A stretch of 64,000 nt of DNA. Source: an uncultured Myxococcales bacterium. Lineage in GTDB: Bacteria; Myxococcota_A; Polyangia; GCA-2747355; CAZCFB01. The stretch covers positions 818 to 64,817 of the forward strand of contig CAZEFW010000002.1 in assembly GCA_964511535.1 (NCBI GenBank). The letters run 5' to 3'. Of this stretch, positions 1-64,000 are shown one piece after another (within the stretch, counting starts at the first letter, position 1; every line of letters begins with the position of its first letter). Made by a program: the position numbers and the translations under genes. The notes beneath the pieces are model-generated. The model worked only from the letters and a program-made list of their open reading frames with translations. It was not told where the DNA came from and made no database searches.

Positions 1-2324
1 AGGGCGCGGCCCAGCGCCGCGCGGACGGTCTCCATCTGCAGCGCGGGCAGCCAGGGGTAGGCCTCCTGCTGGGCCCGGGCGAAAGCCTCGTCCCTGGCCA
101 GGGCGTACAGGTCCTGGGGAGTCGTCGCGTGTTCCAGGTGGGCGGCCAGGTGGCGCAGGCTGTATCGGCGCAGATCCTCGGGCTGCTCTGGCCACGCCTT
201 GCACCGCTGCACCAGCTGCTTTTCTGCCCAGATCGAGGTCTCGCGCGTTGCAGGCGCGCCTAACAGGTGCCGGCGGAAGCTGTCGTGGTACAGCGTCCAG
301 CCCTGGGCGCCCCAGCCGGTTCGCTCCCAGCGCAGGGCTGCCTGGCCAAGCTCCAGCGCCTGTGTGAACAGCTCGGACCAGCGGTCACTGGTCCGGAGCA
401 GGTGGTCCCCCAGCAGCGCCTCGATGGCCTGCTCGGTCAGGGGCTCGCGCGCCCGGGCCAGCAGGCAGAAGATCGGCGTGAGGATGGACCCCAGGTCACC
501 CACACGCGACCGGTTGAGCACCTCGTCGTAGTAAGCCGGCAGGCCCTCGGGCAGGCTATCCTCATCGCGTAGGCTCATGCGGCGGTCGACGAAGTCCTCC
601 ACCGCGATGCGGATGTAGAGCGGCAGCCCGCCGGATCGTTTCACCAACGTCTCCACAACCGGGTTGCTTCGGTCCGGGCGATCTCGGTCGAACAGCACAT
701 ACTTCAGCCGGCCGAGGTGCTGGACCAACATGTTGCGTGTCTCGTCGGCGTCGAGCACCGGCAGGCCCTGGGCCAGGGCCTCCTGCGCGCCCTGCATGGC
801 CCCGGCCGATGCAGGCTCCTCCCGGCTGGCGCAGAGCCAGACCACACCCGGCAGGGAGCTGCCCCGGATGATGTCCGCCAGCGACGGGTCCAGCGCGAGG
901 ATCTCGTCAAGGCCATCCACCAACAGGATCACCTTCTTGTCGAGGGTTGCTGCCTGCTGTAGCAGCTGGCGAAAGTGGCACCGCAGGCCCTCCGGATCGG
1001 ATGGGATCTCTTCCTCGTGATCCAGGGTGTCTGCAAGGCGGGTGCAAATCTGCTGTAGGAACCTGCCCACCGTGCAGGAGGCGCGGCCTGACCTGAAGAA
1101 CCAGGGCAGGCAGAGTAAGCGGTCGGCGGCGCCTGCGAGGTTGCGCGCCAGAGCAGCCATGAGCGCTGACTTGCCAACCCCGGCCTTGCCCCTGAGCCAT
1201 ATAACACCACTCTCGCAGCCATTGAGGGTCTGCTTGAGGGACTCTAGCTGCGCGGCGCGCCCGACGAAGACTTCCTGCAGGTCCTCGCGCAGCGCGTCCT
1301 GATCCGGGTCGGCCGCCTGGCTCGCGCGGACACTTATCCGACGCCATGTGCCGAGGGGAAACAGGGCTTCGAATCGGTCCAGCGCGCGGCCGCGGTGCCG
1401 GGTCATGGGCGCCTCGCCGGACAGCGCTGTGTACTCGAGGAACCCGCCCCGGCCCACGCGGAAGTAGACCTGCGGGCAAACCTCGGCGGCGCGGCCGTCG
1501 GTAGGGCTCACTAGCTGCAAGGGGTGCAATAATAGCGTGGCGGTACCGTTGGCCAGGAACAGGTCTCCAGGCTGCGCCTCGGCTGGCATGGGTCCATCCC
1601 AGGCAGGGAAGCCGGAATCCATGGGCGCGCCAACAAGGTGGACAGGCGCCCCGGAGGCAGACATGCCAACGAGCGCCACCTCGGCCAGGATCGACATGGC
1701 CTTGAGAACCGGCTCGAATCCCTGGAGCATCTTCCGACACAGCCCCCCGGCGTCGGGCAAAAAGTTGCTGTGGACCACGCAGTTCCGCAGTGCCAGCAGC
1801 CCAGCCTCAGGGGGGGCATTGCCGGGCCCAAGGCATGGCGTGAGCACCTTGAGCGCGAAGACATCCAGCCCTGGGTGAAATGGCGCGCCACGGCGTCCGA
1901 TGTCCCTGGCGGCGAGCTCCAGGACCTGCTTCCACAGCCCGAGGGTTGGCCGGGCCAGGCCCCTGGCCAGGGTGGCTTGCAGCGCCTTGGCAGGCCCGGG
2001 GTCGCGGGCCACCAGGTCGGCCAGCAATGCGCCGGCACAGTGGCGCGTGATCATCTCCGCAGCGTCGGTCAGGCGGTGCAGCCGTACATCGTCCCGCGTC
2101 TCCGAGTACAGCTCGGACAGTACCAGCGCCAGGGGAAAGGGAAGGCCCTCCAGGCCCGGGGGAATCACGGCGCGCTGCTGCTGCGTCGGCGGGGCGACCC
2201 GCGCTGCTACCGCCTCGGCAGCAAGCGTCACCGGCTCGGCGTGTTCGCCGCAGATCCAGAATCGGCCCACCCGGGCCATTATCCCCCCGCACTGCGGACA
2301 CAGAATATCCTTCGGATGGTTCAT
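1..2324 (-). CDS. STAND/NACHT-like P-loop NTPase with N-terminal zinc-ribbon (C-terminus runs off window, partial)
   Basis: Manual translation of the minus strand, which is absent from the ORF track because it is edge-truncated. The start is MNHPKDILCPQCGGIMARVGRFWICGEH, preceded by an AAAGGGGGA RBS. Walker A is LRGKAGVGKSALMAAL, Walker B is VILLVDGLDE, and GGLPLYI is a STAND GxP-like motif. The frame stays open with G/C-biased third positions down to position 1. Confidence 0.7.
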   Translation of the reverse strand, partial: MNHPKDILCPQCGGIMARVGRFWICGEHAEPVTLAAEAVAARVAPPTQQQRAVIPPGLEGLPFPLALVLSELYSETRDDVRLHRLTDAAEMITRHCAGALLADLVARDPGPAKALQATLARGLARPTLGLWKQVLELAARDIGRRGAPFHPGLDVFALKVLTPCLGPGNAPPEAGLLALRNCVVHSNFLPDAGGLCRKMLQGFEPVLKAMSILAEVALVGMSASGAPVHLVGAPMDSGFPAWDGPMPAEAQPGDLFLANGTATLLLHPLQLVSPTDGRAAEVCPQVYFRVGRGGFLEYTALSGEAPMTRHRGRALDRFEALFPLGTWRRISVRASQAADPDQDALREDLQEVFVGRAAQLESLKQTLNGCESGVIWLRGKAGVGKSALMAALARNLAGAADRLLCLPWFFRSGRASCTVGRFLQQICTRLADTLDHEEEIPSDPEGLRCHFRQLLQQAATLDKKVILLVDGLDEILALDPSLADIIRGSSLPGVVWLCASREEPASAGAMQGAQEALAQGLPVLDADETRNMLVQHLGRLKYVLFDRDRPDRSNPVVETLVKRSGGLPLYIRIAVEDFVDRRMSLRDEDSLPEGLPAYYDEVLNRSRVGDLGSILTPIFCLLARAREPLTEQAIEALLGDHLLRTSDRWSELFTQALELGQAALRWERTGWGAQGWTLYHDSFRRHLLGAPATRETSIWAEKQLVQRCKAWPEQPEDLRRYSLRHLAAHLEHATTPQDLYALARDEAFARAQQEAYPWLPALQMETVRAALGRA

Positions 2325-2348
2325 GCCTGGTCCCCCTTTGGACCGTCC

Positions 2349-3473
2349 CTACAAGAAGTGGAACGACCCCTCCGCGCCCAGGGAGATCATGCTCGGCAGG
2401 CTGCCCTTGAAGTCGGGGTCCATGTCGGCGGCGTCGAGGCAGCCGCTGCTGTCGCACACGCTGGTCCAGAACCCGGCCTTGTAGCTCAGCACGCCGCCCA
2501 CGGAGATCCAGCTGTTGACGAAGACATGCACCCCCATGCTGAGGTGCAGCGTGGCGCCGTAGTAGTTCCAGGTGTTGTTGGGGATGTTCACGGTGACCTG
2601 GCCGTAGCCCACGCCGAGGCCGATGAAGGGATCGAAGCGAGACCACTCCATGAACAGCGCCAGGGGCCAGAACTCCGCGAGGCCGGCGGCCTCGAAGAAG
2701 AACGCGCTGTCCGGGTTGATCGACGAGTAGGGGGAGCTGACGCCCAGGGCGGACCAGGTCATGCGCATGCCGTAGGAGAGGAAGTCCAGGGGCCGGTGCT
2801 CCACGCCGACGCCCACCGCGACGCTGGGGGAGAAGTCGAACAGCAGGTTGTTGCTCTTGTCTCGCTGGTCCGATGAGAGCGACCCGAAGCCGATGGAGGC
2901 GTAGACCGACAGGCCCTCACGGTTGTACACGCTCGCCACTGGCGCCGTCTTTCCGGGCGTCTCGCCCGGCTCCGCGCCCGGGCCCGGCTTCGCTGGGACG
3001 GGCTTGGCTGGCTGCTGCCCTGGCTCGTCCGACTCGTCCTCCTTCTTCAGCTTCGCCTCGAGCTCGGCGATCTTCTTCTCCACCTTGGGCCGGGCCTTGC
3101 TGTCCGGCTCCTCCGCCAGGAACCGCTTCAGGGTGTCCAGCGCGTCCTCCGGCCGCCCGAGTTTCTGCTGGCACAGGGCGATGTTGTAGAGCATCACCGG
3201 GTGGGGATCGATGCCGTAAGCCTCCTCGAACCCGGCCAGCGCGTCCTTGTACTTCTTCTCCTTGAACGCCGCGCGAGCGGCCTTGAAGGAGGCCTTGGCG
3301 CGCGTCTTGGCGTCTTGATCCTGGGCCTCGCTCCCGGCTGCCTCACCCTCGGGGGCCTTCTCCTCGGCCGCCTTCTCCCCTTCGGGCTGGGTCGCCCCCG
3401 CGGCGTGGGCCAGGTGTGGAGCCGGCAGGGCGAGCGCCACGGTCATGGTCAGACTGGCGAGCAGGTTGCGCAT
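2349..3473 (-). CDS. TPR-repeat-containing outer-membrane beta-barrel protein (signal peptide)
   Basis: N-terminal signal MRNLLASLTMTVALALPAPHLAHA. A TPR-like segment (YKDALAGFEEAYGIDPHPVMLYNIALCQQKLG) and an acidic/lysine linker follow. The C-terminal part has alternating aromatic/hydrophobic beta-strands and ends in FHFL. It sits 24 nt upstream of the NTPase gene on the same strand. Confidence 0.55.
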   Translation of the reverse strand: MRNLLASLTMTVALALPAPHLAHAAGATQPEGEKAAEEKAPEGEAAGSEAQDQDAKTRAKASFKAARAAFKEKKYKDALAGFEEAYGIDPHPVMLYNIALCQQKLGRPEDALDTLKRFLAEEPDSKARPKVEKKIAELEAKLKKEDESDEPGQQPAKPVPAKPGPGAEPGETPGKTAPVASVYNREGLSVYASIGFGSLSSDQRDKSNNLLFDFSPSVAVGVGVEHRPLDFLSYGMRMTWSALGVSSPYSSINPDSAFFFEAAGLAEFWPLALFMEWSRFDPFIGLGVGYGQVTVNIPNNTWNYYGATLHLSMGVHVFVNSWISVGGVLSYKAGFWTSVCDSSGCLDAADMDPDFKGSLPSMISLGAEGSFHFL

Positions 3474-3577
3474 GAGCTTTCCTCGTTTTTCCGGATCGTA
3501 GCAGTTCTGAAGTGTGCCACGCCGGTGATCGGTGTCACAACTTTGTGTGAGACCGCCCGGTGGGCTAGTTTGTTCAT

Positions 3578-5215
3578 GTGAGGCCGCCGCTCTTCGACAT
3601 CCCCCGCACGGTCAGGACCTACGGCCACTACTTCGACGTGCACGCCGATGTGCTCGATGAGCTGCTGGTCTCGGTGGACCGCTGCCTGACCCGGGTGCTG
3701 CCGCCGGAGGTCTCCGCGAGGGTGGACCGCGAGGGCTCCACCCTCGAGCGTGGGCCGGACGGCCGCCTGCGCGTGCGGCGCCACCCCGACATCGAGGCCG
3801 CGCGCCTCGCCCTGGCAGAGCTCGGCTGCTTCCGCATCTTCTTGCCCGAGGACGTGGGCGGCTTCGGCCTGCCGCTCGGCGTCTACTACCTGGCGGTGCA
3901 GCTCATCTCGGCCCATGACACCTCCCTGGCGCTCATCTTCCTGGTGCACGGCAACGCCATGTACGGCCTGCACCGCTACGGCACGGCAGCCCAGCGCGCC
4001 CGCTACCTCCCCGCCCTGACCGCCGGCGATCAGCTCGCCACTGTGGCCTTCACCGAGCCGCGGGCTGGCTCCGACGCGGGGCTGATCCGCACCCGCGCGC
4101 GGCGGGACGGCGACAGCTGGGTGCTCGACGGAGACAAGCTGTTCATCACCAACGGCGGCGACGCGGATCTGCTCATCACCACCGCCCGCACCGGCCCCCT
4201 GGAGCGAGACATCGACGGCGTGAGCGCGTTCATCCTGGAGCGCGAGGCCGACGGCGTCGAGGTGCTCGGCCTGGAGGACAAGACCGGCCTCGGCGGCTCG
4301 CCCACCGCGGCCCTGGCATACAACGCGCTGCGGATCCCTGCCGACCGCATGCTGCACCGGGAAGGGAAGGGGGGCGTGGTGGCGTTCGCCGGGGTGGGCA
4401 TGACCCGGGTGAACATCGCCGCCCAGGCCCTCGGAATCGCCAAGCGCGCGTTCGGCGCGGCGGTGTCCTTCGCCCGCGACCGGGTCCAGGGCGGGCGCCG
4501 CATCCTGGAGCATGACGCCGTGCTGGAGCGGCTGAGCTCCGTGGCCTTCACCATCAGCGCCATGGAGAACCTGATCTGCCTCGACTCGGCCCTCGAGGCG
4601 CAGGGCCAGTGGCATGTACTGGAGATGTCGATCTGCAAGTACCACGCGAGCGAGGCGCTCCAGCCCCTGACCAGCCGCGCCATCAACGTCTTCGGCGGCT
4701 ACGGCGTGTGCCGCGAGTATGTCGTGGAGCGGTGCCGGCGCGAGGCCGTGGCCCTGCCGCTCTACGGCGGCACCAGCGAGATCCAGTGGTTCATCATCGC
4801 CCGGGAGCTGCTCGGCGCCCTCGACGGCACCAGCCGCGCCGACTACCGCGCGCGTTGGGGGGACGCGTGCGCCGCGCTGCAGCAGCGGTGCGCCGCCGAT
4901 CCCGCGCTCGCCCCCCTGGGCGAGGCCGTCGCCCGGGGCGACCGGCGCCTGTGGCGCTGTGTGCAGCAGGTGGCCGCGGCGGAGGCGCCGAGGGCCCCGC
5001 TTCACCGGCACCTCACCGAGATGTCGGTGGCGGTGACGGTGGCCCGGGCCATGGTCTGGCAGGGCGCCGCCGCCGACTCCAGCGCGCTGGATCGTCGCCT
5101 CGCGGAGTGGTCGGTGGAGCGGATGACCCGGGCGCTGGAGCGCCACGAGGGCGCGGTGCAGCAGGGGCGCACCCGCGCCGGGCTGAAACAAGAGCTGCGC
5201 GATCTCCTTGGCTAG
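3578..5215 (+). CDS. acyl-CoA dehydrogenase family protein
   Basis: Motifs LFITNGGDADLLITTART and YGGTSEIQWFIIARELLG are typical of ACAD FAD and substrate domains. GTG start. Confidence 0.75.
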   Translation: MRPPLFDIPRTVRTYGHYFDVHADVLDELLVSVDRCLTRVLPPEVSARVDREGSTLERGPDGRLRVRRHPDIEAARLALAELGCFRIFLPEDVGGFGLPLGVYYLAVQLISAHDTSLALIFLVHGNAMYGLHRYGTAAQRARYLPALTAGDQLATVAFTEPRAGSDAGLIRTRARRDGDSWVLDGDKLFITNGGDADLLITTARTGPLERDIDGVSAFILEREADGVEVLGLEDKTGLGGSPTAALAYNALRIPADRMLHREGKGGVVAFAGVGMTRVNIAAQALGIAKRAFGAAVSFARDRVQGGRRILEHDAVLERLSSVAFTISAMENLICLDSALEAQGQWHVLEMSICKYHASEALQPLTSRAINVFGGYGVCREYVVERCRREAVALPLYGGTSEIQWFIIARELLGALDGTSRADYRARWGDACAALQQRCAADPALAPLGEAVARGDRRLWRCVQQVAAAEAPRAPLHRHLTEMSVAVTVARAMVWQGAAADSSALDRRLAEWSVERMTRALERHEGAVQQGRTRAGLKQELRDLLG

Positions 5216-5263
5216 AAGATTGCTGCCCTCTCCGCATCCGTGCCATCATCGCGGCCCTCTCAC

Positions 5264-7255
<1,992 letters not shown>

Positions 7256-7352
7256 GCGGGTTGGTGGTATGATCACCCTCAGGCAGCGGCCTCCAGGAGC
7301 CTGGCGGGGCATTGAGCCGAGCGCCAAGGGCTCTCAAGCACGAGGTTCAACG

Positions 7353-8699
7353 ATGTTCCATATAAAGCGTAGTGCGGTGGTAACGGGCGCCCTGGCCCTG
7401 GCCCTGGCGTTCGCCCTCGGCGCCTGCGGTGAGCGTCGGGTCAAAAAGCAGGACGGCGGCGCGGTGGGCGACGGCGGCCAGGTGAAGCGAGACGGCCCCG
7501 CCACCGGCGGAGATGGCCCGCGGCGCGACGCGTTCCGCCCCTGGGAGATCGGGGCGCCGGATCGTGCCATTCGCAAGGACAAGCGCGTCCGGCCGGACCG
7601 CAAGCTGCCGCCGGATCGCTGGATCCCGCCCAAGGACGGCCCGGTCAAGCCGCCGAAAGATAGCGGCCCCAAGCCGTGCAACAAGATGGGGATCCCGTGC
7701 CAGACCGACAAGAACTGCTGCGGCGGCTACCTGTGCGCCAAGCTGTTCTCGGGGGCCAAGGTGTGCACCAAGAAGTGCACCCCCGATGACCCCAACACCA
7801 AGCTGGTCGTCGAGGACACCTGCCCCGGCTACCCCAACAGCTTCGTCTGCGCCAACATCGCCGCGCCGCCAGCCATCGTGCATCGCTGCCTGCGCCGCTG
7901 CACCCCTGCCAAGGGCAAGAACCCCTGCCCGACGGGCCTGGCGTGCGACCCGCTCACCACCGTCATGACCAACAGCTCTGACAAGGCGGTGTGCGGCTGG
8001 CCCGCATGCAAGACGGGCAAGGACTGCCCGGTTCACCTGACCAAGCTCTGCTCGCCGCATTCGCCCGCGTGGCAGTGCCAGGGCATGCCCAAGGGGGTGT
8101 ACTGCGCGCCGGTGTTCCTCAGCTCCTTCTCCGGGCGCTGCGCCTACGAGGGCGTCTGCGACATCAAGAGCGGGCTGTGCACGACCCACAAGCTGGGCAA
8201 GAGCGCCGCCAAGGTGGGCGACCCGTGCACCGACGATCGCGACTGCGGCGGCAACATGGAGTGCCTGATGGAGGTGAGCACCTCCGGGGTCGCCTACTGG
8301 GCCAACGGCTACTGCTCAATCCGCGGCTGCGTCTTCTCCACCCTCAAGGAGCGCCAGTGTCCGTCCGGATCGGCCTGCTCTCGTAACCACTACGGCGGGC
8401 GCTGCCTCAAGACCTGCGACCTGAAGAAGGCGTCCAGCTGCCGCGGCTACGCCAAGGACAAGTACGGCGACTACGAGTGCCGCGCCTGGAGCAACTGGAA
8501 GGTCTCGCCGTCGCCAGTGTGCGAGGGCGGCTTCGTGGTGCCGTGCACCTCGTTCTCCGGCGGCTACACCGACTGCACCGTGCTCGGCCTGCAGGGCAAC
8601 CCCACGGACATGCAGTGCCGCGACATCAAGACCGGCAAGAAGCTGAGCGCCAAGCACCCCAACGGCTACTGCCTGGACAACACCGCCTCGGGCAAGTAG
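7353..8699 (+). CDS. Cys-rich secreted lipoprotein
   Basis: Lipoprotein signal with lipobox ALGAC, then roughly 40 Cys in repeated CxxGxxC patterns. Co-directional with the next lipoprotein gene. Confidence 0.55.
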   Translation: MFHIKRSAVVTGALALALAFALGACGERRVKKQDGGAVGDGGQVKRDGPATGGDGPRRDAFRPWEIGAPDRAIRKDKRVRPDRKLPPDRWIPPKDGPVKPPKDSGPKPCNKMGIPCQTDKNCCGGYLCAKLFSGAKVCTKKCTPDDPNTKLVVEDTCPGYPNSFVCANIAAPPAIVHRCLRRCTPAKGKNPCPTGLACDPLTTVMTNSSDKAVCGWPACKTGKDCPVHLTKLCSPHSPAWQCQGMPKGVYCAPVFLSSFSGRCAYEGVCDIKSGLCTTHKLGKSAAKVGDPCTDDRDCGGNMECLMEVSTSGVAYWANGYCSIRGCVFSTLKERQCPSGSACSRNHYGGRCLKTCDLKKASSCRGYAKDKYGDYECRAWSNWKVSPSPVCEGGFVVPCTSFSGGYTDCTVLGLQGNPTDMQCRDIKTGKKLSAKHPNGYCLDNTASGK

Positions 8700-8743
8700 C
8701 CCGCGCCGCGGCCACCGCAGGGCCGCGTGATAACCTGGTGTGC

Positions 8744-9565
8744 ATGAACCTGACCGATTTGAGACGACGACCCGCTGGCGTCGCCGGCTTGCTGCTGCTG
8801 GGAGCGATGGCCCTCAGCTGCTCCAGCGATCCGGAACCCGCGGGAGCGGATCTGGGCTTGCCCGACCGCGGCCCGGTGAGTCAGCAGCTCGACCTGCCCG
8901 TCTTCGACCTGGTGGGCGCTGACCTGCCAGGGGTGGACGCTGCTGCCCCGGCCCCGGACCTGTGGGCGGTTGACACCGCGCCGTCCAGCCAGCTTCGGGA
9001 CCACTCGGTGAACCAGGCGTCGGCCACCAGCGCCGGAGGCGGGGTGGTGGTGCTGTCCACCCAGGCTCAGCAGAACGCCGCCGGGGCCTTCAACGGCAGC
9101 GGCACCGGCAACAAGGCGATCCTCGGCGTCGCGGGGTACGACGGCGTCAAGCTGGCCAGCCTGTCCGCCATCGAGGTGCAAGCGACCCGGCTCAAGGGAA
9201 AGGGCACGCACTACCTGAACCTGCTTGTGGACCTGACCTGCGCCGGCGGCGCGCTGAAGATCCTGGTTTATGACCAGCTGAAGATCGGGACCAGCTCCTT
9301 CGACCTGAGCAAGGACAGCTTCAGGGTGGTGCGCAACCTCGACGGCAAGAACACGCCCCCCTGGCTGGGCGTCTCGTACACCCTCGCTCAGCTGACCAAG
9401 GATCATCCTGCGGCGTGCCTGCGGGACGCCGTGAGCCATGACAGCGGCATGCCGGCCGGCGTGAAGCTCTCCGCCCTGCTGGTGATCCTGGGTGACAGCA
9501 TGAACCAAAGCGAACACCAGGTGAAGGTCACCTCGCTCAAGGTGGGCGGGGTGGTCATCCAGTAG
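8744..9565 (+). CDS. hypothetical lipoprotein
   Basis: MNLTDLRRRPAGVAGLLLLGAMALSCSS signal with lipobox. The start was found by codon arithmetic inside the longer track ORF 8477..9565. Confidence 0.5.
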   Translation: MNLTDLRRRPAGVAGLLLLGAMALSCSSDPEPAGADLGLPDRGPVSQQLDLPVFDLVGADLPGVDAAAPAPDLWAVDTAPSSQLRDHSVNQASATSAGGGVVVLSTQAQQNAAGAFNGSGTGNKAILGVAGYDGVKLASLSAIEVQATRLKGKGTHYLNLLVDLTCAGGALKILVYDQLKIGTSSFDLSKDSFRVVRNLDGKNTPPWLGVSYTLAQLTKDHPAACLRDAVSHDSGMPAGVKLSALLVILGDSMNQSEHQVKVTSLKVGGVVIQ

Positions 9566-9568
9566 CGG

Positions 9569-10753
9569 TCACCGCTCCAGCGTCCAGATCCGGTGGTTGC
9601 CGGTGTCCGCGACATGGACCCTGGTCGGGCTCTCGGCGTGCACGCCGTACGGTCCGCGCAACATGCCCGGGGTCTTCTGGTTCGGGCTGGTCGCGCCGGC
9701 CTTGCCCGTGCCCGCGATGGTAACCACCGAGGTGCCCGCGATCATGCGAACGGCGTTGCTGCCGGTGTCGGCCACGAACACGACGCCGTCGCTGGCCACC
9801 GACACCGTGGTGGGCCGGTTGAACTGCGCCTGGCCCACGGTCCCGTCCACGCAGCCCGGCTTGCCCGTGCCGGCCAGGGTCATCACCTTGTCGGTGATCT
9901 TGTCGTAGTAGCGGATCCGGTGGTTACCCCGGTCCGCGATGTACACCCGCTGGCGGGTGGCGTCCCAGGCCACGTCAGTGGGCTGGTTGAAGCGGGATTT
10001 GTTCGGCGCGCCGTCGACGAAGCCGGGGCCGCCGCCCTTGACGCTGGCCAGGGGGTACCCCTTGGGCGTCATCTCCAGCACCTTGAACACCTTGCGGACG
10101 CGGTGGTTGCCCGTGTCTGCCACCAGGTAGTAGCCGCTCCAGCCGTAGGCCAGCCCCATCACCCCGCTGAACGAGGGGTTCTTGCCGTCGGAGTCGCCAG
10201 CGGCGCCGGTGCCCATGATGGTGCGAGCGACCCATTTTGTGGAGAGCGGGGTCATCATGGCAATGGCGCGCAGCCTGTGGGCCCCGGCCTCCGCCACCTC
10301 CACCGAGGACCAGCCTCTACACCGCAGCCCTGCGGGGCTGTTGACGGTTATCAGGTTGTCTTTGTAGTCCCTGGGTGACTTGAGCTCGCCCTTGTATATC
10401 CAGCGCACGCGGCCGTTGCCCCAGTCCGAGATGAAGAAGGACCCGTCCTTGGCGCATACCGCGCGCGGCTGGTTCAACTGAGCCGACGCGGCCGGTCCGT
10501 CCAGCAGGCCAGCCGCGCCGGTGCCCGCCACCAGGGAGACGCTCCAGGTGCTGCGCGCGGCGTTCTTGCACAGGGTGCCGCCGCCGGAGCCCCCGTCGCC
10601 CGTCGTCCCGCCGCCATCCCGGCCCGGCTGCCGGCCACCGTCCGCCCCCGGCACCTCGCCACCGTCAGGTTCTCTGTCCTGGTACCGGAACACCAGGTTG
10701 CACCCGGCGAGGAGCGGGGCGAGAAAGGAGGCGAGCATGAACAGGCGAAGCAT
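9569..10753 (-). CDS. NHL-repeat beta-propeller lipoprotein
   Basis: Signal with lipobox LLAGC. Repeated NHL signatures DTGNHRVRKV, DRGNHRIRYYD and DTGNHRIWTLE. Confidence 0.7.
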   Translation of the reverse strand: MLRLFMLASFLAPLLAGCNLVFRYQDREPDGGEVPGADGGRQPGRDGGGTTGDGGSGGGTLCKNAARSTWSVSLVAGTGAAGLLDGPAASAQLNQPRAVCAKDGSFFISDWGNGRVRWIYKGELKSPRDYKDNLITVNSPAGLRCRGWSSVEVAEAGAHRLRAIAMMTPLSTKWVARTIMGTGAAGDSDGKNPSFSGVMGLAYGWSGYYLVADTGNHRVRKVFKVLEMTPKGYPLASVKGGGPGFVDGAPNKSRFNQPTDVAWDATRQRVYIADRGNHRIRYYDKITDKVMTLAGTGKPGCVDGTVGQAQFNRPTTVSVASDGVVFVADTGSNAVRMIAGTSVVTIAGTGKAGATSPNQKTPGMLRGPYGVHAESPTRVHVADTGNHRIWTLER

Positions 10754-10814
10754 CCCTGGGATTCTATGGCCCCTGACGCCCGGAGCGCACCTATCTCTTT
10801 TTGCTTTATGCTTT

Positions 10815-11969
10815 TCAGCTTCGCGCTTTCCGTCCCACCACCCAGTACAACACCAGCGCCACCGCCGCCGCCGCGGCTGAACCGCGGTACATCACCGCGC
10901 CGCCCCAGCGTTGCAGCGTGCGGCTCCCCGCCATGTAGCCGATGACCGTGCCCGTGCCGATGGCGGTGAAGGCCATGGACTGGCAGGTGGCGCGCAGCCG
11001 CTCGGGCGCGCGGTCTTGCACGAACCGTACGAGGCTCAGGTACCACAGCCCGAAGCTCAGCCCGTGCAGGGTCTGCACCGCCACGATGGCCGGCACCGTG
11101 GTGACCACCGAGATGAGGCTCCACCGCAGCACCGCCGCCGCAGCGCTGACCATGAGCAGCCGGCTGCCGCGCACGCCGCTCAGCACCTTCGGCGCCAGCA
11201 GCATCACGGCGATCTCCCAGCACACGCCGTTGAACCAGGCCATGCCGAGCACTCCATCGCCGTGGCCCAGGTCGCGCAGGTGCAGCCCGAAGTAGGCGTC
11301 ATAGGTGGAGTGGCCGGAGTAGTACGCCACGGTGGCCACCAGGAACAGCAGGATCTCATCCTGGCGCAGCAGCCCGAACGCTTCGCGCAGGATGCCGTGC
11401 TGGCGCTCCATGTCTGGCACCCGGATCGGGAGGGTGGCCAGGGCGGACGCGACATAGAGCGCCGAGGTCACCCCGATGAGGAACCACGGGTCGTGGGTGC
11501 CCTCCTTGAGGCCCATGCCGAGCACCGCCAGGGCGAACCCCACCGAACCCCAGACCCGAACGGTGCCGAACTTCGCCGTGCGCCCCTCCAGCGCCGCGCA
11601 GGTCACGGCGTCGGCCAGCGGGATCAGCGGAACCCGGAAGGCGGACAGCAGCAGGAAGGCGCCCATCACCGCCCACTGCGAGCGGGCGGGCAGCAGCAGC
11701 AGCACCGACAGCGCGCACCCCACGCTGGCCAGCCGCAGCAGCCGCACCCGCGCCCGCAGCGCGTCGGCCACGGCCCCCCACACCGTCGGCAGGAGCATGC
11801 CGCACAGGGGCAGCATCACCATGATCCAGCCGATCTGATCCGGGGAGAGCCCGCGGTCCGACAGCAGCGACGGCAGGAACGGGAACAGCGCGCCGAGACC
11901 CGCGAAGCTGAACAGGTAGAACAGGATCAGGGCGAGGTGGCTAGAGGCCATCTCGCCTCGGTCGGTCAT
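10815..11969 (-). CDS. MFS-type transporter
   Basis: About 12 predicted hydrophobic helices, a length of 384 aa, and conserved G/R-rich MFS loop motifs. Confidence 0.65.
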   Translation of the reverse strand: MTDRGEMASSHLALILFYLFSFAGLGALFPFLPSLLSDRGLSPDQIGWIMVMLPLCGMLLPTVWGAVADALRARVRLLRLASVGCALSVLLLLPARSQWAVMGAFLLLSAFRVPLIPLADAVTCAALEGRTAKFGTVRVWGSVGFALAVLGMGLKEGTHDPWFLIGVTSALYVASALATLPIRVPDMERQHGILREAFGLLRQDEILLFLVATVAYYSGHSTYDAYFGLHLRDLGHGDGVLGMAWFNGVCWEIAVMLLAPKVLSGVRGSRLLMVSAAAAVLRWSLISVVTTVPAIVAVQTLHGLSFGLWYLSLVRFVQDRAPERLRATCQSMAFTAIGTGTVIGYMAGSRTLQRWGGAVMYRGSAAAAAVALVLYWVVGRKARS

Positions 11970-12070
11970 TTGTATGATGACTTGCTGGGCGCATGGGAGC
12001 CCGCACTAGACCAGATCCACACCGTGGTTACAACCGGCGTGGTAGCCTCCCTGCCAGGAGGGCCCCGAAC

Positions 12071-13726
12071 ATGTTCCAGGTCCGTTTCACGCTGTTATCG
12101 CTCGCCCTGGGGATGGCCGCCTGCGCGCCCAGGCCTTGCCCCGCTCCCGCTATGGACCCCGCGCCCGCCGCCGCGGCGCCTGCGCCCGACACCAGGCCAG
12201 CAGCGGCGAAAGCGGCGGCGCCGGATCCCGTCGGCGTGTGGAAGATCCGCTGGGACCGCGGTCCGGTGGGGTGGTGGCCCGCGCTGTTCACCGGCACCCT
12301 GCGCATCACCCGCGCCGCGGCAGGCCTCACGGCCTGGTGGAAGTTCCACCAGGGGACCGCGAAGTGGCGCTTCGAATCCATCGAGCTGCGCGGCGCCCGC
12401 CTCCGGATCCAGTTCACGTGCACCAACCAGAAGGAGGAGCCGAGGGTGGAGCTGTGGGGCTGGCTGCGCGACGGCCGCCTGGTGGGTGAGATCCGCTGGG
12501 GCGACCAGATCCCGTGGACGCCGGTGTGGGGCGAGCGCAAGGAGGTCACCCCGCTGAAGGCCCACAGCGCGCCCGGGGGACCGCCGCGTGCAGACCTGGC
12601 CGCGGCGGGGCTGGATCCGGCCCGGGTCGCGGCCATGCTGCAGCGGGCCGCCGAGGAGCAGAGCTCCGCGGTGGTGATCCTGAAGCAGGGCAAGGTGGCG
12701 GTGGAGAGATACGCCGATGACGACACCGGCCCGGTCAACGCCATGTCCGTCTCCAAGTCGGTTGTGTCCCTGGCCGTGGGCCGGCTGATCCTCGACGGCA
12801 AGTTCAACCTGAACTCCCGGCTGGCGACCCTGGTCAAGGGGTGGCCGCGCAAGGGGCTCAGGTCGCGAATCACCATCCGCCACCTGCTCAACCACACCAG
12901 CGGCCTGGCCACCCGCCGCTTCGGCAAGGAGGAGGACATCCTGGCCCGGGCCATGACCGCGCCCATGCACTTCGAGCCTGGCAGCCGGTTTCAGTACAAC
13001 AACAACGCGGTGGATCTGCTGGCCGCCGTGGTCAAGCGGGTCACCGGCGAGCACCTGGACGCGCACCTGCAGCGCATGATCTTCGAGCCCATGGGGATCC
13101 GCGACACCCGCTGGCTACGAGATCCGAGAGGCGTGCCGCTGGCGGCGGGCGCGCTGTCGCTGCGGCCCGTGGACCTGGCCAAGCTCGGCCAGCTCGTGCT
13201 GCAGAAGGGCATGTGGAACGGCAAGCAGCTGGTGCCGCGCAAGTGGGTCTCGCTGCTGCTCAAGCCTGGCTCCGAGGTGGCGGCAAACGCAGGCCTGCTC
13301 TGGTGGCGCAAGGGGCCGCTGGCCTACAAGCTCGCGCCGGGCGTGCTGGCCGTCTGGGCCGCGGAGGGGGTCCCCGCGGCGACCATCAAGAAGGCGCGCC
13401 CGCTGCTGGGCGTGACCCACCAGAGCCGGGACGCCTACTTCGCGGCGCTGGAAAAGGCCCTCGGGCCGAAGGACCTGCGCAAGGTGCGCGCCCTGGGCGA
13501 TGGCGGCAGCGCGATCCCGATGTACTTCACCGCAGATCGCGGACCTGTGATCAGCTACTCCGCCGCGGGCTGGCTGGGTCAGTTCCTGATCATCGTGCCG
13601 TCCAGGGAGCTGGTGGCGGTGCGCATGCGGCGCGCCGGGCCCATGGACTACAAGCGCAAGGGGCCGCAGGACAGCTACGGCGAGTTCGAGGCGGACATGC
13701 TGCGCCTGGCGGGCGTCCAGCCGTGA
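12071..13726 (+). CDS. serine hydrolase / beta-lactamase-family lipoprotein with N-terminal extra domain
   Basis: Signal MFQVRFTLLSLALGMAACAP. The SxxK active-site motif appears as MSVSKSVVSLAVG, with downstream class-C/esterase-like blocks. Confidence 0.65.
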   Translation: MFQVRFTLLSLALGMAACAPRPCPAPAMDPAPAAAAPAPDTRPAAAKAAAPDPVGVWKIRWDRGPVGWWPALFTGTLRITRAAAGLTAWWKFHQGTAKWRFESIELRGARLRIQFTCTNQKEEPRVELWGWLRDGRLVGEIRWGDQIPWTPVWGERKEVTPLKAHSAPGGPPRADLAAAGLDPARVAAMLQRAAEEQSSAVVILKQGKVAVERYADDDTGPVNAMSVSKSVVSLAVGRLILDGKFNLNSRLATLVKGWPRKGLRSRITIRHLLNHTSGLATRRFGKEEDILARAMTAPMHFEPGSRFQYNNNAVDLLAAVVKRVTGEHLDAHLQRMIFEPMGIRDTRWLRDPRGVPLAAGALSLRPVDLAKLGQLVLQKGMWNGKQLVPRKWVSLLLKPGSEVAANAGLLWWRKGPLAYKLAPGVLAVWAAEGVPAATIKKARPLLGVTHQSRDAYFAALEKALGPKDLRKVRALGDGGSAIPMYFTADRGPVISYSAAGWLGQFLIIVPSRELVAVRMRRAGPMDYKRKGPQDSYGEFEADMLRLAGVQP

Positions 13727-13745
13727 CCCGCCCCGCCCCCGCGCG

Positions 13746-14972
13746 TCACCTGCCGCTGGGGCAGCCTGCGGGCCAGCTCGCCGGCTGGTAGAAGGCGTTC
13801 TTCGCGCTCCACTTGCTCGCCTTCAGCTTCGCGTTGGCGATGTAGTCCTTCTTCTTCTCCTCGGCCCTGACGAACGTCACGTGGGGCAGCCGGGCCAGGT
13901 CCTCGCCGCAGCCGTTGCCGATGATCTTGCCCCCGGCCCCCACCTTGAAGTGGACCTTCCGCAGAAGCTCGCCCTCGCCGAGGATCATGCACTTGTAGGC
14001 GCCCGGGTTCTTGCTCAGGTAGTGCTTGGGCATCTTGTAGTGCTTCTTGACCCGGCGGTTCTTCTTCGGCGCCTCGCGCGGGGGCCTGACGAAGACGTTG
14101 TGCAGCTTGAAGTCGAAGCGCTTGGTGTGGACCTTCACCAGATCCTCGGCCTTCTTGTCCCGGTTGCGCGCCATGAAGCTGAACTTGTCGCCGTGGAAGG
14201 CGCCGGTCTGGGCGATGCGCTTGCCCTTGTACTTGCAGATGATCTTGCTCACCTTGGGGCTCGCGTCGAACCTGAACCAGCTGCGGATCATCACCATCGG
14301 CTCCGCGTGGCGGTGCCCCACCACCGCGATCTGGGCGTTGCGCAGGTCCGCCGGCTTCTTGGCCATCTGGAAGACGTACTCCTCGACGGTGGTCATGCCG
14401 TGCAGCCACTCCTGGTCCACCGCGTAGTTCTTCTCCGGGTGCTTGTTCCAGCCGTGGAACGCGCGCCGCACATTGAAGGCGAGCCGGGCGAAGTCCTTCA
14501 TCTCCTCCCCCTCGGTTGGCTTCTTGTAGGTCAGCGAGAGGAAGAACTCGCCGGTCTTGGCCTGCGCATCCTTCTTGCACTGATCCCTGGGCGGGCTGCA
14601 TTCGTACTGAGCCATGGGAAGCGGCTTCGCCCCCCGGTCGGCCTTCTTGTTGCCATACTTCAGCTTCAGGTCCGCGAACAGGTAGCGCGGCTTGCAGATG
14701 AACGGCTTGCCCAGCTTCTTCTTTCGCTTGTTGAGCAGCTGCACCGAGACCACGTCCTCCGGCTCGATGTTGTCGTACTTCACCAGGAAGTAGGCCGTCG
14801 GGCACCACATGAACGTGGTCTTCTTTTTTCGGTTCACCTTGCGGAAGCCCTTGAGGCCCACGTGGGTTTGTTTGCCGCCCACGGTGTGGACCAGGGTGGG
14901 CTTCTCCTGCGCGACGCAGAGGTTGGACAACAGGAAACAACACACACTCGCAGCCAGGCACGCTGTTCTCAT
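13746..14972 (-). CDS. secreted lysine-rich basic protein, unknown function
   Basis: MRTACLAASVCCFLLSNLCVAQE signal, with a GGAGACGGAG RBS 5' of the ATG. About 15% Lys in an otherwise A/R/G-rich proteome, with all-G/C third positions. Longer overlapping ORFs in other frames are compositionally implausible. Confidence 0.5.
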   Translation of the reverse strand: MRTACLAASVCCFLLSNLCVAQEKPTLVHTVGGKQTHVGLKGFRKVNRKKKTTFMWCPTAYFLVKYDNIEPEDVVSVQLLNKRKKKLGKPFICKPRYLFADLKLKYGNKKADRGAKPLPMAQYECSPPRDQCKKDAQAKTGEFFLSLTYKKPTEGEEMKDFARLAFNVRRAFHGWNKHPEKNYAVDQEWLHGMTTVEEYVFQMAKKPADLRNAQIAVVGHRHAEPMVMIRSWFRFDASPKVSKIICKYKGKRIAQTGAFHGDKFSFMARNRDKKAEDLVKVHTKRFDFKLHNVFVRPPREAPKKNRRVKKHYKMPKHYLSKNPGAYKCMILGEGELLRKVHFKVGAGGKIIGNGCGEDLARLPHVTFVRAEEKKKDYIANAKLKASKWSAKNAFYQPASWPAGCPSGR

Positions 14973-15088
14973 CTCCGTCTCCAGTTGTGGTGTTTGGCCG
15001 CAGGATAGGACAGCCCCCTGCAGATTCCCAGGCCATTCGGCCTCCACGACGGCGCGGCTTTACAGCGGCGGGCCACCTCCCGCAGGAT

Positions 15089-16396
15089 ATGGGGATGGCC
15101 CGCTGGACATCAGGAACCGCGCTGCTGTTGCCCTGCCTGTGGCTCGCCTGCGCGGGCGAGCTCTCGGGCTCCCGCCCTGACGGGGCCACGCCCACCGACG
15201 CCTCCGCCGACGGGGCAGGGGACCTGTCCGCGACGGTGGACAGCGGCCCGGGCGCCGCCGACGGGCCGCTGCCCGATGCGCCCGCGACTCCGGATCACGC
15301 CGCGCCAGACCTCGCGCCCGCGGTGACCCAGTACAAGCTCGGCGTCCCGGGCAAGGCATACGATCTTGCCACCGACGGCAAGGGGGCCGTGCACCTGCTC
15401 TGGTACGACGGCGCGCTGAACCACGGGCTGGTGGCGGCGGGCAAGGTGTCGGGCAAGGTCACGCTGCCGGGCTCCACCAAGATCAACATCCGCTTCGCCC
15501 GCCCGCGGCTGTCGGTGAAGGCGGGCGGCGGGTCGCTGCACACCTGCTGGACCAACGCCGGCGCGGGAACGACCCTGTACCACGGCTGGCGCACCGCGGG
15601 CGGCAAGTGGGCCCGGGAGACCGTGTGGACCTCTCCGACCGGGACGCACTTCGTGGCGGCGCCGGTGGTGGCGGTGGACGGCGGCGACAACCTGCACCTC
15701 ATCGCGCAGCTGTGGCAGAAGACCGTGCACCAGAGCCCCATCGTCTACTGGCGTAAGCCGAGCGGCGGCGCCTGGCCCAAGGAGGTGACGGTCCAGCAGC
15801 CCGGGGGCAAGCAGTGGCGCGACACCTCCATGTTCACCGACGGCGCCGGCGCGGTGCACGCCGCCTGGAAGACGGCGGGCAAGCCGGGGCGGTACCACCG
15901 TTGCGCCAGCGGCGGCAGCCTGGCCAAGGGCGCGCCGCTGCAGATCCAGGCGCCCGCCGGAGAGAAGACCGTCTCCTTCGGCGACCTGTTCGTGGACGCG
16001 GCAGGCACGGTGCACCATGTGTTCATCGGCTACCCCAAGCTCGGCATGTGGTACGCCACCCTGGCCAAGGGAGGCGCCGCCTTCTCCAAGGCGTCCCGGG
16101 CCGGGACCTGCAACAACGCGGAGAAGATGGGCTATGAAAACCCGTGGCCCGCGGTGGTGGGCGCGCCCGGCGGCCGCGCGGTGGTGGCCTGGGCGGAGAA
16201 TCGCGGGGGCGGCAAGGTGCCCTACGTGATGGTCTCGACGCTGAGCAAGGGGAAGTGGACCGCCCAAACGTTCCAGAGCGCGGCGGGCATCCACGTCGAC
16301 TCCAAGCCGGCCCTGGCGCTGACCGCCGCCGGCGTGCACCTGGTGTGGCGCGCGGCCGGCGGTGACCTGCGGCTGGCGGTGTTCAAGCTGCCCTGA
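15089..16396 (+). CDS. hypothetical lipoprotein with repeated HxxW...(A/T)G blades (possible beta-propeller)
   Basis: Signal MGMARWTSGTALLLPCLWLACAG. Repeated motifs HLLWYDGA, LHTCWTNAG, VHAAWKTAG and HLVWRAAGG. Confidence 0.45.
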   Translation: MGMARWTSGTALLLPCLWLACAGELSGSRPDGATPTDASADGAGDLSATVDSGPGAADGPLPDAPATPDHAAPDLAPAVTQYKLGVPGKAYDLATDGKGAVHLLWYDGALNHGLVAAGKVSGKVTLPGSTKINIRFARPRLSVKAGGGSLHTCWTNAGAGTTLYHGWRTAGGKWARETVWTSPTGTHFVAAPVVAVDGGDNLHLIAQLWQKTVHQSPIVYWRKPSGGAWPKEVTVQQPGGKQWRDTSMFTDGAGAVHAAWKTAGKPGRYHRCASGGSLAKGAPLQIQAPAGEKTVSFGDLFVDAAGTVHHVFIGYPKLGMWYATLAKGGAAFSKASRAGTCNNAEKMGYENPWPAVVGAPGGRAVVAWAENRGGGKVPYVMVSTLSKGKWTAQTFQSAAGIHVDSKPALALTAAGVHLVWRAAGGDLRLAVFKLP

Positions 16397-16399
16397 AGG

Positions 16400-17260
16400 T
16401 CAGTCCGGCAGGAGCAGGCCGAGCAGCAGCGGCTCGCCTCTCGACGACAGGGGCGTGAACATGGCGCGCATGTCGAAGTGGAGCCCGTCCTTGCGGGCGC
16501 CCTTTCCCGTCAGCACAAACGGGACCTCGCCCTGCTCGATGCTCTTGCTCACCACTGTGGAGAAGTCGTTGTCCGAGTCCGGCGATACCAGCTGATCGGC
16601 GCGCAGCCCGAGCAGCTCGCCGGGGCCGTACCCGTGCAGCTTGTGGCACGCCTCGTTGGCCCAGGCGACCTCGCCGTCCATGCTGCCGACGATCATGGCC
16701 TGGTCAGCCTCCTCGAACACGGCGCCGTGGCGGCGGATGCTCTCGCGCAGCTCGGCCTCGGTCCGCCTCAGCTCCATGACGTCCAGCACGCACCCCTCCA
16801 GCAGCCCCATCTCGCCCTGCAGCTTGCACCACATCAGGTAGCTCCGGCTGGCGCCCTCGTCGCCACCCGCCCGCATCTGGATCTCGTGGCCCTGGACGGC
16901 CCCGTCGCGCATCAGCATCTGCACCATCACCCCCCGATCCGCCGGGTCTTCCCAGTGCACGAACGAGCCCCCGGCGAGCAGCTCCTCTTCGCTCATGCCG
17001 GCCATCTCGCACAGGCGCTGGTTGACCGCCAGCACCTCCGAGCCGTCGACTCTGGACTGGAATATGCCCACCGGGGCCCGACGGAAGATCTCCTCGAAGC
17101 GGTGGTCGCCGCCGTGGCGCGCAGCCTGCCTGAGCTCATCGTTTTCGCGCCTCAGCGCCTCGAGCTCCCGGATGAGCTGCTCTCGGGTCTTGCCGTGGTC
17201 GTCCATTGTCATCGCCCTGTGTTGCCCGTCTCCCGCCGCCATTTTGCCAAAGGGAGTCAA
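16400..17260 (-). CDS. tandem PAS-domain sensor protein
   Basis: Two PAS-like blocks (FRRAPVGIFQSRVDGSEVLAVNQRLCEMAG and FEEADQAMIVGSMDGEVAWANEACHKLHG). Co-directional and 40 nt downstream of the aminotransferase gene. Confidence 0.6.
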   Translation of the reverse strand: MTPFGKMAAGDGQHRAMTMDDHGKTREQLIRELEALRRENDELRQAARHGGDHRFEEIFRRAPVGIFQSRVDGSEVLAVNQRLCEMAGMSEEELLAGGSFVHWEDPADRGVMVQMLMRDGAVQGHEIQMRAGGDEGASRSYLMWCKLQGEMGLLEGCVLDVMELRRTEAELRESIRRHGAVFEEADQAMIVGSMDGEVAWANEACHKLHGYGPGELLGLRADQLVSPDSDNDFSTVVSKSIEQGEVPFVLTGKGARKDGLHFDMRAMFTPLSSRGEPLLLGLLLPD

Positions 17261-17300
17261 ATATCCTGGGCCGCCGATGAGCCCCGGTCAAGGCCAGAGG

Positions 17301-18956
17301 TCAGCGTGGATATGCAGCCCTGTAGGCCTCCTTGGGCACGCCCACGCTGCTGATGTTGCGCCTGGCGAAGATCCGGTCCACGTCCCGCTCGGTGAGGGTC
17401 AGCGGCGGCATCAGCCGCGAGGTGGCGGTCTTGACCCCCTTGAAGTAGACGTTTGAGTACACCAGCATGCCGAGGCCTCGGGTGGGCCCCTTGGCGTGGT
17501 CGCCGTCTCTGTCCGGGGTGTGCATCGGGTCGAGCTTCGGGTCGTGCTGCCGGATCTTGCGCACCATGTAACGGCCCACCCGCGCGGCGTTCTCCATCAG
17601 CCCGTCGCGCTTGATCCGGTTCATCACCTGCGCCCCCTTGAGCAGGGACTCGGAGTAGGCCCGCAGGGTGGTCTGGCCATGCTCGAAGTCGAGGAACAGC
17701 CCCTTGTCGCGGTACACCGTGGCGATGCCCGAGACCTGCAGCCCCTTGCCGAAGGTGACGAAGTCGGGCTCGAACCCCTTGTAGTGCTGGTAAGCGAAGA
17801 ACTTGCCGGTGCGCCCGCCGCCGGTGAGGATCTCGTCGGCGAAGATCGGCACGCCGAGCTTGTCGCAGGTGGCGCGCAGCTTGGTCAGGAACTCGGGCCG
17901 GTAGAACAACACACCCTTGGCGCCGATGACCGGCTCCAGCAGCAGCCCCCCCACGGGCGTCTTGCTGTGCTTCACTTTGTGCTCGATCTGCTTGAGCGCC
18001 TTGGCCTCGGCGCGCTGCAGGCGCCGCACCTCCCGCGGGTCGGTGGGCCTGCGGTGGTACGAGTGGGGGCTGGTGATCTTCACGTGCGCCTGGTCGGGCT
18101 GGTTGTGCTTGTCCATGCCGAGGAAGCCGGCCGCCCCCATCTTGCCGCGCGCGCCGCCGAAGCAGCTGTCGAACACCAGGATCTCGGCACGCTTGACCTT
18201 CTTGCCCAGCCGCTTGATCGCCGCCTTGCGCGCGATGGTGTAGAGCATGTTGTTGGCGTCGGTGCCGGTGAGCGTGTAGGCCACGGGCCTGGTGTTGCGC
18301 GGCGCGATGCTGCGCCACGCGCTCTCGAACAGCGCCGCCGCGCCGGAGGGCGAGCTGTCCACCATGCCGGTGCCGGTGGAGCCGCTCTCGCGCAGCATGT
18401 TCGCCAGGTAGGTCGGGTCCGAAAAGGCCCTGTCCTTCTCCGGCAGCAGCTTCCAGCCCCAGCCGCGGTTCATGTCCTTACCGGGGCCTCGCCCGGCGCG
18501 GCCAGCGTCACCGTCCAGCGCGCCGAGGGCCGACTTGATGGCGGCCGCGCGGCTGCCCAGCGCCTCGGAGAAGGCGGAGTCGCCCAGGCGCGCGCGCAGT
18601 TTCTGTAGCAGCGCGCGCTGAACTCGCGGCTTGCGCAGGGCGCGCTGGGGTTTGCCCGCGGTCTTGGACAGGGCTCGCCGCACCAGGCGCGGCACCTGGC
18701 CCAGCTCGCCACCGTTCATCAGCGTGACGGTGGCCTTGACCAGCGCCCGGGGCTTGACCAGCCGGCGCGCGGGGTGGTTCGGGTCGATCCTGCGCCCCCA
18801 GGGCATGCGCCCCTTGACCTGCCCCTTGATCGGTCCGGCCATCGGCTTGCGCGACGGACGGCGACGCGCTTCACAGGGTGGAGCGAAGAGGATCAACAGC
18901 CACGCGGCGAGCATGGAAGCGAGGAGCAGCCGGTTGGGTGGGCGCATGTTGATCAT
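17301..18956 (-). CDS. class-III (PLP) aminotransferase with ~150-aa basic N-terminal extension
   Basis: ADEILTGGGRTGK and PDFVTFGKGL (PLP lysine) are class-III aminotransferase hallmarks. The N-terminus has a hydrophobic segment plus an Arg/Lys-rich 150-aa extension. Confidence 0.65.
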   Translation of the reverse strand: MINMRPPNRLLLASMLAAWLLILFAPPCEARRRPSRKPMAGPIKGQVKGRMPWGRRIDPNHPARRLVKPRALVKATVTLMNGGELGQVPRLVRRALSKTAGKPQRALRKPRVQRALLQKLRARLGDSAFSEALGSRAAAIKSALGALDGDAGRAGRGPGKDMNRGWGWKLLPEKDRAFSDPTYLANMLRESGSTGTGMVDSSPSGAAALFESAWRSIAPRNTRPVAYTLTGTDANNMLYTIARKAAIKRLGKKVKRAEILVFDSCFGGARGKMGAAGFLGMDKHNQPDQAHVKITSPHSYHRRPTDPREVRRLQRAEAKALKQIEHKVKHSKTPVGGLLLEPVIGAKGVLFYRPEFLTKLRATCDKLGVPIFADEILTGGGRTGKFFAYQHYKGFEPDFVTFGKGLQVSGIATVYRDKGLFLDFEHGQTTLRAYSESLLKGAQVMNRIKRDGLMENAARVGRYMVRKIRQHDPKLDPMHTPDRDGDHAKGPTRGLGMLVYSNVYFKGVKTATSRLMPPLTLTERDVDRIFARRNISSVGVPKEAYRAAYPR

Positions 18957-19243
18957 TGAATTGCAAGGACCGGACCGGTCTCGTGAACGGAAAAAACGTT
19001 TTGATTACCTGCCGGGCGCCTGCTCACTGGCAAGCCTGCGAGCCACAAGTGGATCTTCCATGGCCGCTGCACCTTTCATGGCTGCTCGACCGGTCGATTT
19101 CTGCAAAACCGGCGAATGGATCAGCCGCCCGGTGGCTCGACGTCCCTCGCGTGCATCCTGTGAAAACCGGACGTTAGCAAAATGCCGCGTCGCGGTATGG
19201 AGTTTGCAGATTGGCCAGGCCGACCAAAAAGGGAGGTCTGACC

Positions 19244-19645
19244 ATGAAGAGTTCAGGGTGGATCCTGTCTGTGGCGGTGGCGGCGTTTCTGTTCGCCCCT
19301 GGCTTCGCCGAAGCGAGGGATGGCTACCGCACGAGGACCAAGGCGGCGTACACGGCCAAAAACAAGGGCGCGCAGCTGCGCATCAAGCGCAAGGGCGTCT
19401 CCTCGTACGGCGGCAAGCGCTACATCAAGCGGCTGGTCAAGCGGGGCAACATCAAGCACGCCAAGCGGGTGCTCAGGTCAATGAAGAAGCGGCCCAACCG
19501 CAAGGGGATCAAGGGGCAGGTCGATCGGTACCGCAAGTGGAGCGCCAAGCGCATCATCCAGAAGAAAGAGCGGCAGATCAAAATAGACAAGTTCCTCTCC
19601 AAGAAGCACGAGCCGATCCCGCTTTACCTCTACCCCATGCCTTGA
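19244..19645 (+). CDS. small secreted Lys/Arg-rich protein (133 aa)
   Basis: AAAGGGAGG RBS, signal MKSSGWILSVAVAAFLFAPGFAEA, then a highly basic mature part. Confidence 0.5.
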   Translation: MKSSGWILSVAVAAFLFAPGFAEARDGYRTRTKAAYTAKNKGAQLRIKRKGVSSYGGKRYIKRLVKRGNIKHAKRVLRSMKKRPNRKGIKGQVDRYRKWSAKRIIQKKERQIKIDKFLSKKHEPIPLYLYPMP

Positions 19646-19673
19646 CGGCGCACTTGGGATAGACTGAGCCCGC

Positions 19674-20792
19674 ATGACAGACGCGGGCGACATCTCCGAG
19701 CAGAACGAAGCTGATCTGAACACCCTCGGCTGGGACGACGGCTGGGCCGCGTCCTCCAGCGATGGCGGCGACGACCTGGTGCCGCTGCGGGTGGGGGCCG
19801 CGGTGCGCGGCAAGGTCCTGCTCATGGGCCCCGCGCCCATGGGCGGTCGGTGGGTCACATGTCGCGGCGCGCTGCTCGGTCGCGGCGACCCCACCGCAGC
19901 CCCCGCAGTGGGGGACTGGGTCATGGTTCGGACGGACGGGGAGGAGGGCGTCATCGAGGCGCTGCTGCCGCGCCGCACCTGCTTCACCCGCCGCGCCGCG
20001 GGCCGTCGCGCCCGCCCCCAGGTGGTGGCCGCCAACATCGATCGCGTCTTCATCGTCACCGACGTGGCGGGGGACTTCAACGTCCGGCGGCTGGAGCGCT
20101 ACCTGGCGACGGTGTGGGACAGCGGCGCCGAGCCGATCATCGTGATCAACAAGACCGACCTGGAGCATGATCCGGCCGCCCTGTGGCAGGAGCTGGAGGT
20201 GGTGGCGGCCGGGGTCACCGTGTTGATGGTGAGCGCGCTGCAGGAGCAGGGCCTGCAAGAGCTGCAGGAGCAGTGCCCGGCCGGCCTCACCGTGGCGCTG
20301 GTGGGTTCGTCAGGGGTGGGCAAGTCCACCATGGTCAACGCGCTGGTGGGCGGGGAGCGCCAGGCGGTGGGCGAGGTCCGCGAGGCGGACGGCAGGGGGC
20401 GGCACACCACCACCCGGCAGGAGCTGGTGATCACGCCCGGCGGCGCGCTGCTGGTGGACACGCCCGGCATGCGCGAGCTCGGCCTGTGGGAGGCGGAGGA
20501 GGGGGTCGACCGGGCCTTCGGCGACCTGGTGGAGCTGGCCGAGGGATGCAAGTTCAGGGACTGCACCCACCAGCAGGAGCCCGGCTGCGCCGTGACCGCG
20601 GCGGTGCTGTCCGGTGAGCTGGCGCCCGACCGGCTGGAGAGCTACCGTCGCCTTCAGCGAGAGCTGGCCCACACCGCGCGGCTGGCTGATCCGCGCGAGC
20701 GGGCCAACAGCAAAAAGAGGTGGAAGGAGATCCAGCAGGAGGCCCGGCGAATGTACCAGCTCAATGACGAGCTGGGGCTCAAGGGGAAATGA
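19674..20792 (+). CDS. rsgA: ribosome small-subunit biogenesis GTPase RsgA
   Basis: Circularly permuted GTPase with G4 NKTD before G1 GSSGVGKST. C-terminal zinc finger CKFRDCTHQQEPGCAV. Confidence 0.85.
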   Translation: MTDAGDISEQNEADLNTLGWDDGWAASSSDGGDDLVPLRVGAAVRGKVLLMGPAPMGGRWVTCRGALLGRGDPTAAPAVGDWVMVRTDGEEGVIEALLPRRTCFTRRAAGRRARPQVVAANIDRVFIVTDVAGDFNVRRLERYLATVWDSGAEPIIVINKTDLEHDPAALWQELEVVAAGVTVLMVSALQEQGLQELQEQCPAGLTVALVGSSGVGKSTMVNALVGGERQAVGEVREADGRGRHTTTRQELVITPGGALLVDTPGMRELGLWEAEEGVDRAFGDLVELAEGCKFRDCTHQQEPGCAVTAAVLSGELAPDRLESYRRLQRELAHTARLADPRERANSKKRWKEIQQEARRMYQLNDELGLKGK

Positions 20793-20799
20793 CCACGAC

Positions 20800-21420
20800 A
20801 TGGGAGCGAAGATGATCAGAGCGATGAGATGGTTCGGTGTTGGCGCCCTGGCCCTGTGCGCCACCGCCTGCTGCGGCGCCTCGGCCGCCAACCGGCCCAC
20901 GAACACCGCGGCCAGCGCGAGCAAGGCGCCGGAGGGCACCTGCCTCAAGGAGAAGGGCTGCCCCAAGCAAGAGGCGCTGCCGGTGTGCGGCGCCGACCTG
21001 CAGGGCAAGCCGATCAAGGAGGTCCTCGCCGGCGCGGCCGAGCTGGTGGGCAAGGAGGCGGCGGTGACCGGTCCCCTGCGCCGGGCGGGCACCGTCTGCA
21101 CCCTGGCCCTCTGCGCCGAGGGGCAGTGCTGTAACTCCTGCGGCGCCAGCCTGGTGCTGTCCGACGACGACAAGATCCAGCACATGGATCCGTCGGGGCT
21201 GTTCCTGTACTACGACAAGTCGGCGCCGGGCGGGAAGCAGTACTCCTGCGGCGGCGACGACTCCCTGGTCTGCTGCTCTGTCCGCGCTGACGGCCAGGCC
21301 GTCATCGCCGTGGGTCAGATCAAGGTCCTGGGCGAGGGCGCGCAGGGCAAGACCCACGGACTGGTCAACGCCCGGCTGTGCGTGCCCCCGCTGGCGGTGG
21401 AGACCAAAAAGCAGCTGTAG
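20800..21420 (+). CDS. Cys-rich lipoprotein
   Basis: MGAKMIRAMRWFGVGALALCATAC signal with lipobox, and multiple Cys pairs. Confidence 0.45.
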   Translation: MGAKMIRAMRWFGVGALALCATACCGASAANRPTNTAASASKAPEGTCLKEKGCPKQEALPVCGADLQGKPIKEVLAGAAELVGKEAAVTGPLRRAGTVCTLALCAEGQCCNSCGASLVLSDDDKIQHMDPSGLFLYYDKSAPGGKQYSCGGDDSLVCCSVRADGQAVIAVGQIKVLGEGAQGKTHGLVNARLCVPPLAVETKKQL

Positions 21421-21503
21421 CCCGGTCGCGCTGGTCACACCCCGCCAGGCGGATCCGGGCCTGTCCTGTCCTCGAGCGCGCGCGGCGTGTGCGCTGAACC
21501 GGT

Positions 21504-22418
21504 TCAATCGTCGGTTTTCAGGTTCAGGCTTTGCTCGGGATAGAGCTCCTCCACGCATTCCGGGCAGATGCCGTGGCTGAACTCGGCCTCGGAGTGGTGG
21601 GAGATGTACTGCTCCACCTGATTCCAGAGCCCGTCGTCGTCGCGGATCTTCTTGCACTTGCAGCAGATCGGCAGCAGGCCTCGCAGCGCCGTGATCTCCT
21701 GCCGGGACTCCTCCAGCCGGCTCACCGTCTGCTCCAGCTCATCGTTCAGCCGGGTCAGCTCGAGGTTGTGGGCGTAGGAGGCGCGCCGGTCACGGTTCAG
21801 CGCGTTGAGCAGCGCCATCCCCAGCCCGTTGGCCAGCATGAAGTACAGGAAGAACCGCACCGTCTCCACGGCCTCGATGGGCTGCGTCCAGGCGCGGAAA
21901 GTGATGAACGCCGTGGGGAAAGCCACCCCCGCGATCACGGTGAGCACGAACCGCTGGTTGATGAAGAGGTAGAAGCCGAAGGTCACCAGCAGCACGTTGA
22001 ACATGTTGTGAGTGAAGGTGAGCTGGTTGATGTGGCCCACCCGGATCAAGGCCGCGGAGATGAGCACCTGGGTCAGCACCGTCAGCAGGTAGAAGCCGCG
22101 GAAGAACTCCCGCGCGCGCTTGATGTAAATCGCAGAGCCCACCAGGAACACGCAGGTGAGCAGGCGGATGACGTTGGTCTCGATGATCACTTCGCGGGGC
22201 CTGCCGCTGAGCAGGTCCACCGCCACGAAGGCGAGGAAGATCAGCCCGCCCACCAGCATGGCGTTGGAGGGGCTGCGCTTGATCTCGGTCCAGTTGTCCC
22301 GGATGAAGCTGCGCTCGAGCTGCGGGTCGCGGAACTCGCCGGTCAGGCGCCTGAGCGCGCCGGAGCGCTGCGCTCGGTCGGAACGCTGCCAGTCTTCGCT
22401 GTCGCCTACGGACGCCAC
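21504..22418 (-). CDS. multi-TM sensor-like membrane protein with C-terminal Cys/His zinc-ribbon-like domain
   Basis: Six or seven hydrophobic helices and a coiled-coil. The C-terminus reads LPICCKCKKIRDDDGLWNQVEQYISHHSEAEFSHGICPECV. Confidence 0.5.
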   Translation of the reverse strand: MASVGDSEDWQRSDRAQRSGALRRLTGEFRDPQLERSFIRDNWTEIKRSPSNAMLVGGLIFLAFVAVDLLSGRPREVIIETNVIRLLTCVFLVGSAIYIKRAREFFRGFYLLTVLTQVLISAALIRVGHINQLTFTHNMFNVLLVTFGFYLFINQRFVLTVIAGVAFPTAFITFRAWTQPIEAVETVRFFLYFMLANGLGMALLNALNRDRRASYAHNLELTRLNDELEQTVSRLEESRQEITALRGLLPICCKCKKIRDDDGLWNQVEQYISHHSEAEFSHGICPECVEELYPEQSLNLKTDD

Positions 22419-22480
22419 GCCCTGGGCCCTTCGCGGCTGCCGCCGCGGTCAATCAGTTTGCTGTCTGTTTCGCAGAACCC

Positions 22481-23761
22481 CTACTGGGCGGGGATCGTAG
22501 CATAGACCACCGAGGGCTTGGTGCTCACCTTCTCGGCCATGGCCTTGCCCTTGGGGTCGTAGACGCCGCCGCCCGTGCCCGGCGAGTGGGTGGTGTTGGC
22601 CACCACGGCGTAGACGCCGTACTTGGCCGCGTAGCGCTTGTACCAGTTGGTGGACCCGGAGACGGTCCAGTAGGAGGAGATGGCCACCATGCGCGCGCCC
22701 AGCTGGTTGGCCAGCTTGCTCAGCAGGGTGGACGAGCCGTAGATGTCGGCGCAGATCAGGATCCCCACCTTGCCTGCGGGCGTGTCGAAGGTGGTGACCT
22801 TGTTCCCGGGGGTCAGGCGCTTGGTCTCCGAGCCGAACAGGTTGAACTTGTTGTGCACCGCCGCCACCTTGCCGGCGGGCGTGAAGGCCACCACCGTGTT
22901 GTGGTAGCGGTGGCCCGAGGACTTGGAGCCCGACGCCGTGGCCAGGTCGAAGGTGAGGTACACGCCGTGCTTGCGGGCCAGGGCGGAGAAGGTGCCCACC
23001 AGGCCGTCGGCGCTGGACGGGGTGCTGCCCACGGCGGGGGCGCGCTCGTAGTACTTCTGATCGCCGCCCAGGGCGTACTCGGGCAGCACCACCAGGCTGG
23101 CGCCGGCGGACGCGGCCTGGGCCGTGAGCGCGGACAGGGCGCAGACATTGGGCGTGGCGCTGGCGGCGCAGGATGAGCTCACCGAGGCGGCGTTGCCCGT
23201 GCCGTACTGCACGGCCGCGACCTTGAAGCCGGAGGTGGGCTTGGTGGTGGTGCCGGGGCCAGCGCTGGAGGTCGACTGGGCCTTGCAGGTCAGGCTCACG
23301 CGGTAGCTGCCGGTGGCCTGCCACTGAACGGAGTAGACCCCCAACAGGTACGCCTTGCCCGCCTCGCCGGAGAAGGAGAGGGAGACGCTGGCGCCGCTAT
23401 CGATGCGGCGCGAGGTGACCACCTTGCCGCTGGCTTTCTCGAACACCGCGGCGGCGGCGCCGGCGGACGCGGCGTGGGTGCCGCTGAAGCGGACGCTGTA
23501 GCTGGTGCGAGCGGAGGGGGCGGCGAGGCTGAACAGGTGGGCGCTGTCGTAGCCCGAGAACGCGCCGCTGGTGGGATACGAGCAGGACAGCGCGCGGCCG
23601 GTGTCCACCAGCCATGAGGGCAGATCGGCCTTGCCCTTGATGTGGGTCGGGGCCGCGCGGCCCTCGCCGAGATCGCCCTCGGGGCCGGGCCCGCAGGCGA
23701 GCATGAACAGGCCGAAGATCAGGGTCAAGCTGGTGTATGTCCGACGGATCCTGGAATCCAT
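22481..23761 (-). CDS. secreted lipoprotein with carbon-nitrogen hydrolase (nitrilase-superfamily) domain
   Basis: AAAGGAG RBS, signal LIFGLFMLACG. Catalytic triad context is VLPEYA (Glu), a Lys region, and ILICADI (Cys). The N-terminal domain is pre-peptidase-like. Confidence 0.7.
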   Translation of the reverse strand: MDSRIRRTYTSLTLIFGLFMLACGPGPEGDLGEGRAAPTHIKGKADLPSWLVDTGRALSCSYPTSGAFSGYDSAHLFSLAAPSARTSYSVRFSGTHAASAGAAAAVFEKASGKVVTSRRIDSGASVSLSFSGEAGKAYLLGVYSVQWQATGSYRVSLTCKAQSTSSAGPGTTTKPTSGFKVAAVQYGTGNAASVSSSCAASATPNVCALSALTAQAASAGASLVVLPEYALGGDQKYYERAPAVGSTPSSADGLVGTFSALARKHGVYLTFDLATASGSKSSGHRYHNTVVAFTPAGKVAAVHNKFNLFGSETKRLTPGNKVTTFDTPAGKVGILICADIYGSSTLLSKLANQLGARMVAISSYWTVSGSTNWYKRYAAKYGVYAVVANTTHSPGTGGGVYDPKGKAMAEKVSTKPSVVYATIPAQ

Positions 23762-23843
23762 TTGGCTCCTTTCTGTGACGGTCTGAAGCAGAAATTTGTA
23801 GCCGAGAGGGCGGGGGGCTGGCCACCTTTTTTTACGCCCTGCG

Positions 23844-24989
23844 TCAATTGCTGTGGAGGACCAGCGCGTTGGCCTCCCAGGGCCCAGGCGGCTCCAGGCC
23901 GTCCACGAGCCTTTGCAGCACCGCGCGGGGGACGCTCGCCTCGCCCCGGGCGGCGTTTCGGCGCAGCAGCTCGGCGTGGGGGGTCTCCACGTAGACCAGG
24001 GTGACATGGGCCCCGTAGCGGCGGAACAGGCGCACCAGCCTCGTCCGCATGGAGCGGGTGGTGTTGGTGGCGTTCCAGACAAGCGGCTCGCCGCGGGCCA
24101 GCAGGGGCCGGGCCTCGGCGCGGGCGGCCTGGGCCACGCGCCCCTGGTTGCCGTCGGGGGCCACGGCAAGCCGGCGACGGATCCGGTCCAGCGAGATCAC
24201 GGGGTGGTCCGCCGCGTTGGCGCGCACCCAGGTGTCCTTGCCCGCGCCGGGCAGCCCGCACATCAGCAGCACCCGGGAACCTGCAGGCTCGGGCAGGGGG
24301 ACGTCCGGGCTGCTCAGCCCATCGCAGAGGTAGCGATGTCGCGTCTCGCCCGACGGGTAGCAGCGCGGCGCGTCGAGGCAGCCCAGCTCCTGGCACTGGG
24401 CCTCCAGCAGCTCCACGCGCTCGAGCAGCTCGTCGAGGTCATCCGATTCGCGCCCCAGCATGTCGGCGCGGCCGAGCAGGCAGAACCAGCGTCCGGGGCA
24501 CAGGGCGGTGGCGCGCAGCACGGCGCGCACGGGGTCCTTCCGCCGGAGGAAGGACAGCACGATGCCGTGGTGCCGGATCAGCGACACCACCTGCTCGCGC
24601 CGCGCGAGGGAGGGCGCCGGGAGCGGGCCCTCGGCGCGGTAGAGCAGGCGGCGGGCCATGGTGGCGCCGCGCGGGCCGTGGCCGCGGGTGCGGAGGCGGC
24701 CGTCCTCCTGTCGGGTGGTGGCCGGCTTGCCGATGTCGTGCAGCAAGGCCGCGCAGAGCAGGACCGACCGGTCGCTGGTGTCCAGCGCGCGCCAGCCCGG
24801 GTCGGCCGCCAGGGCGGCCACCACGGCCCGGGTGTGGGTCAACACGTCCCCCTCGGGGTGGTAGATCGGGTCCTGAGCGCAGCGGGCCAGCGGTTCGAGC
24901 GCGGACTGAAACGGCGCGGCCAGGGCGTCCCAGTCCAGGGTCCACCCCGGCGGCTCCGGCAACCCCGGCAGGGTCCACTCAGGGGCCAT
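23844..24989 (-). CDS. HD-phosphohydrolase / P-loop polynucleotide kinase fusion (HD-Pnk-like RNA/DNA end-healing enzyme)
   Basis: The N-terminus has CCA-enzyme-type HD motifs (YHPEGDVLTHT, LLHDIGKP). The C-terminus has Walker A LLMCGLPGAGKDTW and a Pnk/AAA_33-like kinase fold. The start is set at an internal Met 5 nt after the ligase stop; an alternative start is at 25040. Confidence 0.7.
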   Translation of the reverse strand: MAPEWTLPGLPEPPGWTLDWDALAAPFQSALEPLARCAQDPIYHPEGDVLTHTRAVVAALAADPGWRALDTSDRSVLLCAALLHDIGKPATTRQEDGRLRTRGHGPRGATMARRLLYRAEGPLPAPSLARREQVVSLIRHHGIVLSFLRRKDPVRAVLRATALCPGRWFCLLGRADMLGRESDDLDELLERVELLEAQCQELGCLDAPRCYPSGETRHRYLCDGLSSPDVPLPEPAGSRVLLMCGLPGAGKDTWVRANAADHPVISLDRIRRRLAVAPDGNQGRVAQAARAEARPLLARGEPLVWNATNTTRSMRTRLVRLFRRYGAHVTLVYVETPHAELLRRNAARGEASVPRAVLQRLVDGLEPPGPWEANALVLHSN

Positions 24990-25800
24990 GGCTGCCCTCG
25001 GGCCCGTGGTCACCCGGCGCGAAGATGTCCACGTCATCACGCAGCTGGTTCGGGATGATGGGGCGGCGCTGCCAGTGGCCCTCCGCCCTGGCCACCGCGC
25101 TCAGGAAGCCGTGCCGGACGAACTTGTACCGTGCGGTCACCTCGCCTCCCTCCTCCACCTTGATGTACAGCCCCTCCATCAGCGTGGTGGGGTCCGACTC
25201 GCTCAGTGCGCGCGCCGGATCCAGCCCCAGCGCCTCGGCCGAGGCCCGCAGCCGCTCGGTGTGCCCCTCGGCGATGAACGCCGACGGGCCGAGCAGGTCG
25301 GTGAGCTGCTCCAGCGACGCGAGCGGGCCCTCGTGCAGCACCCGCACCGGCGACAGCGGCACCCTGGCCAGGCGACGGGCGCGGGTGGGCGTGTCGAGGA
25401 ACGCCCGGTCCTGCCGGTCGTACAGGTCGAACTCCATGAAGAGGTGGGGCAGGCGATCGTAGAACACCGTGTGCCGCGCGTGGAGCCACTCGCCGAACAG
25501 CACGTACCGGCGGCCCAGGGCCTCGCGCAGTGAGCCCTCGTGTGCAGCGGCCCAGCGCTTGAACAGGTCGAAGTGCCGCTCCCGGCCGCCGCCGGTGAGG
25601 TAGTGCCCGCGGCTCTGCAGGCGAAGCTCACCGTCGGGGCCGAAGGAGACGCCCGCGTTGGCGCCGTCCATCTTCTCCTCCACCACCAGGTGCCGGCCGG
25701 CCAGGGCGGCGAAGGGCACCGCCTGAAGGTCCTCGTCGCCCGGCTGCAGGCGCGAGCCCTGCACATGGTGGGTGCGGGGGTATTTGAAGATCGGCTCCAT
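24979..25800 (-). CDS. ATP-dependent RNA ligase (KxDG nucleotidyltransferase, DraRnl/Rnl5-like)
   Basis: Motif I VEEKMDGANAGVSF (lysine-adenylate KxDG), motif III VLFGEW, motif IV EGLYIKVE, motif V YKFVR. Preferred start is MEPIFKYPRTHH, 4 nt after the methyltransferase stop. Confidence 0.7.
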   Translation of the reverse strand: MEPIFKYPRTHHVQGSRLQPGDEDLQAVPFAALAGRHLVVEEKMDGANAGVSFGPDGELRLQSRGHYLTGGGRERHFDLFKRWAAAHEGSLREALGRRYVLFGEWLHARHTVFYDRLPHLFMEFDLYDRQDRAFLDTPTRARRLARVPLSPVRVLHEGPLASLEQLTDLLGPSAFIAEGHTERLRASAEALGLDPARALSESDPTTLMEGLYIKVEEGGEVTARYKFVRHGFLSAVARAEGHWQRRPIIPNQLRDDVDIFAPGDHGPEGSHGP

Positions 25801-25804
25801 CTCG

Positions 25805-26410
25805 TCAGGGTGTCGCCACCATGGCCAGGGCGATGGTGTGGTTGAGCACCGCATCCATCTTGACCCGCGCGGCGCCGGCGCGCAGCAACAGGCGCTCCAG
25901 GGCGCCGCCGGCCAGCAGGCTCACATGCTCCGGGTTGTCGTCGGGCTTGCTCGGCACCGAGGCGATGACGAACCGGCGCGCGACCCGCATCGCCTCGGCC
26001 GCGGCCGGGGCCGGGTCGCGCTGGTGCTCCAGCACCTCCAGGGCGAGCACCCCGTCGAAGCTGCGGTCGGCGAAGGGCAGCGCGCCCAGGTCCCCGCGCG
26101 CGGCGGTCAGCTGCTGGACGCCGCCGCGGGCCACCGCCGCCGCCCGCGCCGTGGACGACGCGGAGCGGTCCAGGGCGGTCACCGGCACCGCCGGCAGCGC
26201 GTCCAGCAGCGGCCACAGGCCCGCGCCGCGGCCAGGCCCGAGGTCGAGCAGGTCGCCCGGCTGCAGCGCCCGGAGCATGCCGAGCACGCGCCGCACCCGC
26301 GGCAACCCCCCGGTGCGCTTGAACGGGTGCATGCGCAGCTGGCCCGGCGGCAGCCCCGCGCCGCGTCGGTACGCCTCGGCCAGGCGCAGGTGGTGGGTCG
26401 TGTCATCCAT
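25805..26410 (-). CDS. class I SAM-dependent methyltransferase (small, Hen1-C-terminal-like size)
   Basis: Motif I LLDLGPGRGAG, acidic motif II VTALD, motif IV FDGVLALEVLEH. ATG at 26410; the track used an upstream TTG at 26428. Confidence 0.65.
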   Translation of the reverse strand: MDDTTHHLRLAEAYRRGAGLPPGQLRMHPFKRTGGLPRVRRVLGMLRALQPGDLLDLGPGRGAGLWPLLDALPAVPVTALDRSASSTARAAAVARGGVQQLTAARGDLGALPFADRSFDGVLALEVLEHQRDPAPAAAEAMRVARRFVIASVPSKPDDNPEHVSLLAGGALERLLLRAGAARVKMDAVLNHTIALAMVATP

Positions 26411-26424
26411 GACGGGGCCCGGGA

Positions 26425-29079
26425 TCAATCCACGGTGATGCTCTTGGAGACGTTCTTCGGCACGTCCGGGTGCACGCCGTGGTCCTTGACGCCGAGGCGG
26501 TCGAGGTAGGCTGCCTTGCGCAGGCTCATCTCCAGGGCCAGCCGTTGCAGCACCACCGTGGCGGAGAAGCAGGCCATGAGCGTGTCGTTGGTGCGCGGCA
26601 GCTGGATGTAGACGGCGCGGTACTCGGGGCTGCCCGCGGGGGCCTTGGTGGCGGCCTGGCGCAGGGCGGGGTGCTCCTCGGCGATGACCACCGTGTTGGC
26701 GCCGCGGATCTTGTGGGTGTTGATCTGGGACACGGTGAGCTTCACGTCCCGCTCGTGGGCGCCGGTGATGTAGATCAGCGGGTACTGGCCGTCCATCACC
26801 GACAGCAGGTCGGTGCGGTCCACCACCTCGTCGAACAGCGCGTGCTCCTGGGCGTCGAGGGAGAAGTCTGCCGAGGCCGGGGCGAAGGGCGCGTCGGCCA
26901 CTGCCTGCACCAGGCGGCCGAGGCTGGCGCCGCCGGCGCCCTGCTCCGCCCCGCGGCGCACCAGCTCGTCGGCGGCCTTGCCCAGTCGCGACAGCAGCGC
27001 CTCGACCTCCAGCGGGCCGAGCAGAGTGTTGAAGCCGAGGATCGTGTTGGGCCCGTGCTTGAACTCGGACCCCTCGAACCCCTCGGTGTGGTTGAGCACC
27101 ACCTCCCGCACCTTGAGCGCCCCCTCCTTGGCCACGGACGTGAGCCGGGTGGCCATGATATGGATGCTCGGCGTCAGGTACAGCATGCGCGCCGCCTCCT
27201 CCACGTCGGCCGCGGTGGCTGCCACGGTCTCGCGGATCAGCGCCGGGATGGTGGGCAGCTTCTCCCGCCGCAGGGCCAGCTCCGGGCCGAGCTCCTCGGC
27301 GCGGCCCGGAGGCATGGCGCCGTCGCTCAGCCGCCGCTCGCCCAGGTGCAGGGCGAGCAGGTAGAAGAGCATCATCTGGTTGATGAAGCTCTTGGTGGCC
27401 GGCACCGCGATCTCCGGGCCGCAGCGCAGCGGGATCACCAGGTGGCTCTTCTCCTGGGCCAGCGTGGAGTTGACGTTGTTGACCAGCGCCACCCGGCCGA
27501 TGTCACGGCCGCTGGCGATGACGTCGTCCAGCACGTCGATCAGGTCCTTGGTCTCGCCGCTCTGGCTCACGGCGATGAACAGGTCGCCGTCTCTGATGCA
27601 GCGGGACACCTGGCCGCGGAACTCCCCCGGCAGCAGCGGCGTCAGGTCGGTGTGGGCCAGCTCGTTGAAGAACAGCGCGCCCGCCTTGGCCGCGTGGTAC
27701 GAGCTGCCGCAGCAGGTGACGTAGATGCGCCCGCCCCGGCGGATGGTCTGCAGGCACAGGTCGCCGAAGGCGCCGATGGCCGCGGCGTACTCCTCCACCT
27801 CCTGGCGCTCCAGCAGGGCGTCGAGCAGCAGCACGGCGCGCCTGTCGTGGACGCCGCGGGCCATGGGCAGCAGGTCAGCGAAGAAGCCGGCCTCCGCCGA
27901 GGCCATGCCCTCGTCCAGGCGCTCCGGCCGGGCCTCGTCCGCCGCGTGGTCCTGCATCTGCCCGGTCAGGGCGCGCACCGGGGCCAGGTCCGCCAGCTCG
28001 TGAAAGCAACGCTGGATGTCGTCGTCATCGTACTGGTCGCGCAGCCTGTCCAGGGCGGCGCGGATGGCCTGCAGGTCTTCAGCCGTGAGGGCCTCCAGCT
28101 GCGGGCGCAGGCGCGCCAGCCCGTCGCTGCCGCCGCAGAAGATGCGCGTCACCGCGCGGCAGGTATGCTCCTGGGCGCTGATCTCCTGGTCCATGAAGGT
28201 CTCGAACGGGGGGATCAGGCCGGTGTCCTTGGCGCGCAGGCGGCTGCGCCGCGGGCCGCGCTCCAGCGGCTCGCCGGCCTCGAGCTGCTCCACCCCGGAT
28301 GGCCCCTCCCGGCGCAGGTCCTGCACCGCGTACAGCTGGTAGCCCTCGGGGGTGTACTCCACCAGCTCCCCCTGACGCAGGGGCACCACCACCCGGGTCA
28401 TCTTCAGGATGCTCGACAGGTCGGACGAGGCGATGGAGAACGGCCCGCCGGGACCTCCCTTGCCGAGGCCGAAGTAGAGGCTGGAGCCCTGCTTGACCGC
28501 CCAGACCACGCGGCTCACCGGGTCAACGATGACCGCCGCGTAGGACCCCTGGAGCCGCGCGGCAGCGGCGACCCACGCCCGGCGCATGCACGCGCGTCGG
28601 GAGTCCGGCTCAAGCTGCTGCTTTTCGCCCAGCGCCGACAGCTCGCGGTTGAAGTAGTGCTCCACCGTGTGCACCACCATCTCCCCGTCGTTGTCCGACA
28701 GGACCTGGTGTCCCTCGTCGGTGAGCCACGCCTTGAGCTGGTCGCAGTTGGTGACGTTGCCGTTGTGCGCGCCGTAGAGGGTGAACCCCTTGCACCGCAC
28801 CAGGTGGGGCTGGGCGTTGACGTCGTTGACGGCGCCGAAGGTGGCCCATCGCACCTGGCCGCAGAAGATGGACCCGGCCATCTGCACCACGCCGAGCTGG
28901 TGCACCATGACCGACGGCGCCCCCACCCCCTTGGCCAGGCTCACCTGCTCGCCCTCGCCCTGGATCGCGGCGCCCGTGGAGTCGTAGCCGCGGTACTCCA
29001 GGGTCTTGAGCAGCTCGGCCGCCACCTGTCCCATGTCCTGCCGGTGGCGCTGAAAGGTCAGCCCGATGACGCCGCACAT
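26425..29079 (-). CDS. GlmS-like glutamine amidotransferase (Ntn class II) with two SIS domains, 884 aa with large insertions
   Basis: N-terminal MCGVIG nucleophile. FMDQEISAQEHTCRAV matches the GlmS linker. SIS motifs are CCGSSYHAAKAG and VSQSGETKDLIDVL, then HTEGFEGSEFKHGP, and a C-terminal KSITVD as in GlmS KSVTVE. Canonical GlmS is about 610 aa. Confidence 0.7.
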   Translation of the reverse strand: MCGVIGLTFQRHRQDMGQVAAELLKTLEYRGYDSTGAAIQGEGEQVSLAKGVGAPSVMVHQLGVVQMAGSIFCGQVRWATFGAVNDVNAQPHLVRCKGFTLYGAHNGNVTNCDQLKAWLTDEGHQVLSDNDGEMVVHTVEHYFNRELSALGEKQQLEPDSRRACMRRAWVAAAARLQGSYAAVIVDPVSRVVWAVKQGSSLYFGLGKGGPGGPFSIASSDLSSILKMTRVVVPLRQGELVEYTPEGYQLYAVQDLRREGPSGVEQLEAGEPLERGPRRSRLRAKDTGLIPPFETFMDQEISAQEHTCRAVTRIFCGGSDGLARLRPQLEALTAEDLQAIRAALDRLRDQYDDDDIQRCFHELADLAPVRALTGQMQDHAADEARPERLDEGMASAEAGFFADLLPMARGVHDRRAVLLLDALLERQEVEEYAAAIGAFGDLCLQTIRRGGRIYVTCCGSSYHAAKAGALFFNELAHTDLTPLLPGEFRGQVSRCIRDGDLFIAVSQSGETKDLIDVLDDVIASGRDIGRVALVNNVNSTLAQEKSHLVIPLRCGPEIAVPATKSFINQMMLFYLLALHLGERRLSDGAMPPGRAEELGPELALRREKLPTIPALIRETVAATAADVEEAARMLYLTPSIHIMATRLTSVAKEGALKVREVVLNHTEGFEGSEFKHGPNTILGFNTLLGPLEVEALLSRLGKAADELVRRGAEQGAGGASLGRLVQAVADAPFAPASADFSLDAQEHALFDEVVDRTDLLSVMDGQYPLIYITGAHERDVKLTVSQINTHKIRGANTVVIAEEHPALRQAATKAPAGSPEYRAVYIQLPRTNDTLMACFSATVVLQRLALEMSLRKAAYLDRLGVKDHGVHPDVPKNVSKSITVD

Positions 29080-29176
29080 GATCGATCTCCCGAGGTCGTT
29101 CGACGGGCATGGTACCCCGGAACGAAGTCAGCTCACGGGGCAAAGATCGCCGCCCTCTGCGGCGGCGCGCGCGTGA

Positions 29177-30823
29177 TCAATCGGGCAGCTCGGTTGCTTC
29201 CTTGACCTCCTCCCAGCTCAGGCCGTGGCGGGCCAGGTACTTGCGCAGGCGGTCCGCGTCGTTGCGGGTTCGCCGCCGGGTGCGGCTGACGTCGAACAGC
29301 GCCCGACCCGCGGCGGACAGCGACGGCGCGGCGGCGCAGGCCCGCGCGACCTCGGCCAGCTGGGGCCGGTCGAAGCGATCCAGGGCGGCCAGCCGGTCCG
29401 GGCCCAGCAGGCGGAGCAGCAGCGCCTCCTCTCCGCGGCCTGCGCCGCCCCTGCCCCTGGACCAGCTCCGGCGCAGCCGGGCGATCTCGCCGTCCACCAC
29501 CTCCTCGGTGATGCGCCCCCGCGGGCAGAGGGTGGCCATGCGGGTCACCGCGCCGATCAGGTCGCGGAAGTTGCCGGACCATGTCGCCTGGTCCGAGCAG
29601 GCGAAGGCCAGGAACCGGTCTCGCGCCTCGCGGTTGAAGCTCACCGCGCGCGAGGTGCGGGCCGCCACCTGCTCCAGCTCATGATCCAGGTTGGGGGCGA
29701 TATCCTCGGGCCGCTGTCGCAGGCCGGGCAGCGCGAAGGTCCACAGATCGATGCGCGCCAGCAGGTCCTCGCGGAAGCGGCCGCGCGCCACCGCCCGGGA
29801 CAGGTCGCGGTTGGTGCCGCAGATGAGCTGGAAGTCGCTCGTCACCTCGCCCTGGTCCGGATCGGCCCCCATGGGCAGGAACATCCCCTCCTCGATGGCG
29901 TGCAGCAACATCGCCTGCTCGTCCAGGCCCAGCTCGCCCACCTCGTCCAGGAAGAGCAGCCCCTGGTGGGCCGCCTGCAGCAGCCCGGCGCGGTGGGTCG
30001 TGGCGCCGGTGAACGCGCCCCGGCGGTGGCCGAACAGGGTGGACAGGGCCATGTCGCCGCGCAGGGTGGCGCAGTTGACCTCCACCAGGCGGCCGGTGAG
30101 GTGGCCGCGCAGGCGCTTGAGCTGGTAGATGCGGCGGGCCAGCCGGGTCTTGCCGGCGCCGGTGGGCCCGGTGAGCAGGATCGGCTCCCGGGAGCGGATG
30201 GCCACGCGCTCGATCTGGTCCACCAGGTCGTTGAATGCGCGGTTGCGGGTCTCGATGCCCCCCTTGAGGAACGCCACGTCATCGTCCGCGTCGCGGGCGA
30301 AGCGCTGGGCCAGCAGGTCGTAGCGCGACAGGTCGAGGTCGATGACCGCGTGGCGCCCCGCGGGATCGTTGTTCCGGCGGCCCGGGGCGGGGCTGGTCTG
30401 AAGCAGCTTGCCGGGCAGGTGCCGGGACTCGGTGAGCAGGAAGAGACAGATCTGGGCCACGTGGGTGCCCGTAGTGATGTGAACCAGCAGCTCGTGGGTC
30501 TCCTGGTTGAGCGACAGCCCGCGGGAAAAGTCGTACAGCGTGGCGTAGACCTCCTCGAAGTCCCAGGGGTCGGTCAGGTCCACCGGGTGCAGCGTCACCT
30601 CGGTCTCCGGAGATACGGAGCGGATGTCATCGGCCACCGTGGCGGCCAGGCGGCGAAACGGGCGCTGGTGGATCAGCTCGTAGCGGTGGACCAGCAGGTC
30701 CTCCTGCATGCATACGGCCACCGAGGGGCGCCACTGCTCCCATCGCGTGGCCTCCGCGCCGCGGTCCAGCACCGGTCCCAGCATGCCGACCACCACCGTA
30801 TGCGGCTCGATTCGTTGGGACAT
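29177..30823 (-). CDS. rtcR: sigma54-dependent transcriptional activator RtcR (CARF N-domain + AAA+)
   Basis: Central AAA+ domain with LTGPTGAGKTRLARRIY, GAFTGA and FLDEVGELGLD. About 190 aa of N-terminal CARF-like domain; 548 aa overall, comparable to E. coli RtcR. Located between the two repair modules. Confidence 0.8.
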   Translation of the reverse strand: MSQRIEPHTVVVGMLGPVLDRGAEATRWEQWRPSVAVCMQEDLLVHRYELIHQRPFRRLAATVADDIRSVSPETEVTLHPVDLTDPWDFEEVYATLYDFSRGLSLNQETHELLVHITTGTHVAQICLFLLTESRHLPGKLLQTSPAPGRRNNDPAGRHAVIDLDLSRYDLLAQRFARDADDDVAFLKGGIETRNRAFNDLVDQIERVAIRSREPILLTGPTGAGKTRLARRIYQLKRLRGHLTGRLVEVNCATLRGDMALSTLFGHRRGAFTGATTHRAGLLQAAHQGLLFLDEVGELGLDEQAMLLHAIEEGMFLPMGADPDQGEVTSDFQLICGTNRDLSRAVARGRFREDLLARIDLWTFALPGLRQRPEDIAPNLDHELEQVAARTSRAVSFNREARDRFLAFACSDQATWSGNFRDLIGAVTRMATLCPRGRITEEVVDGEIARLRRSWSRGRGGAGRGEEALLLRLLGPDRLAALDRFDRPQLAEVARACAAAPSLSAAGRALFDVSRTRRRTRNDADRLRKYLARHGLSWEEVKEATELPD

Positions 30824-30840
30824 GGGTCTTATCCTACGGG

Positions 30841-30880
30841 ATAGGTTGATATAAATCTATATACGATGTTTGTCGGAGCC
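30841..30880. promoter_or_regulatory. AT-rich island (probable enhancer/IHF region and rtcR promoter) between rtcR start and sigma54 promoter
   Basis: ataggttgatataaatctatatacgatgtttgtc is about 75% AT in a ~70% GC background. It lies 60-100 nt upstream of the sigma54 -24/-12 element. Confidence 0.45.
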
Positions 30881-30938
30881 AGGTCGGGTGCCCATGTCCT
30901 GACAGCATAATCATTGGGTTTTTCTTTCAGGCCCGGTC

Positions 30939-30954
30939 TGGCACATCCCCTGCA
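30939..30954 (+). promoter_or_regulatory. sigma54 (-24/-12) promoter for the SPFH-rtcA-rtcB operon
   Basis: TGGCACatcccctGCA has GG and GC separated by exactly 10 nt. Consensus is TGGCACG-N4-TTGCA. It is divergent from rtcR. Confidence 0.65.
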
Positions 30955-31092
30955 AACTTCAATGGATATCGCCTCCGGGCCAGCGGCGCGGTGGAGCCGG
31001 GCAAAGGCTGTTGCTCCATCGTGTACCGAACATGGCGTCGAACCGGGTGCGGTGAAAGCGGCAGGGCGGGCAAAGCCGTCCTGCCCGGTCAA

Positions 31093-31109
31093 GCAGGTTC
31101 GACTCCTGC
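31093..31109 (+). ncRNA. tRNA T-arm mimic (GCAGG-TTCGACT-CCTGC) within the ~480-nt sigma54 leader; candidate Y-RNA/YrlA-like structured RNA module
   Basis: A perfect 5-bp stem with a 7-nt TΨC-like loop TTCGACT. No canonical anticodon or acceptor arms are foldable by eye, so it is not a tRNA gene. Confidence 0.25.
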
Positions 31110-31436
31110 ACTGCAATGGGATGCAGACCCTGGATCACGTCCCGGGGCGAGCGGTTCCCTTGTGGAGGTCGGGCCCACGCGGCAGGGCAGCACCGGAGGA
31201 TCGGGGCTGCAGGCCAGGTGGGCCAGCGTCGCGAGGCGCCAGCAGCGCGCGGATTGAAGCGGCTGCCATCAACCTGCCAGGAGGTTCTGGCAGGGGAGGC
31301 GGTGGCTCGAGCAGCGCTCCGCGCCGGGCAGCGTGACCCCCATGAGGGCGGCGTTGGTACCGGGACACTCGAACCACAGCCCAGCGGGGCTGAAGCGATA
31401 AACGCAACACCAGGACTCCAACGAAAGGAGGACAAC

Positions 31437-32564
31437 ATGTTCAAGCGAGTTCACCTGCGCAGCTGGGAGCGCGGCTTTTTGTTCCAGGACGGCGAGTTTC
31501 GCCGGGTGCTGGAGCCGGGAACGCACTGGCTGTTCGACCCGCTGTTTCGGGCGCGCGTGGACCGCATGTCCATGCGCCAGACCGTGTCGTCGCACGGCGA
31601 GCTTGACCTGTTTGCCCACCAGCTGGAGGGCCGGGAGGATCTGCGCGTGCTGCACCTGACCGACGGCGAGCGCGCCCTGGTGTGGGAGGACGGCCGGTTC
31701 GTGGCCGCGCTGGAGCCGGGCCGGCACCTGATCTGGACCGCCCTGCACGAGGTGCGGGTGGAGGTGGCGCGTCCCGGGGCGGCGACCGAGGAGGGCGCGG
31801 CCGCGGGAGCGCGCTTCGAGCACCCGGAGCTGGCGGCCATCCTGGCGTCTGGACAGGCGCAGGAGGCGCTGGGGGTGCACAATGTGCCGGAGCATTTCTC
31901 GGCGGTGGCCTTCCTGGACGGCAAGTCCATGGGCGTGCTGGGGCAGGGCCGCCACGCGTTCTGGCAGGGGCTGGGGCAGGTGCAGCTGCTGCTGGTGGAC
32001 CGGCGCGAGCTGGTGCTGGACGTTGGGGGGCAGGAGCTGATGACCCGCGACAAGGTGACCCTGCGGCTGAACCTGACCGCCACGATTCGCGTGACCGATC
32101 CGAGCCGGGCCACCGCCGAGGTGAGCGACTTCCGTCAGGCGCTGTACCGCGACGCGCAGCTGGTGCTGCGGGCTGCGGTGGGCGCGCGGGAGCTGGACGA
32201 GCTGCTGGCGGACAAGGACGCCCTGGCGCAGGACATGACCGGGGCGCTGGCGACGCGGGCCGCACAGTACGGCGTGAAGGTGGTGACCCTGGGGATCAAG
32301 GATGTGATCCTGCCGGGTGAGATGAAGGAGCTGATGAACCGCGTCATCGAGGCGCGCAAGGCGGCAGAGGCGGCGGTGATCACCCGGCGCGAGGAGACCG
32401 CTGCCATGCGCAGCCAGGCCAACACGGCCAGGCTGCTGGAGAAGAACGAGGCGCTGATGCGCATGCGCGAGCTGGAGCTGCTGGAGAAGCTGTTCTCCAA
32501 CTCCAACCTGAACGTGGTGCTGGGCGAAAAGGGCCTGGCCGACCGCGTCTTCAACCTGCTGTAG
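31437..32564 (+). CDS. SPFH/band-7 (stomatin/prohibitin-like) domain protein, first gene of rtc operon
   Basis: AAAGGAGG RBS. SPFH core LDGKSMGVLGQGRHAFW...DKVTLRLNLTATIRVTDP, followed by a coiled-coil tail. Confidence 0.7.
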   Translation: MFKRVHLRSWERGFLFQDGEFRRVLEPGTHWLFDPLFRARVDRMSMRQTVSSHGELDLFAHQLEGREDLRVLHLTDGERALVWEDGRFVAALEPGRHLIWTALHEVRVEVARPGAATEEGAAAGARFEHPELAAILASGQAQEALGVHNVPEHFSAVAFLDGKSMGVLGQGRHAFWQGLGQVQLLLVDRRELVLDVGGQELMTRDKVTLRLNLTATIRVTDPSRATAEVSDFRQALYRDAQLVLRAAVGARELDELLADKDALAQDMTGALATRAAQYGVKVVTLGIKDVILPGEMKELMNRVIEARKAAEAAVITRREETAAMRSQANTARLLEKNEALMRMRELELLEKLFSNSNLNVVLGEKGLADRVFNLL

Positions 32565-32577
32565 GGTGGAGGAGATC

Positions 32578-33594
32578 ATGATCCGCATAGATGGTTCCAT
32601 GGGAGAGGGGGGCGGCCAGGTGCTGCGCACCTCCCTCGGCCTGGCGCTGGTCACGGGACAGCCGGTGCGGCTGGAGCAGATCCGCGCGGGGCGGCCGCGG
32701 CCGGGGCTCATGCGCCAGCACCTGACGGCGGCGCGGGCGGCGGCGGAGGTGGGCGGCGGGCGACTGCAGGGCGATGCCATCGGCTCGGGGGAGTTGACCT
32801 TCAACCCGGGGCGCGTTCAGCCGGGGCGCTACCGGTTCGCCGTGGGCACGGCGGGCAGCGCCACGCTGGTGCTGCAGACGGTCTTGCCGGCGCTGCTGAC
32901 GGCGGACGGGCCGTCGGAGCTGGAGCTGGAGGGGGGGACGCACAACGCCTGGGCGCCGCCGTTCGACTTCCTGCAGCGGGTGTTTCTGCCCCTGGCGGGG
33001 CGCATGGGCGCGCGGGTGGAGGTGAAGCTGGAGCGCCCCGGGTTCTACCCGGCGGGCGGGGGCCTGTTCACGGCCCGGGTGACGCCGGTGGAGGCGTGGT
33101 CGCGGCTGGAGCTGATGGAGCGTGGCTCGCTGGTGTCGCGGCGGGTGCGGGCGCTGGTGGCGCGGCTGCCGGCCCACATCGGCCACCGCGAGCTGGCCGT
33201 GATGCAGGACCTGCTAGGCCTGCCCGGCGACGAGCTGGAGGTGCAGGAGATGGAGGACTCGCGCGGCCCGGGCAACATGGTCTCGCTGGAGCTGGAGTAC
33301 GACCGGGTCACCGAGCTGTTCTGCGGCTTCGGCGAGAAGGGCAAGCCGGCCGAGCGGGTGGCCCGCGAGGTGGTCAAGCAGGTCAAGCGGTACATGGCCT
33401 GCTCGGCGCCGGTGGGGCGGCACCTGGCGGATCAGCTGCTGGTGCCCATGGCCCTGGCCGGGGGCGGCGTGTTCCGCACCCTGGCGCTGACCCGCCACAC
33501 CACCACCAACATGGAGGTGGTGCGGCGCTTTGTTGAGGTGAACATCACCGCCGAGGAGCGGGCCCACGACGACGTCGTGGTGACCGTGGCCTGA
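32578..33594 (+). CDS. rtcA: RNA 3'-terminal phosphate cyclase RtcA
   Basis: IDGSMGEGGGQVLRTSLGLALVTGQPVRL is the RtcA signature. GGAGGAG RBS. Confidence 0.9.
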   Translation: MIRIDGSMGEGGGQVLRTSLGLALVTGQPVRLEQIRAGRPRPGLMRQHLTAARAAAEVGGGRLQGDAIGSGELTFNPGRVQPGRYRFAVGTAGSATLVLQTVLPALLTADGPSELELEGGTHNAWAPPFDFLQRVFLPLAGRMGARVEVKLERPGFYPAGGGLFTARVTPVEAWSRLELMERGSLVSRRVRALVARLPAHIGHRELAVMQDLLGLPGDELEVQEMEDSRGPGNMVSLELEYDRVTELFCGFGEKGKPAERVAREVVKQVKRYMACSAPVGRHLADQLLVPMALAGGGVFRTLALTRHTTTNMEVVRRFVEVNITAEERAHDDVVVTVA

Positions 33595-33612
33595 CGGCAG
33601 GAGGATATCGAC

Positions 33613-34992
33613 ATGAAGCCGAAGGAGATCATGGCGCTGGGGGTGCCCAAGGGCAAGGCGTGCAAGGCGGTGCTCAAGGCCATGGCCGCGCTGGCCGAGG
33701 TGGGCATCGCGGGGGACGAGCTGCGGCGGGTGCTGGCGGAGATGGCCCGGGACCCGGACGCGTTTCTGGACCACCCCCAGCTGGGGGCGGCGGCGGAGGC
33801 CGTACGCGCCACGCCTGTGTTCACGCCGCGGGACGCGCCCGCGCCGTGGCGTCAGTGGGGCGAGGACCTGGACGACAACGCCATAAAGCAGCTGCACCAG
33901 GCGTGCTCGCTGCCGGTGTCGGTGGCCGGGGCGCTGATGCCCGACGCGCACATGGGCTACGGGCTGCCCATCGGCGGCGTGCTGGCCACCCGGGGGGCGG
34001 TGATCCCGTACGCCGTGGGCATGGACATCGCCTGCCGCATGCGTCTGTCGGTGCTCGACTGGCCGGTGGAGGCGCTGGACCGGCGGCAGGAGCCGCTCAT
34101 CGAGGCGGTGCAGCAGGAGACCCGCTTCGGCGTGGGCGCCAGCTTCAAGGGCGGGACCCGGCGTGACCACGCCGTGATGCAGGAGGACTGGTCGTTCCTG
34201 CCCCTGCTGAAGGCGAACCGGGACCAGGCGTGGGCCCAGCTGGGCAGCTCCGGGTCGGGCAACCACTTCGTGGAGTACGGCGAGCTCACCGTCGACGAGG
34301 CGGACGGGCCGCTGGGCCTGGAGCCCGGGGTCTACCTGGCGCTGCTGTCCCACTCGGGCAGCCGGGGCATGGGCGCCAAGATCGCTGATCACTTCAGCAA
34401 GCTGGCGGTCAAGCGCCACCCGGAGCTGCCGCGGGAGCTGCAGCGGCTGGCGTGGCTCGACCTGGACAGCGAGGACGGCCAGGCCTACTGGGCGGCCATG
34501 GAGCTCATGGGCCGCTACGCCGCGGCAAACCACGAGCTGATCCACCGCCATGTGCTGCAGGCGCTGGGCGCCGAGGCGGTGGCGTCGGTGGAGAACCACC
34601 ACAACTTCGCCTGGCTCGAGGAGCATGGCGGGGAGCAGGTGGTGGTGCACCGTAAGGGCGCCACGCCGGCGGGGGAGGGCGTGCTCGGGGTGATCCCCGG
34701 GTCCATGGGTACGGCGGGGTACGTGGTGCGGGGCTTGGGTGAGCCCGCGTCGCTGAACTCGGCGAGCCACGGCGCGGGGCGGGCCATGAGCCGCAAGGAG
34801 GCCAAGCGGCGGTTCAAGTGGGCCCAGGCGCGCAAGCTCCTGGCCAGCCGCAAGGTGCACCTGATCTCGGGCGGGCTGGACGAGGTGCCCATGGCCTACA
34901 AGAAGATCGAGCAGGTCATGGCGGCCCAGCGCGACCTGGTGCAGCCGGTGGCGCGCTTCGACCCGCGGCTGGTGAAGATGGCCGGGGGGTGA
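33613..34992 (+). CDS. rtcB: RNA-splicing ligase RtcB (3'-phosphate/5'-hydroxyl ligase)
   Basis: SGSGNHFVEYGEL, ENHHNFAW, HGAGRAMSR and C-terminal PVARFDPRLV are conserved RtcB blocks. AGGAGG RBS. Confidence 0.9.
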   Translation: MKPKEIMALGVPKGKACKAVLKAMAALAEVGIAGDELRRVLAEMARDPDAFLDHPQLGAAAEAVRATPVFTPRDAPAPWRQWGEDLDDNAIKQLHQACSLPVSVAGALMPDAHMGYGLPIGGVLATRGAVIPYAVGMDIACRMRLSVLDWPVEALDRRQEPLIEAVQQETRFGVGASFKGGTRRDHAVMQEDWSFLPLLKANRDQAWAQLGSSGSGNHFVEYGELTVDEADGPLGLEPGVYLALLSHSGSRGMGAKIADHFSKLAVKRHPELPRELQRLAWLDLDSEDGQAYWAAMELMGRYAAANHELIHRHVLQALGAEAVASVENHHNFAWLEEHGGEQVVVHRKGATPAGEGVLGVIPGSMGTAGYVVRGLGEPASLNSASHGAGRAMSRKEAKRRFKWAQARKLLASRKVHLISGGLDEVPMAYKKIEQVMAAQRDLVQPVARFDPRLVKMAGG

Positions 34993-35080
34993 TCTTTGCA
35001 CCTCCCCGGATCATGGCGAATGCTTTGGTTTGAAAAAAGGACCTTTGGCAATGGCGCATTGATTCGGGGAGGCGTGGTTC

Positions 35081-36286
35081 ATGACTCGTGGATGGGTAGC
35101 TTTGTGTTGGGCGGTTCTTGTCGTTGGCTGCAGCGACGACGGGGAACCGCTGCTGGATGCGTCGGCGGATGCTTCGCTGGACGCCGGGGTGGATCTTGCC
35201 AGGGACTCCGCGCGGTCTGATGCCGCCCCGGTGGACCAGGCCCTGATGGACGCGGCGGCGCCGGACATGGCCTCGCCGGACATGTCCGCGCCGGATCTGG
35301 CGGCAGCCGATCTGAAGGCGCCGGACCAGAAGGTCCCGGACATGCTGTCGCCGGATCAGCTCGTTCCGGATCAGCTCGTTCTGGATCAGCTCGTTCCGGA
35401 TCAGCTCGTTCCGGATCAGCTCGTTCCGGATCAGGCTGTGCCGGACATGATGGTCCCGGATCAGATGGCGCCCGACATGTCCTCGCCTGCCCCGGACGCC
35501 GGAGGCTCGGGCTACGCGGCCGCCGTTCTGGCGGACAACCCGGAGGCGTACTACCGGCTCAACGAGACGGGCAACCCGGCGCTGTTGAAGGACGCCACCG
35601 GCAACGGCTGGAACATCGGCGCCTCGGGGGCCCATACCGGCGAGATCATCAACAAGCCCAGCTTCAACGTCGCCGGGCTGGTCCCCGGCGATGCCACGAC
35701 GGCCATGGAGCTGGCGGCGCCGGTGAACCAGCATGTGCACCGGGCGCTGGGGCCAGGGCTCCGGCCCACGGGCGCGGCGTCCATCGAGCTGCTGTTCCGA
35801 TTCCCGGGGGCGGTGCCCAAGTCGAGCCACCACGTGATGGCCGCCATCGTGCCCCAGGGCGCCCACAAGAACGGCCGCGGCATCGGGGTGCACTACCACA
35901 CCTCCACGGGCAAGGTTCACATGCGCAAGGGGTACGGCGTGACCTGGGAGACCATCGACTCCGGCACCATGACCTTCAAGGCGGACCAGACCTACCATGT
36001 CGTCGCCACTGTCAGCGCGGCGGGCAGCATGCGGCTGTACATCGACGGCCTCCTGGTGGGCAGCAAGGCCAGCACCCTCAAGCCTGTCTGGAAAGATGGT
36101 TGCTGCTACCCCAGCCCCGGGCAGCTGTTCATCGGCGCCGACAAGGTGGACAGCGGCACTGCGCCCGCGGGGAACAAGCAGAGCGCGGGCAACAAGGGGT
36201 TCTTCACCGGCATCATCGACGAGGTGGCCATCTACGACAAGGCGCTGACCGCCGCCCAGGTCGCCGCGCACCACAAGCAGCTTTGA
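35081..36286 (+). CDS. lipoprotein with low-complexity (PDQLV)n linker and C-terminal LamG/concanavalin-like domain
   Basis: Lipobox VVGCS. LamG-like blocks ELLFRFPG...TYHVVATVSAAGSMRLYIDG...FFTGIIDEVAIYDKAL. Confidence 0.6.
   Translation: MTRGWVALCWAVLVVGCSDDGEPLLDASADASLDAGVDLARDSARSDAAPVDQALMDAAAPDMASPDMSAPDLAAADLKAPDQKVPDMLSPDQLVPDQLVLDQLVPDQLVPDQLVPDQAVPDMMVPDQMAPDMSSPAPDAGGSGYAAAVLADNPEAYYRLNETGNPALLKDATGNGWNIGASGAHTGEIINKPSFNVAGLVPGDATTAMELAAPVNQHVHRALGPGLRPTGAASIELLFRFPGAVPKSSHHVMAAIVPQGAHKNGRGIGVHYHTSTGKVHMRKGYGVTWETIDSGTMTFKADQTYHVVATVSAAGSMRLYIDGLLVGSKASTLKPVWKDGCCYPSPGQLFIGADKVDSGTAPAGNKQSAGNKGFFTGIIDEVAIYDKALTAAQVAAHHKQL
35321..35470 (+). repeat. 15-bp tandem repeat (ccggatcagctcgtt, ~6 perfect/near-perfect units plus diverged flanking copies) inside CDS
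   Basis: Direct reading of 35351-35440. It encodes the (PDQLV)n linker. Confidence 0.8.
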
Positions 36287-36298
36287 CACCGGCCCCCG

Positions 36299-37063
36299 TC
36301 AGGGGGGCGAGGGGGCGCGCTGGCCTTTGGCCCCTGCCGGGGCTGTCTTGTTTGGCCGGCGTTTGCCCCTGGCCTTGAGCCGCTTCGCCGGGGTGACGAG
36401 CCTCAGCACCACCGCCGCGGTGTCGCGGTCGGCGTCGCCGGTGTTCATCACCAGCGCCAGGGTCTGGCCGTCGGGGGACAGCTGCCCTGACTTGAGGGAC
36501 ATCACCGACCAGGAGGGGATGCCGGTGTGGCTGTTGATGGCGGGCCGCTGGCGAAGGACCTGCTGCCGGGTGGCTACCTGGCGCCCTGCGCGCTTGACCT
36601 GCCAGGTGCGCACCACCCGCCTCGACTCCTTGCCGGTCAGCCCGTCGCGATCCGCGGGCAGCTCGGGTCGCGGCCCGCGCTCGCGGAAGGTGACCTCCAG
36701 CTCCTTGATGGCGGACAACGCCTTGCCCGGCCGCGGCCCGTAGCGGCGCAGCAGCTTGCGGCGGCGGCGCTTTCCGGCGGCCTCCGAAACGATGATTTTG
36801 GTCTCTCCGGTGGCCGGGTCCTCCTGGTGCGCCACGACGGTTACGCGCCGGAGCACCTTGCCGCTGCGGGCCGAGTAGACCACCAGCCGTACGTGGCCGC
36901 CGCCGATGTGCCCCCGGGTGAAGCTCTCCTCGTAGACCACGCGGTGGCCGTCGGCCGAGAAGCCGACGACCCTGAACTCCAGCTCGTCGTCATCGTAGGC
37001 GCGGGCGGCGCCCGGGACGAAGAGGGTCAGGGCCAGGGGCAGCCACAGGCGCGCCGATCTCAT
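36299..37063 (-). CDS. secreted hypothetical protein
   Basis: Signal [22 protein letters not shown]. Its start is 30 nt from the divergent 37093 gene. Confidence 0.45.
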
Positions 37064-37092
37064 GATTCCTCCATGCCCTATAATGTACCGCC

Positions 37093-38727
37093 ATGGCCAC
37101 CGGAATCTCTCGCTCCGTCCTCTGCTCGCTCCTGACCATCGCCGCGCTCGTCGCCTGCAGCGACGACGGCACATGCCCCGTGACGCCGGACAGCGCCCTG
37201 CCAGCGGACAGCGCGCCGTTGCCGGACACCGCGCCGCCGCCGGACAGCGAGCCGCCGCCGGACACCGCGCCGCCGCCGGACACCGCGCCGCCGCCGGACA
37301 CCACCGTGGACGCGTTCGTCTGCCCCGCCGGGGGAACGCTCTGTCAGGGCAAGTGCGTGGACCTCAAGACAGACAACAACAATTGCGGCGCGTGCGCGGC
37401 GGCGTGCAAGGCAGGGGAGGTGTGCTCGTCGGGCAAGTGCGCGCTGTCGTGCCAGAGCGGGCTGACCGACTGCGCGGGCAAGTGCGTGGACCTCAAGGCC
37501 GACGCCAAGCACTGCGGCGGCTGCGCCAAGGCGTGCAAGGCGGGGGAGCTGTGCTCGTCGGGGCAGTGCGCGCTGTCGTGCCAGAGCGGGCTGGCCAACT
37601 GCGCGGGCAAGTGCGTGGACCTTCAGGCGGACAACGGCAACTGCGGCGGCTGCGCCAAGGCGTGCAAGGCGGGGGAGGTGTGCTCGTCAGGCAAGTGCGC
37701 GCTGTCGTGCCAGAGCGGGCTGGCCGACTGCGCGGGCAAGTGCGTGGACCTTCAGGCGGACAACGGCAACTGCGGCGGCTGCGCCAAGGCGTGCAAAGCT
37801 GGAGAGGTGTGCACGTCGGGCAAGTGCGCGCTGTCATGCCAGAGCGGGCTGACCGACTGCGCGGGCAAGTGCGTGGACCTGAAGATCGACCCTTACAACT
37901 GCGGCAAGTGCGGCGCCTCGTGCAACGGCGCCACCTTCCTCTGCTGCGGCGGGGCGTGCAAGGATCCCATCTCGGACGTCAACAACTGCGGCGGCTGCGG
38001 CTTCGGCTGCAAGCCGGGCGAGAAGTGCGGCGCGGGCAAGTGCGCGGCGGCGAAGTGCGGCGGCGCGGCCAGCGACCCGGGCAAGTCCTGCCTCGACCTG
38101 CTCAAGCGCGGCTGCTCCAAGGGGAGCGGCATCTACTGGGTCGATCCGGATGGCGGGAGCACCAGCAACGCGTTCTCCACCCACTGCGACATGACCACCG
38201 ACGGCGGCGGCTGGACCCGCGTCTCGCTGACCATCGCCCGCCAGAGCCTGGGCGGCGCCATGAAGGTGCACCAGGGCAGCGCCAACAGCGGCTTCGACGC
38301 CTACCACCGCCCCTGGACGCGGGACGGCTCGGGTGAGCACTCGGCCCGCTACACCATCAACTATGCGCCGGGCTACAGCGCGTTCTACCTGTCGGGCTAC
38401 GCGGCGCGGGCCAACGCGGGCTCCAGCTACAAGTCGGACATGAACGCCAGCTCGTTCTTCCAGAAGACCTGGAGCAAGTCCCACGGCAGCTCCTGGGGGG
38501 ACATCTCCTTCGGCTCGCCGGCGGACGCCGGCCCGGTCACCAGCTTCGCTCGGTTCGCGAAGAGCCCGGGGCTTCAGTGCCAGAGCTGCACGGTGAAGTG
38601 GACCAAGAACAACACCATCTACAAGGTGAGCGTGGCGTCCACGGTGTTCCGAATGGACTGGGGCGAAGGCGGCAGCGAGCACGAGGGGTGGTACCCGTGG
38701 TGGTCGGGCTACATCTACCTGCGATGA
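37093..38727 (+). CDS. lipoprotein with (PDTAPP)n linker, five ~40-aa Cys-rich repeats and C-terminal fibrinogen-related domain
   Basis: Lipobox LVACS. Five copies of the repeat [43 protein letters not shown]. [45 protein letters not shown] matches the FReD core CDMxTDGGGWTV. Confidence 0.7.
37348..37885 (+). repeat. ~120-bp near-identical tandem repeats (about 4.5 copies) inside CDS
   Basis: Copies 3 and 4 (37561-37800) differ at only a few positions. Confidence 0.8.
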
Positions 38728-38749
38728 GGCAACCTGAGGGAGGCTCCCG

Positions 38750-39811
38750 ATGAACGCCACCGTGCTGGGCGCCCTGGTGCGCGCCGCGGCGTCCCCGCTT
38801 GCCCTGGGCGCAGGGGCGCCGCCGGCCAACGACGAGGGGGTCTCGCTGGACGCGGACTTCCACGCGCTGGCCGTGGCCCACCGGCGCCTCGGCCTGCCCG
38901 GGCTGGGCAGCGCCTCGCCGGCCGCCGCGCGGCGGGTGTTGGATCTCATCGGCCGCACCATGGGGCCGCGCCAGCCGCCGCCCATGGCGCGGGTGGAGGA
39001 CAGGACCCTCGCCCTGACGCCGCGCGATGTGCCGGTGCGCGTCTACACTCCGGCCGAGGCGTGCGCCGGGCTGATGGTCTACCTGCACGGCGGCGGCTTC
39101 ACCATCGGCGGCCTGGCCTCCTACGACGGTGTCTGCCGGCTGCTGGCCGGGATCGCCGGGTGCGTGGTGGTGTCGGTGGACTACGCCCTGGCGCCGGAGC
39201 ACCCGTTCCCCGCGGCGGTGCAGGACACGCAGGGCGCCTTCCAGTGGGCGGCGGATCACCGGGAGACGCTGGCCGGGCCGGGGGCGCCGCTGGTCCTGTG
39301 CGGCGACAGCGCCGGCGGCACCCTGACCGCGGTGATCTGCCAGCAACAGCTCGCGGCTGGCCGCGCGCTGCCCGACCTGCAGGTGCCGATCTACCCGGCC
39401 ACGGATCTGACCTGCTCGGCGCCCTCGCACGACCTGTTCGCCAGCGGCTTCCCGCTGGACCGCGCCGCCATGGACTTCTTCCTCGGCTGCTACCTCCCCC
39501 CGGGCCAGGACCGCCGCGACCCACGGGTTTCGCCGCTGTTCGCCGAGGATCTTCGTGGGCTGCCACCCACCATCCTGGTCACCGCCGGCCACGACATGCT
39601 GCGCGACGAGGGGCGGCAGTACGCCGCGAGGCTCCAGACCGCGGGCGTGGAGCTGATCCACATCGAGCACGCCTCCCTGCCGCACGGCTTCGTCAACGCC
39701 CCGGGCGTGGTGCCCGCCGGCCAGCGGGCCATGGAAGCGCTGGCCGAGCTCATCGGCAAGGCGACCGCCAATATAAAATGTCAAGTGGTGGGGTCAGACC
39801 CCCCTACTTGA
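38750..39811 (+). CDS. alpha/beta-hydrolase fold-3 esterase/lipase (HSL family)
   Basis: HGGGF oxyanion motif, GDSAGG nucleophile elbow, C-terminal HxF. Confidence 0.75.
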   Translation: MNATVLGALVRAAASPLALGAGAPPANDEGVSLDADFHALAVAHRRLGLPGLGSASPAAARRVLDLIGRTMGPRQPPPMARVEDRTLALTPRDVPVRVYTPAEACAGLMVYLHGGGFTIGGLASYDGVCRLLAGIAGCVVVSVDYALAPEHPFPAAVQDTQGAFQWAADHRETLAGPGAPLVLCGDSAGGTLTAVICQQQLAAGRALPDLQVPIYPATDLTCSAPSHDLFASGFPLDRAAMDFFLGCYLPPGQDRRDPRVSPLFAEDLRGLPPTILVTAGHDMLRDEGRQYAARLQTAGVELIHIEHASLPHGFVNAPGVVPAGQRAMEALAELIGKATANIKCQVVGSDPPT

Positions 39812-39815
39812 CATT

Positions 39816-40394
39816 TTATCGGTTGAGGCGATGGAGGTCTTCGGGGCGGTCGAGGTCGTCTTCGGCGCCGTCGTGGTCCAGGGGGAGCTCGAGCAGGTCA
39901 GCCTCGCGGCGGCGCACCAGCTGGCGCAGGCCCACGTCGTCGTCGCAGGCGGCGGCCTCGGCGAACAGGTCGGCGCGGATGAACAGGGGGTGGCCCCGGC
40001 GCTCGCCGTAGCGCGGGGCCAGCAGGGCAGGGCGGTCCTGGCGAAAGCGCGCGGCCAGGGCGGCCACGGCGGCCGCGGGCACGAAGGGGTGGTCCCCGGG
40101 CAGCAGCCCCGCCGCGTCCACCCCGGCGGGCAGGGCGGCCAGGCCCTCGCGGATGGAGGAGAGCATGCCGCGCTCTGGCGCCGGGTTCACCGCCAGGATG
40201 GCGCGCGCGAGCCCGGGCAGCGCCTGGCAGGGGGAGTCCGGCTCCAGCACCACCACCACCGGATCGAGGCCGCCGTCCAGCAGCGATGCCACGGTCACCT
40301 CCAGCAGCGCGCGGCCGCGAAAGGGGAGCCGCCGCTTGTCCTGTCCCATGCGCCGCGAGGCGCCGGCGGCGGGGACCAGGCCGGCAAGGATCAC
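39816..40394 (-). CDS. MobA/MocA-like molybdenum cofactor nucleotidyltransferase family protein
   Basis: LAGLVPAAGASRRMGQDKRRLPF N-terminal NTP-transferase motif. Length 192 aa, as for MocA/MobA. Confidence 0.6.
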   Translation of the reverse strand: MILAGLVPAAGASRRMGQDKRRLPFRGRALLEVTVASLLDGGLDPVVVVLEPDSPCQALPGLARAILAVNPAPERGMLSSIREGLAALPAGVDAAGLLPGDHPFVPAAAVAALAARFRQDRPALLAPRYGERRGHPLFIRADLFAEAAACDDDVGLRQLVRRREADLLELPLDHDGAEDDLDRPEDLHRLNR

Positions 40395-42784
40395 CGCAGC
40401 GGGATCCCCCGCTCACCGAGGAAGGCGATGAAGCCGTCGCGGAAAGCGTCGATCTCCTCGCCGCTCAGGGTGCGCTCGCTGGAGCCGAGCCAGAAGCGGA
40501 AGGTGTAGCTCGCCTTGCCCTTGTCTGCGCCCTTGAGCCGGTACAGGTAGAGCAGCTCGCGGCGCTTGACCAGGTCGTTGGAGAACCCGTCGAGGGTGCG
40601 TTCCAGCGCGTCGTACCCCTTGCCCGCCTCCCACACCAGCGAGAAGTCATGCCACGACCCGGGGTAGGGCGAGGCCTGCACATGGGTCACGTCCGGGTAG
40701 AGCGGGCCCACCAGGGCGTCGGCGTCCAGCTCGAACCACACCACCTGCCCCTTGCGCGTCACGGTCTCCAACAGCTCGCCGGTGAGCAGGCCGAGCGCGC
40801 CCACCTGGCGGTCGCCGCGTGAGATGCTCAGCCAGCACCCCGCCTGCTGCCACGGCGTGGGCGATGCTTCACCCGGGGCGAACCGGACGTCGGCGCAGCC
40901 GAGGGCCCCGGCCAGATCCTCCAGGGCGCCCCGCACGGCGCGGAAGTGCTCCTCGGGCAACAGGTCGCGGGCGGCGCTGTAGCTCACGCCAGTCAGTCGG
41001 CTGAACTCGTCGCGCCCCTGCGCCGTCTGCCGGTAGGCGTGCCCCAGCTCGTAAAGACGGAAGCTCTCGCGGTGCACGGTGTTGGGCCGCACCATGGCCA
41101 GCAGGTTCGGCACCAGGGTGGTGCGCATGCGCGCGGTCTGGCGCGTGCTCGGGTTGCTCAGGGTGAGCGTGTCCGCGGGCTGGAAGCCCAGGGCGTCGAG
41201 CCACTCGTCATCGAACCAGCTGTAGCTGTGCACCTCGGTGAAGCCGTGGCCCTGGGACAGCATGCGCCGTGCCTTGTGCTCCCGGCGCAGCCCCTCGTCG
41301 AGCCGGACCGGCTCGGTGGGCGTCTCGGGCATGCGCGGCGTGACGTTATCGTAGCCGTAGACCCGCAGCACCTCCTCCACGATGTCCTCCGGGATGGAGA
41401 TGTCCTGCTCGCTGCGGTGTGGCGGGATGCCGAGCTTCAGCTCGTCCTGCTCGGCGCCCGGCTCCACCGCGAACTCCAGGCTGCTCAGGATGCCCTCCAC
41501 CGTCTCGCGCGGCAGCGTCATGCCCGCCTTGCGCTGGATGAAGGCGCGGCTCACCGACAGCGGCCGCAGGCGGTCCTTCAGGTCGCCCTCCACCGAGAAG
41601 CGGGAGCTGACCTGGGGCTGGAAGCCCGCCTCTTGCATCAGCTGCAAGAAGCGGCTCGACGCGCGCCGGGCGTTGACAGGCGGCTGGTTCTTCTCGAACC
41701 GCAGGCTCGCCTCGGAGCGCAGCCCCAGGCGCACCGACGTGCGCCGGATGGCCGAGCCCTTGAAGTTGGCGCTCTCCAGCAGCAGCCGGGTGGTCTGGGG
41801 GGTCACCTCGGTGTCGAGCCCGCCCATGACGCCGGCGATGGCCACGGGCTCGCGCTCGTTCCAGATCATCAGATCCGAGGCGAGCATCTGGCGCTCGTGA
41901 CCGTCCAGGGTGGTGAAGGTGCTCGACTCGCCCATGGCGGCCACGCGCACGGCCTTCAGCTTGTCGCCGTCGAAGGCGTGGGTCGGCTGGCCCAGCTCCA
42001 TCATGATGTAGTTGGTCAGATCCACCAGCAGGCTGTAGGAGCGCTGGCCCAGGCCGTGCAACCGCGCCTGCATCAGCAGGGTGGCGGGCAGGTCGCCCGG
42101 GGCGGCCAGCTCGATGCAGCTGTAGCAGGGGCACCCCTCCAGGTCGTCGATGGCCACCGGGTAGGCCGGCAGCGCGTCGAAGGCGGTCAGGTCGGTCACC
42201 TGCAGCGGCCGCAGCTCGCGGTCGTACAGGGCGGCCAGCTCCCGCGCGAAGCCGTAGTGTCCCCACAGATCGGGCCGATGGGTCAGGCTCTTGTTGTCCA
42301 CCTCGAGGACGATGTCCCGCGCCGGGATCAGGTCGCTCAGCGCGGCGCCCGTCTCCAGGGACGCGGGCAGCTCCAGCAGGGTCTCGTGGAACTCGCTCAG
42401 CTGGAGCTCGGCGGCGGAGCAGAGCACCCCCTCGCTGCGATGCCCGGCCAGCTCCCGGGACTCCAGGGTGACGCCGCCCGCCAGGGTGGTGCCCGCGGGG
42501 GCGAAGGGCGCCTTGAGGCCCACGCGCACGTTGGGCGCGCCGCACACGGTGGCGAAGGTCTGGCCGCCGCACGTCACCGTGCAACGGTGAAGGGGCTTGT
42601 CCGGATCATCGCCGATCGGTTCGGCCTCCAGCACCTCGCCCACCATCACGCCCGCGATGGCGCGCTCCAGCACCTCCACCTCTTCCACCTCGGCGGTGCC
42701 CATGGTGAGCCTCAGCGCCACCTCCTGCGGGTCGAGCCCGTCCAGGTCAACGTGATCGCCCAGCCAGTCCAGTGAGATCTTCAT
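40391..42784 (-). CDS. pheT: phenylalanine--tRNA ligase beta subunit
   Basis: MKISLDWLGDHVDLDGL N-terminus, B3/4 and B5 blocks. Start lies 16 nt after the pheS stop with a GGGGAGGTG RBS. Confidence 0.9.
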   Translation of the reverse strand: MKISLDWLGDHVDLDGLDPQEVALRLTMGTAEVEEVEVLERAIAGVMVGEVLEAEPIGDDPDKPLHRCTVTCGGQTFATVCGAPNVRVGLKAPFAPAGTTLAGGVTLESRELAGHRSEGVLCSAAELQLSEFHETLLELPASLETGAALSDLIPARDIVLEVDNKSLTHRPDLWGHYGFARELAALYDRELRPLQVTDLTAFDALPAYPVAIDDLEGCPCYSCIELAAPGDLPATLLMQARLHGLGQRSYSLLVDLTNYIMMELGQPTHAFDGDKLKAVRVAAMGESSTFTTLDGHERQMLASDLMIWNEREPVAIAGVMGGLDTEVTPQTTRLLLESANFKGSAIRRTSVRLGLRSEASLRFEKNQPPVNARRASSRFLQLMQEAGFQPQVSSRFSVEGDLKDRLRPLSVSRAFIQRKAGMTLPRETVEGILSSLEFAVEPGAEQDELKLGIPPHRSEQDISIPEDIVEEVLRVYGYDNVTPRMPETPTEPVRLDEGLRREHKARRMLSQGHGFTEVHSYSWFDDEWLDALGFQPADTLTLSNPSTRQTARMRTTLVPNLLAMVRPNTVHRESFRLYELGHAYRQTAQGRDEFSRLTGVSYSAARDLLPEEHFRAVRGALEDLAGALGCADVRFAPGEASPTPWQQAGCWLSISRGDRQVGALGLLTGELLETVTRKGQVVWFELDADALVGPLYPDVTHVQASPYPGSWHDFSLVWEAGKGYDALERTLDGFSNDLVKRRELLYLYRLKGADKGKASYTFRFWLGSSERTLSGEEIDAFRDGFIAFLGERGIPLR

Positions 42785-42800
42785 GACGACACCTCCCCGG

Positions 42801-43820
42801 TCACACGCCGGCCGGGAACTGCGAGAGGAACCGCACATCGCCGGAGTTGAGCAGCCTGATCTCCGGGATGCCGTACTTCATCATTGCCAGGCGGGTGAGC
42901 CCCAGGCCGAAGGCGAACCCGGTGTACTCCTGTGGGTCAACGCCGGCCGCCTCCAGCACCCGCGGGTGAACCAGGCCGCACGGCAGCAGCTCGATCCAGC
43001 CGGTCTTGCAGGTGGAGCACACCTCGCCGCCGCAGAGCAGGCACTGGATGTCCAGCTCGAAGCCGGGCTCCACGAAGGGGAAGTAGCCCGGGCGCAGGCG
43101 CACCGTGACCTCGCGGTGGAACACCTGCTCCAGCAGCGCCTTCATCACCGCGATGAGGTGCGCCGTGGAGATCTCCCGGTCCACCATCAACCCCTCCACC
43201 TGGTAGAAGGTGTTCTCGTGGGTGGCGTCCACGTTCTCGTAGCGGAAGCAGCGGCCCGGGAAGATGGCCCGCAGGGGGACGCCGAAGCGCTCCATGGCGC
43301 GCACCTGGTTGGGCGATGTGTGGGTGCGCAGCAGCATGCCATTGTCGAGCCAGTAGGTGTCCTGCATGTCGCGCGCGGGGTGGTCGCCCGGGATGTTCAG
43401 GGCGTCGAAGTTGTAGTGCTCCCGCTCCACCTCGGGGCCCGTGAGCGTCATGAACCCCATGCCGTTGAAGATCTGCTCCAGCTCCATCTGCACCAGGGTG
43501 ATCGGGTGCAGGCTGCCCAGGCGCTGGCTCGTGCCGGGCAGCGAGAGGTCGATGCCCCCGCCCGGCCCGGCCCCCGCGGCTGCCTTCTTGACGCGCTCGT
43601 TGGCCTCGGCCACGCGCGCCTCTGCGTCCCCCTTGAGCTGGTTGAACTGCTGGCCGAAGGCCTTGCGCTCGTCCGGGCTCATGGCGCGGAAGTCGGTCTT
43701 CTTGCGCAGGGTGGTGATTACGCCCTTTTTGCCGAGGAAGCGCACGCGCACCGCGTCCACCTCCTGGGGGGTCCCGGCGGCCTCTAGCTCCTGGATCAGC
43801 TGCTCCTGGATTTCCTTCAC
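42801..43820 (-). CDS. pheS: phenylalanine--tRNA ligase alpha subunit
   Basis: Class II aaRS motifs (FRxE, GLGxxRL). GTG start. Confidence 0.9.
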   Translation of the reverse strand: MKEIQEQLIQELEAAGTPQEVDAVRVRFLGKKGVITTLRKKTDFRAMSPDERKAFGQQFNQLKGDAEARVAEANERVKKAAAGAGPGGGIDLSLPGTSQRLGSLHPITLVQMELEQIFNGMGFMTLTGPEVEREHYNFDALNIPGDHPARDMQDTYWLDNGMLLRTHTSPNQVRAMERFGVPLRAIFPGRCFRYENVDATHENTFYQVEGLMVDREISTAHLIAVMKALLEQVFHREVTVRLRPGYFPFVEPGFELDIQCLLCGGEVCSTCKTGWIELLPCGLVHPRVLEAAGVDPQEYTGFAFGLGLTRLAMMKYGIPEIRLLNSGDVRFLSQFPAGV

Positions 43821-43912
43821 GTTTCACCTCTGCGTGGAGTCGCCTCTTCTATACGTGGGCATACAGAGCCGGTCAACAGGAGGCCTCTAAATGCCCGCGC
43901 TGGGCGATGCCC

Positions 43913-46735
<2,823 letters not shown>

Positions 46736-46862
46736 CAGGAACCTTCACCAAAGGTGGACGCATACTAGCACTTATTGGGCGCGATGGTCCCCCACGGGGA
46801 CCGATTCACCGGGCCAAAATGCGTGTTACCCTAACTCCTTTGTCAACGGCTAGGGAGCGAAC

Positions 46863-47711
46863 ATGGCCACCTTCCAGTACGAGAGAGCCCGGTCCAGCGC
46901 GGAGCTGGTACAGCGGCTGGCTCAGGGCATACCCGGGGAGACATTTCTGCTCGCCGGCGGGACCGATCTGCTGACCCAGATCAGGTCTCGCCTGGTGCGG
47001 CCCGGGGTCGTGCTCGACATTAAAGGGATCGAGGCGTTCCGGCAGCTGGAGGCCAACAGCGAGCGGCTCACCGTGGGCGCCGCGGTGAGCTTCAACGAGC
47101 TGCTGGAGGCAGGAGAGCGCCTGGGGGACTGGGCGGCGCTCCTGCAGGCCGCGGGGCAGGTGGCGTCATATCCGATCCGCAACCGGGCCACGGTGGGGGG
47201 CAACATGGCCAACGCCTCCCCCTGCGCCGACAGCGTGCCGCCGCTGAACGTGCTCGGGGCAGAGGTGGTGCTGCTGGGCCCCGGAGGTGAGCGCAGGCTG
47301 CCGGTGGGCGAGTTCATCGTGGGTAACCGCGAGACCCGGCGAGAGCCGGACGAGGTGCTGGCGCGGCTGGAGGTGCCACGCCCGGGCGATGGTGCCTGGA
47401 GCGGCTTCCTCAAGCGCAAGCGGGTGCGCGGGCATGACCTGGCCCTGGCCAGCGCGGCGTTGCTGTGGGATGGGGCGGGCGGGCGGCTCCGGCTCAGCGT
47501 GGGCTCCTGCACGCCGATCCCCACCCACATCGTCCTGGACGACATGTGCGGCGGCGCGCCGGACGTGGACGCGGCCGTGGCGCGCGCCATGGAGGTGATC
47601 AACCCCATCGACGATGTGCGGGCGTCCATTACCTACAGGCGGGAGATGGTGGCCGTGATGGTGCGCAGGCTGTTCGCCCGGCGCGCCGATGAGCGCGGGG
47701 AGAGGTGCTGA
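46863..47711 (+). CDS. molybdopterin dehydrogenase FAD-binding subunit (CoxM/XdhB-like)
   Basis: FLLAGGTDLL FAD motif; 282 aa. Confidence 0.8.
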   Translation: MATFQYERARSSAELVQRLAQGIPGETFLLAGGTDLLTQIRSRLVRPGVVLDIKGIEAFRQLEANSERLTVGAAVSFNELLEAGERLGDWAALLQAAGQVASYPIRNRATVGGNMANASPCADSVPPLNVLGAEVVLLGPGGERRLPVGEFIVGNRETRREPDEVLARLEVPRPGDGAWSGFLKRKRVRGHDLALASAALLWDGAGGRLRLSVGSCTPIPTHIVLDDMCGGAPDVDAAVARAMEVINPIDDVRASITYRREMVAVMVRRLFARRADERGERC

Positions 47712-47712
47712 C

Positions 47713-48201
47713 ATGCCCGAGACGACCATCAAGGTGACCATCAACGGGCTCGAGTGGGGAGGGGCGGTGCCCGCGGAGATGACCCTGCTCCGGTTCCTCC
47801 GGCAAGCGCTGGCGCTCACCGGCACCAAGGAGGGCTGCGGCGTGGGCGAGTGCGGCGCGTGCACGGTGCTGCTGGACGGCCGGGCGGTCAACTCTTGCCT
47901 GGTGCTGGCGGTGGAGGCGGACGGCGCGGACCTGCGCACCGTCGAGGGCGAGGCGCGAGACGGCCAGCTGTCAGCCTTGCAGCGGGCGCTGGTGGAGAAC
48001 CACGCCATCCAGTGCGGCTTCTGCACGCCGGGCATGGTGATGAGCGCCCGGGGGCTTTTGCAGCGGAAACCCGAGCCCACCGAGGAGGAGATCCTCGAGG
48101 CGGTGGGCGGCAACCTGTGCCGCTGCACCGGCTATGTGGCCATCCTCGCCGCGGTGAAGCAAGCCGCCGCCGAGGAGCGCGGCCAGGGAGGTGAGGCATG
48201 A
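47713..48201 (+). CDS. (2Fe-2S)-binding small subunit (CoxS-like)
   Basis: CGVGECGACTV, CGFCTPGM, CRCTGY. Confidence 0.85.
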   Translation: MPETTIKVTINGLEWGGAVPAEMTLLRFLRQALALTGTKEGCGVGECGACTVLLDGRAVNSCLVLAVEADGADLRTVEGEARDGQLSALQRALVENHAIQCGFCTPGMVMSARGLLQRKPEPTEEEILEAVGGNLCRCTGYVAILAAVKQAAAEERGQGGEA

Positions 48202-50585
48202 AGGCCCCCCCGAGCAAGCACGAGACCCCGATGCACCAGTACGTGGGCGGCGCCCACCCGCGCCCCGACGCGTACGACAAGGTCACCGGCGAGGCGACCT
48301 ACACCCACGACATGGCGCTGCCAGGCATGCTCTGGGCGCGGATCAAGATCAGCCCCCACGCCGCGGCGAAGATCGTCTCGGTGGACACGAGCCAGGCGCA
48401 GGCGGTGCCCGGGGTGCGCGCCATCCTGCTGGGCGACGAGATGGACCAGCGCCTCGGGCTGTACATGGCGGACAAGCGGGTGCTGGCCCGGGGCAGCGTT
48501 CGCTACCAGGGCGAGCCGGTGGCGGCCGTGGCCGCGGACACCGAGGAGGCCGCCGCGGAGGCGTGCGACCTGATCGAGGTGAAGTACGAGCTGGCGCCCG
48601 CGGTGCTCGACGTGGACCAGGCGCTGGCCGACGGCGCCCCGCTGGTGCACCCGGACCTGGGCAGCTACTCCCACATGAAGGGCGTGTTCTTCCCCCAGGC
48701 CGGCACCAACATCGCCCACTGGCAGAAGATATACCGCGGCGACACCGAGCAGGGCTTCGCCGAGGCGGACCATGTGTTCGAGCACCAGTTCCAGAACCCG
48801 CCGGTGCAGCACGCGCCCCTGGAGACCCACGCGGTCATCGCCAGGGCCCTGAGCCGGGACCGGATGGAGATCATCTCCTCGGCTCAGTCGCCGTTCACCG
48901 TGCGCAACATCCTGGCCCACTCCTTCGGGCTGCCCCACAACAACATCCGGGTGAAGATCCCTTACGTGGGGGGCGGCTTCGGCGGCAAGGCGGGCATCCA
49001 CCAGGAGCCCATCGCGTACCTGCTGTCCAGGAAGGTCGGGGGCCGGCCGGTGAAGCTCGTGGCCACGCGGGAGGAGGACTTCAACACGCTGCCGTCGCGG
49101 CAGGGGCTCAAGAGCAGCTTCAAGACCGGCATCAAGGCCGACGGCACCATCACCGCGCTGAAGGTGCGGTACCTGTGGGACGCCGGCGCCTGCGCTGACT
49201 ACGGCGTGAACATCGGCCGCGCTGCCGCCACCGCCGGGGCAGGGCCGTACCGGGTGCCCAACGTCAAGGTGGACAGCCTGGTGGTCTATACCCACAAGGT
49301 GTTCGGCACCGCCTTCCGCGGCTTCGGCCACCTGGAGGTGATGTGGGGCGTGGAGCGCAACATGGACATGATGGCCCACGCCCTGGGGTTCGATCCGCTG
49401 GAGCTGCGGCGCAAGAACCTGCTGTCGCCGGGGGACCGCACCATCACCGGCGAGCTGTTCACCGAGAACCACGGCCGGCCGGACCTGTGCCTGCAGAAGG
49501 TGGCCGACGAGATCGGCTGGGACGAGCGGCCGAGGGAGGGGCACCCGCCAGCGGCGGCGCCGCGGCAGGGCAAGGTGCGCGGCTACGGGCTGGCCACCCT
49601 GCACAAGGCGCCGGCCATGCCGGTGTTCACGTCATGCTCGGCCATCATCAAGTTCAACGAGGACGCGTCGGTCAACGTGCTCATCAGCGGGGTGGACTAC
49701 GGTCAGGGGACCTACACCGCCCTGGCGGGCATCGCGGCGCAGGAGCTGTCGATCCCGGTGGACAAGGTGCAGGTGACCTACGACTGCGACACGGCGAGCC
49801 AGCCCTACGACTGGCAGACCGTGGCCAGCCGGTTCGCCTTCATGGGCGGCAACGCGGTCATCGACGCGGCGGGCGACTGTCTGCGGCAGCTGAAGGAGGT
49901 GGCAGGCCGGGTCCTCAATGCGCTGCCAGACGATATCGTCTGCCGTGACTCGGAGTGCTTCGTGCGGCACAACCCGGACCGCCGCGTGACATACCAGCAG
50001 CTGGTGATCGGGTACACCTTCCCCGACGGCAACAGCGTGGGCGGGCCCATCAACGGGCGGGGGAAATATATCGCCCAGGGGCTGACCCACCTGGACCCGA
50101 AGACGGGGCAGGGCAAGGCGGCCATCAACTGGACCTACGGCGCCCACGGGGTGGTGGTGGAGGTGGACACCGAGACCGGCGATGTGGAGGTGCTCAAGAT
50201 CGCGTCCTGCTTCGACGCGGGCAAGGTGCTGCACGAGGGGATGGCCAGGGGGCAGATCCACGGCGGGGTGATCCAGGGCATCGGCTCGGCGCTGATGGAG
50301 GGGTTCAAGTTCGACGAGCGGGGCGTGTTCCTCAACGCCGGGCTGGTGGACTACAAGATCCCCACCGCCCACGACCTGCCGCGCGAGGCGAGCCAGCACT
50401 TCGTCGAGACGCCCCAGCTCGACGGGCCATACGGCGCCCGCGGCATCGGCGAGCACCCGATGATCAGCGTGCCGAGCGCCATCGGCAACGCGCTCTTCGA
50501 CGCGCTGGGCGTGCAGGTGACCGAGCTGCCCATGACGCCGGAGGCGGTGTTCCTGGCCATCAGGGGAGAGGGCGGAGAGCAATAG
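48198..50585 (+). CDS. molybdopterin-binding large subunit of xanthine dehydrogenase/aldehyde oxidase family (CoxL-like)
   Basis: 795 aa. GGGFGGK and the C-terminal Mo-cofactor binding blocks. Start overlaps the coxS stop. Confidence 0.85.
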   Translation: MKAPPSKHETPMHQYVGGAHPRPDAYDKVTGEATYTHDMALPGMLWARIKISPHAAAKIVSVDTSQAQAVPGVRAILLGDEMDQRLGLYMADKRVLARGSVRYQGEPVAAVAADTEEAAAEACDLIEVKYELAPAVLDVDQALADGAPLVHPDLGSYSHMKGVFFPQAGTNIAHWQKIYRGDTEQGFAEADHVFEHQFQNPPVQHAPLETHAVIARALSRDRMEIISSAQSPFTVRNILAHSFGLPHNNIRVKIPYVGGGFGGKAGIHQEPIAYLLSRKVGGRPVKLVATREEDFNTLPSRQGLKSSFKTGIKADGTITALKVRYLWDAGACADYGVNIGRAAATAGAGPYRVPNVKVDSLVVYTHKVFGTAFRGFGHLEVMWGVERNMDMMAHALGFDPLELRRKNLLSPGDRTITGELFTENHGRPDLCLQKVADEIGWDERPREGHPPAAAPRQGKVRGYGLATLHKAPAMPVFTSCSAIIKFNEDASVNVLISGVDYGQGTYTALAGIAAQELSIPVDKVQVTYDCDTASQPYDWQTVASRFAFMGGNAVIDAAGDCLRQLKEVAGRVLNALPDDIVCRDSECFVRHNPDRRVTYQQLVIGYTFPDGNSVGGPINGRGKYIAQGLTHLDPKTGQGKAAINWTYGAHGVVVEVDTETGDVEVLKIASCFDAGKVLHEGMARGQIHGGVIQGIGSALMEGFKFDERGVFLNAGLVDYKIPTAHDLPREASQHFVETPQLDGPYGARGIGEHPMISVPSAIGNALFDALGVQVTELPMTPEAVFLAIRGEGGEQ

Positions 50586-50615
50586 CCGGGCGACGTGCGC
50601 CTGCCAAGGTCGGCC

Positions 50616-52739
50616 TCAACGGGCGGCGCTGCCGCCTCGCCCGCGCAGCAGCTCCAGGGCCACCGGCGCCACGGACTCCCCGATCAGGGTGTGGGTCAGG
50701 GCGCTGGGATGGATGGTGTCGTAGAAGTATCGATAGCCGAGCTGCTTGCCCGCCGCGTGGCGCCGCAGCGCCGTGACGGGGTCCACCACGGGGACACCGA
50801 GCCGTGGACCCAGCTGCAGCAGCGTCTCTCGCATTGACCTTGGGAAGCAGCCCGTACTGGCGACGGTGCTCCCGAGCGCGGCGTCCTCACCGCAGATCTG
50901 CTCGTTCTGCCCCTGCAGCACCAGGATCACCCGGACGCCCTCGCGCCGGGCCAGCGCCGCGGCCCTGGACAGGTTCTCCTCGAAGCTGAGGGTGGCGAGC
51001 TGCAGGTGCTGCGGGCGCCCGCCCTGATTGTCAGCCGATTCCATCGGGTCCCCGGCGCGGAGCAGTCTCGCGTTCACTGACCCCAGGTGCCGGTAGACCA
51101 GCCGGACCACCCGCCACCGCTCCAGCAAAAAGCGCGTGCGCAAGGATTTGGGAGACCAGCGGGCCAGCTTGAGCATCCTGCCGTCGTCCACGTGATCGTT
51201 GTAGCCAAGCATATACACCAGCAGGTCGGGCTTGTAAGCGAGGACCTCCCTCGTCCAGTTGAAGACAAAGTCCGAGGTCGCGCCCACGTATCCGCCGTTG
51301 ATCACCTCGACCTGACGGGCGGGCAGGGCGGCAGCCAGCCGCCGCTGCATGACCCGGGGCCAGATCTCCTCGTCGGTGTAGCCCAGGCCGAAGACGCTCG
51401 ACCCGCCGAAGGTGAACACGCGCAGGGCGCCGTTTGGCTTGCCCGGGCGGAACGCCTCGACCCGCTGGCTCCCTGTAACGCTGCGGTTGCGCAGCTCGTC
51501 GACCTTGCCGCCGCCTGGCCAGCTCACCAGCAGCTGCCGTTCGACGTCAAGCGTGGCCCGCGTCCGCCGCAGGGGCTGCACGCCCGCCAGCGCCAGCACC
51601 CCCTCCGCCACGGGGAGCAGGAGCAGCACTGGGAGGAACATCGCTGCCAGCCGCCAGGACCAGCGGCGCCACCCTCCTCCCTTGCGCGCGAGCAGGGCCA
51701 TACCCGCAAGCAGGATGACCGCCACGCCCAGCAGGGCAGCGCACATGGCCACCACCGGATCAGGTGCAGGCCGCCCGGCTTGCACCGCGAGCGGGCTCTC
51801 TTTCATCGGGGAGACCGCGTCCACGGCAGGGGGACCCTCCAGCGCCAGCGGATGGAACAGGCCGTACTCCGGCATGATGTCTCGCGACGGCAGCGACCCG
51901 ATCAACGACGCAAGGCGCGCGCTGCCCGCGGCCGTGATGGTGGGGCCCGAGGAGCGCAGCACCTTCCTCACGCGCTCGAGGGTCGACGGTACCAGCTCCA
52001 GCCGCCTGGCAAGGCTGGCAGCGGCCCTGGCCGTCTCCTCGCCCCCGTGCGCCACGAGAGCGCCCAGCAGCAGGTGCACCTGCCGATCAAGGAACCGAAA
52101 AATCTCGTTGCCGGAATCGCTGCGCAGGGTGTTGAGGCCGAGGTCACCCAGGGCCAGCGTCTCTGCAATCCACCCTCGCTGCTGGATCTTCAGCAGCGCG
52201 TGCAACCAGCCCCGCAGCGCGGCGGGCACCGTCGGCAAGGGCTCACCGGCGGTGTCCTTACAGCTGGTCTGGATCATCTGCCAGATGGTGGCCGTCGTAT
52301 CCGGCCCGCCCGGGCCGACGAGAGACACCCAGCGCCGGGCCGGCGGGAAGGCGCTGATCCCGCGCAGCAGCCGCTCGAAGATGTCAGGGTGGTAGGCGAT
52401 GCGGCCGGTCTTGCTGGCGAGGAACGCCTCGAACATCAGCGGCAAGAGGCGAGGATCCTGCCTGGCCGCGCAGATCCGGGCTGCGGCCACCTGGGCTGCG
52501 ATGGGCGCCTTGGGGGTGAACAGCCGCGAGAGCTGCCTGGCCGGCAGCGGCGTGGCTGGCCGAGACAGCTGCTCGATGATCCGGGCCGTGCGCTGGATGC
52601 TCGGGCCGTCCCGCAGCTCGTCCACCAGCGCCGCCGGGCCTGGATCTGCAGCGCCCCGCGCGGGGTGCAGGAGGGAGAGTCCGAGGCAGAGCAGCAGGAT
52701 GCCACGCGCCCCGCACTTCTGTGCACACCTCCCGGACAT
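50616..52739 (-). CDS. signal-peptide protein with HEAT-like N-domain, TM segments and C-terminal SGNH/GDSL-type hydrolase domain
   Basis: Signal MSGRCAQKCGARGILLLCLGLSLL. C-terminal blocks FTFGGSSVFG, MLGYNDH, DTIHPS. Confidence 0.5.
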   Translation of the reverse strand: MSGRCAQKCGARGILLLCLGLSLLHPARGAADPGPAALVDELRDGPSIQRTARIIEQLSRPATPLPARQLSRLFTPKAPIAAQVAAARICAARQDPRLLPLMFEAFLASKTGRIAYHPDIFERLLRGISAFPPARRWVSLVGPGGPDTTATIWQMIQTSCKDTAGEPLPTVPAALRGWLHALLKIQQRGWIAETLALGDLGLNTLRSDSGNEIFRFLDRQVHLLLGALVAHGGEETARAAASLARRLELVPSTLERVRKVLRSSGPTITAAGSARLASLIGSLPSRDIMPEYGLFHPLALEGPPAVDAVSPMKESPLAVQAGRPAPDPVVAMCAALLGVAVILLAGMALLARKGGGWRRWSWRLAAMFLPVLLLLPVAEGVLALAGVQPLRRTRATLDVERQLLVSWPGGGKVDELRNRSVTGSQRVEAFRPGKPNGALRVFTFGGSSVFGLGYTDEEIWPRVMQRRLAAALPARQVEVINGGYVGATSDFVFNWTREVLAYKPDLLVYMLGYNDHVDDGRMLKLARWSPKSLRTRFLLERWRVVRLVYRHLGSVNARLLRAGDPMESADNQGGRPQHLQLATLSFEENLSRAAALARREGVRVILVLQGQNEQICGEDAALGSTVASTGCFPRSMRETLLQLGPRLGVPVVDPVTALRRHAAGKQLGYRYFYDTIHPSALTHTLIGESVAPVALELLRGRGGSAAR

Positions 52740-52813
52740 CAGTGAGCGTCCCTCCTGGTGGTGTGGACCTCGCGTCGCGGACCTCGGCGCCTCATGCGCG
52801 CCCTGTCACGCGC

Positions 52814-53292
52814 TCAAGGCTCGACCCTGTACACCTCGTCCACGTCCACGTTGAACATCTTGCGCAGCAGCTCCTCGTCTCCCCGCGTGACCTTCAGGTC
52901 CAGCATCTCCCCCGCCTTGACCTTGATCGTGCAGGGCGCGGGCACTTCGCGGTGCCTGGCCTTGCCCACAGCGTAGCGGCAGGTCACGCCGGTCGCGTCA
53001 GTGAGCACCTGCACCGTGTGCTTCACGCCGGTCAGCTCGCTCACCGCCGCCGGTGGCGCCGGCGCGTCGCCAGCCTTGAGCCCGATAAACCCGAGCCACC
53101 CCTGGCCCCAGGCGTACCAGCCACCGCCCAGCAGGACCACCAGGATCACGATGAGCTTCAGCCCGCCACCGCCGCCCCTGCTGCTGATGTGAACCGGCTG
53201 CTTCGGGTCGAGGTTCTTGCGCAAGTCGCGGGCCGCCTGGGCCCGCCAGTCGTTGCTGTTGTCTCGCTCTCGCTCCGTCATGGACAAGAGCA
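52814..53292 (-). CDS. small single-TM membrane protein (hypothetical)
   Basis: Internal Met start chosen because the upstream part of the track ORF is G/S/P-rich junk. TM LKLIVILVVLLGGGWYAWG. Confidence 0.3.
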
Positions 53293-53402
53293 TACCGCCG
53301 CGGCCCGCCCGCGCCAATTTCAGACCCGGCCCCCGGGGCCAGCCGCCTGCTGATCCAGCCATTTGTCCCGCCGCGGCCGCTGTGGTTTCATGGGCGGCAA
53401 CA

Positions 53403-54446
53403 ATGGACTCGTCGCGCGCCGCATGGATGTTCCTCGCGCTCTGCCTCGGCCTGCTCACGCCCGGCATGGCGCGGGCCGGGTGCGAAAAGGACACCGACTG
53501 CAAGGGCGACCGCATCTGCGAGGCTGGCCGCTGCACGGCGCCGTCCCGAGGCGGCGCTCGCCCGGAGCCGGGGTCCTGGGTCCCTCCGGACGGCATGCCG
53601 CCGCCCCCCGAGGCGCCGCCGCTCTGTACCACCGACGCCGACTGCGGAGAAGGCAAGCAGTGCAAGGACGGCGAGTGTCGGCCCGGCAAGCCCGCCGGCG
53701 CAGCCACCGGCCCGCGGAAGACCGGGCCGGTGTTTGCCACGAAGAAGGCCCGCTACACCCCTGGCCAGATCAAGGCCCTCCGGGCGGCGGGGTGCCCGCT
53801 CGACAGCGCCAGCGCCCTGATGGCGGATCGCCTGGCCGACCGTGGCTTCGCCCCGCGCGACTTCATCAGGGCCTGCAAGGAGGACCGCACCCTGCGGCAG
53901 ACCCTGCCCGAGACGCGGCGCTTCCCCCGCGGCACGGTGGAGACCCTCGCCGCCGCCCGCGCCCTGGGCCTGGATACCACCCGCCGGCGCGCCTTGCTGG
54001 TGCTGCGCCACGGCGACGGTCGCCCGCTGACCGACGCCTACAACCGCGCGGCCATCGGCGGCCATGTCACCGAGGTGGTTGGCTGGTCGCTGGGCGGAGC
54101 CGGCGCCGCGGCGCTGCTCACCGGGCTGATCCTTATCCCGGTCTGGGTCGACCACGCGGAGGAGGGCGCCGGCGTGCCCCTGGACCGGGAAGGCTACGGC
54201 GTGGCGAGCATCGTGCTCATGGCCACGGGCAGCGCGCTGCTCATCGCCGGGGCGCCGGCCCTGGTCATGGGCCGGCAGAAGCAGAAGACCTGGCTCCCCC
54301 CGGGGACGCTGGAGAAGGAGGACGCCAAGCAGATGCGCGCTCGCGCCCGCAAAAGAAAGCTCACCTCCGCCCGGGGCCCCCGCTTCACCATCGCCCCTGC
54401 GTTGTACGGCCGCGGCGCGGGGCTGGGGCTGGTGGGCGTGTTCTGA
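53403..54446 (+). CDS. secreted Cys-rich protein with C-terminal TM helices (hypothetical)
   Basis: Signal MDSSRAAWMFLALCLGLLTPGMARAGC. CxxDxDCxxxxxCxxGxC repeats. Two C-terminal TM helices. Confidence 0.45.
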   Translation: MDSSRAAWMFLALCLGLLTPGMARAGCEKDTDCKGDRICEAGRCTAPSRGGARPEPGSWVPPDGMPPPPEAPPLCTTDADCGEGKQCKDGECRPGKPAGAATGPRKTGPVFATKKARYTPGQIKALRAAGCPLDSASALMADRLADRGFAPRDFIRACKEDRTLRQTLPETRRFPRGTVETLAAARALGLDTTRRRALLVLRHGDGRPLTDAYNRAAIGGHVTEVVGWSLGGAGAAALLTGLILIPVWVDHAEEGAGVPLDREGYGVASIVLMATGSALLIAGAPALVMGRQKQKTWLPPGTLEKEDAKQMRARARKRKLTSARGPRFTIAPALYGRGAGLGLVGVF

Positions 54447-56123
54447 TCACACCGCGTTGGGGAACATCACGCTGAAGGCGAGCCACGCCATGGCCAGGGT
54501 GAGCAGCAGGTTGAAGCTCTGGCCCACCACGTAGAGCAACATCGGCTTGCCCCCCTCCATCTGCGCGGCCAGCTCCTTGAAGTTGGACTCCAGGCCGATG
54601 GAGACGAACGCCAGGCAGAAGAACCAGCCGCGCAGCGGGTTGGTCACCGCCTTGAGCACCCCCTTCTCCACCAGTTTAATCCCGTCGCCCTCGAACAGCG
54701 CGGCGAACAGCGGCGACAGCACGAAGGAGAAGAGCACCGACGCCGCCACGAACCCGACGATGAACTTGGGGAACCGGACCCAGATCTGCCGCAGGCCGGG
54801 CCGCGGGGCGTCCGCGACCCGCTCCACCGACGTGATCCAGTAGAGCGCCACGCAGAACCCCACAACGCCGATGAGCACGTTCTGGATCATCTTGACCACT
54901 GCGGCCACGGTCTCGGCCCTGGGGCCAAGGAACGCCCCCGCCGCCACCACCGCGCCGGTGGAGTCGATGGTGCCGCCCATCCAGGCGCCGCCCAGCACCG
55001 GGTCCATTCCCACCGCGTGGATCAGCATCGGCATGAAGATCATCATCAGCACGGTGAAGATCAGGGTCATGCCCACGCCGAGGGTCAGCTCCTCCTTCTT
55101 GGCCCGGGTGGCCGCCGCGGCGGCGATGGCCGCCGACACCCCGCACACCGACGTGGCGCAGGCGATGATCATCACCAGCGGCTTGCTCACCATGCGCAGC
55201 ACCCGGGTGCCGAAGATCCACATGAAGATGATCACCGTGGGGGTCACGATCCAGGCCACCATCAGCCCGGGCACGCCGATGCTGAGGATCTTGCCGAACA
55301 GGATCTCCGCGCCCAGCAGCACCAAACCCGTCTTGATGTACATCTCGGTGCGCACCGCCGGCTTGAGCCACCCCGGGGTGCCCACGGTGTTGGAGACCAG
55401 CAACCCCATCACCAGGGCCCAGGCCGCGTAGCTCAGCCCGTACGACTTGCTCACGCCGTTGGTGGCGAAGACGAAGGACGCCACCGCCATGATGAACAGC
55501 ACCACGAACCCCAGCGCGTAGCGTCCCGGATCCTGGCCCATCACCTTCACCCCGACCAGGGTGAGCAGCAGGATGCACAGGGCCGACACCAGCAGCGGGG
55601 TGGCGATGCTCCGGTGCCGCTGGGCCACCACGGTCACCTTGCCCCGACCGACGGTGGTGTCCCCCGACGGGAGCACCTGGGAGACATACGCCCGCGCGCC
55701 GAGCCCGTCCGGGTCCGGCTGCTCCTTGCTCAGCTTCAGCGCGGCGTCGCCGCCGGCCAGCAGGGTCTTGACCGAGATGGTCTGGTCGTCAGCCTGCCGC
55801 GCCGAGGCGACCCTCAACCGCACGCCCGCGCTCTCGCGCAGCACGCTGGCCCGGGCCAGGGGCGCGTCGGCGTTGATGCGCGCGGCGAGCTGGCTCAGGG
55901 TGGCCGGCGCCTTCAGCTCGATCTTGACCTTCTTCGCGGCGACGAACGCGTCGGCCGGGTTGGACCGCCACTTGCCCAGCTTGGGCACCTTCTTCGCCGA
56001 GAGGCTGCCCGACAGGGCCAGCGCCCCGAGCGCGGTGGCCGCCAGCAGGATCGCGAGCCCGAACCAGACCGTCCACCAGTCCTCCTGGGTCAGCAGGGGA
56101 GAGCGCCGCTTGTCGTCGGTCAT
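54447..56123 (-). CDS. polytopic membrane transporter, YeiH/UPF0324 (putative sulfate exporter)-like with N-terminal soluble extension (tentative)
   Basis: Ten or more hydrophobic helices, Gly-rich re-entrant motifs, 558 aa. Confidence 0.4.
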   Translation of the reverse strand: MTDDKRRSPLLTQEDWWTVWFGLAILLAATALGALALSGSLSAKKVPKLGKWRSNPADAFVAAKKVKIELKAPATLSQLAARINADAPLARASVLRESAGVRLRVASARQADDQTISVKTLLAGGDAALKLSKEQPDPDGLGARAYVSQVLPSGDTTVGRGKVTVVAQRHRSIATPLLVSALCILLLTLVGVKVMGQDPGRYALGFVVLFIMAVASFVFATNGVSKSYGLSYAAWALVMGLLVSNTVGTPGWLKPAVRTEMYIKTGLVLLGAEILFGKILSIGVPGLMVAWIVTPTVIIFMWIFGTRVLRMVSKPLVMIIACATSVCGVSAAIAAAAATRAKKEELTLGVGMTLIFTVLMMIFMPMLIHAVGMDPVLGGAWMGGTIDSTGAVVAAGAFLGPRAETVAAVVKMIQNVLIGVVGFCVALYWITSVERVADAPRPGLRQIWVRFPKFIVGFVAASVLFSFVLSPLFAALFEGDGIKLVEKGVLKAVTNPLRGWFFCLAFVSIGLESNFKELAAQMEGGKPMLLYVVGQSFNLLLTLAMAWLAFSVMFPNAV

Positions 56124-56347
56124 GGGCCTGCTCCGGAGGCGCGGCGGGGCGGGGCCTCGAACTCGGCACACTCGCCGGCGTCCATCGGGTCGAGGAACGT
56201 CCCGTGGGCCCCGCAGATGCCCGCCTCGCCCCGCGCGGCGGAGTAGGCCGAGCCGAAGGTGGTGATGTAGGGGAACTCGGCCTCGATGACGCCGGGGTCA
56301 TCCTCGAAGTGGCGACAGCTGAGGCAGGTCAGCCTGGGCCGGCTCAT
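56120..56347 (-). CDS. small Cys-rich protein (~75 aa), overlaps transporter start (ATGA)
   Basis: MSRPRLTCLSCRHF...GICG...C. It sits between the FG-GAP lipoprotein and the transporter on the same strand. Confidence 0.3.
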   Translation of the reverse strand: MSRPRLTCLSCRHFEDDPGVIEAEFPYITTFGSAYSAARGEAGICGAHGTFLDPMDAGECAEFEAPPRRASGAGP

Positions 56348-56355
56348 GGCCCGGG

Positions 56356-58998
56356 TTACCGGCACGGCGTGTAGGTCACGCTGCCGCAGCCGTTGTTGAG
56401 CCGCACGCGGTTGCCCTTGGTGCCCACGACCGTGGCGCTGCCCAGGCACTGCAGCGACACCGGGGAGAAGCGCGGGTGGGACGTGCCGTGGCACAGGTTG
56501 GTGTTGTTCATGGTGCTGGAGCCCCCCTCCAGGGAGAGACCCACGCCCTGCACCTGGTTCTTGACCGTCACGTTGCTCATGCGCGGCCCCTTGGTGACGC
56601 TGCTGGCCACGCGCACGCCGTACAGCTGCGGGTCGTGGACAACGACGTCAGCCAGCACCGCGCTTTCGGCCTCCACGCTCACGCCGGTGTGGAACCCCAT
56701 GACGCCGGACAGGTTCTTGATCTCCACGCCGTTGGAGCCAGCCAGGATGCGCACCCCGCTGGCCGGATTGTCCCACAGGTTGCCCATGATGGCCGCGGCG
56801 TACGGCTCGGATCCGCTGCCCTGCTTGGCGGTGGTCTGGGTCAGGGTCTTGCTGCTGGCGATGTAGGTGTGGAAGTTGATCCGCTGCAGCGTGCTGGTGC
56901 CCGAGATGTAGGAGTGGCTGCCCACGACGTCGAGGTCGCCGTCGTTGTCCAGGTCGCGGATCGACAGCCCGTTGACCAGCCCCGGCGAGGTGGTGGTGTG
57001 CGCCAGCACGAAGGCGTTGCTGCTCACGATCTTGTTCAGGTACAGCTCCAGCGGCTTGGACTGCGACTTGGTGGCCACCAGCAGGTCCGGGAAACCGTCA
57101 TCGTCGAAGTCGGCCACGCGCGCGAACCGGATCCCGCTGCCGGGTAAGACCGAAGCGGAGATGGCGGAGAAACCGCCCTTCTTGTTATTGATCAGGAAGC
57201 CGATGGAGAGGATCTCGCCGGTGGTCTTGCTGGTCCAGTACAGCACGATATCAGTCCAGCCGTCGCCGTTGATATCCAGGGCGTCCAGCGGGAGGGCGGC
57301 CCCCATGGAGAGGACGTATTTGGTGCCGAAGTTGAGCGTCGCGCTGCCGGCGATGGTGTCGTTTTTATAAATGTACAGGCCGGTGGTGGTGCCGACCTTC
57401 TCCCCGAGCACCAGGTCCCACTTGTTGTCTCCGGTCAGCTCGGCCACGATGGCGCGGTGGCCCCGAGCAGGCGCGGACTTGCTCCACCCCGTGGTGAAGC
57501 TGAGCGACTTGCCGATCTTGGAGTCGTTGAGCTCCACGTGGTAGTTGCCCGGCATGGCGGCGCCCAGGTACAGGTTGGAGGCCACCAGGTCGATCTTGTG
57601 GTCGCCGTTGAAGTCGCCGAGGTCCAGGTGCCGGGTCTCGATCCCACCCTTGGCCGAATAGAGCGGCGCGAAGCCGCCCTTGCCGTTCCCCTGGTACAGC
57701 TGGCTCGCGCCCCCGCCGCCGGCCAGCCACAGGTCCTTTATCCCGTCGCGATCAAAGTCCAGCAGCCGCGGGTTGCGATAGGCGACGTTGGATCCGGTCA
57801 GCAGCAGGGAGGTCGGCTTGGCCGAGTCGAAGGCGCCGCCCCCCTTGGCCCGAAATACTCTGGACTGCGCCTTGATTGCGGTGGTCACCAGGTCCACCAG
57901 CCCGTCGCCGTCCACGTCTCCAACGGTGAACAGCGGCAGGTGCTGCTCCTGGCCGCCCGCGCCGTTGACCCAGGGTCCGCCCGGCTTGGTGGTGGCAGAG
58001 CCGTTGCGCGAAACCGTGTGCGCCGTCGTGGTCCCCTGGTGGTAGATCACGTCCCGGTAGCGCGTGGACTTGATCACCTTCTTGTTGCCGTCGAGCAGCA
58101 CGTTGTCCTTGTTGATCACCAAACAGTCGCCGGCCTTGGTCTGGGTGATGTCGCTCATCAGCCGGTAGCGGGTGTTGGCATTCCAGGCCACCGAGCAGTT
58201 GTAGATCTTCTGCACCACGTAGGTGAAGTACGTGTTGTTCTTTGCGCTCCACCCCGCGCTGTTGACGCACCGCACGTACCAGCTGTGGCTGCCCTCGGAC
58301 ATGGCGCTGTTCGCGTAGGAGATGACCACGTTGCCGCTCTGGGTAATGGGGCCGGCCTTGGTTTTCACCTTCTTGCTGTCCAGGAACAGCTCGCACGACG
58401 CGACCTTGGTGGCGCTCTTGACGTTGAAGGTGAAGTTGATGACCCATGCCGACACGTAGACCGTACCCGCGCCCGCCGGGTACAGCGGCGTGACCACCGG
58501 CGGTCCGGGGGTCTTGTCAGGCTTGGGCGGCGCCTGGTCCTGAGGGGCCAGGTCCGGCAGCGGGGCTTTCTGATCCGGGACCTTCAGGTCAGGCACGGCC
58601 TGATCCGGGACCTGCTTGTCCGGCGCGGCCTTGTCCAGCTGATTCAGGTCCCGCGCACGCATGTCCGCCGCGGGCAGGTCTGCCATGGGCAGGTCCGCCG
58701 CGAGCCTGTCCGGCCTCGGCGCGTCCGACATGGCCTGATCCGGCTTCGGGCCGTCGGCCAGGCCATCCGCAGCGGCGTCCCGAAGGTCCGGCTTCACGCC
58801 CAGGTCCAGCGTGGTCCCGTCCTCCACGCAGATGTTGTCCTTGCCCTTGCGCTTGTGGCAGCTGTAGCCCGATGGGCAGTCGTCGCCGTCGTTGCAAGTG
58901 AACGCCCCGACGCTGTAGTCGGGGTCGAAGCAGCCCGCTGCCGCCACGGCGATGCAGCAGCCGAGCAGCCCTGGAAGGATGAACCGGAAATGAGCCAT
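56356..58998 (-). CDS. large lipoprotein with FG-GAP/VCBS-type repeats and right-handed beta-helix region
   Basis: Lipobox AAAGCF. Repeated DxDxDGxxDL (DVDGDGLVDL, DFDRDGIKDL, DFNGDHKIDL, DFDDDGFPDL, DLDNDGDLDV). The Pro/Asp/Gln low-complexity linker resembles that of the 35081 gene. Confidence 0.6.
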   Translation of the reverse strand: MAHFRFILPGLLGCCIAVAAAGCFDPDYSVGAFTCNDGDDCPSGYSCHKRKGKDNICVEDGTTLDLGVKPDLRDAAADGLADGPKPDQAMSDAPRPDRLAADLPMADLPAADMRARDLNQLDKAAPDKQVPDQAVPDLKVPDQKAPLPDLAPQDQAPPKPDKTPGPPVVTPLYPAGAGTVYVSAWVINFTFNVKSATKVASCELFLDSKKVKTKAGPITQSGNVVISYANSAMSEGSHSWYVRCVNSAGWSAKNNTYFTYVVQKIYNCSVAWNANTRYRLMSDITQTKAGDCLVINKDNVLLDGNKKVIKSTRYRDVIYHQGTTTAHTVSRNGSATTKPGGPWVNGAGGQEQHLPLFTVGDVDGDGLVDLVTTAIKAQSRVFRAKGGGAFDSAKPTSLLLTGSNVAYRNPRLLDFDRDGIKDLWLAGGGGASQLYQGNGKGGFAPLYSAKGGIETRHLDLGDFNGDHKIDLVASNLYLGAAMPGNYHVELNDSKIGKSLSFTTGWSKSAPARGHRAIVAELTGDNKWDLVLGEKVGTTTGLYIYKNDTIAGSATLNFGTKYVLSMGAALPLDALDINGDGWTDIVLYWTSKTTGEILSIGFLINNKKGGFSAISASVLPGSGIRFARVADFDDDGFPDLLVATKSQSKPLELYLNKIVSSNAFVLAHTTTSPGLVNGLSIRDLDNDGDLDVVGSHSYISGTSTLQRINFHTYIASSKTLTQTTAKQGSGSEPYAAAIMGNLWDNPASGVRILAGSNGVEIKNLSGVMGFHTGVSVEAESAVLADVVVHDPQLYGVRVASSVTKGPRMSNVTVKNQVQGVGLSLEGGSSTMNNTNLCHGTSHPRFSPVSLQCLGSATVVGTKGNRVRLNNGCGSVTYTPCR

Positions 58999-59076
58999 GA
59001 CGTCCTCGACACCCCAGTTTGTGGCTTTGGTTCGGCCCGAATTATAGAACATCTGGGGGGAAAAGGTGCCGGGGCC

Positions 59077-60960
59077 TCACTCCAGCCGCAGATGGCTGGC
59101 GCGCCGGGCGCCAAAGGTGGCCCTGAGCAGCAGGGCGGCGGTGTCGGCCTTGACGCCCTTTTCTTCAAGAGAGTCGCTGGGCCGGAGCAGCACGGTGGCC
59201 TCGGCGCCGGGGCCGAGCTCGAGCTGGGCGCCCTTGCCTGACACATGCGGCAGCTTCTCCACCTTCGACCCTGCGAGCGTGGCGTAAGGTTCGAGCTTGA
59301 TGGTCACCGGGTCGCCCGTGAGGAACTCCAGCTGCTTGACCCGTCCCAGCGCCGGATCATCACGCACCAGGAGCGCCTGCTTGCCGCGGTTCTGCACCCG
59401 CGCCAGGACCACGCAGCCGATGTTCTTCAGGTAGTTGACCCCGGGCATGGGGTAGACATACTCCTTCTCCTGCTTCTTCAGCTCGTCGCCGCAGATCAGC
59501 CCTGCAAGCTGCAGCGCCAGCCGCCCCTCGTCCAGCGGCGCCCAGCCGTCCCGCGTGATCTTCACCCGCCGCCGGTCATAGCGGCCCTGCAGCAGGTAGG
59601 TGCCGTCGGCAGGGGCCACGTAGACCGCCTCCGCCTCATCCCCCGGCTTGAGCACGGGGTCGTCCTGCGGGTCCACCACGCGTCCGCGCCGCCCAACGAC
59701 GCCGACGGCGCGCGCCTTCTCTGCCACGCCATCCACGCGGATCAGGCGAAAATCCTCCAGCCGCTTGCCCAGGTTGTGGCTGAACACCGACAGCGCGATG
59801 GGGCCGGGGCTGGCCGCGTTTCGCCAGCGCACGTGGAACACGCAGTCGTCGGCCAGGGCCGCGCGCGCTTTCTTGTCCAGGCCGCGGGCGTACAGCCGCC
59901 GGTAGGGGCCCAGCTTGCGCTTGCCGCACAGCTTCTTGACCTGCTTCGCCTGCAGCTCGCCGTCGAGCATGGTGGCCCAGGCGCCGGGCGCGGGCAGGGT
60001 GGCGCGGGTCTGATGGAGCAGGCGCTTCAGCTCGGCGTCGAAGCGCGCCACGATGGCCTGCAGCCGCTTGACCCGCTTGTTGATTCGAGGGTCGTCCCAG
60101 CCCACCAGGGCCGCGGCCTGATCGATGCGGCCGCGCAGGAAGTCACCGTGGGCAGCGGGGCCGATCTCGTGAGTCAGGCCCCGGCCAGGCAGGTGCGGAT
60201 GGTACCTGTCGTCGTAAGTCTCCAGCTCGGCGTCCAGCTTCTTCAACTTCTCGGCCAGCTGTGCCTCCAGCCAGGGCCTGGGCAGTACCCGGCACTCGGC
60301 GGCCGCGCGCTCCCCCCGAGCCCTGATCGGCGTCGCGCCGTCAAAGGCGAGGGTCAGCTGCTCGATGGCCTTCACCGTCATGACGTCCCGGTCGAAGACG
60401 TTGATCACCAGGGCGTCCCCCCGGGCCATCTTCGCCAGCGGCACCGTGAAGAACATCCGGTTGGTGTCCTCCTTGCCCCGGGCCGTGGTGACCAGCCCCG
60501 GCGCGCTGCTGGCAGGCTTGACCGCGGCCGCCGCCAGCAGGTCCGCCTCGGCGAACGCGCCCGGCTCGATGAGCTGCACCCCCTTCTTCTCGAAGAACTT
60601 CCCTGCCTCCAGCCGGCAGGCCAGCAGGGCGTCGGCGATGCTCTCCAGCTGGCCGGGCTTCTCGTCGGCGGCGTCGAACAGCTCGCCTGGCGAGTGAGGC
60701 TGCGGCGCGTACTCCGGGCGCTGCTTGATTCGCGGCCAGCGCATCCACCACCCGGGCGCGGCCGCCTTGCTCGCGGCGGGGCTGCCCAGCTGCGCGGGCG
60801 CCGGCTCGGCTGGGGGCTTGGCCGGCTCCGGGGCAGAGGCCGGCTTGGCAGGCTGCTGCTCCTGCGGTGGATCGGGGACGGGCGCCATGGGCACCGCGGC
60901 GGGACCGCAGGCGGCGGCCGCCACGGTGAGGGCGAGCGACGCTGATCTGAACCAGTTCAT
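59077..60960 (-). CDS. hypothetical lipoprotein
   Basis: MNWFRSASLALTVAAAACG lipobox, Pro/Ala-rich linker. Confidence 0.45.
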   Translation of the reverse strand: MNWFRSASLALTVAAAACGPAAVPMAPVPDPPQEQQPAKPASAPEPAKPPAEPAPAQLGSPAASKAAAPGWWMRWPRIKQRPEYAPQPHSPGELFDAADEKPGQLESIADALLACRLEAGKFFEKKGVQLIEPGAFAEADLLAAAAVKPASSAPGLVTTARGKEDTNRMFFTVPLAKMARGDALVINVFDRDVMTVKAIEQLTLAFDGATPIRARGERAAAECRVLPRPWLEAQLAEKLKKLDAELETYDDRYHPHLPGRGLTHEIGPAAHGDFLRGRIDQAAALVGWDDPRINKRVKRLQAIVARFDAELKRLLHQTRATLPAPGAWATMLDGELQAKQVKKLCGKRKLGPYRRLYARGLDKKARAALADDCVFHVRWRNAASPGPIALSVFSHNLGKRLEDFRLIRVDGVAEKARAVGVVGRRGRVVDPQDDPVLKPGDEAEAVYVAPADGTYLLQGRYDRRRVKITRDGWAPLDEGRLALQLAGLICGDELKKQEKEYVYPMPGVNYLKNIGCVVLARVQNRGKQALLVRDDPALGRVKQLEFLTGDPVTIKLEPYATLAGSKVEKLPHVSGKGAQLELGPGAEATVLLRPSDSLEEKGVKADTAALLLRATFGARRASHLRLE

Positions 60961-61003
60961 GGGGGCATTATGCGTGAGGAGCCCGCTGCACCGCCACCCG
61001 GCG

Positions 61004-61906
61004 CTACCTCCCCATCAGGCCCGACCGAATCACGACCCGCACCAGCGGGTTGCGCCCGGACTGCATGCCGCGGAAGAACATGCAGGTCAGCGAGGGGTAG
61101 CGCTTGCGGTTGCGGATGGTGCGCCCGTCGCGCAGCGCCGCCTTGAGGGTGGCCAGGGGGACGCCGCGCCAGGCCTCCGGATCCACCTCGACGCTGGTGG
61201 TGTTCCGGGCCAGGTCCGGGGCGTGGGAGTCGTTGCCGGTGATGCCGGCCCGTCCGTGTCGCGCCCTGAACCCGGCGGCCTCATCATTCGGGGCCCGCCA
61301 GGCCGGCGTGGTCAGCCGGTGGAACAGGGCGCGCACCCCGTTGTGCTCCTCGTAAGCGTCCAGGCAACCCCGCGCCAGCTCCTCGGCGAAGCGCCGCTCG
61401 CCCAGCCCCTCGTCACGCGCCAGCCCGGTCTCCTCGTCCCAGGGGTGCGGCGCGATGAGCAGGACATCGTCGCGGCCCAGGGCAGGGTTCAGCTCGAGGA
61501 CCCGCGCCAGCGGCAGCACCCGCGGCTTGTGGTTGCGATAATCCGCGGTGTATTCGCCTCCCGCCGTGCGGCAGTTCTTCACCTCGCCCGTGTCCCCCAC
61601 CACGATGACCTCCCCCTCGAGGGTGGTCAGCTCGTTGGTCCGCGCCAGCAACACCCTGGCCCCCGTGGAGGGCCGCCGCACCTCCATCAGCCCGTCGTCC
61701 AGATCTTCGCACCGGTACCGGGGGCCGAGGAGTCGCCCGCGCTGTCGCCTGAACAGGTCAAAGGGCTCGCTCGAGTTGTGGTACAGCAGGCCGATCAGGT
61801 CCACGCCGGCGTCCAGCGCCACGCGCACGCCGCGCGCCACCGACCCGGCCGGGTCGACGAAGGAGGCGTGGTTGTGGAAGGAGAATGAGACGCGGCGGGC
61901 CGGCAT
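61004..61906 (-). CDS. PHP-domain metal-dependent phosphoesterase-like protein
   Basis: FSFHNHASF and TGNDSHAPD resemble PHP motifs I and IV. Confidence 0.5.
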   Translation of the reverse strand: MPARRVSFSFHNHASFVDPAGSVARGVRVALDAGVDLIGLLYHNSSEPFDLFRRQRGRLLGPRYRCEDLDDGLMEVRRPSTGARVLLARTNELTTLEGEVIVVGDTGEVKNCRTAGGEYTADYRNHKPRVLPLARVLELNPALGRDDVLLIAPHPWDEETGLARDEGLGERRFAEELARGCLDAYEEHNGVRALFHRLTTPAWRAPNDEAAGFRARHGRAGITGNDSHAPDLARNTTSVEVDPEAWRGVPLATLKAALRDGRTIRNRKRYPSLTCMFFRGMQSGRNPLVRVVIRSGLMGR

Positions 61907-63289
61907 TCAGCTGAGGCTTCCCCGCAGGCGCTCGCGGAAGGCGCCCATGCGCTCCCAGTTGCTGCGGCACCAGGCGTCGGCGCTGGCGCAGCGCTGGTCA
62001 AGCCGGTCGAGGCCCGGCTCGCCCATGGAGCCGAGGGTGCGGTAGGCCCCGATGCGGTCCTGCACGAAGGCCGCGTCCACCTCCACCCGGTCGAGCCGGT
62101 CCATGGCCGCGCGGTAGGCGTCCCGGAAGGGCACGCCCTCGTTCATGCTCTGCTCCAGGGCCAGGTCGGCCGCGTAGATCTCCTCGGTGCACGACGCGGC
62201 CATGGCGTCGGCGTCGAAGGTCACGGCGTCCACGGTGCGGGTCATGATGGCCAGGCTCTCGATGACCGCGGCCAGGCCCCGGGCCAGGGGCGCCTTGAGC
62301 AGCTGGTAGTCGCGGTTGTAGCCCGAGGGCAGCTTGCTGGCCACGCGCCGCACCTCGGCGGCGGCGCCGGCCACGGTGCCCTCACGGGCCCGCACCAGCT
62401 CCAGCACGTCGGGGTTGCGCTTCTGGGGCATGATGCTCGAGCCGGTGGTCACCTCGTCGGGCAGCCGGGCGAAGCCGTACTCCGGCGTGCAGAACAGGAT
62501 CAGATCCGTGGCCAGCCGGGCCAGCGATGACTGGATCGACTCCAGCGCGTGCAGCGCGGCGGCTTCGTGCTTGCCCCGGCTGTTCTGGCAGTACAGGGCG
62601 TTGACCTGCACCCGCTTGAAGGCCAGCAGCTCGGCGGTGTACTCGCGGTCCAGCGGCACCACGGAGCCGAACCCGGCGGCGCTACCCAGGGGGCACTGGT
62701 CGTTGAGGTCCAGCGCCGCGGCCAGCTGAAGCTGGTCGTCCAGCAGCGCCGAGGCGTGGGCGCCGAGGAACACGGCCAGGGTGGTGGGCATGGCCGGCTG
62801 GGTGTGGCTGTAGCCCCGCATGGGCAGCGCTACCCCCTGGTGGGCGCGGATCAGCAGCGCCCGGGTCAGGGCGCTCAGGTGCCCTGACGCCTCCAGCAGC
62901 CGCTCACGCGTGAACAGCCGCACCGCCGTGAGCACCTGATCGTTGCGCGAGCGGCCGGTGTGGATCTTCTTGCCCAGGTCGCCCAGGACCCCGGTGAGGT
63001 GCTGCTCGATTGCGGTGTGGCAGTCCTCCTGCTCCACCGAGATCGGGACGCCCTCGGCGCGGTGGCGCTCCAGCAGCGCCAGCAGCTCCGCCTGCAGCAG
63101 CGCCAGCTCCTCGCTGCTCAGCACCCCCGCCCGGCGCAGGGCCGCCGCGTGGGCCACCGAGGCCCAGCAGTCGTACTCCAGGATCTGCTGGTCCACCTGA
63201 GGATCGTCACCGACGGTGAAGGCCTCCACCATCGCCGCCAGCTCGCGGTCGCCGCCGCCGCCGCCCTTGTCCCAGAGCTTGCCCGCCAT
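61907..63289 (-). CDS. argH: argininosuccinate lyase
   Basis: GSSIMPQKRNPDVLELVR fumarate-lyase signature. Start chosen at MAGKLWDKGGG, 1 nt after the argG stop. Confidence 0.9.
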   Translation of the reverse strand: MAGKLWDKGGGGGDRELAAMVEAFTVGDDPQVDQQILEYDCWASVAHAAALRRAGVLSSEELALLQAELLALLERHRAEGVPISVEQEDCHTAIEQHLTGVLGDLGKKIHTGRSRNDQVLTAVRLFTRERLLEASGHLSALTRALLIRAHQGVALPMRGYSHTQPAMPTTLAVFLGAHASALLDDQLQLAAALDLNDQCPLGSAAGFGSVVPLDREYTAELLAFKRVQVNALYCQNSRGKHEAAALHALESIQSSLARLATDLILFCTPEYGFARLPDEVTTGSSIMPQKRNPDVLELVRAREGTVAGAAAEVRRVASKLPSGYNRDYQLLKAPLARGLAAVIESLAIMTRTVDAVTFDADAMAASCTEEIYAADLALEQSMNEGVPFRDAYRAAMDRLDRVEVDAAFVQDRIGAYRTLGSMGEPGLDRLDQRCASADAWCRSNWERMGAFRERLRGSLS

Positions 63290-63290
63290 C

Positions 63291-64000
63291 TCAGGCCTCC
63301 CGGTCCCGGTCCCGCGCCCGGCGCGCCACGATGGCCCGGTGGGCACGCAGCCGGATGGCGTTGACCTTGATGAAGCCGAAGGAGTCGGCCTGATCGAAGC
63401 CGCCCTCGATGTCCATGCTCGACAGCTCCTGGTCGTACAGCGAGGTGGGGCTCTGGCGGCCCAGGATGGTGACGTTCCCTTTGTACAGCGACAGCCGCAC
63501 CACGCCGTCGATGAGCTCCTGGCTCTTGTCCACGGCGGCCATCAGAAACTCCATCTCCGGCGAGAACCAGAAACCGTTGTACATCAGCTCGGCGATCTTG
63601 GGGCTCAGCATGTTGCGCAGGCGCATCACCTCGCGGTCCATGGCGATGGCCTCCAGATCCCGGTGCGCTTCCAGCAGGATGGCGCCGCCCGGCGTCTCGT
63701 ACACGCCGCGGCTCTTGATGCCCACGAAGCGGTTCTCCACCATGTCCACCCGGCCCACGCCGTTGGCCCCGCCCACCTCGCACAGGAAGGTGAACAGCTC
63801 CAGCGGGTCGGCGTACTCCCGGGCGGCGTCCTCGTCGGTGACGTCCCGCACCAGGATCGGGTCGCCGTCCTTGAAGTGGACCTCCAGCACGGTCTCGGTG
63901 TCGGGCGCGTCCTTGGGAGAGACCGAGTAGGAGAACACGTCATCGGGGCAGGGGAAGGCCGGGTCCTCCAGGATGCCCGCCTCGTGGGACACGTGCAGCA
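63291..64000 (-). CDS. argG: argininosuccinate synthase (N-terminus beyond window, partial)
   Basis: [22 protein letters not shown] ArgG block. The ORF is open to the window edge. Confidence 0.9.

Follow-up and report, generated by a model that had tools for sequence, protein, structure and literature searches.

Does the region around rtcR in the analysed stretch of DNA (64 kb, hereafter the window) encode one RNA-repair system under a single activator, or modules of separate origin that came to lie side by side? The locus appears to be chromosomal, in an uncultured Myxococcota clade of roughly 70% G+C, and copies with 100% protein identity are present on independent metagenome contigs. The eight open reading frames, their spacings and the sigma54 promoter proposed in a sequence-only reading were all found in place, and its domain calls all hold in Pfam and NCBIfam profile searches (Table 1). 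The divergent unit of rtcR and sigma54-driven SPFH-rtcA-rtcB is arranged as claimed, and so is the closely spaced cassette, whose KxDG ligase and HD-Pnk fall into an RNA-ligase family and into HD and kinase families, respectively. We analysed the genes, motifs and promoter of the locus and how they are conserved and distributed; from these we infer every enzymatic step, co-transcription and possible functional cross-talk. Overall, the locus is a lineage-specific, new combination of known RNA-repair modules. The explanation that fits best, and in which we have moderate confidence, is a known RtcR system (module 1), a mobile methyltransferase-ligase-HD-Pnk unit (module 2) and a bystander GlmS-like gene, with pathways that are complementary and regulated separately; two separately evolved modules would now flank rtcR and a housekeeping-type gene.

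Table 1 Features of the rtcR locus, in window coordinates
Feature	Coordinates	Strand	Description
HD-Pnk, 381 aa	23844..24989	-	N-terminal HD phosphoesterase and C-terminal P-loop 5'-OH polynucleotide kinase; HD 8e-10, AAA_33 7e-28
ATP-dependent ligase, 273 aa	24979..25800	-	Adenylyltransferase domain only; PF09414 3e-31; motif EEK43MDGAN
Compact class-I SAM methyltransferase, 201 aa	25805..26410	-	Methyltransf_11/25/12/23
Long-form GlmS-like glutamine amidotransferase/sugar-phosphate isomerase, 884 aa	26425..29079	-	GATase_6 and SIS (Pfam)
rtcR/GlmS-like spacer, 97 nt	29080..29176	-	GC hairpin CGCCGCC-GCAGA-GGGCGGCG, poor T tail
RtcR	29177..30823	-	CARF-like N-terminal domain and sigma54 AAA+ activator
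sigma54 -24/-12 promoter	30939..30954	+	TGGCAC-N5-CTGCA; TGGCACATCCCCTGCA
Structured leader or non-coding RNA ahead of SPFH gene	30955..31436	+	Conserved, ~480 nt
SPFH/Band-7 protein, 375 aa	31437..32564	+	Soluble, slipin-family; Band_7 8e-31
RtcA, RNA 3'-terminal phosphate cyclase	32566..33594	+	PF01137 2e-79
RtcB, 3'-phosphate/5'-OH RNA ligase, 459 aa	33613..34992	+	PF01139 2e-88, residues 93-454

RtcR was recognised by PF06956 (3e-76) and Sigma54_activat (1e-44) in Pfam and by the NCBIfam equivalog NF038308 (764.7 bits against a cutoff of 650). The sigma54 promoter sequence, TGGCACATCCCCTGCA, is the single exact match to TGGCAC-N5-YTGCA in the window, and the promoter is also kept in three related lineages that we compared (A, B and C; the window lineage is W). 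Module 1 would be the known RtcR system, in which RtcR switches on this divergent promoter and the transcript carries the structured leader, a soluble SPFH/Band-7 protein, RtcA (NF003246, 453 bits against a cutoff of 352) and RtcB, the last with an N-terminal extension of ~90 aa. RtcA would cyclise 3'-phosphate ends, and RtcB would join 2',3'-cyclic phosphate or 3'-phosphate directly to 5'-OH ends. No hydrophobic segment was found in the SPFH protein (maximum KD19 0.94), and its N-terminus bears three repeats of a G-x-H-x-x-W-type motif. A start of its gene at 31116 was rejected; the ATG at 31437 follows AAGGAGG, and homologues of 366-377 aa cover the resulting protein in full. With this start, promoter and gene are separated by a non-coding leader of about 480 nt.

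This leader was absent from the sequence-only reading. It is conserved in four lineages, folds with a z-score of -4.3, and shows compensatory change in 8 of the 34 pairs of its consensus fold. Two hairpins stand out, one T-arm-like at 31093-31109 (GCAGG-TTCGACT-CCTGC) and another at 31111-31126. A distance of ~320-330 nt separates the T-arm from the SPFH start, and Planctomycetota loci in which ARAGORN calls a tRNA at that position show this spacing too; in the window, ARAGORN and Rfam returned no tRNA or RNA-family match for the leader. The leader with its T-arm-like hairpin is probably the clade's counterpart of the Band-7-associated tRNA. An SPFH protein instead of Rsr, earlier regarded as unexplained, has a precedent, as Band-7 and b7a-tRNA adjoining RtcB were already published (Burroughs and Aravind 2016, quoted in bioRxiv 10.1101/312249).

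Module 2 appears to be a mobile three-gene unit of many phyla. The kinase half of HD-Pnk has structural matches to T4 Pnk and PSTK, and the residues at least 95% conserved in 74 homologues include H44, H84-D85, H104, D176, the P-loop G245-x4-G250-K251, D268 and R271. The ligase is probably of the LigB/DR_B0100 type. Its K43xDGxN, EGLYxK and KFVR motifs show no variation among 12 homologues from several phyla, and its AlphaFold model (pLDDT 87) has TbREL1, NgrRnl, Rnl3 and T4 Rnl2 as best folds (TM about 0.5, 16% identity); the family profile matched no PDB sequence at E<=0.01. Invariant in 15 members of the methyltransferase family are F30-K31, R38-V39, DxGxGRG, D81, E125xxE128-H129, VPSKxDxNPxH162 and H191. 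The proposed analogy with Pnkp/Hen1 systems has some basis, as this family profile matches structures of Hen1 methyltransferase domains at E 1e-8 to 1e-4 (1e-8 for the one from C. thermocellum, 3jwi and 3jwg), but the family reaches only 13.8 bits against the cutoff of 340 of the Hen1 equivalog TIGR04074, and generic methyltransferases slightly outscore Hen1. The enzyme may be related to sugar-O and Hen1-type methyltransferases, its sequence link to Hen1 appearing weak. In the predicted pathway, HD-Pnk would convert cyclic-phosphate/5'-OH ends to 3'-OH/5'-phosphate ends, the methyltransferase would mark a ribose hydroxyl at the break and the ligase would seal it, probably only with another protein as partner. 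The classic ligase step earlier assumed for such ends is questioned by both characterised HD-Pnk-linked ligases, which self-adenylylate and ligate nothing in vitro (PMC1997131, PMC6097658).

The GlmS-like protein deserves separate attention. It aligned to E. coli GlmS 1-224 and 290-542, the second SIS domain being seen only via the latter alignment, and stayed under both cutoffs of the NCBIfam glmS models. Its family is conserved across Myxococcota, with Cys1, SQSGET, EFKHGP and a KSITVD tail as invariants. None of the 42 loci sampled outside the clade (37 full-length metagenome loci plus L002-L004, L179 and L180) has RNA-repair neighbours of this gene; the contexts are unrelated in all 42, so the gene is probably a housekeeping-type bystander. 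We picture a catalytically intact Myxococcota enzyme caught between two insertions, which would be no repair component. Methyltransferase, ligase and HD-Pnk occur in many phyla without it, and the four-gene cassette accordingly does not stand as an evolutionary unit. The gene could have been drawn into a repair function; in two lineages it is kept between the modules, in one with 7-nt gaps only.

Control of both pathways by one activator, as earlier envisaged, is not indicated: the sole sigma54 promoter faces away from the ligase module, and a scan of the window for TGGCAC-N5-YTGCA found none on the minus strand upstream of the GlmS-like or methyltransferase gene. Module 2 is located downstream of rtcR, on the rtcR strand, and without a sigma54 promoter of its own. 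As read from the sequence, the junctions measure 97 nt (rtcR/GlmS-like), 14 nt (GlmS-like/methyltransferase) and 4 nt (methyltransferase/ligase), and the ligase and HD-Pnk frames overlap by 11 nt, the HD-Pnk ATG lying inside the ligase gene end. Judged from gene layout alone, module 2 would be co-transcribed and independent of RtcR, most likely by read-through from rtcR and the GlmS-like gene and not from an RtcR-dependent promoter; the pathways would then be complementary in chemistry with separate regulation. The rtcR/GlmS-like junction is just 3-7 nt in related lineages, and given the 97-nt hairpin spacer in the window, a separate, unrecognised promoter for the ligase side is possible.

Of 80 species-representative genome loci, 75 have the ligase and HD-Pnk genes adjacent and in this order. 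In 16 of the 80 (at least 7 phyla) the methyltransferase is directly upstream of the pair, and the triad was found on two further metagenome contigs. Elsewhere the pair neighbours Tpt1, RtcA (L014), RlaP, Thg1, an Rnl2-like ligase or a 2H/EEP/PAP fusion protein, so that modular repair neighbourhoods are its norm. The supercluster itself is rare, as none of the 80 loci holds RtcR, RtcB, SPFH or the GlmS-like gene within 10 kb of the ligase. The claimed association of rtcR with the ligase module, lacking in these genomes, does recur in a second lineage, A, a diverged sister of the window lineage with the complete eight-gene layout, 62-80% protein identity for repair genes and GlmS-like gene alike, and gaps of 7, 7, -4 and -1 nt. 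Lineages B and C have retained rtcR, rtcB and the GlmS-like gene but show neither the three-gene module nor remnants of it. The tree derived from pairwise identities is (W,(A,(B,C))); it points to a single ancestral assembly, after which B and C lost module 2.

Could the juxtaposition be functionally meaningless, a mobile unit and two unrelated genes having been inserted downstream of the GlmS-like gene and not lost in W and A? Compared with lineage B, the window has an extra 5.0 kb (21422-26425) that also holds a CN_hydrolase lipoprotein gene and a 304-aa ORF; the module-free state of B and C and the uniqueness of the co-location among sampled ligase loci fit as well. We consider this unlikely, since module 2 genes (62-74% identity between W and A) are about as diverged as rtc genes (63-76%), which suggests that they were held together over a long period, and the repeated occurrence of ligase/HD-Pnk beside other repair genes, including RtcA in L014, argues for non-random clustering.

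A single integrated RtcR regulon, the model of the sequence-only reading, would sense damaged RNA and turn on both pathways, with the GlmS-like amidotransferase as a new component. Eight contiguous genes in a layout kept by two lineages 20-38% apart at protein level, the operon-like gaps of lineage A and rtcR autoregulation, which if real would carry all downstream genes, speak for it. It becomes quite improbable in view of the minus strand, devoid of a sigma54 promoter ahead of the GlmS-like and methyltransferase genes, the 80 ligase loci free of RtcR and RtcB within 10 kb, the 37 metagenome and five further loci outside the clade where the full-length GlmS-like gene has no repair neighbour, and the retention of rtcR, GlmS-like gene and rtcB without the module in B and C. 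That the ligase/HD-Pnk module acts on DNA or DNA/RNA hybrid breaks, an RNA-repair operon thus adjoining a DNA end-processing unit, is very improbable: ionising radiation induces the D. radiodurans LigB-PARG-HD-Pnk operon (PMC5397189), a paper title cited in PMC6097658 names the Runella protein a 'DNA/RNA end-healing enzyme' and DRB0098 was first described as a possible DNA strand-break repair kinase (PMC1997131), but by fold the ligase comes nearest to the RNA-ligase families Rnl2, Rnl5 and Rnl3 (DNA ligases at E>=9e-4), neighbours elsewhere are RNA-specific (Tpt1, RtcA, Thg1, RlaP, 2H phosphoesterase, poly(A)-polymerase-like domain) and a ribose-hydroxyl methyltransferase is sensible on RNA only.

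The preferred reading, a known RtcR system with a mobile module and a bystander, can be set against described systems. Module 1 shares the RtcR equivalog and divergent sigma54 promoter with the RtcR/sigma54/rtcBA system (10.1101/312249; E. coli and Salmonella Rtc, PMC7790460), and differs in the order SPFH-rtcA-rtcB and in four extra co-directional genes after rtcR. As in the Band-7/b7a-tRNA rtc operon, Band-7 is directly upstream of RtcA and RtcB, and its gene is preceded by a conserved, structured RNA that bears a T-arm-like hairpin, whereas the window leader has no ARAGORN tRNA call and lies within a ~480-nt 5' region. GlmS and the GlmS-like protein share Cys1, the Ntn glutaminase domain, two SIS domains, SQSGET, E-x-KHGP and a C-terminal K-S-x-T-V-(D/E) tail; the former has ~609 aa, the latter, which carries insertions of ~170 and ~80 aa, has 884 aa.

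Comparators of module 2 are D. radiodurans LigB-PARG-HD-Pnk and the Runella slithyformis cluster of ligase/HD-Pnk, Tpt1 and MTase-HIT (PMC1997131, PMC5397189, PMC6097658, PMC11833690). DraRnl, earlier named as the operon partner of Deinococcus HD-Pnk (DR_B0098), belongs to a separate operon, the partners being LigB (DR_B0100) and PARG (DR_B0099) (PMC5397189). Likened by description, these clusters share with the window an adenylation-domain-only ligase directly upstream of HD-Pnk, with the KxDG lysine near the N-terminus (K43 in the window ligase, K40 in DR_B0100); in Runella, too, the ligase 3' end overlaps the HD-Pnk start and a SAM methyltransferase is nearby. The window module has no PARG, Tpt1 or HIT domain, and its methyltransferase is free-standing and directly upstream of the ligase.

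The Pnkp1-Rnl-Hen1 system likewise unites predicted kinase, 2',3'-phosphoesterase, ligase and SAM methyltransferase activities in one operon, and Hen1 methyltransferase domains are matched by the window family profile. The window differs in an HD phosphoesterase instead of a metallophosphoesterase, a ligase whose fold resembles Rnl2 and Rnl5 more than the Pnkp ligase, and a methyltransferase that fails the Hen1 equivalog model and is devoid of the ligase-activating N-terminal domain. The Pnkp1-Rnl-Hen1 ligase is inactive without its methyltransferase partner, and such dependence would explain why HD-Pnk-linked ligases failed to ligate when tested alone.

Around a probable bystander gene, the locus combines two RNA-repair modules, each of a known kind, in a pairing specific to its lineage. 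A sequence-only reading had gathered the eight genes into one RtcR-centred RNA-repair supercluster; all of its elements were recovered where it had placed them by ORF listing and profile searches, except that the SPFH gene, although present, starts at 31437, leaving a leader of ~480 nt 3' of the promoter. [quoted passage not shown] Independent metagenome contigs carry the same locus, identical at the protein level, and none of the eight genes occurs a second time within the 64-kb window. The G+C content is ~70%; it amounts to 0.73-0.74 over the ligase module and GlmS-like gene (24001-28000) versus ~0.69 in the flanks (20001-24000 and 30001-32000). The locus leaves current views standing, and the organism is known from metagenomes only.

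Features of the RNA-repair locus, with window coordinates (nt)
Feature	Position	Strand	Support or description
HD-Pnk	23844-24989	-	HD + AAA_33
RNA ligase	24979-25800	-	PF09414, motif EEK43MDGAN
Class-I methyltransferase, 201 aa	25805-26410	-	profile search
GlmS-like protein, 884 aa	26425-29079	-	GATase_6/SIS
RtcR	29177-30823	-	exceeds NCBIfam equivalog cutoff
Sigma54 promoter	30939-30954		-24 GG / -12 GC
Leader	30955-31436		between sigma54 promoter and SPFH start
T-arm-like hairpin	31093-31109		GCAGG-TTCGACT-CCTGC
Second hairpin	31111-31126		
SPFH/Band-7 protein	start 31437	+	Band_7, 8e-31
RtcA	32566-33594	+	PF01137, 2e-79
RtcB	33613-34992	+	PF01139, 2e-88

The side formed by rtcR, the sigma54 promoter and rtcA-rtcB is a known arrangement, with an RNA that the sequence-only reading overlooked. 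RtcR combines a CARF-like N-terminal domain (PF06956, 3e-76) with a sigma54-interaction AAA+ domain (PF00158, 1e-44) and reaches 764.7 bits with the equivalog model NF038308 (cutoff 650). The divergent promoter, TGGCACATCCCCTGCA, is the sole exact match to TGGCAC-N5-YTGCA in the 64-kb window and was kept in the related lineages A, B and C. It lies ahead of the operon in which rtcA and rtcB are encoded together (RtcA equivalog, 453 bits; cutoff 352), and the transcription of both is predicted to depend on RtcR and RNA damage. The Band_7 protein adjoins RtcB in the same operon. Because it has no hydrophobic and no transmembrane segment, a membrane-anchored role of the stomatin/HflK type was ruled out. 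Its residues 1-176 (31437-31970), ahead of the Band_7 domain, contain the degenerate repeat unit ...DG-x-F/M-x(3)-L-x-x-G-x-H-x-x-W three times. Just 3' of rtcB, a Laminin_G_3 gene contains a 15-nt tandem repeat, CCGGATCAGCTCGTT (5.6 copies, 97% match, 35351-35434 within 35336-35464), predicted to encode a repeated pentapeptide.

The leader folds far more stably than shuffled controls (z = -4.3) and is kept in four related lineages. Its consensus fold consists of a long stem, a hairpin with the 7-nt loop TTCGACT and a further hairpin, with compensatory change in 8 of the 34 predicted pairs; such changes are seen in related lineages for both the T-arm-like hairpin and the second hairpin. Searches with Rfam (E<=1, 22000-37000) and ARAGORN (whole window) matched no RNA, the leader included, so that the leader is not assignable to a known RNA family. 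An RtcB gene that neighbours a Band-7 gene and a tRNA predicted to be Band-7-associated (b7a-tRNA) was described by Burroughs and Aravind (2016), as cited in bioRxiv 10.1101/312249. ARAGORN placed tRNAs ~320-330 nt upstream of the SPFH start in Planctomycetota loci, and the T-arm-like hairpin of the window is equally distant from its own SPFH gene. No RtcB was found near these SPFH/tRNA loci (L173, L175, L176 and L177), and the pairing of Band-7 with a tRNA-like element therefore occurs without RtcB too. The leader is a candidate, as yet unproven, for this clade's diverged counterpart of the b7a-tRNA.

The Planctomycetota tRNAs lie on the same strand as the SPFH genes (L173, 6611-6684; L175, 6222-6295; L176, 6611-6684; L177, 6418-6489 and 6597-6670), and one of them is an odd 'tRNA-His' with the anticodon ATG. 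Pieces of the spacers in these loci (GGCGC-CAGCAG, GATACCG and GCTCAAGC...CTCCGC...GCGTGA) resemble the window leader. The 3' leader aligned too poorly across phyla to support a structure. When all loci were searched for its conserved motif, GCTCRAGC-N3-GCNCCGC, a single match was added, in the Pirellulales locus L053; it falls inside a coding region and was judged to be due to chance.

The sole sigma54 promoter points to the leader and SPFH-rtcA-rtcB, and the ligase module is located downstream of rtcR on the other strand. No sigma54 site was found for the module, nor sigma70-like or terminator matches of note; control of the module by RtcR is therefore not indicated. Transcription of the methyltransferase-ligase-HD-Pnk triad would most simply be explained by read-through from rtcR and the GlmS-like gene. 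A more elaborate scheme, which we consider improbable, has rtcR co-transcribed with a constitutive heal-mark-seal module, making a two-tier circuit with the sigma54-driven RNA-SPFH-RtcA-RtcB unit. The methyltransferase, ligase and HD-Pnk would then deal with basal damage and set a threshold, and the sigma54-driven unit would fire only once this first tier was saturated; as a corollary, the compact methyltransferase would be the missing activating partner that explains why LigB-type ligases are inert alone. If the two modules do co-operate, the clade would offer a natural test case for direct RtcB sealing alongside heal-and-seal repair by HD-Pnk and an ATP-dependent ligase, the question being whether the two pathways divide one set of broken RNA ends between them or vie for it.

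Turning back to the pairing of two modules, the gene between them is probably a bystander, to judge from its neighbours elsewhere. It belongs to a long-form GlmS-like family (840-897 aa, 62-81% identity across Myxococcota), whose source-named homologues are all assigned to Myxococcota. The protein aligns to E. coli GlmS with all catalytic signatures intact, and MCG (Cys1), SQSGET, EFKHGP and the KSITVD tail are invariant in 11 family members; it scores below the curated glmS cutoffs (NF001484, 301 vs 381; TIGR01135, 274 vs 418). Outside the small clade of the window its neighbours are unrelated in three genome-assembly loci and 37 full-length metagenome loci. In the nearest outgroup (70% identity) the gene adjoins those for ArgRS and PheRS. 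Long-form proteins with 37-39% identity over the full 884 residues were also seen on other metagenome contigs (L113-L120), suggesting that the insertion-bearing architecture may reach beyond close relatives (52-81% identity).

The ligase side is a mobile module rather than a unit of four genes. Over 7,000 database relatives of the ligase family, with 55-68% identity, are spread across many phyla, and genomic context was counted in 80 species-representative genome loci holding the ligase. HD-Pnk directly follows the ligase in 75 of them. A methyltransferase homologue lies directly upstream in 16, distributed among Bacteroidota, Victivallales, Fibrobacterota, Alcaligenaceae, Chloroflexota, Bacillota, Gloeobacteraceae and Actinomycetota; two metagenome contigs carry the same methyltransferase-ligase-HD-Pnk triad. 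RtcR, RtcB, SPFH and the GlmS-like gene were found within 10 kb of the ligase in none of the 80 loci, so the four-gene cassette proposed earlier, which included the GlmS-like gene, does not hold as an evolutionary unit. RtcA occurs near the ligase in one locus, L014 of a Victivallales MAG.

In L014 (9280-16272) methyltransferase, ligase, HD-Pnk, Tpt1, RtcA and RlaP form a six-gene row, and the relaxase-type Replic_Relax gene directly after it hints at a mobile element. Calothrix sp. PCC 7103 (L022, 7964-15032) has an IS605 OrfB/TnpB-type gene ahead of the ligase/HD-Pnk pair, which is followed by a 989-aa fusion protein with MJ1316 cyclic-end recognition, EEP phosphatase, 2H (2'-5' RNA ligase family) and poly(A)-polymerase-like (PAP) domains. 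The cluster of Pseudobacteroides cellulosolvens (L087, 8424-13035) holds two different ATP-dependent ligases, in the order AAA_33 kinase, Thg1-like protein, LigB-type ligase, Rnl2-like ligase (T4_Rnl2_C domain) and HD-Pnk. No HD-Pnk homologue was detected in the Pirellulales locus L053, where four tandem copies of the 18-nt unit GGTCACCTTTGGCAGGAG (9835-9905) are situated ~100 nt upstream of the ligase gene.

Comparison with related lineages gives some indication of how the pairing arose. Lineage A (L170-L172) preserves the complete eight-gene order, with gaps of 7, 7, -4 and -1 nt and protein identities to the window of 62-80%. In lineage B (L001) the three-gene module is absent and the SPFH gene lacks its 5' half; lineage C (L178) retains only rtcB, rtcR and the GlmS-like gene of the eight. 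The rtc locus is decaying in both: in L001 (7383-8003) the 3' part of the leader is deleted along with that half of the SPFH gene, and in L178 (7646-8320) the SPFH and rtcA genes are gone with the leader and rtcB retained. An additional 5.0 kb (21422-26425) is present in the window compared with lineage B; it carries the three-gene module together with a gene for a CN_hydrolase lipoprotein and an ORF of 304 aa. Searches of lineages B and C down to E=5 turned up no trace of the module. The tree from pairwise identities is (W,(A,(B,C))), W being the lineage of the window, and in the simplest history the cluster would have been assembled once, in an ancestor, and have decayed later in B and C, with loss preferred over gain by parsimony only.

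The ligase, which falls in an RNA-ligase family as the sequence-only reading had expected, has motifs I, III, IIIa, IV and V of the covalent nucleotidyltransferases, and neither an OB domain nor any other is appended to it; K43xDGxN, YGEW, EGLYxK and KFVR are invariant among its homologues. Its structure model (pLDDT 87) is a single 273-aa adenylyltransferase domain of the RNA-ligase fold, nearest to the Rnl2, Rnl5 and Rnl3 families (TM ~0.5). Assignment to Rnl5 (DraRnl/NgrRnl) was rejected: the signature N-terminal OB domain is missing, there being no room for it ahead of an active-site lysine at residue 43, and NgrRnl aligns at TM ~0.5 with 16% identity. Moreover, the family profile matched no PDB sequence at E<=0.01, NgrRnl included, and the protein is therefore not an Rnl5/DraRnl enzyme. 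HD-Pnk, likewise placed in both expected families, has an N-terminal HD domain (residues 72-159) fused to a C-terminal P-loop AAA_33 kinase (257-385, long-ORF numbering) that matches T4 Pnk. Across 74 homologues the catalytic His/Asp residues and the P-loop are conserved, and the protein retains both its HD motif and the catalytic residues of the kinase. This is the architecture of HD-Pnk end-healing enzymes, and 2',3'-phosphoesterase and 5'-kinase activities are predicted.

The methyltransferase family has invariant motifs outside the SAM-binding site too. Its profile matches Hen1 methyltransferase domains (3jwi and 3jwg, 1e-8, with the longest coverage; 3jwh and 3jwj, 6e-6; 3htx, 1e-4), with three generic methyltransferases outscoring them, and of its named relatives the best is the sugar O-methyltransferase MftM. 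Given these two relationships, a ribose-hydroxyl methyltransferase is a reasonable, if unproven, reading. A bacterial Hen1 proper was dismissed (TIGR04074, 13.8 bits vs a cutoff of 340), as the protein has only 201 aa and is without the N-terminal ligase-activating domain; a single-sequence structure model was unusable (pLDDT 42).

Two leads are the most useful: the conserved SPFH leader RNA, as a candidate on which the predicted and still unvalidated Band-7-associated RNA could be tested, and the triad. The comparison made earlier for the ligase side needs correction: in D. radiodurans the operon partners of HD-Pnk are LigB (DR_B0100) and PARG, not DraRnl, which is in a separate operon (PMC5397189). 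The window ligase, probably of the LigB type, agrees with DR_B0100 in operon position and in the position of the lysine (K43 vs K40). LigB self-adenylylates and ligates nothing in vitro (PMC1997131), and the same is stated for a Runella ligase in PMC6097658. In the Pnkp1-Rnl-Hen1 complex the ligase requires its methyltransferase partner, which suggests a reason for the apparent inertness of LigB-type ligases by themselves: a partner protein may be required, in the way that Rnl depends on Hen1. The widespread triad is the more general result, and it provides a concrete, testable reason for the inactivity of the Deinococcus and Runella ligases on their own.

Follow-up and report, generated by a model that had tools for sequence, protein, structure and literature searches.

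Our analysis revealed that the long leader in front of the slipin gene of an RNA repair operon belongs, in diverged form, to a widespread family of structured RNAs of about 400-550 nt with a built-in tRNA look-alike. The operon was encountered in a stretch of 64,000 nucleotides from an uncultured Myxococcales bacterium, which was analysed as a whole and is called the window in the following. RNAs of this family consist of three modules, namely a 5′ domain, a tRNA-like module in the middle and a multi-helix 3′ domain of about 230-300 nt closed by a long helix (P1), and they comprise at least 12 helices. They were found in Planctomycetota, Acidobacteriota, Desulfobacterota, Geobacter and other lineages, always immediately upstream of and co-oriented with a slipin gene. 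Rfam 15 gave no match to the family RNA except tRNA, and the large RNA is absent from this database. We consider it rather probable that the window RNA is both a member of this three-module family and the cognate, trans-acting RNA of a soluble slipin assembly, co-produced with RtcA and RtcB.

Genomic context and predicted promoter

The locus is built around a sigma54 promoter, with rtcR on one side and, on the other, a leader of about 470 nt followed by the slipin (Band_7) gene, rtcA and rtcB. The divergent rtcR (29177-30823, minus strand) encodes an enhancer-binding activator for sigma54 whose N-terminal domain is of the RtcR/CARF type (Pfam RtcR, 3e-76, and Sigma54_activat), and its identity was confirmed by NCBIfam NF038308 (RNA_repair_RtcR; 764.7 bits against a cut-off of 650). 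On the plus strand follow the slipin (SPFH/Band_7) gene for a protein of 375 aa (31437-32564; Pfam Band_7, 2.4e-31), rtcA for an RNA 3′-phosphate cyclase (32566-33594; Pfam RTC, 2e-79) and rtcB for an RNA ligase (33613-34992; Pfam RtcB, 2.1e-88). The proteins encoded across the operon and the DNA flanking it are a GlmS-like protein, RtcR, slipin, RtcA, RtcB and a LamG-like protein, and no gene for Ro60/Rsr (TROVE) was found among them. RtcR has been described as being activated by 5′ tRNA halves ending in a 2′,3′-cyclic phosphate (PMC7790460).

An initial annotation of this DNA had proposed a near-consensus -24/-12 element divergent from rtcR, and this reading was borne out. The element TGGCACATCCCCTGCA (30939-30954, plus strand; TGGCAC-N5-CTGCA) is the sole match in the window to TGGCAC-N5-YTGCW and places the predicted transcription start at about 30965. 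It has GG at -24 and GC at -12 in correct spacing, it is divergent from a gene confirmed as rtcR, and it is kept in relatives, namely as TCTGGCACAggCCCTGCAAA in the syntenic relative (L081-L083) and as equivalent -24/-12 elements in other slipin loci with divergent rtcR (L004, L032, L033, L050, L065, L070, L071, L076 and L078). Taken on the window sequence alone, the pattern was also found in 25 of 100 shuffles. The long leader stood as well, at about 470 nt instead of the approximately 480 nt given earlier: slipin homologues start at the ATG at 31437, where a strong ribosome-binding site is present (AAAGGAGG, 31424-31431).

Between the promoter and rtcR lies an AT-rich island adjoining the rtcR start (30830-30880, no strand assigned), which is a candidate for an RtcR upstream activating site and/or the rtcR promoter. 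The earlier figure of about 75% AT was too high, the value for 30841-30880 being 65%, while the exceptional AT peak as such was upheld: the most AT-rich 40-mers of the whole 64 kb (67.5% AT, in a window of 69.9% GC) start at 30830-30835. A TATAAAT-type motif in the island is common to seven of 11 related intergenic regions with divergent rtcR. The island may just as well bind RtcR or contain the rtcR promoter as be the IHF-bending or enhancer region suggested before.

Evidence for a conserved RNA family

On the window sequence alone the motifs of the leader are not beyond chance. GGTTCRANTCC, for example, turned up in 16 of 100 shuffles, and the single-sequence fold of the leader reached z = -4.4. 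The significance of the window features comes from comparative data, that is, from conservation and compensatory changes, and not from single-sequence statistics. Helices were defined by hand and tested on MAFFT alignments that had not been fitted to structure. In alignment A3, 84.0% of cells were paired compared with 38-45% in slid controls, and 268 double-sided changes were counted compared with 53-90; the corresponding values for alignment A5 were 87.7% compared with 34-43%, and 275 compared with 74-91. RNAalifold recovered the fold in part from a raw alignment of 65 sequences. A profile HMM of the 5′ domain and the tRNA-like module, whose seed did not include the window, matched the window with E=2.5e-8. 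The hairpins that had been listed as separate features belong to a single conserved three-domain RNA, in which they form the T-arm, a hairpin in the linker and the P5 tip.

Searches with Rfam did not recognize this RNA. At gathering score the window gave no match at all, YrlA and Y_RNA included, and at E<=10 the leader gave only tRNA-Sec (19.4 bits, E 0.53) and a chance match to CRISPR-DR9 on the conserved M2 strand. In 16 and then three related loci the RNA region gave tRNA-type matches only.

The 5′ domain of the window RNA (30966-31035, plus strand) was matched by a profile HMM built without the window or its closest relative L081 (E=1.4e-7). Its helix S2, in which CCA-G-CGG-CGC-GGTGGAGC (30980-30997) pairs with GCTCCATC-GTG-TA-CCG-AACA-TGG (31013-31035), covaries in alignment A5, has all its pairs kept in the window row, and also appears in the unconstrained minimum free energy (MFE) fold. 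The closing helix S1, for which the family pairs the 5′ end with a stretch directly preceding the tRNA-like module (81% paired, with nine of ten pairs covarying), is not evident in the window, where its 3′ strand (A5 columns 185-194) is deleted. A window-specific element that L081 lacks is GGCGTCGAACC (31034-31044, plus strand), which is complementary to the T-loop at 10 of 11 positions; such an alternative pairing would hide the T-arm.

The 3′ domain (31139-31366, plus strand) is supported by family covariation on A3, by a covariance model (R1) and by the MFE fold. Without constraints, the latter reproduces P1 (31139-31165 with 31340-31366), P2 (GGTC 31167-31170 with GACC 31335-31338), P3 (31172-31178 with 31218-31224), P5 (31258-31267 with 31298-31307) and P7 (AGCGC 31244-31248 with GCGCT 31314-31318). 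The tip of P5 is the perfect 8-bp hairpin noted earlier (31273-31294). R1, which was built without the window, gave its best window match at 31239-31335 (18 bits, E=0.0045), spanning P7, P5 and the P6 hairpin (31319-31335). The seeds of R1 are constructs in which variable hairpin tips were replaced by GAAA, so that the model under-scores real sequences; some of the seed parents score just 15-42 bits, and a missing R1 match is therefore not evidence of absence. The P4 hairpin (31226-31239) is weakly supported, with 65% of cells paired on A3. The window agrees with the family, whose 3′ domain is marked by P1, P2, P3, P5, P6 and P7 with the conserved strands GCAG-YGCGYGGAT and CTCRAGC..GCNCTCCGC, while its own P1 is diverged in sequence and carries no tandem GA. 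A further hairpin at A3 columns 91-94/101-104, which would make P7 a pseudoknot, showed only wobble-compatible variation and was dropped. A 3′-domain profile gave no window match in nhmmer under default filters, and with --max only the M3 region was matched (E=0.0056); the 3′ domain of the window is too diverged for detection by sequence-only methods.

The tRNA-like module

The part of the tRNA-like module that the window has kept is the T-arm GCAGG-TTCGACT-CCTGC (31093-31109, plus strand). The earlier description of this element as a tRNA T-arm mimic within a long structured leader held up in the comparison of homologous leaders: in 42 sequences the T stem is 100% paired, with changing pair types (GC16/AU14/GU12 and GC24/AU18) and 35 compensatory cells. 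T54, T55, C56, A58 and T60 of the loop are invariant across the family, and the loop of the window conforms to TTCRANT. The T-arm is conserved in the syntenic L081-L083, and two compensatory pairs distinguish that of the window from that of L081. Directly after it follows, as had been noted, a second hairpin, CTGCA-ATGGGA-TGCAG (H1; 31111-31126, plus strand), which shows a compensatory change to CTGCG/CGCAG in L081; other loci have one or two hairpins in this linker position.

In most loci ARAGORN calls the homologous module a tRNA, and the Rfam tRNA model gives it 40-64 bits. Its features nevertheless mark it as a tRNA-like element and not a canonical tRNA. The acceptor stem of the family has about 4 bp, and in about 60% of sequences its three outermost pairs are not formed. 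Most members keep a 7-nt anticodon-type loop with A37. Of 34 seven-nt loops, only 19 have U33, and 23 different "anticodons" occur among the 34; in the family the "anticodon" sometimes has 4 nt or reads as stop. The window copy is reduced, in that the D arm and the acceptor were lost, the anticodon arm was replaced, and the T-arm alone was kept. In the place of the anticodon arm it carries a 10-bp hairpin with a loop that is not tRNA-like (GGCAGGGCGG-GCAAAG-CCGTCCTGCC; 31060-31085, plus strand); this hairpin is absent from L081. A full cloverleaf was accordingly not found in the window, and the expectation that it would not be called a tRNA proved correct (no tRNA by ARAGORN in the window, no Rfam tRNA match in the leader). 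In L081 the T-arm is the sole part of the module that was retained, and there is no anticodon arm at all. The two reduced copies, one with a T-arm and a foreign hairpin and the other with a T-arm only, suggest that the T-loop/elbow is what the mimicry cannot do without.

Association with slipin, rtc genes and tRNA arrays

GGTTCRANYCC was detected 270-870 nt upstream of slipin in nearly all of 80 slipin loci with enough upstream DNA, the distance from T-arm to slipin in the window being 328 nt, and the family RNA lies 60-110 nt before the slipin start codon. A scan of metagenomes that started from the RNA gave 72 motif matches with enough downstream DNA. Slipin came next in 23 of these, and these are the same loci that have the T-loop motif upstream. 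One other locus (L148) has T-loop motifs upstream and no slipin match in the 1064 nt downstream, and the remaining matches have neither slipin nor an upstream T-loop motif.

In the window and about 13 of the 80 loci, rtcA and rtcB come after slipin, while most others are without rtc genes, and the link to RtcB is thus not universal in the wider RNA family. In many genomes the RNA and its slipin gene lie within arrays of 15-30 tRNA genes and not in rtc operons; at one locus (L084) they are followed by tRNAs and then by RtcB. A scan of viral sequences yielded three loci with slipin, one of which shows the same succession of tRNA array, RNA and slipin. This locus is probably host DNA, and we found no evidence for a phage origin. 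A literature search on the association of SPFH/slipin, RtcB and tRNA arrays returned no further description.

The slipin protein itself has no predicted membrane helix. Its AlphaFold model (pLDDT 83) consists of N-terminal beta-repeat domains, an SPFH domain and a long helix, and Foldseek aligned it with stomatin and, over full length, with the major vault protein (404-450 columns, E 1e-11 to 1e-8). This predicted resemblance to the vault is that of one slipin monomer and carries no information on RNA binding.

Possible function of the slipin-linked RNA

The most likely role of the RNA, as far as can be inferred from sequence, would be that of the RNA partner of a slipin ribonucleoprotein (RNP) acting on damaged tRNAs. 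In the window the RNA begins at the predicted RtcR/sigma54 start site, which makes it the first product of a unit of RNA, slipin, rtcA and rtcB. Upon tRNA damage, active RtcR would lead to production of the RNA together with slipin, RtcA and RtcB, and the RNA, acting in trans, would be cognate to a slipin assembly that is oligomeric and soluble. Such an RNP might be comparable to Ro60 with Y RNA or to the vault (MVP, vault RNA, TEP1), and the T-loop/elbow mimic might either engage tRNA-handling factors or position broken tRNAs for RtcA and RtcB.

The same arrangement might also be explained by a cis-acting regulatory leader, whose fold controls read-through or translation of slipin and, in the window, of rtcA and rtcB; slipin itself, a fragment of tRNA or some small ligand might bind this fold, with P1 as terminator or attenuator. 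The fixed, co-oriented site 60-110 nt before slipin fits this explanation as well as it fits an RNP, a run of at least four T follows the 3′ strand of P1 in 14 of 34 non-rtc loci, and a weak CUCC/GGAG hairpin in the window overlaps the Shine-Dalgarno sequence. However, with 400-550 nt, at least 12 helices and an embedded tRNA-like module the RNA exceeds known leaders by far in size, there is no sequence conservation from P1 to the start codon, and the T-run occurs neither in any of five rtc-operon loci nor in the window, where a terminator would block rtcAB. We regard a cis-acting leader as unlikely, and it is not mutually exclusive with an RNP. Less probable still is a decoy or sensor, in which the tRNA-like module would bait anticodon nucleases and thereby shield real tRNAs by competition or yield the cyclic-phosphate ends that activate RtcR. 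The activation of RtcR by tRNA halves with such ends and the proposal of the YrlA tRNA-like domain as a nuclease inhibitor (PMC7790460) would agree with it, as would the anticodon-type loop with A37 of most family members. The 6-nt GCAAAG loop on a 10-bp stem in the window and the missing anticodon arm in L081 do not, and the large conserved flanking domains and the tie to slipin would be left unexplained. Moreover, the RNA lies downstream of the predicted RtcR-dependent promoter and therefore cannot be the primary RtcR signal.

The initial annotation had favoured a Y-RNA-like module, and the rtc operon setting together with the T-arm mimic would suit a true YrlA homologue that lost its Ro60 partner. 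This origin seems very improbable to us. Neither YrlA (RF02553) nor Y_RNA was matched in 30700-31600 at E<=10, related loci gave one chance YrlA match over tandem tRNAs (23 bits against a threshold of 69), the operon has no TROVE gene, and the partner in every locus is slipin. That such an element would be unusual in lacking Ro is beside the point, since the first gene after the leader, which the annotation had left unnamed, is Band-7/slipin, the expected partner. We give hardly any credence to a decayed tRNA gene accompanied by chance GC-rich hairpins in an ordinary 5′ UTR, or to a protein-coding region (ORFs 30914-31336 or 30991-31257, or an in-frame extension from the ATG at 31116). In their favour, neither ARAGORN nor Rfam calls a tRNA, the motif statistics of the single sequence are weak and long ORFs are common in DNA of 70% GC; against these points stand nucleotide conservation across phyla, hundreds of compensatory changes in paired columns, and the fact that HMM and covariance models from other phyla match the window. 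A coding extension also conflicts with the ribosome-binding site and start shared by slipin homologues, and a protein-coding leader was rejected because of the covariation pattern and this conserved start.

The RNA partner of a slipin RNP remains our preferred reading. If it is correct, it bears on how repair by RtcB and RtcA finds its substrates and on the role of scaffold modules such as Ro-Y RNA and Band-7-b7a. A covarying RNA shared across phyla, its tie to slipin and its embedding in tRNA arrays lead to a concrete RNP hypothesis that is experimentally tractable, as there is a defined RNA for cloning, probing and imaging, and carriers are available in culture, for example Desulfogranum japonicum DSM 18378 (locus L029). 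Aquisphaera insulae likewise has a slipin (P0101). A wider interpretation, which we put forward as doubtful, would see in the slipin-linked RNA a previously unrecognised class of large, structured non-coding RNA, dedicated to a soluble, vault-like SPFH assembly for tRNA handling, coupled to RtcA and RtcB in some lineages, located in the main tRNA-gene arrays of Planctomycetota and Acidobacteriota, and with b7a-tRNA as its central module only. If true, the few large RNAs of bacteria whose function is not known would gain a candidate, and the vault RNP a possible counterpart in bacteria.

Comparison with known systems

The operon resembles rtcBA of E. coli and Salmonella in its divergent rtcR, its -24/-12 promoter and the downstream rtcA and rtcB, but has rtcA before rtcB and opens with a large non-coding RNA and a slipin gene. 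With canonical tRNA genes the tRNA-like module shares its detection as a tRNA in most loci and the fact that it often closes a tRNA array, with tRNA-Cys directly before it. It differs from them in its acceptor of about 4 bp, its non-conserved U33 and its unconstrained "anticodon", and its flanks are conserved structured domains and not processing spacers.

The eukaryotic vault (MVP, vault RNA, TEP1) is similar in that its protein combines beta-repeat domains, an SPFH-like shoulder and a long helix, and slipin is likewise coupled, in this case genetically, to a structured RNA. Slipin, however, has two extra repeats and not nine, and its RNA is unrelated to vault RNA, so that the likeness, known here from genes and a model, is to be read as an analogy only.

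A closer relative is the band-7-associated tRNA-like RNA (b7a-tRNA), which according to Wang et al. 2018 (10.1101/312249) was predicted by Burroughs & Aravind (NAR 2016), and for which that account gives an association with Band-7 and RtcB and a presumed redundancy with YrlA/Rsr. The tRNA-like module of the family corresponds to b7a-tRNA as described there: both are tRNA-like sequences with a canonical T-arm next to a Band-7/SPFH gene and RtcB, and b7a-tRNA presumably serves the Band-7 protein as cognate RNA, in functional parallel to YrlA. The window copy shares the adjacency to and co-orientation with Band-7 and the link to RtcB, and differs in full tRNA resemblance, as it is without D arm and acceptor and passes no tRNA detector. 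To our knowledge, b7a-tRNA has never been experimentally validated. What goes beyond it, as summarised in 10.1101/312249, is the place of the tRNA-like unit in the middle of a larger, three-part RNA of 400-550 nt with covarying 5′ and 3′ domains, and the occurrence of a reduced copy in the window.

The earlier suggestion that the module stands in for rsr-yrlA is in line with the same source, where the Band-7-associated RNA is already treated as the counterpart of YrlA. Both YrlA, which goes with Ro60 (Rsr) in rsr-yrlBA-rtcBA, and the slipin-linked RNA of the window are non-coding and include a part that mimics tRNA. Both also belong to an RNA repair operon under known or, in the window, predicted control of RtcR and sigma54, next to a protein that forms, or in the case of slipin may form, a ring or cage. 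In contrast to YrlA, the slipin-linked RNA has no match to the Rfam YrlA sequence and structure and no Ro60/TROVE gene in its operon and flanks; its partner is an SPFH protein, and it is three to five times larger.

Promoter and leader of the rtc operon

The rtcR gene (29177-30823, minus strand; Pfam and NCBIfam NF038308, 765 bits) diverges from an operon on the plus strand that encodes a slipin with SPFH/Band_7 domain (375 aa, 31437-32564) as first gene 3′ of the leader, followed by rtcA (32566-33594) and rtcB (33613-34992). No TROVE/Ro gene was found within or adjoining the operon, as the initial annotation had noted, and the sigma54 element it proposed, TGGCACATCCCCTGCA, was recovered at 30939-30954 (plus strand) as the sole such match in the window, the same pattern being present in 25% of shuffles. 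The AT island described upstream does exist, at a lower AT content than the ~75% claimed: positions 30841-30880 are 65% AT, and the highest-AT 40-mers of the window (69.9% GC overall) begin at 30830-30835 with 67.5% AT. Seven of eleven rtcR-promoter intergenic regions, namely those of the window (30830-30880) and of the homologous loci L004, L017, L033, L050, L065 and L076, share a TATAAAT-type motif near the rtcR start, in many cases as a repeat or palindrome. The motif may be bound by RtcR or may form the rtcR promoter. A GATase and SIS domain (GlmS-like) gene of 884 aa (26425-29079, minus strand) adjoins rtcR, and this neighborhood is kept in the closest relative (L081:1-1786).

All three hairpins initially described are present in the leader, i.e. 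the T-arm-like GCAGG-TTCGACT-CCTGC (31093-31109), CTGCA-ATGGGA-TGCAG (31111-31126) and a perfect 8-bp hairpin (31273-31294). The T-loop motif also occurred in 16% of shuffles and, judged singly, the sigma54 and T-arm motifs are not beyond chance expectation; the whole leader folds better than shuffled sequence (z = -4.4). ARAGORN called no tRNA in the window, as had been anticipated, and Rfam gave no matches at gathering score in the full 64 kb. With the leader searched at E<=10, the proposed kinship to Y RNA/YrlA gained no match, and the sole hit was a 19-bit tRNA-Sec-like alignment (31046-31117). Positions 31034-31044 (GGCGTCGAACC) are 10/11 complementary to the T-loop sequence GGTTCGACTCC (31096-31106), a pairing absent from L081 that would form an alternative fold hiding the T-arm.

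Relatives and genomic contexts

We collected 80 genome loci around homologous slipin genes. Of those with sufficient upstream DNA, almost all carried GGTTCRANYCC on the slipin strand, 270-870 nt ahead of the gene. About 13 loci are window-like, rtcR-divergent operons from Geobacter, Desulfobacterales, Omnitrophota, Verrucomicrobiota and some Planctomycetota. Most Planctomycetota/Acidobacteriota loci encode slipin without rtc genes, within arrays of 15-30 same-strand tRNA genes; slipin and RNA lie inside such arrays in L001, L016, L020, L023, L027, L040, L043, L046, L053, L058, L066, L067 and L087. The recurrent order in Planctomycetota is ...His-[~700 nt]-Trp-Thr-Arg-Arg-Arg-Cys-[RNA]-slipin, and in L001 and L067 tRNA genes resume 3′ of slipin. 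One locus, L084:3428-9386, joins both contexts: RNA and slipin (4001-5506) precede eight tRNA genes and, beyond these, an RtcB gene (7878-9386). The ~700-nt interval separating tRNA-His from tRNA-Trp is conserved among the arrays, and in L046 a 219-aa ORF (1631-2290, plus strand) with a motif of the HNH-endonuclease type (HHTCQYCG...LDHVVPRAQGG...WENCVLACTACNTRK) lies in it. The same tRNA array, with RNA (51.7 bits to R1, our covariance model of the RNA 3′ domain) and slipin, is found on the 94 kb contig L087 (IMG/VR UViG_3300007072_000340), which is catalogued as viral and probably stems from a host genome or a provirus.

The linkage was also evident from the RNA side. When metagenomes were scanned for exact matches to the 18-mer GYAGTGCGYGGATACCGC, slipin was found downstream in 23 of 72 loci with enough downstream DNA (distance ~225-430 nt in 21 of the 23), and the same 23 loci carry the T-loop motif 150-230 nt upstream. 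The remaining loci have neither, in a number that fits chance matches for the collection size; the one exception, L148, has T-loop motifs upstream and no slipin match in 1064 nt downstream. The RNA is strictly linked to slipin and frequently to RtcA/RtcB or tRNA arrays.

A conserved three-domain RNA

In related loci the tRNA-like module was called a tRNA by ARAGORN and reached 40-64 bits against Rfam tRNA, with erratic "anticodons" including 4-nt and stop anticodons. The initial annotation had called for covariation in homologous leaders, and in 42 unedited sequences the T stem was indeed 100% paired, the D stem invariant and the anticodon stem 95.5% paired with 40 compensatory cells, while conservation of the acceptor stem was limited to the inner four pairs. 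Among 34 seven-nt anticodon-type loops, 19 had U33 and 23 different middle triplets occurred. By its sequence the module is tRNA-like and no decoding tRNA.

The alignments show this unit to be the central part of a more extensive conserved RNA. Upstream of it, in both contexts, we found GATrnCGnC..GGCCAGCGGCGC-hairpin-GTGTTCCGnACATGGGTTCTGA..GGCGrTGTC. A structure of helices S1 (10 bp) and S2 and the cloverleaf, tested on the same 42 sequences, had 87.7% of cells paired vs 34-43% in slid controls and 275 cells with double-sided changes vs 74-91. A tRNA-Cys(GCA) gene ends (..CTCCCACCGGCGTCTC) only ~15-25 nt 5′ of S1 in many Planctomycetota loci (columns 20-45 of alignment A5; e.g. L024, L040, L054, L055), and the RNA 5′ end may therefore arise by tRNA 3′ processing.

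When 65 segments spanning the tRNA-like unit and the sequence up to the slipin start were aligned, three conserved blocks emerged downstream, namely GCCC-GA-GGGAGGCGG..CG..GATC-GGCCG, GGCAGCA..GCC-yTGCAGTGCGyGGATACCGC, and GCTCAAGCg-CACTCCGCa-loop-GTGTGATC..CGAACG..CCGCCtCCC-GA-GGGC, often with a T-run after it. We propose a fold closed by the long helix P1, which contains a tandem GA internal loop. P2 comes next and leads to a junction of P3, P4, P7 and P6, and P7 is connected to P5 by a conserved internal loop. For the test, 41 sequences were aligned with MAFFT after removal of the variable hairpin tips, and the alignment was not fitted to the structure. The proposed fold paired 84.0% of cells (slid partners 38-45%, column shuffles 71%), a contrast that is inflated since the structure was derived from the tested sequences. 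Cells changed on both sides, a count not so inflated, numbered 268 (slid partners 53-90, column shuffles 97; 0/500 shuffles as high), and the covariation score was 0.434 (~0.10 and 0.22, respectively). Clean pair switches include UA21/CG13, AU21/GC11, UA29/CG9 and AU14/GC10/CG4; P4 is weak (65% paired). Neither flanking domain of the related loci had Rfam matches.

The window copy is a diverged member of this family. An HMM of the 5′ domain, with the window and L081 kept out of the seed, matched 30966-31035 (E=1.4e-7), beginning precisely where the sigma54 start site is predicted, and an HMM extended by the tRNA-like module, with the window kept out of the seed, matched 30965-31111 (E=2.5e-8). 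R1 (170 positions, 51 pairs; window and L081 kept out of the seed) gave 40-100 bits at many non-seed loci, 25.8 bits at L081 and, with filters off, a single best window match at 31239-31335 (18 bits, E=0.0045; runner-up 10.8 bits) that aligns P7, P5 and P6. The unconstrained MFE fold of 31127-31385 independently yields P1 (31139-65 with 31340-66), P2 (GGUC/GACC), P3, P7 (AGCGC/GCGCU) and P5, including the 8-bp hairpin at its tip. The P1 sequence departs from consensus, the S1 3′ strand, acceptor and D arm are deleted, and a 10-bp stem with GCAAAG loop replaces the anticodon arm. In the closest syntenic relative (L081-L083; 63% slipin identity, shared GlmS-like/rtcR/slipin/rtcA/rtcB order) the sigma54 element is kept, as are the T-arm (GCAGG/CCTGC changed to GTGGG/CCCAC, two compensatory pairs) and the following hairpin (one compensatory pair); the 10-bp hairpin of window 31060-31085 is missing, and the module of L081 is reduced to the T-arm only. 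Since other parts of the module were lost or replaced and the T-arm kept, the T-arm is the most strongly constrained part in this lineage.

The slipin protein

Slipin homologues number thousands, at ~50-57% identity and mainly in Planctomycetota. An in-frame ATG at 31116 opens a 482-aa ORF (31116-32564, plus strand) running through the RNA 3′ domain; most homologues are 366-370 aa long, and their alignments begin with the first residue of the protein started at 31437. Gene callers could over-extend slipin at its 5′ end in GC-rich genomes. The predicted model (pLDDT 83) consists of two extra N-terminal beta-repeat domains, the SPFH domain and a long helix, with no membrane helix, and the strands that open the Band_7 profile recur at the N-terminus. 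Foldseek aligned stomatin, prohibitin and HflK across ~230 columns, and major vault protein (MVP) over the full length of the slipin model across 404-450 columns (E 1e-11 to 1e-8). This favors, but does not prove, a soluble scaffold that forms rings or cages, possibly of vault-like architecture.

Potential function and relation to known elements

RtcR is activated by 5′ tRNA halves with 2′,3′-cyclic phosphate ends (PMC7790460). Damage to tRNA would activate RtcR, and the sigma54 promoter would co-produce the RNA, slipin, RtcA and RtcB. Slipin might then bind the RNA as its cognate RNA, whose T-loop/elbow mimic could recruit tRNA-handling factors or organize broken tRNAs for end-healing and ligation. 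As the principal alternative, the RNA would be a cis-acting leader. A run of at least four T directly after the P1 3′ strand was present in 14/34 non-rtc loci vs 0/5 rtc-operon loci (columns 179-188 of alignment A4), a pattern suggesting that in arrays the RNA is terminated as a separate species, whereas in operons read-through is obligatory; both roles can coexist. The RNA might instead act as a nuclease decoy, which is disfavored for the window/L081 lineage because the anticodon arm is dispensable there.

The Y-RNA-like module without Ro in the initial annotation was right in spirit and overlooked the slipin partner. The element has a name in the literature: a band-7-associated tRNA-like RNA (b7a-tRNA) was predicted by Burroughs & Aravind (2016), as summarized by Wang et al. 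2018 (10.1101/312249). Going by that summary, the module is therefore a known predicted element with the slipin gene as partner, and our literature search returned no mention of b7a-tRNA beyond it. Compared with b7a-tRNA as the 2018 summary alone presents it, the large covariation-supported RNA enclosing the tRNA mimic appears to be new, as do the reduced T-arm-only variants and the placement in tRNA arrays, next to the gene for an SPFH protein that resembles MVP.
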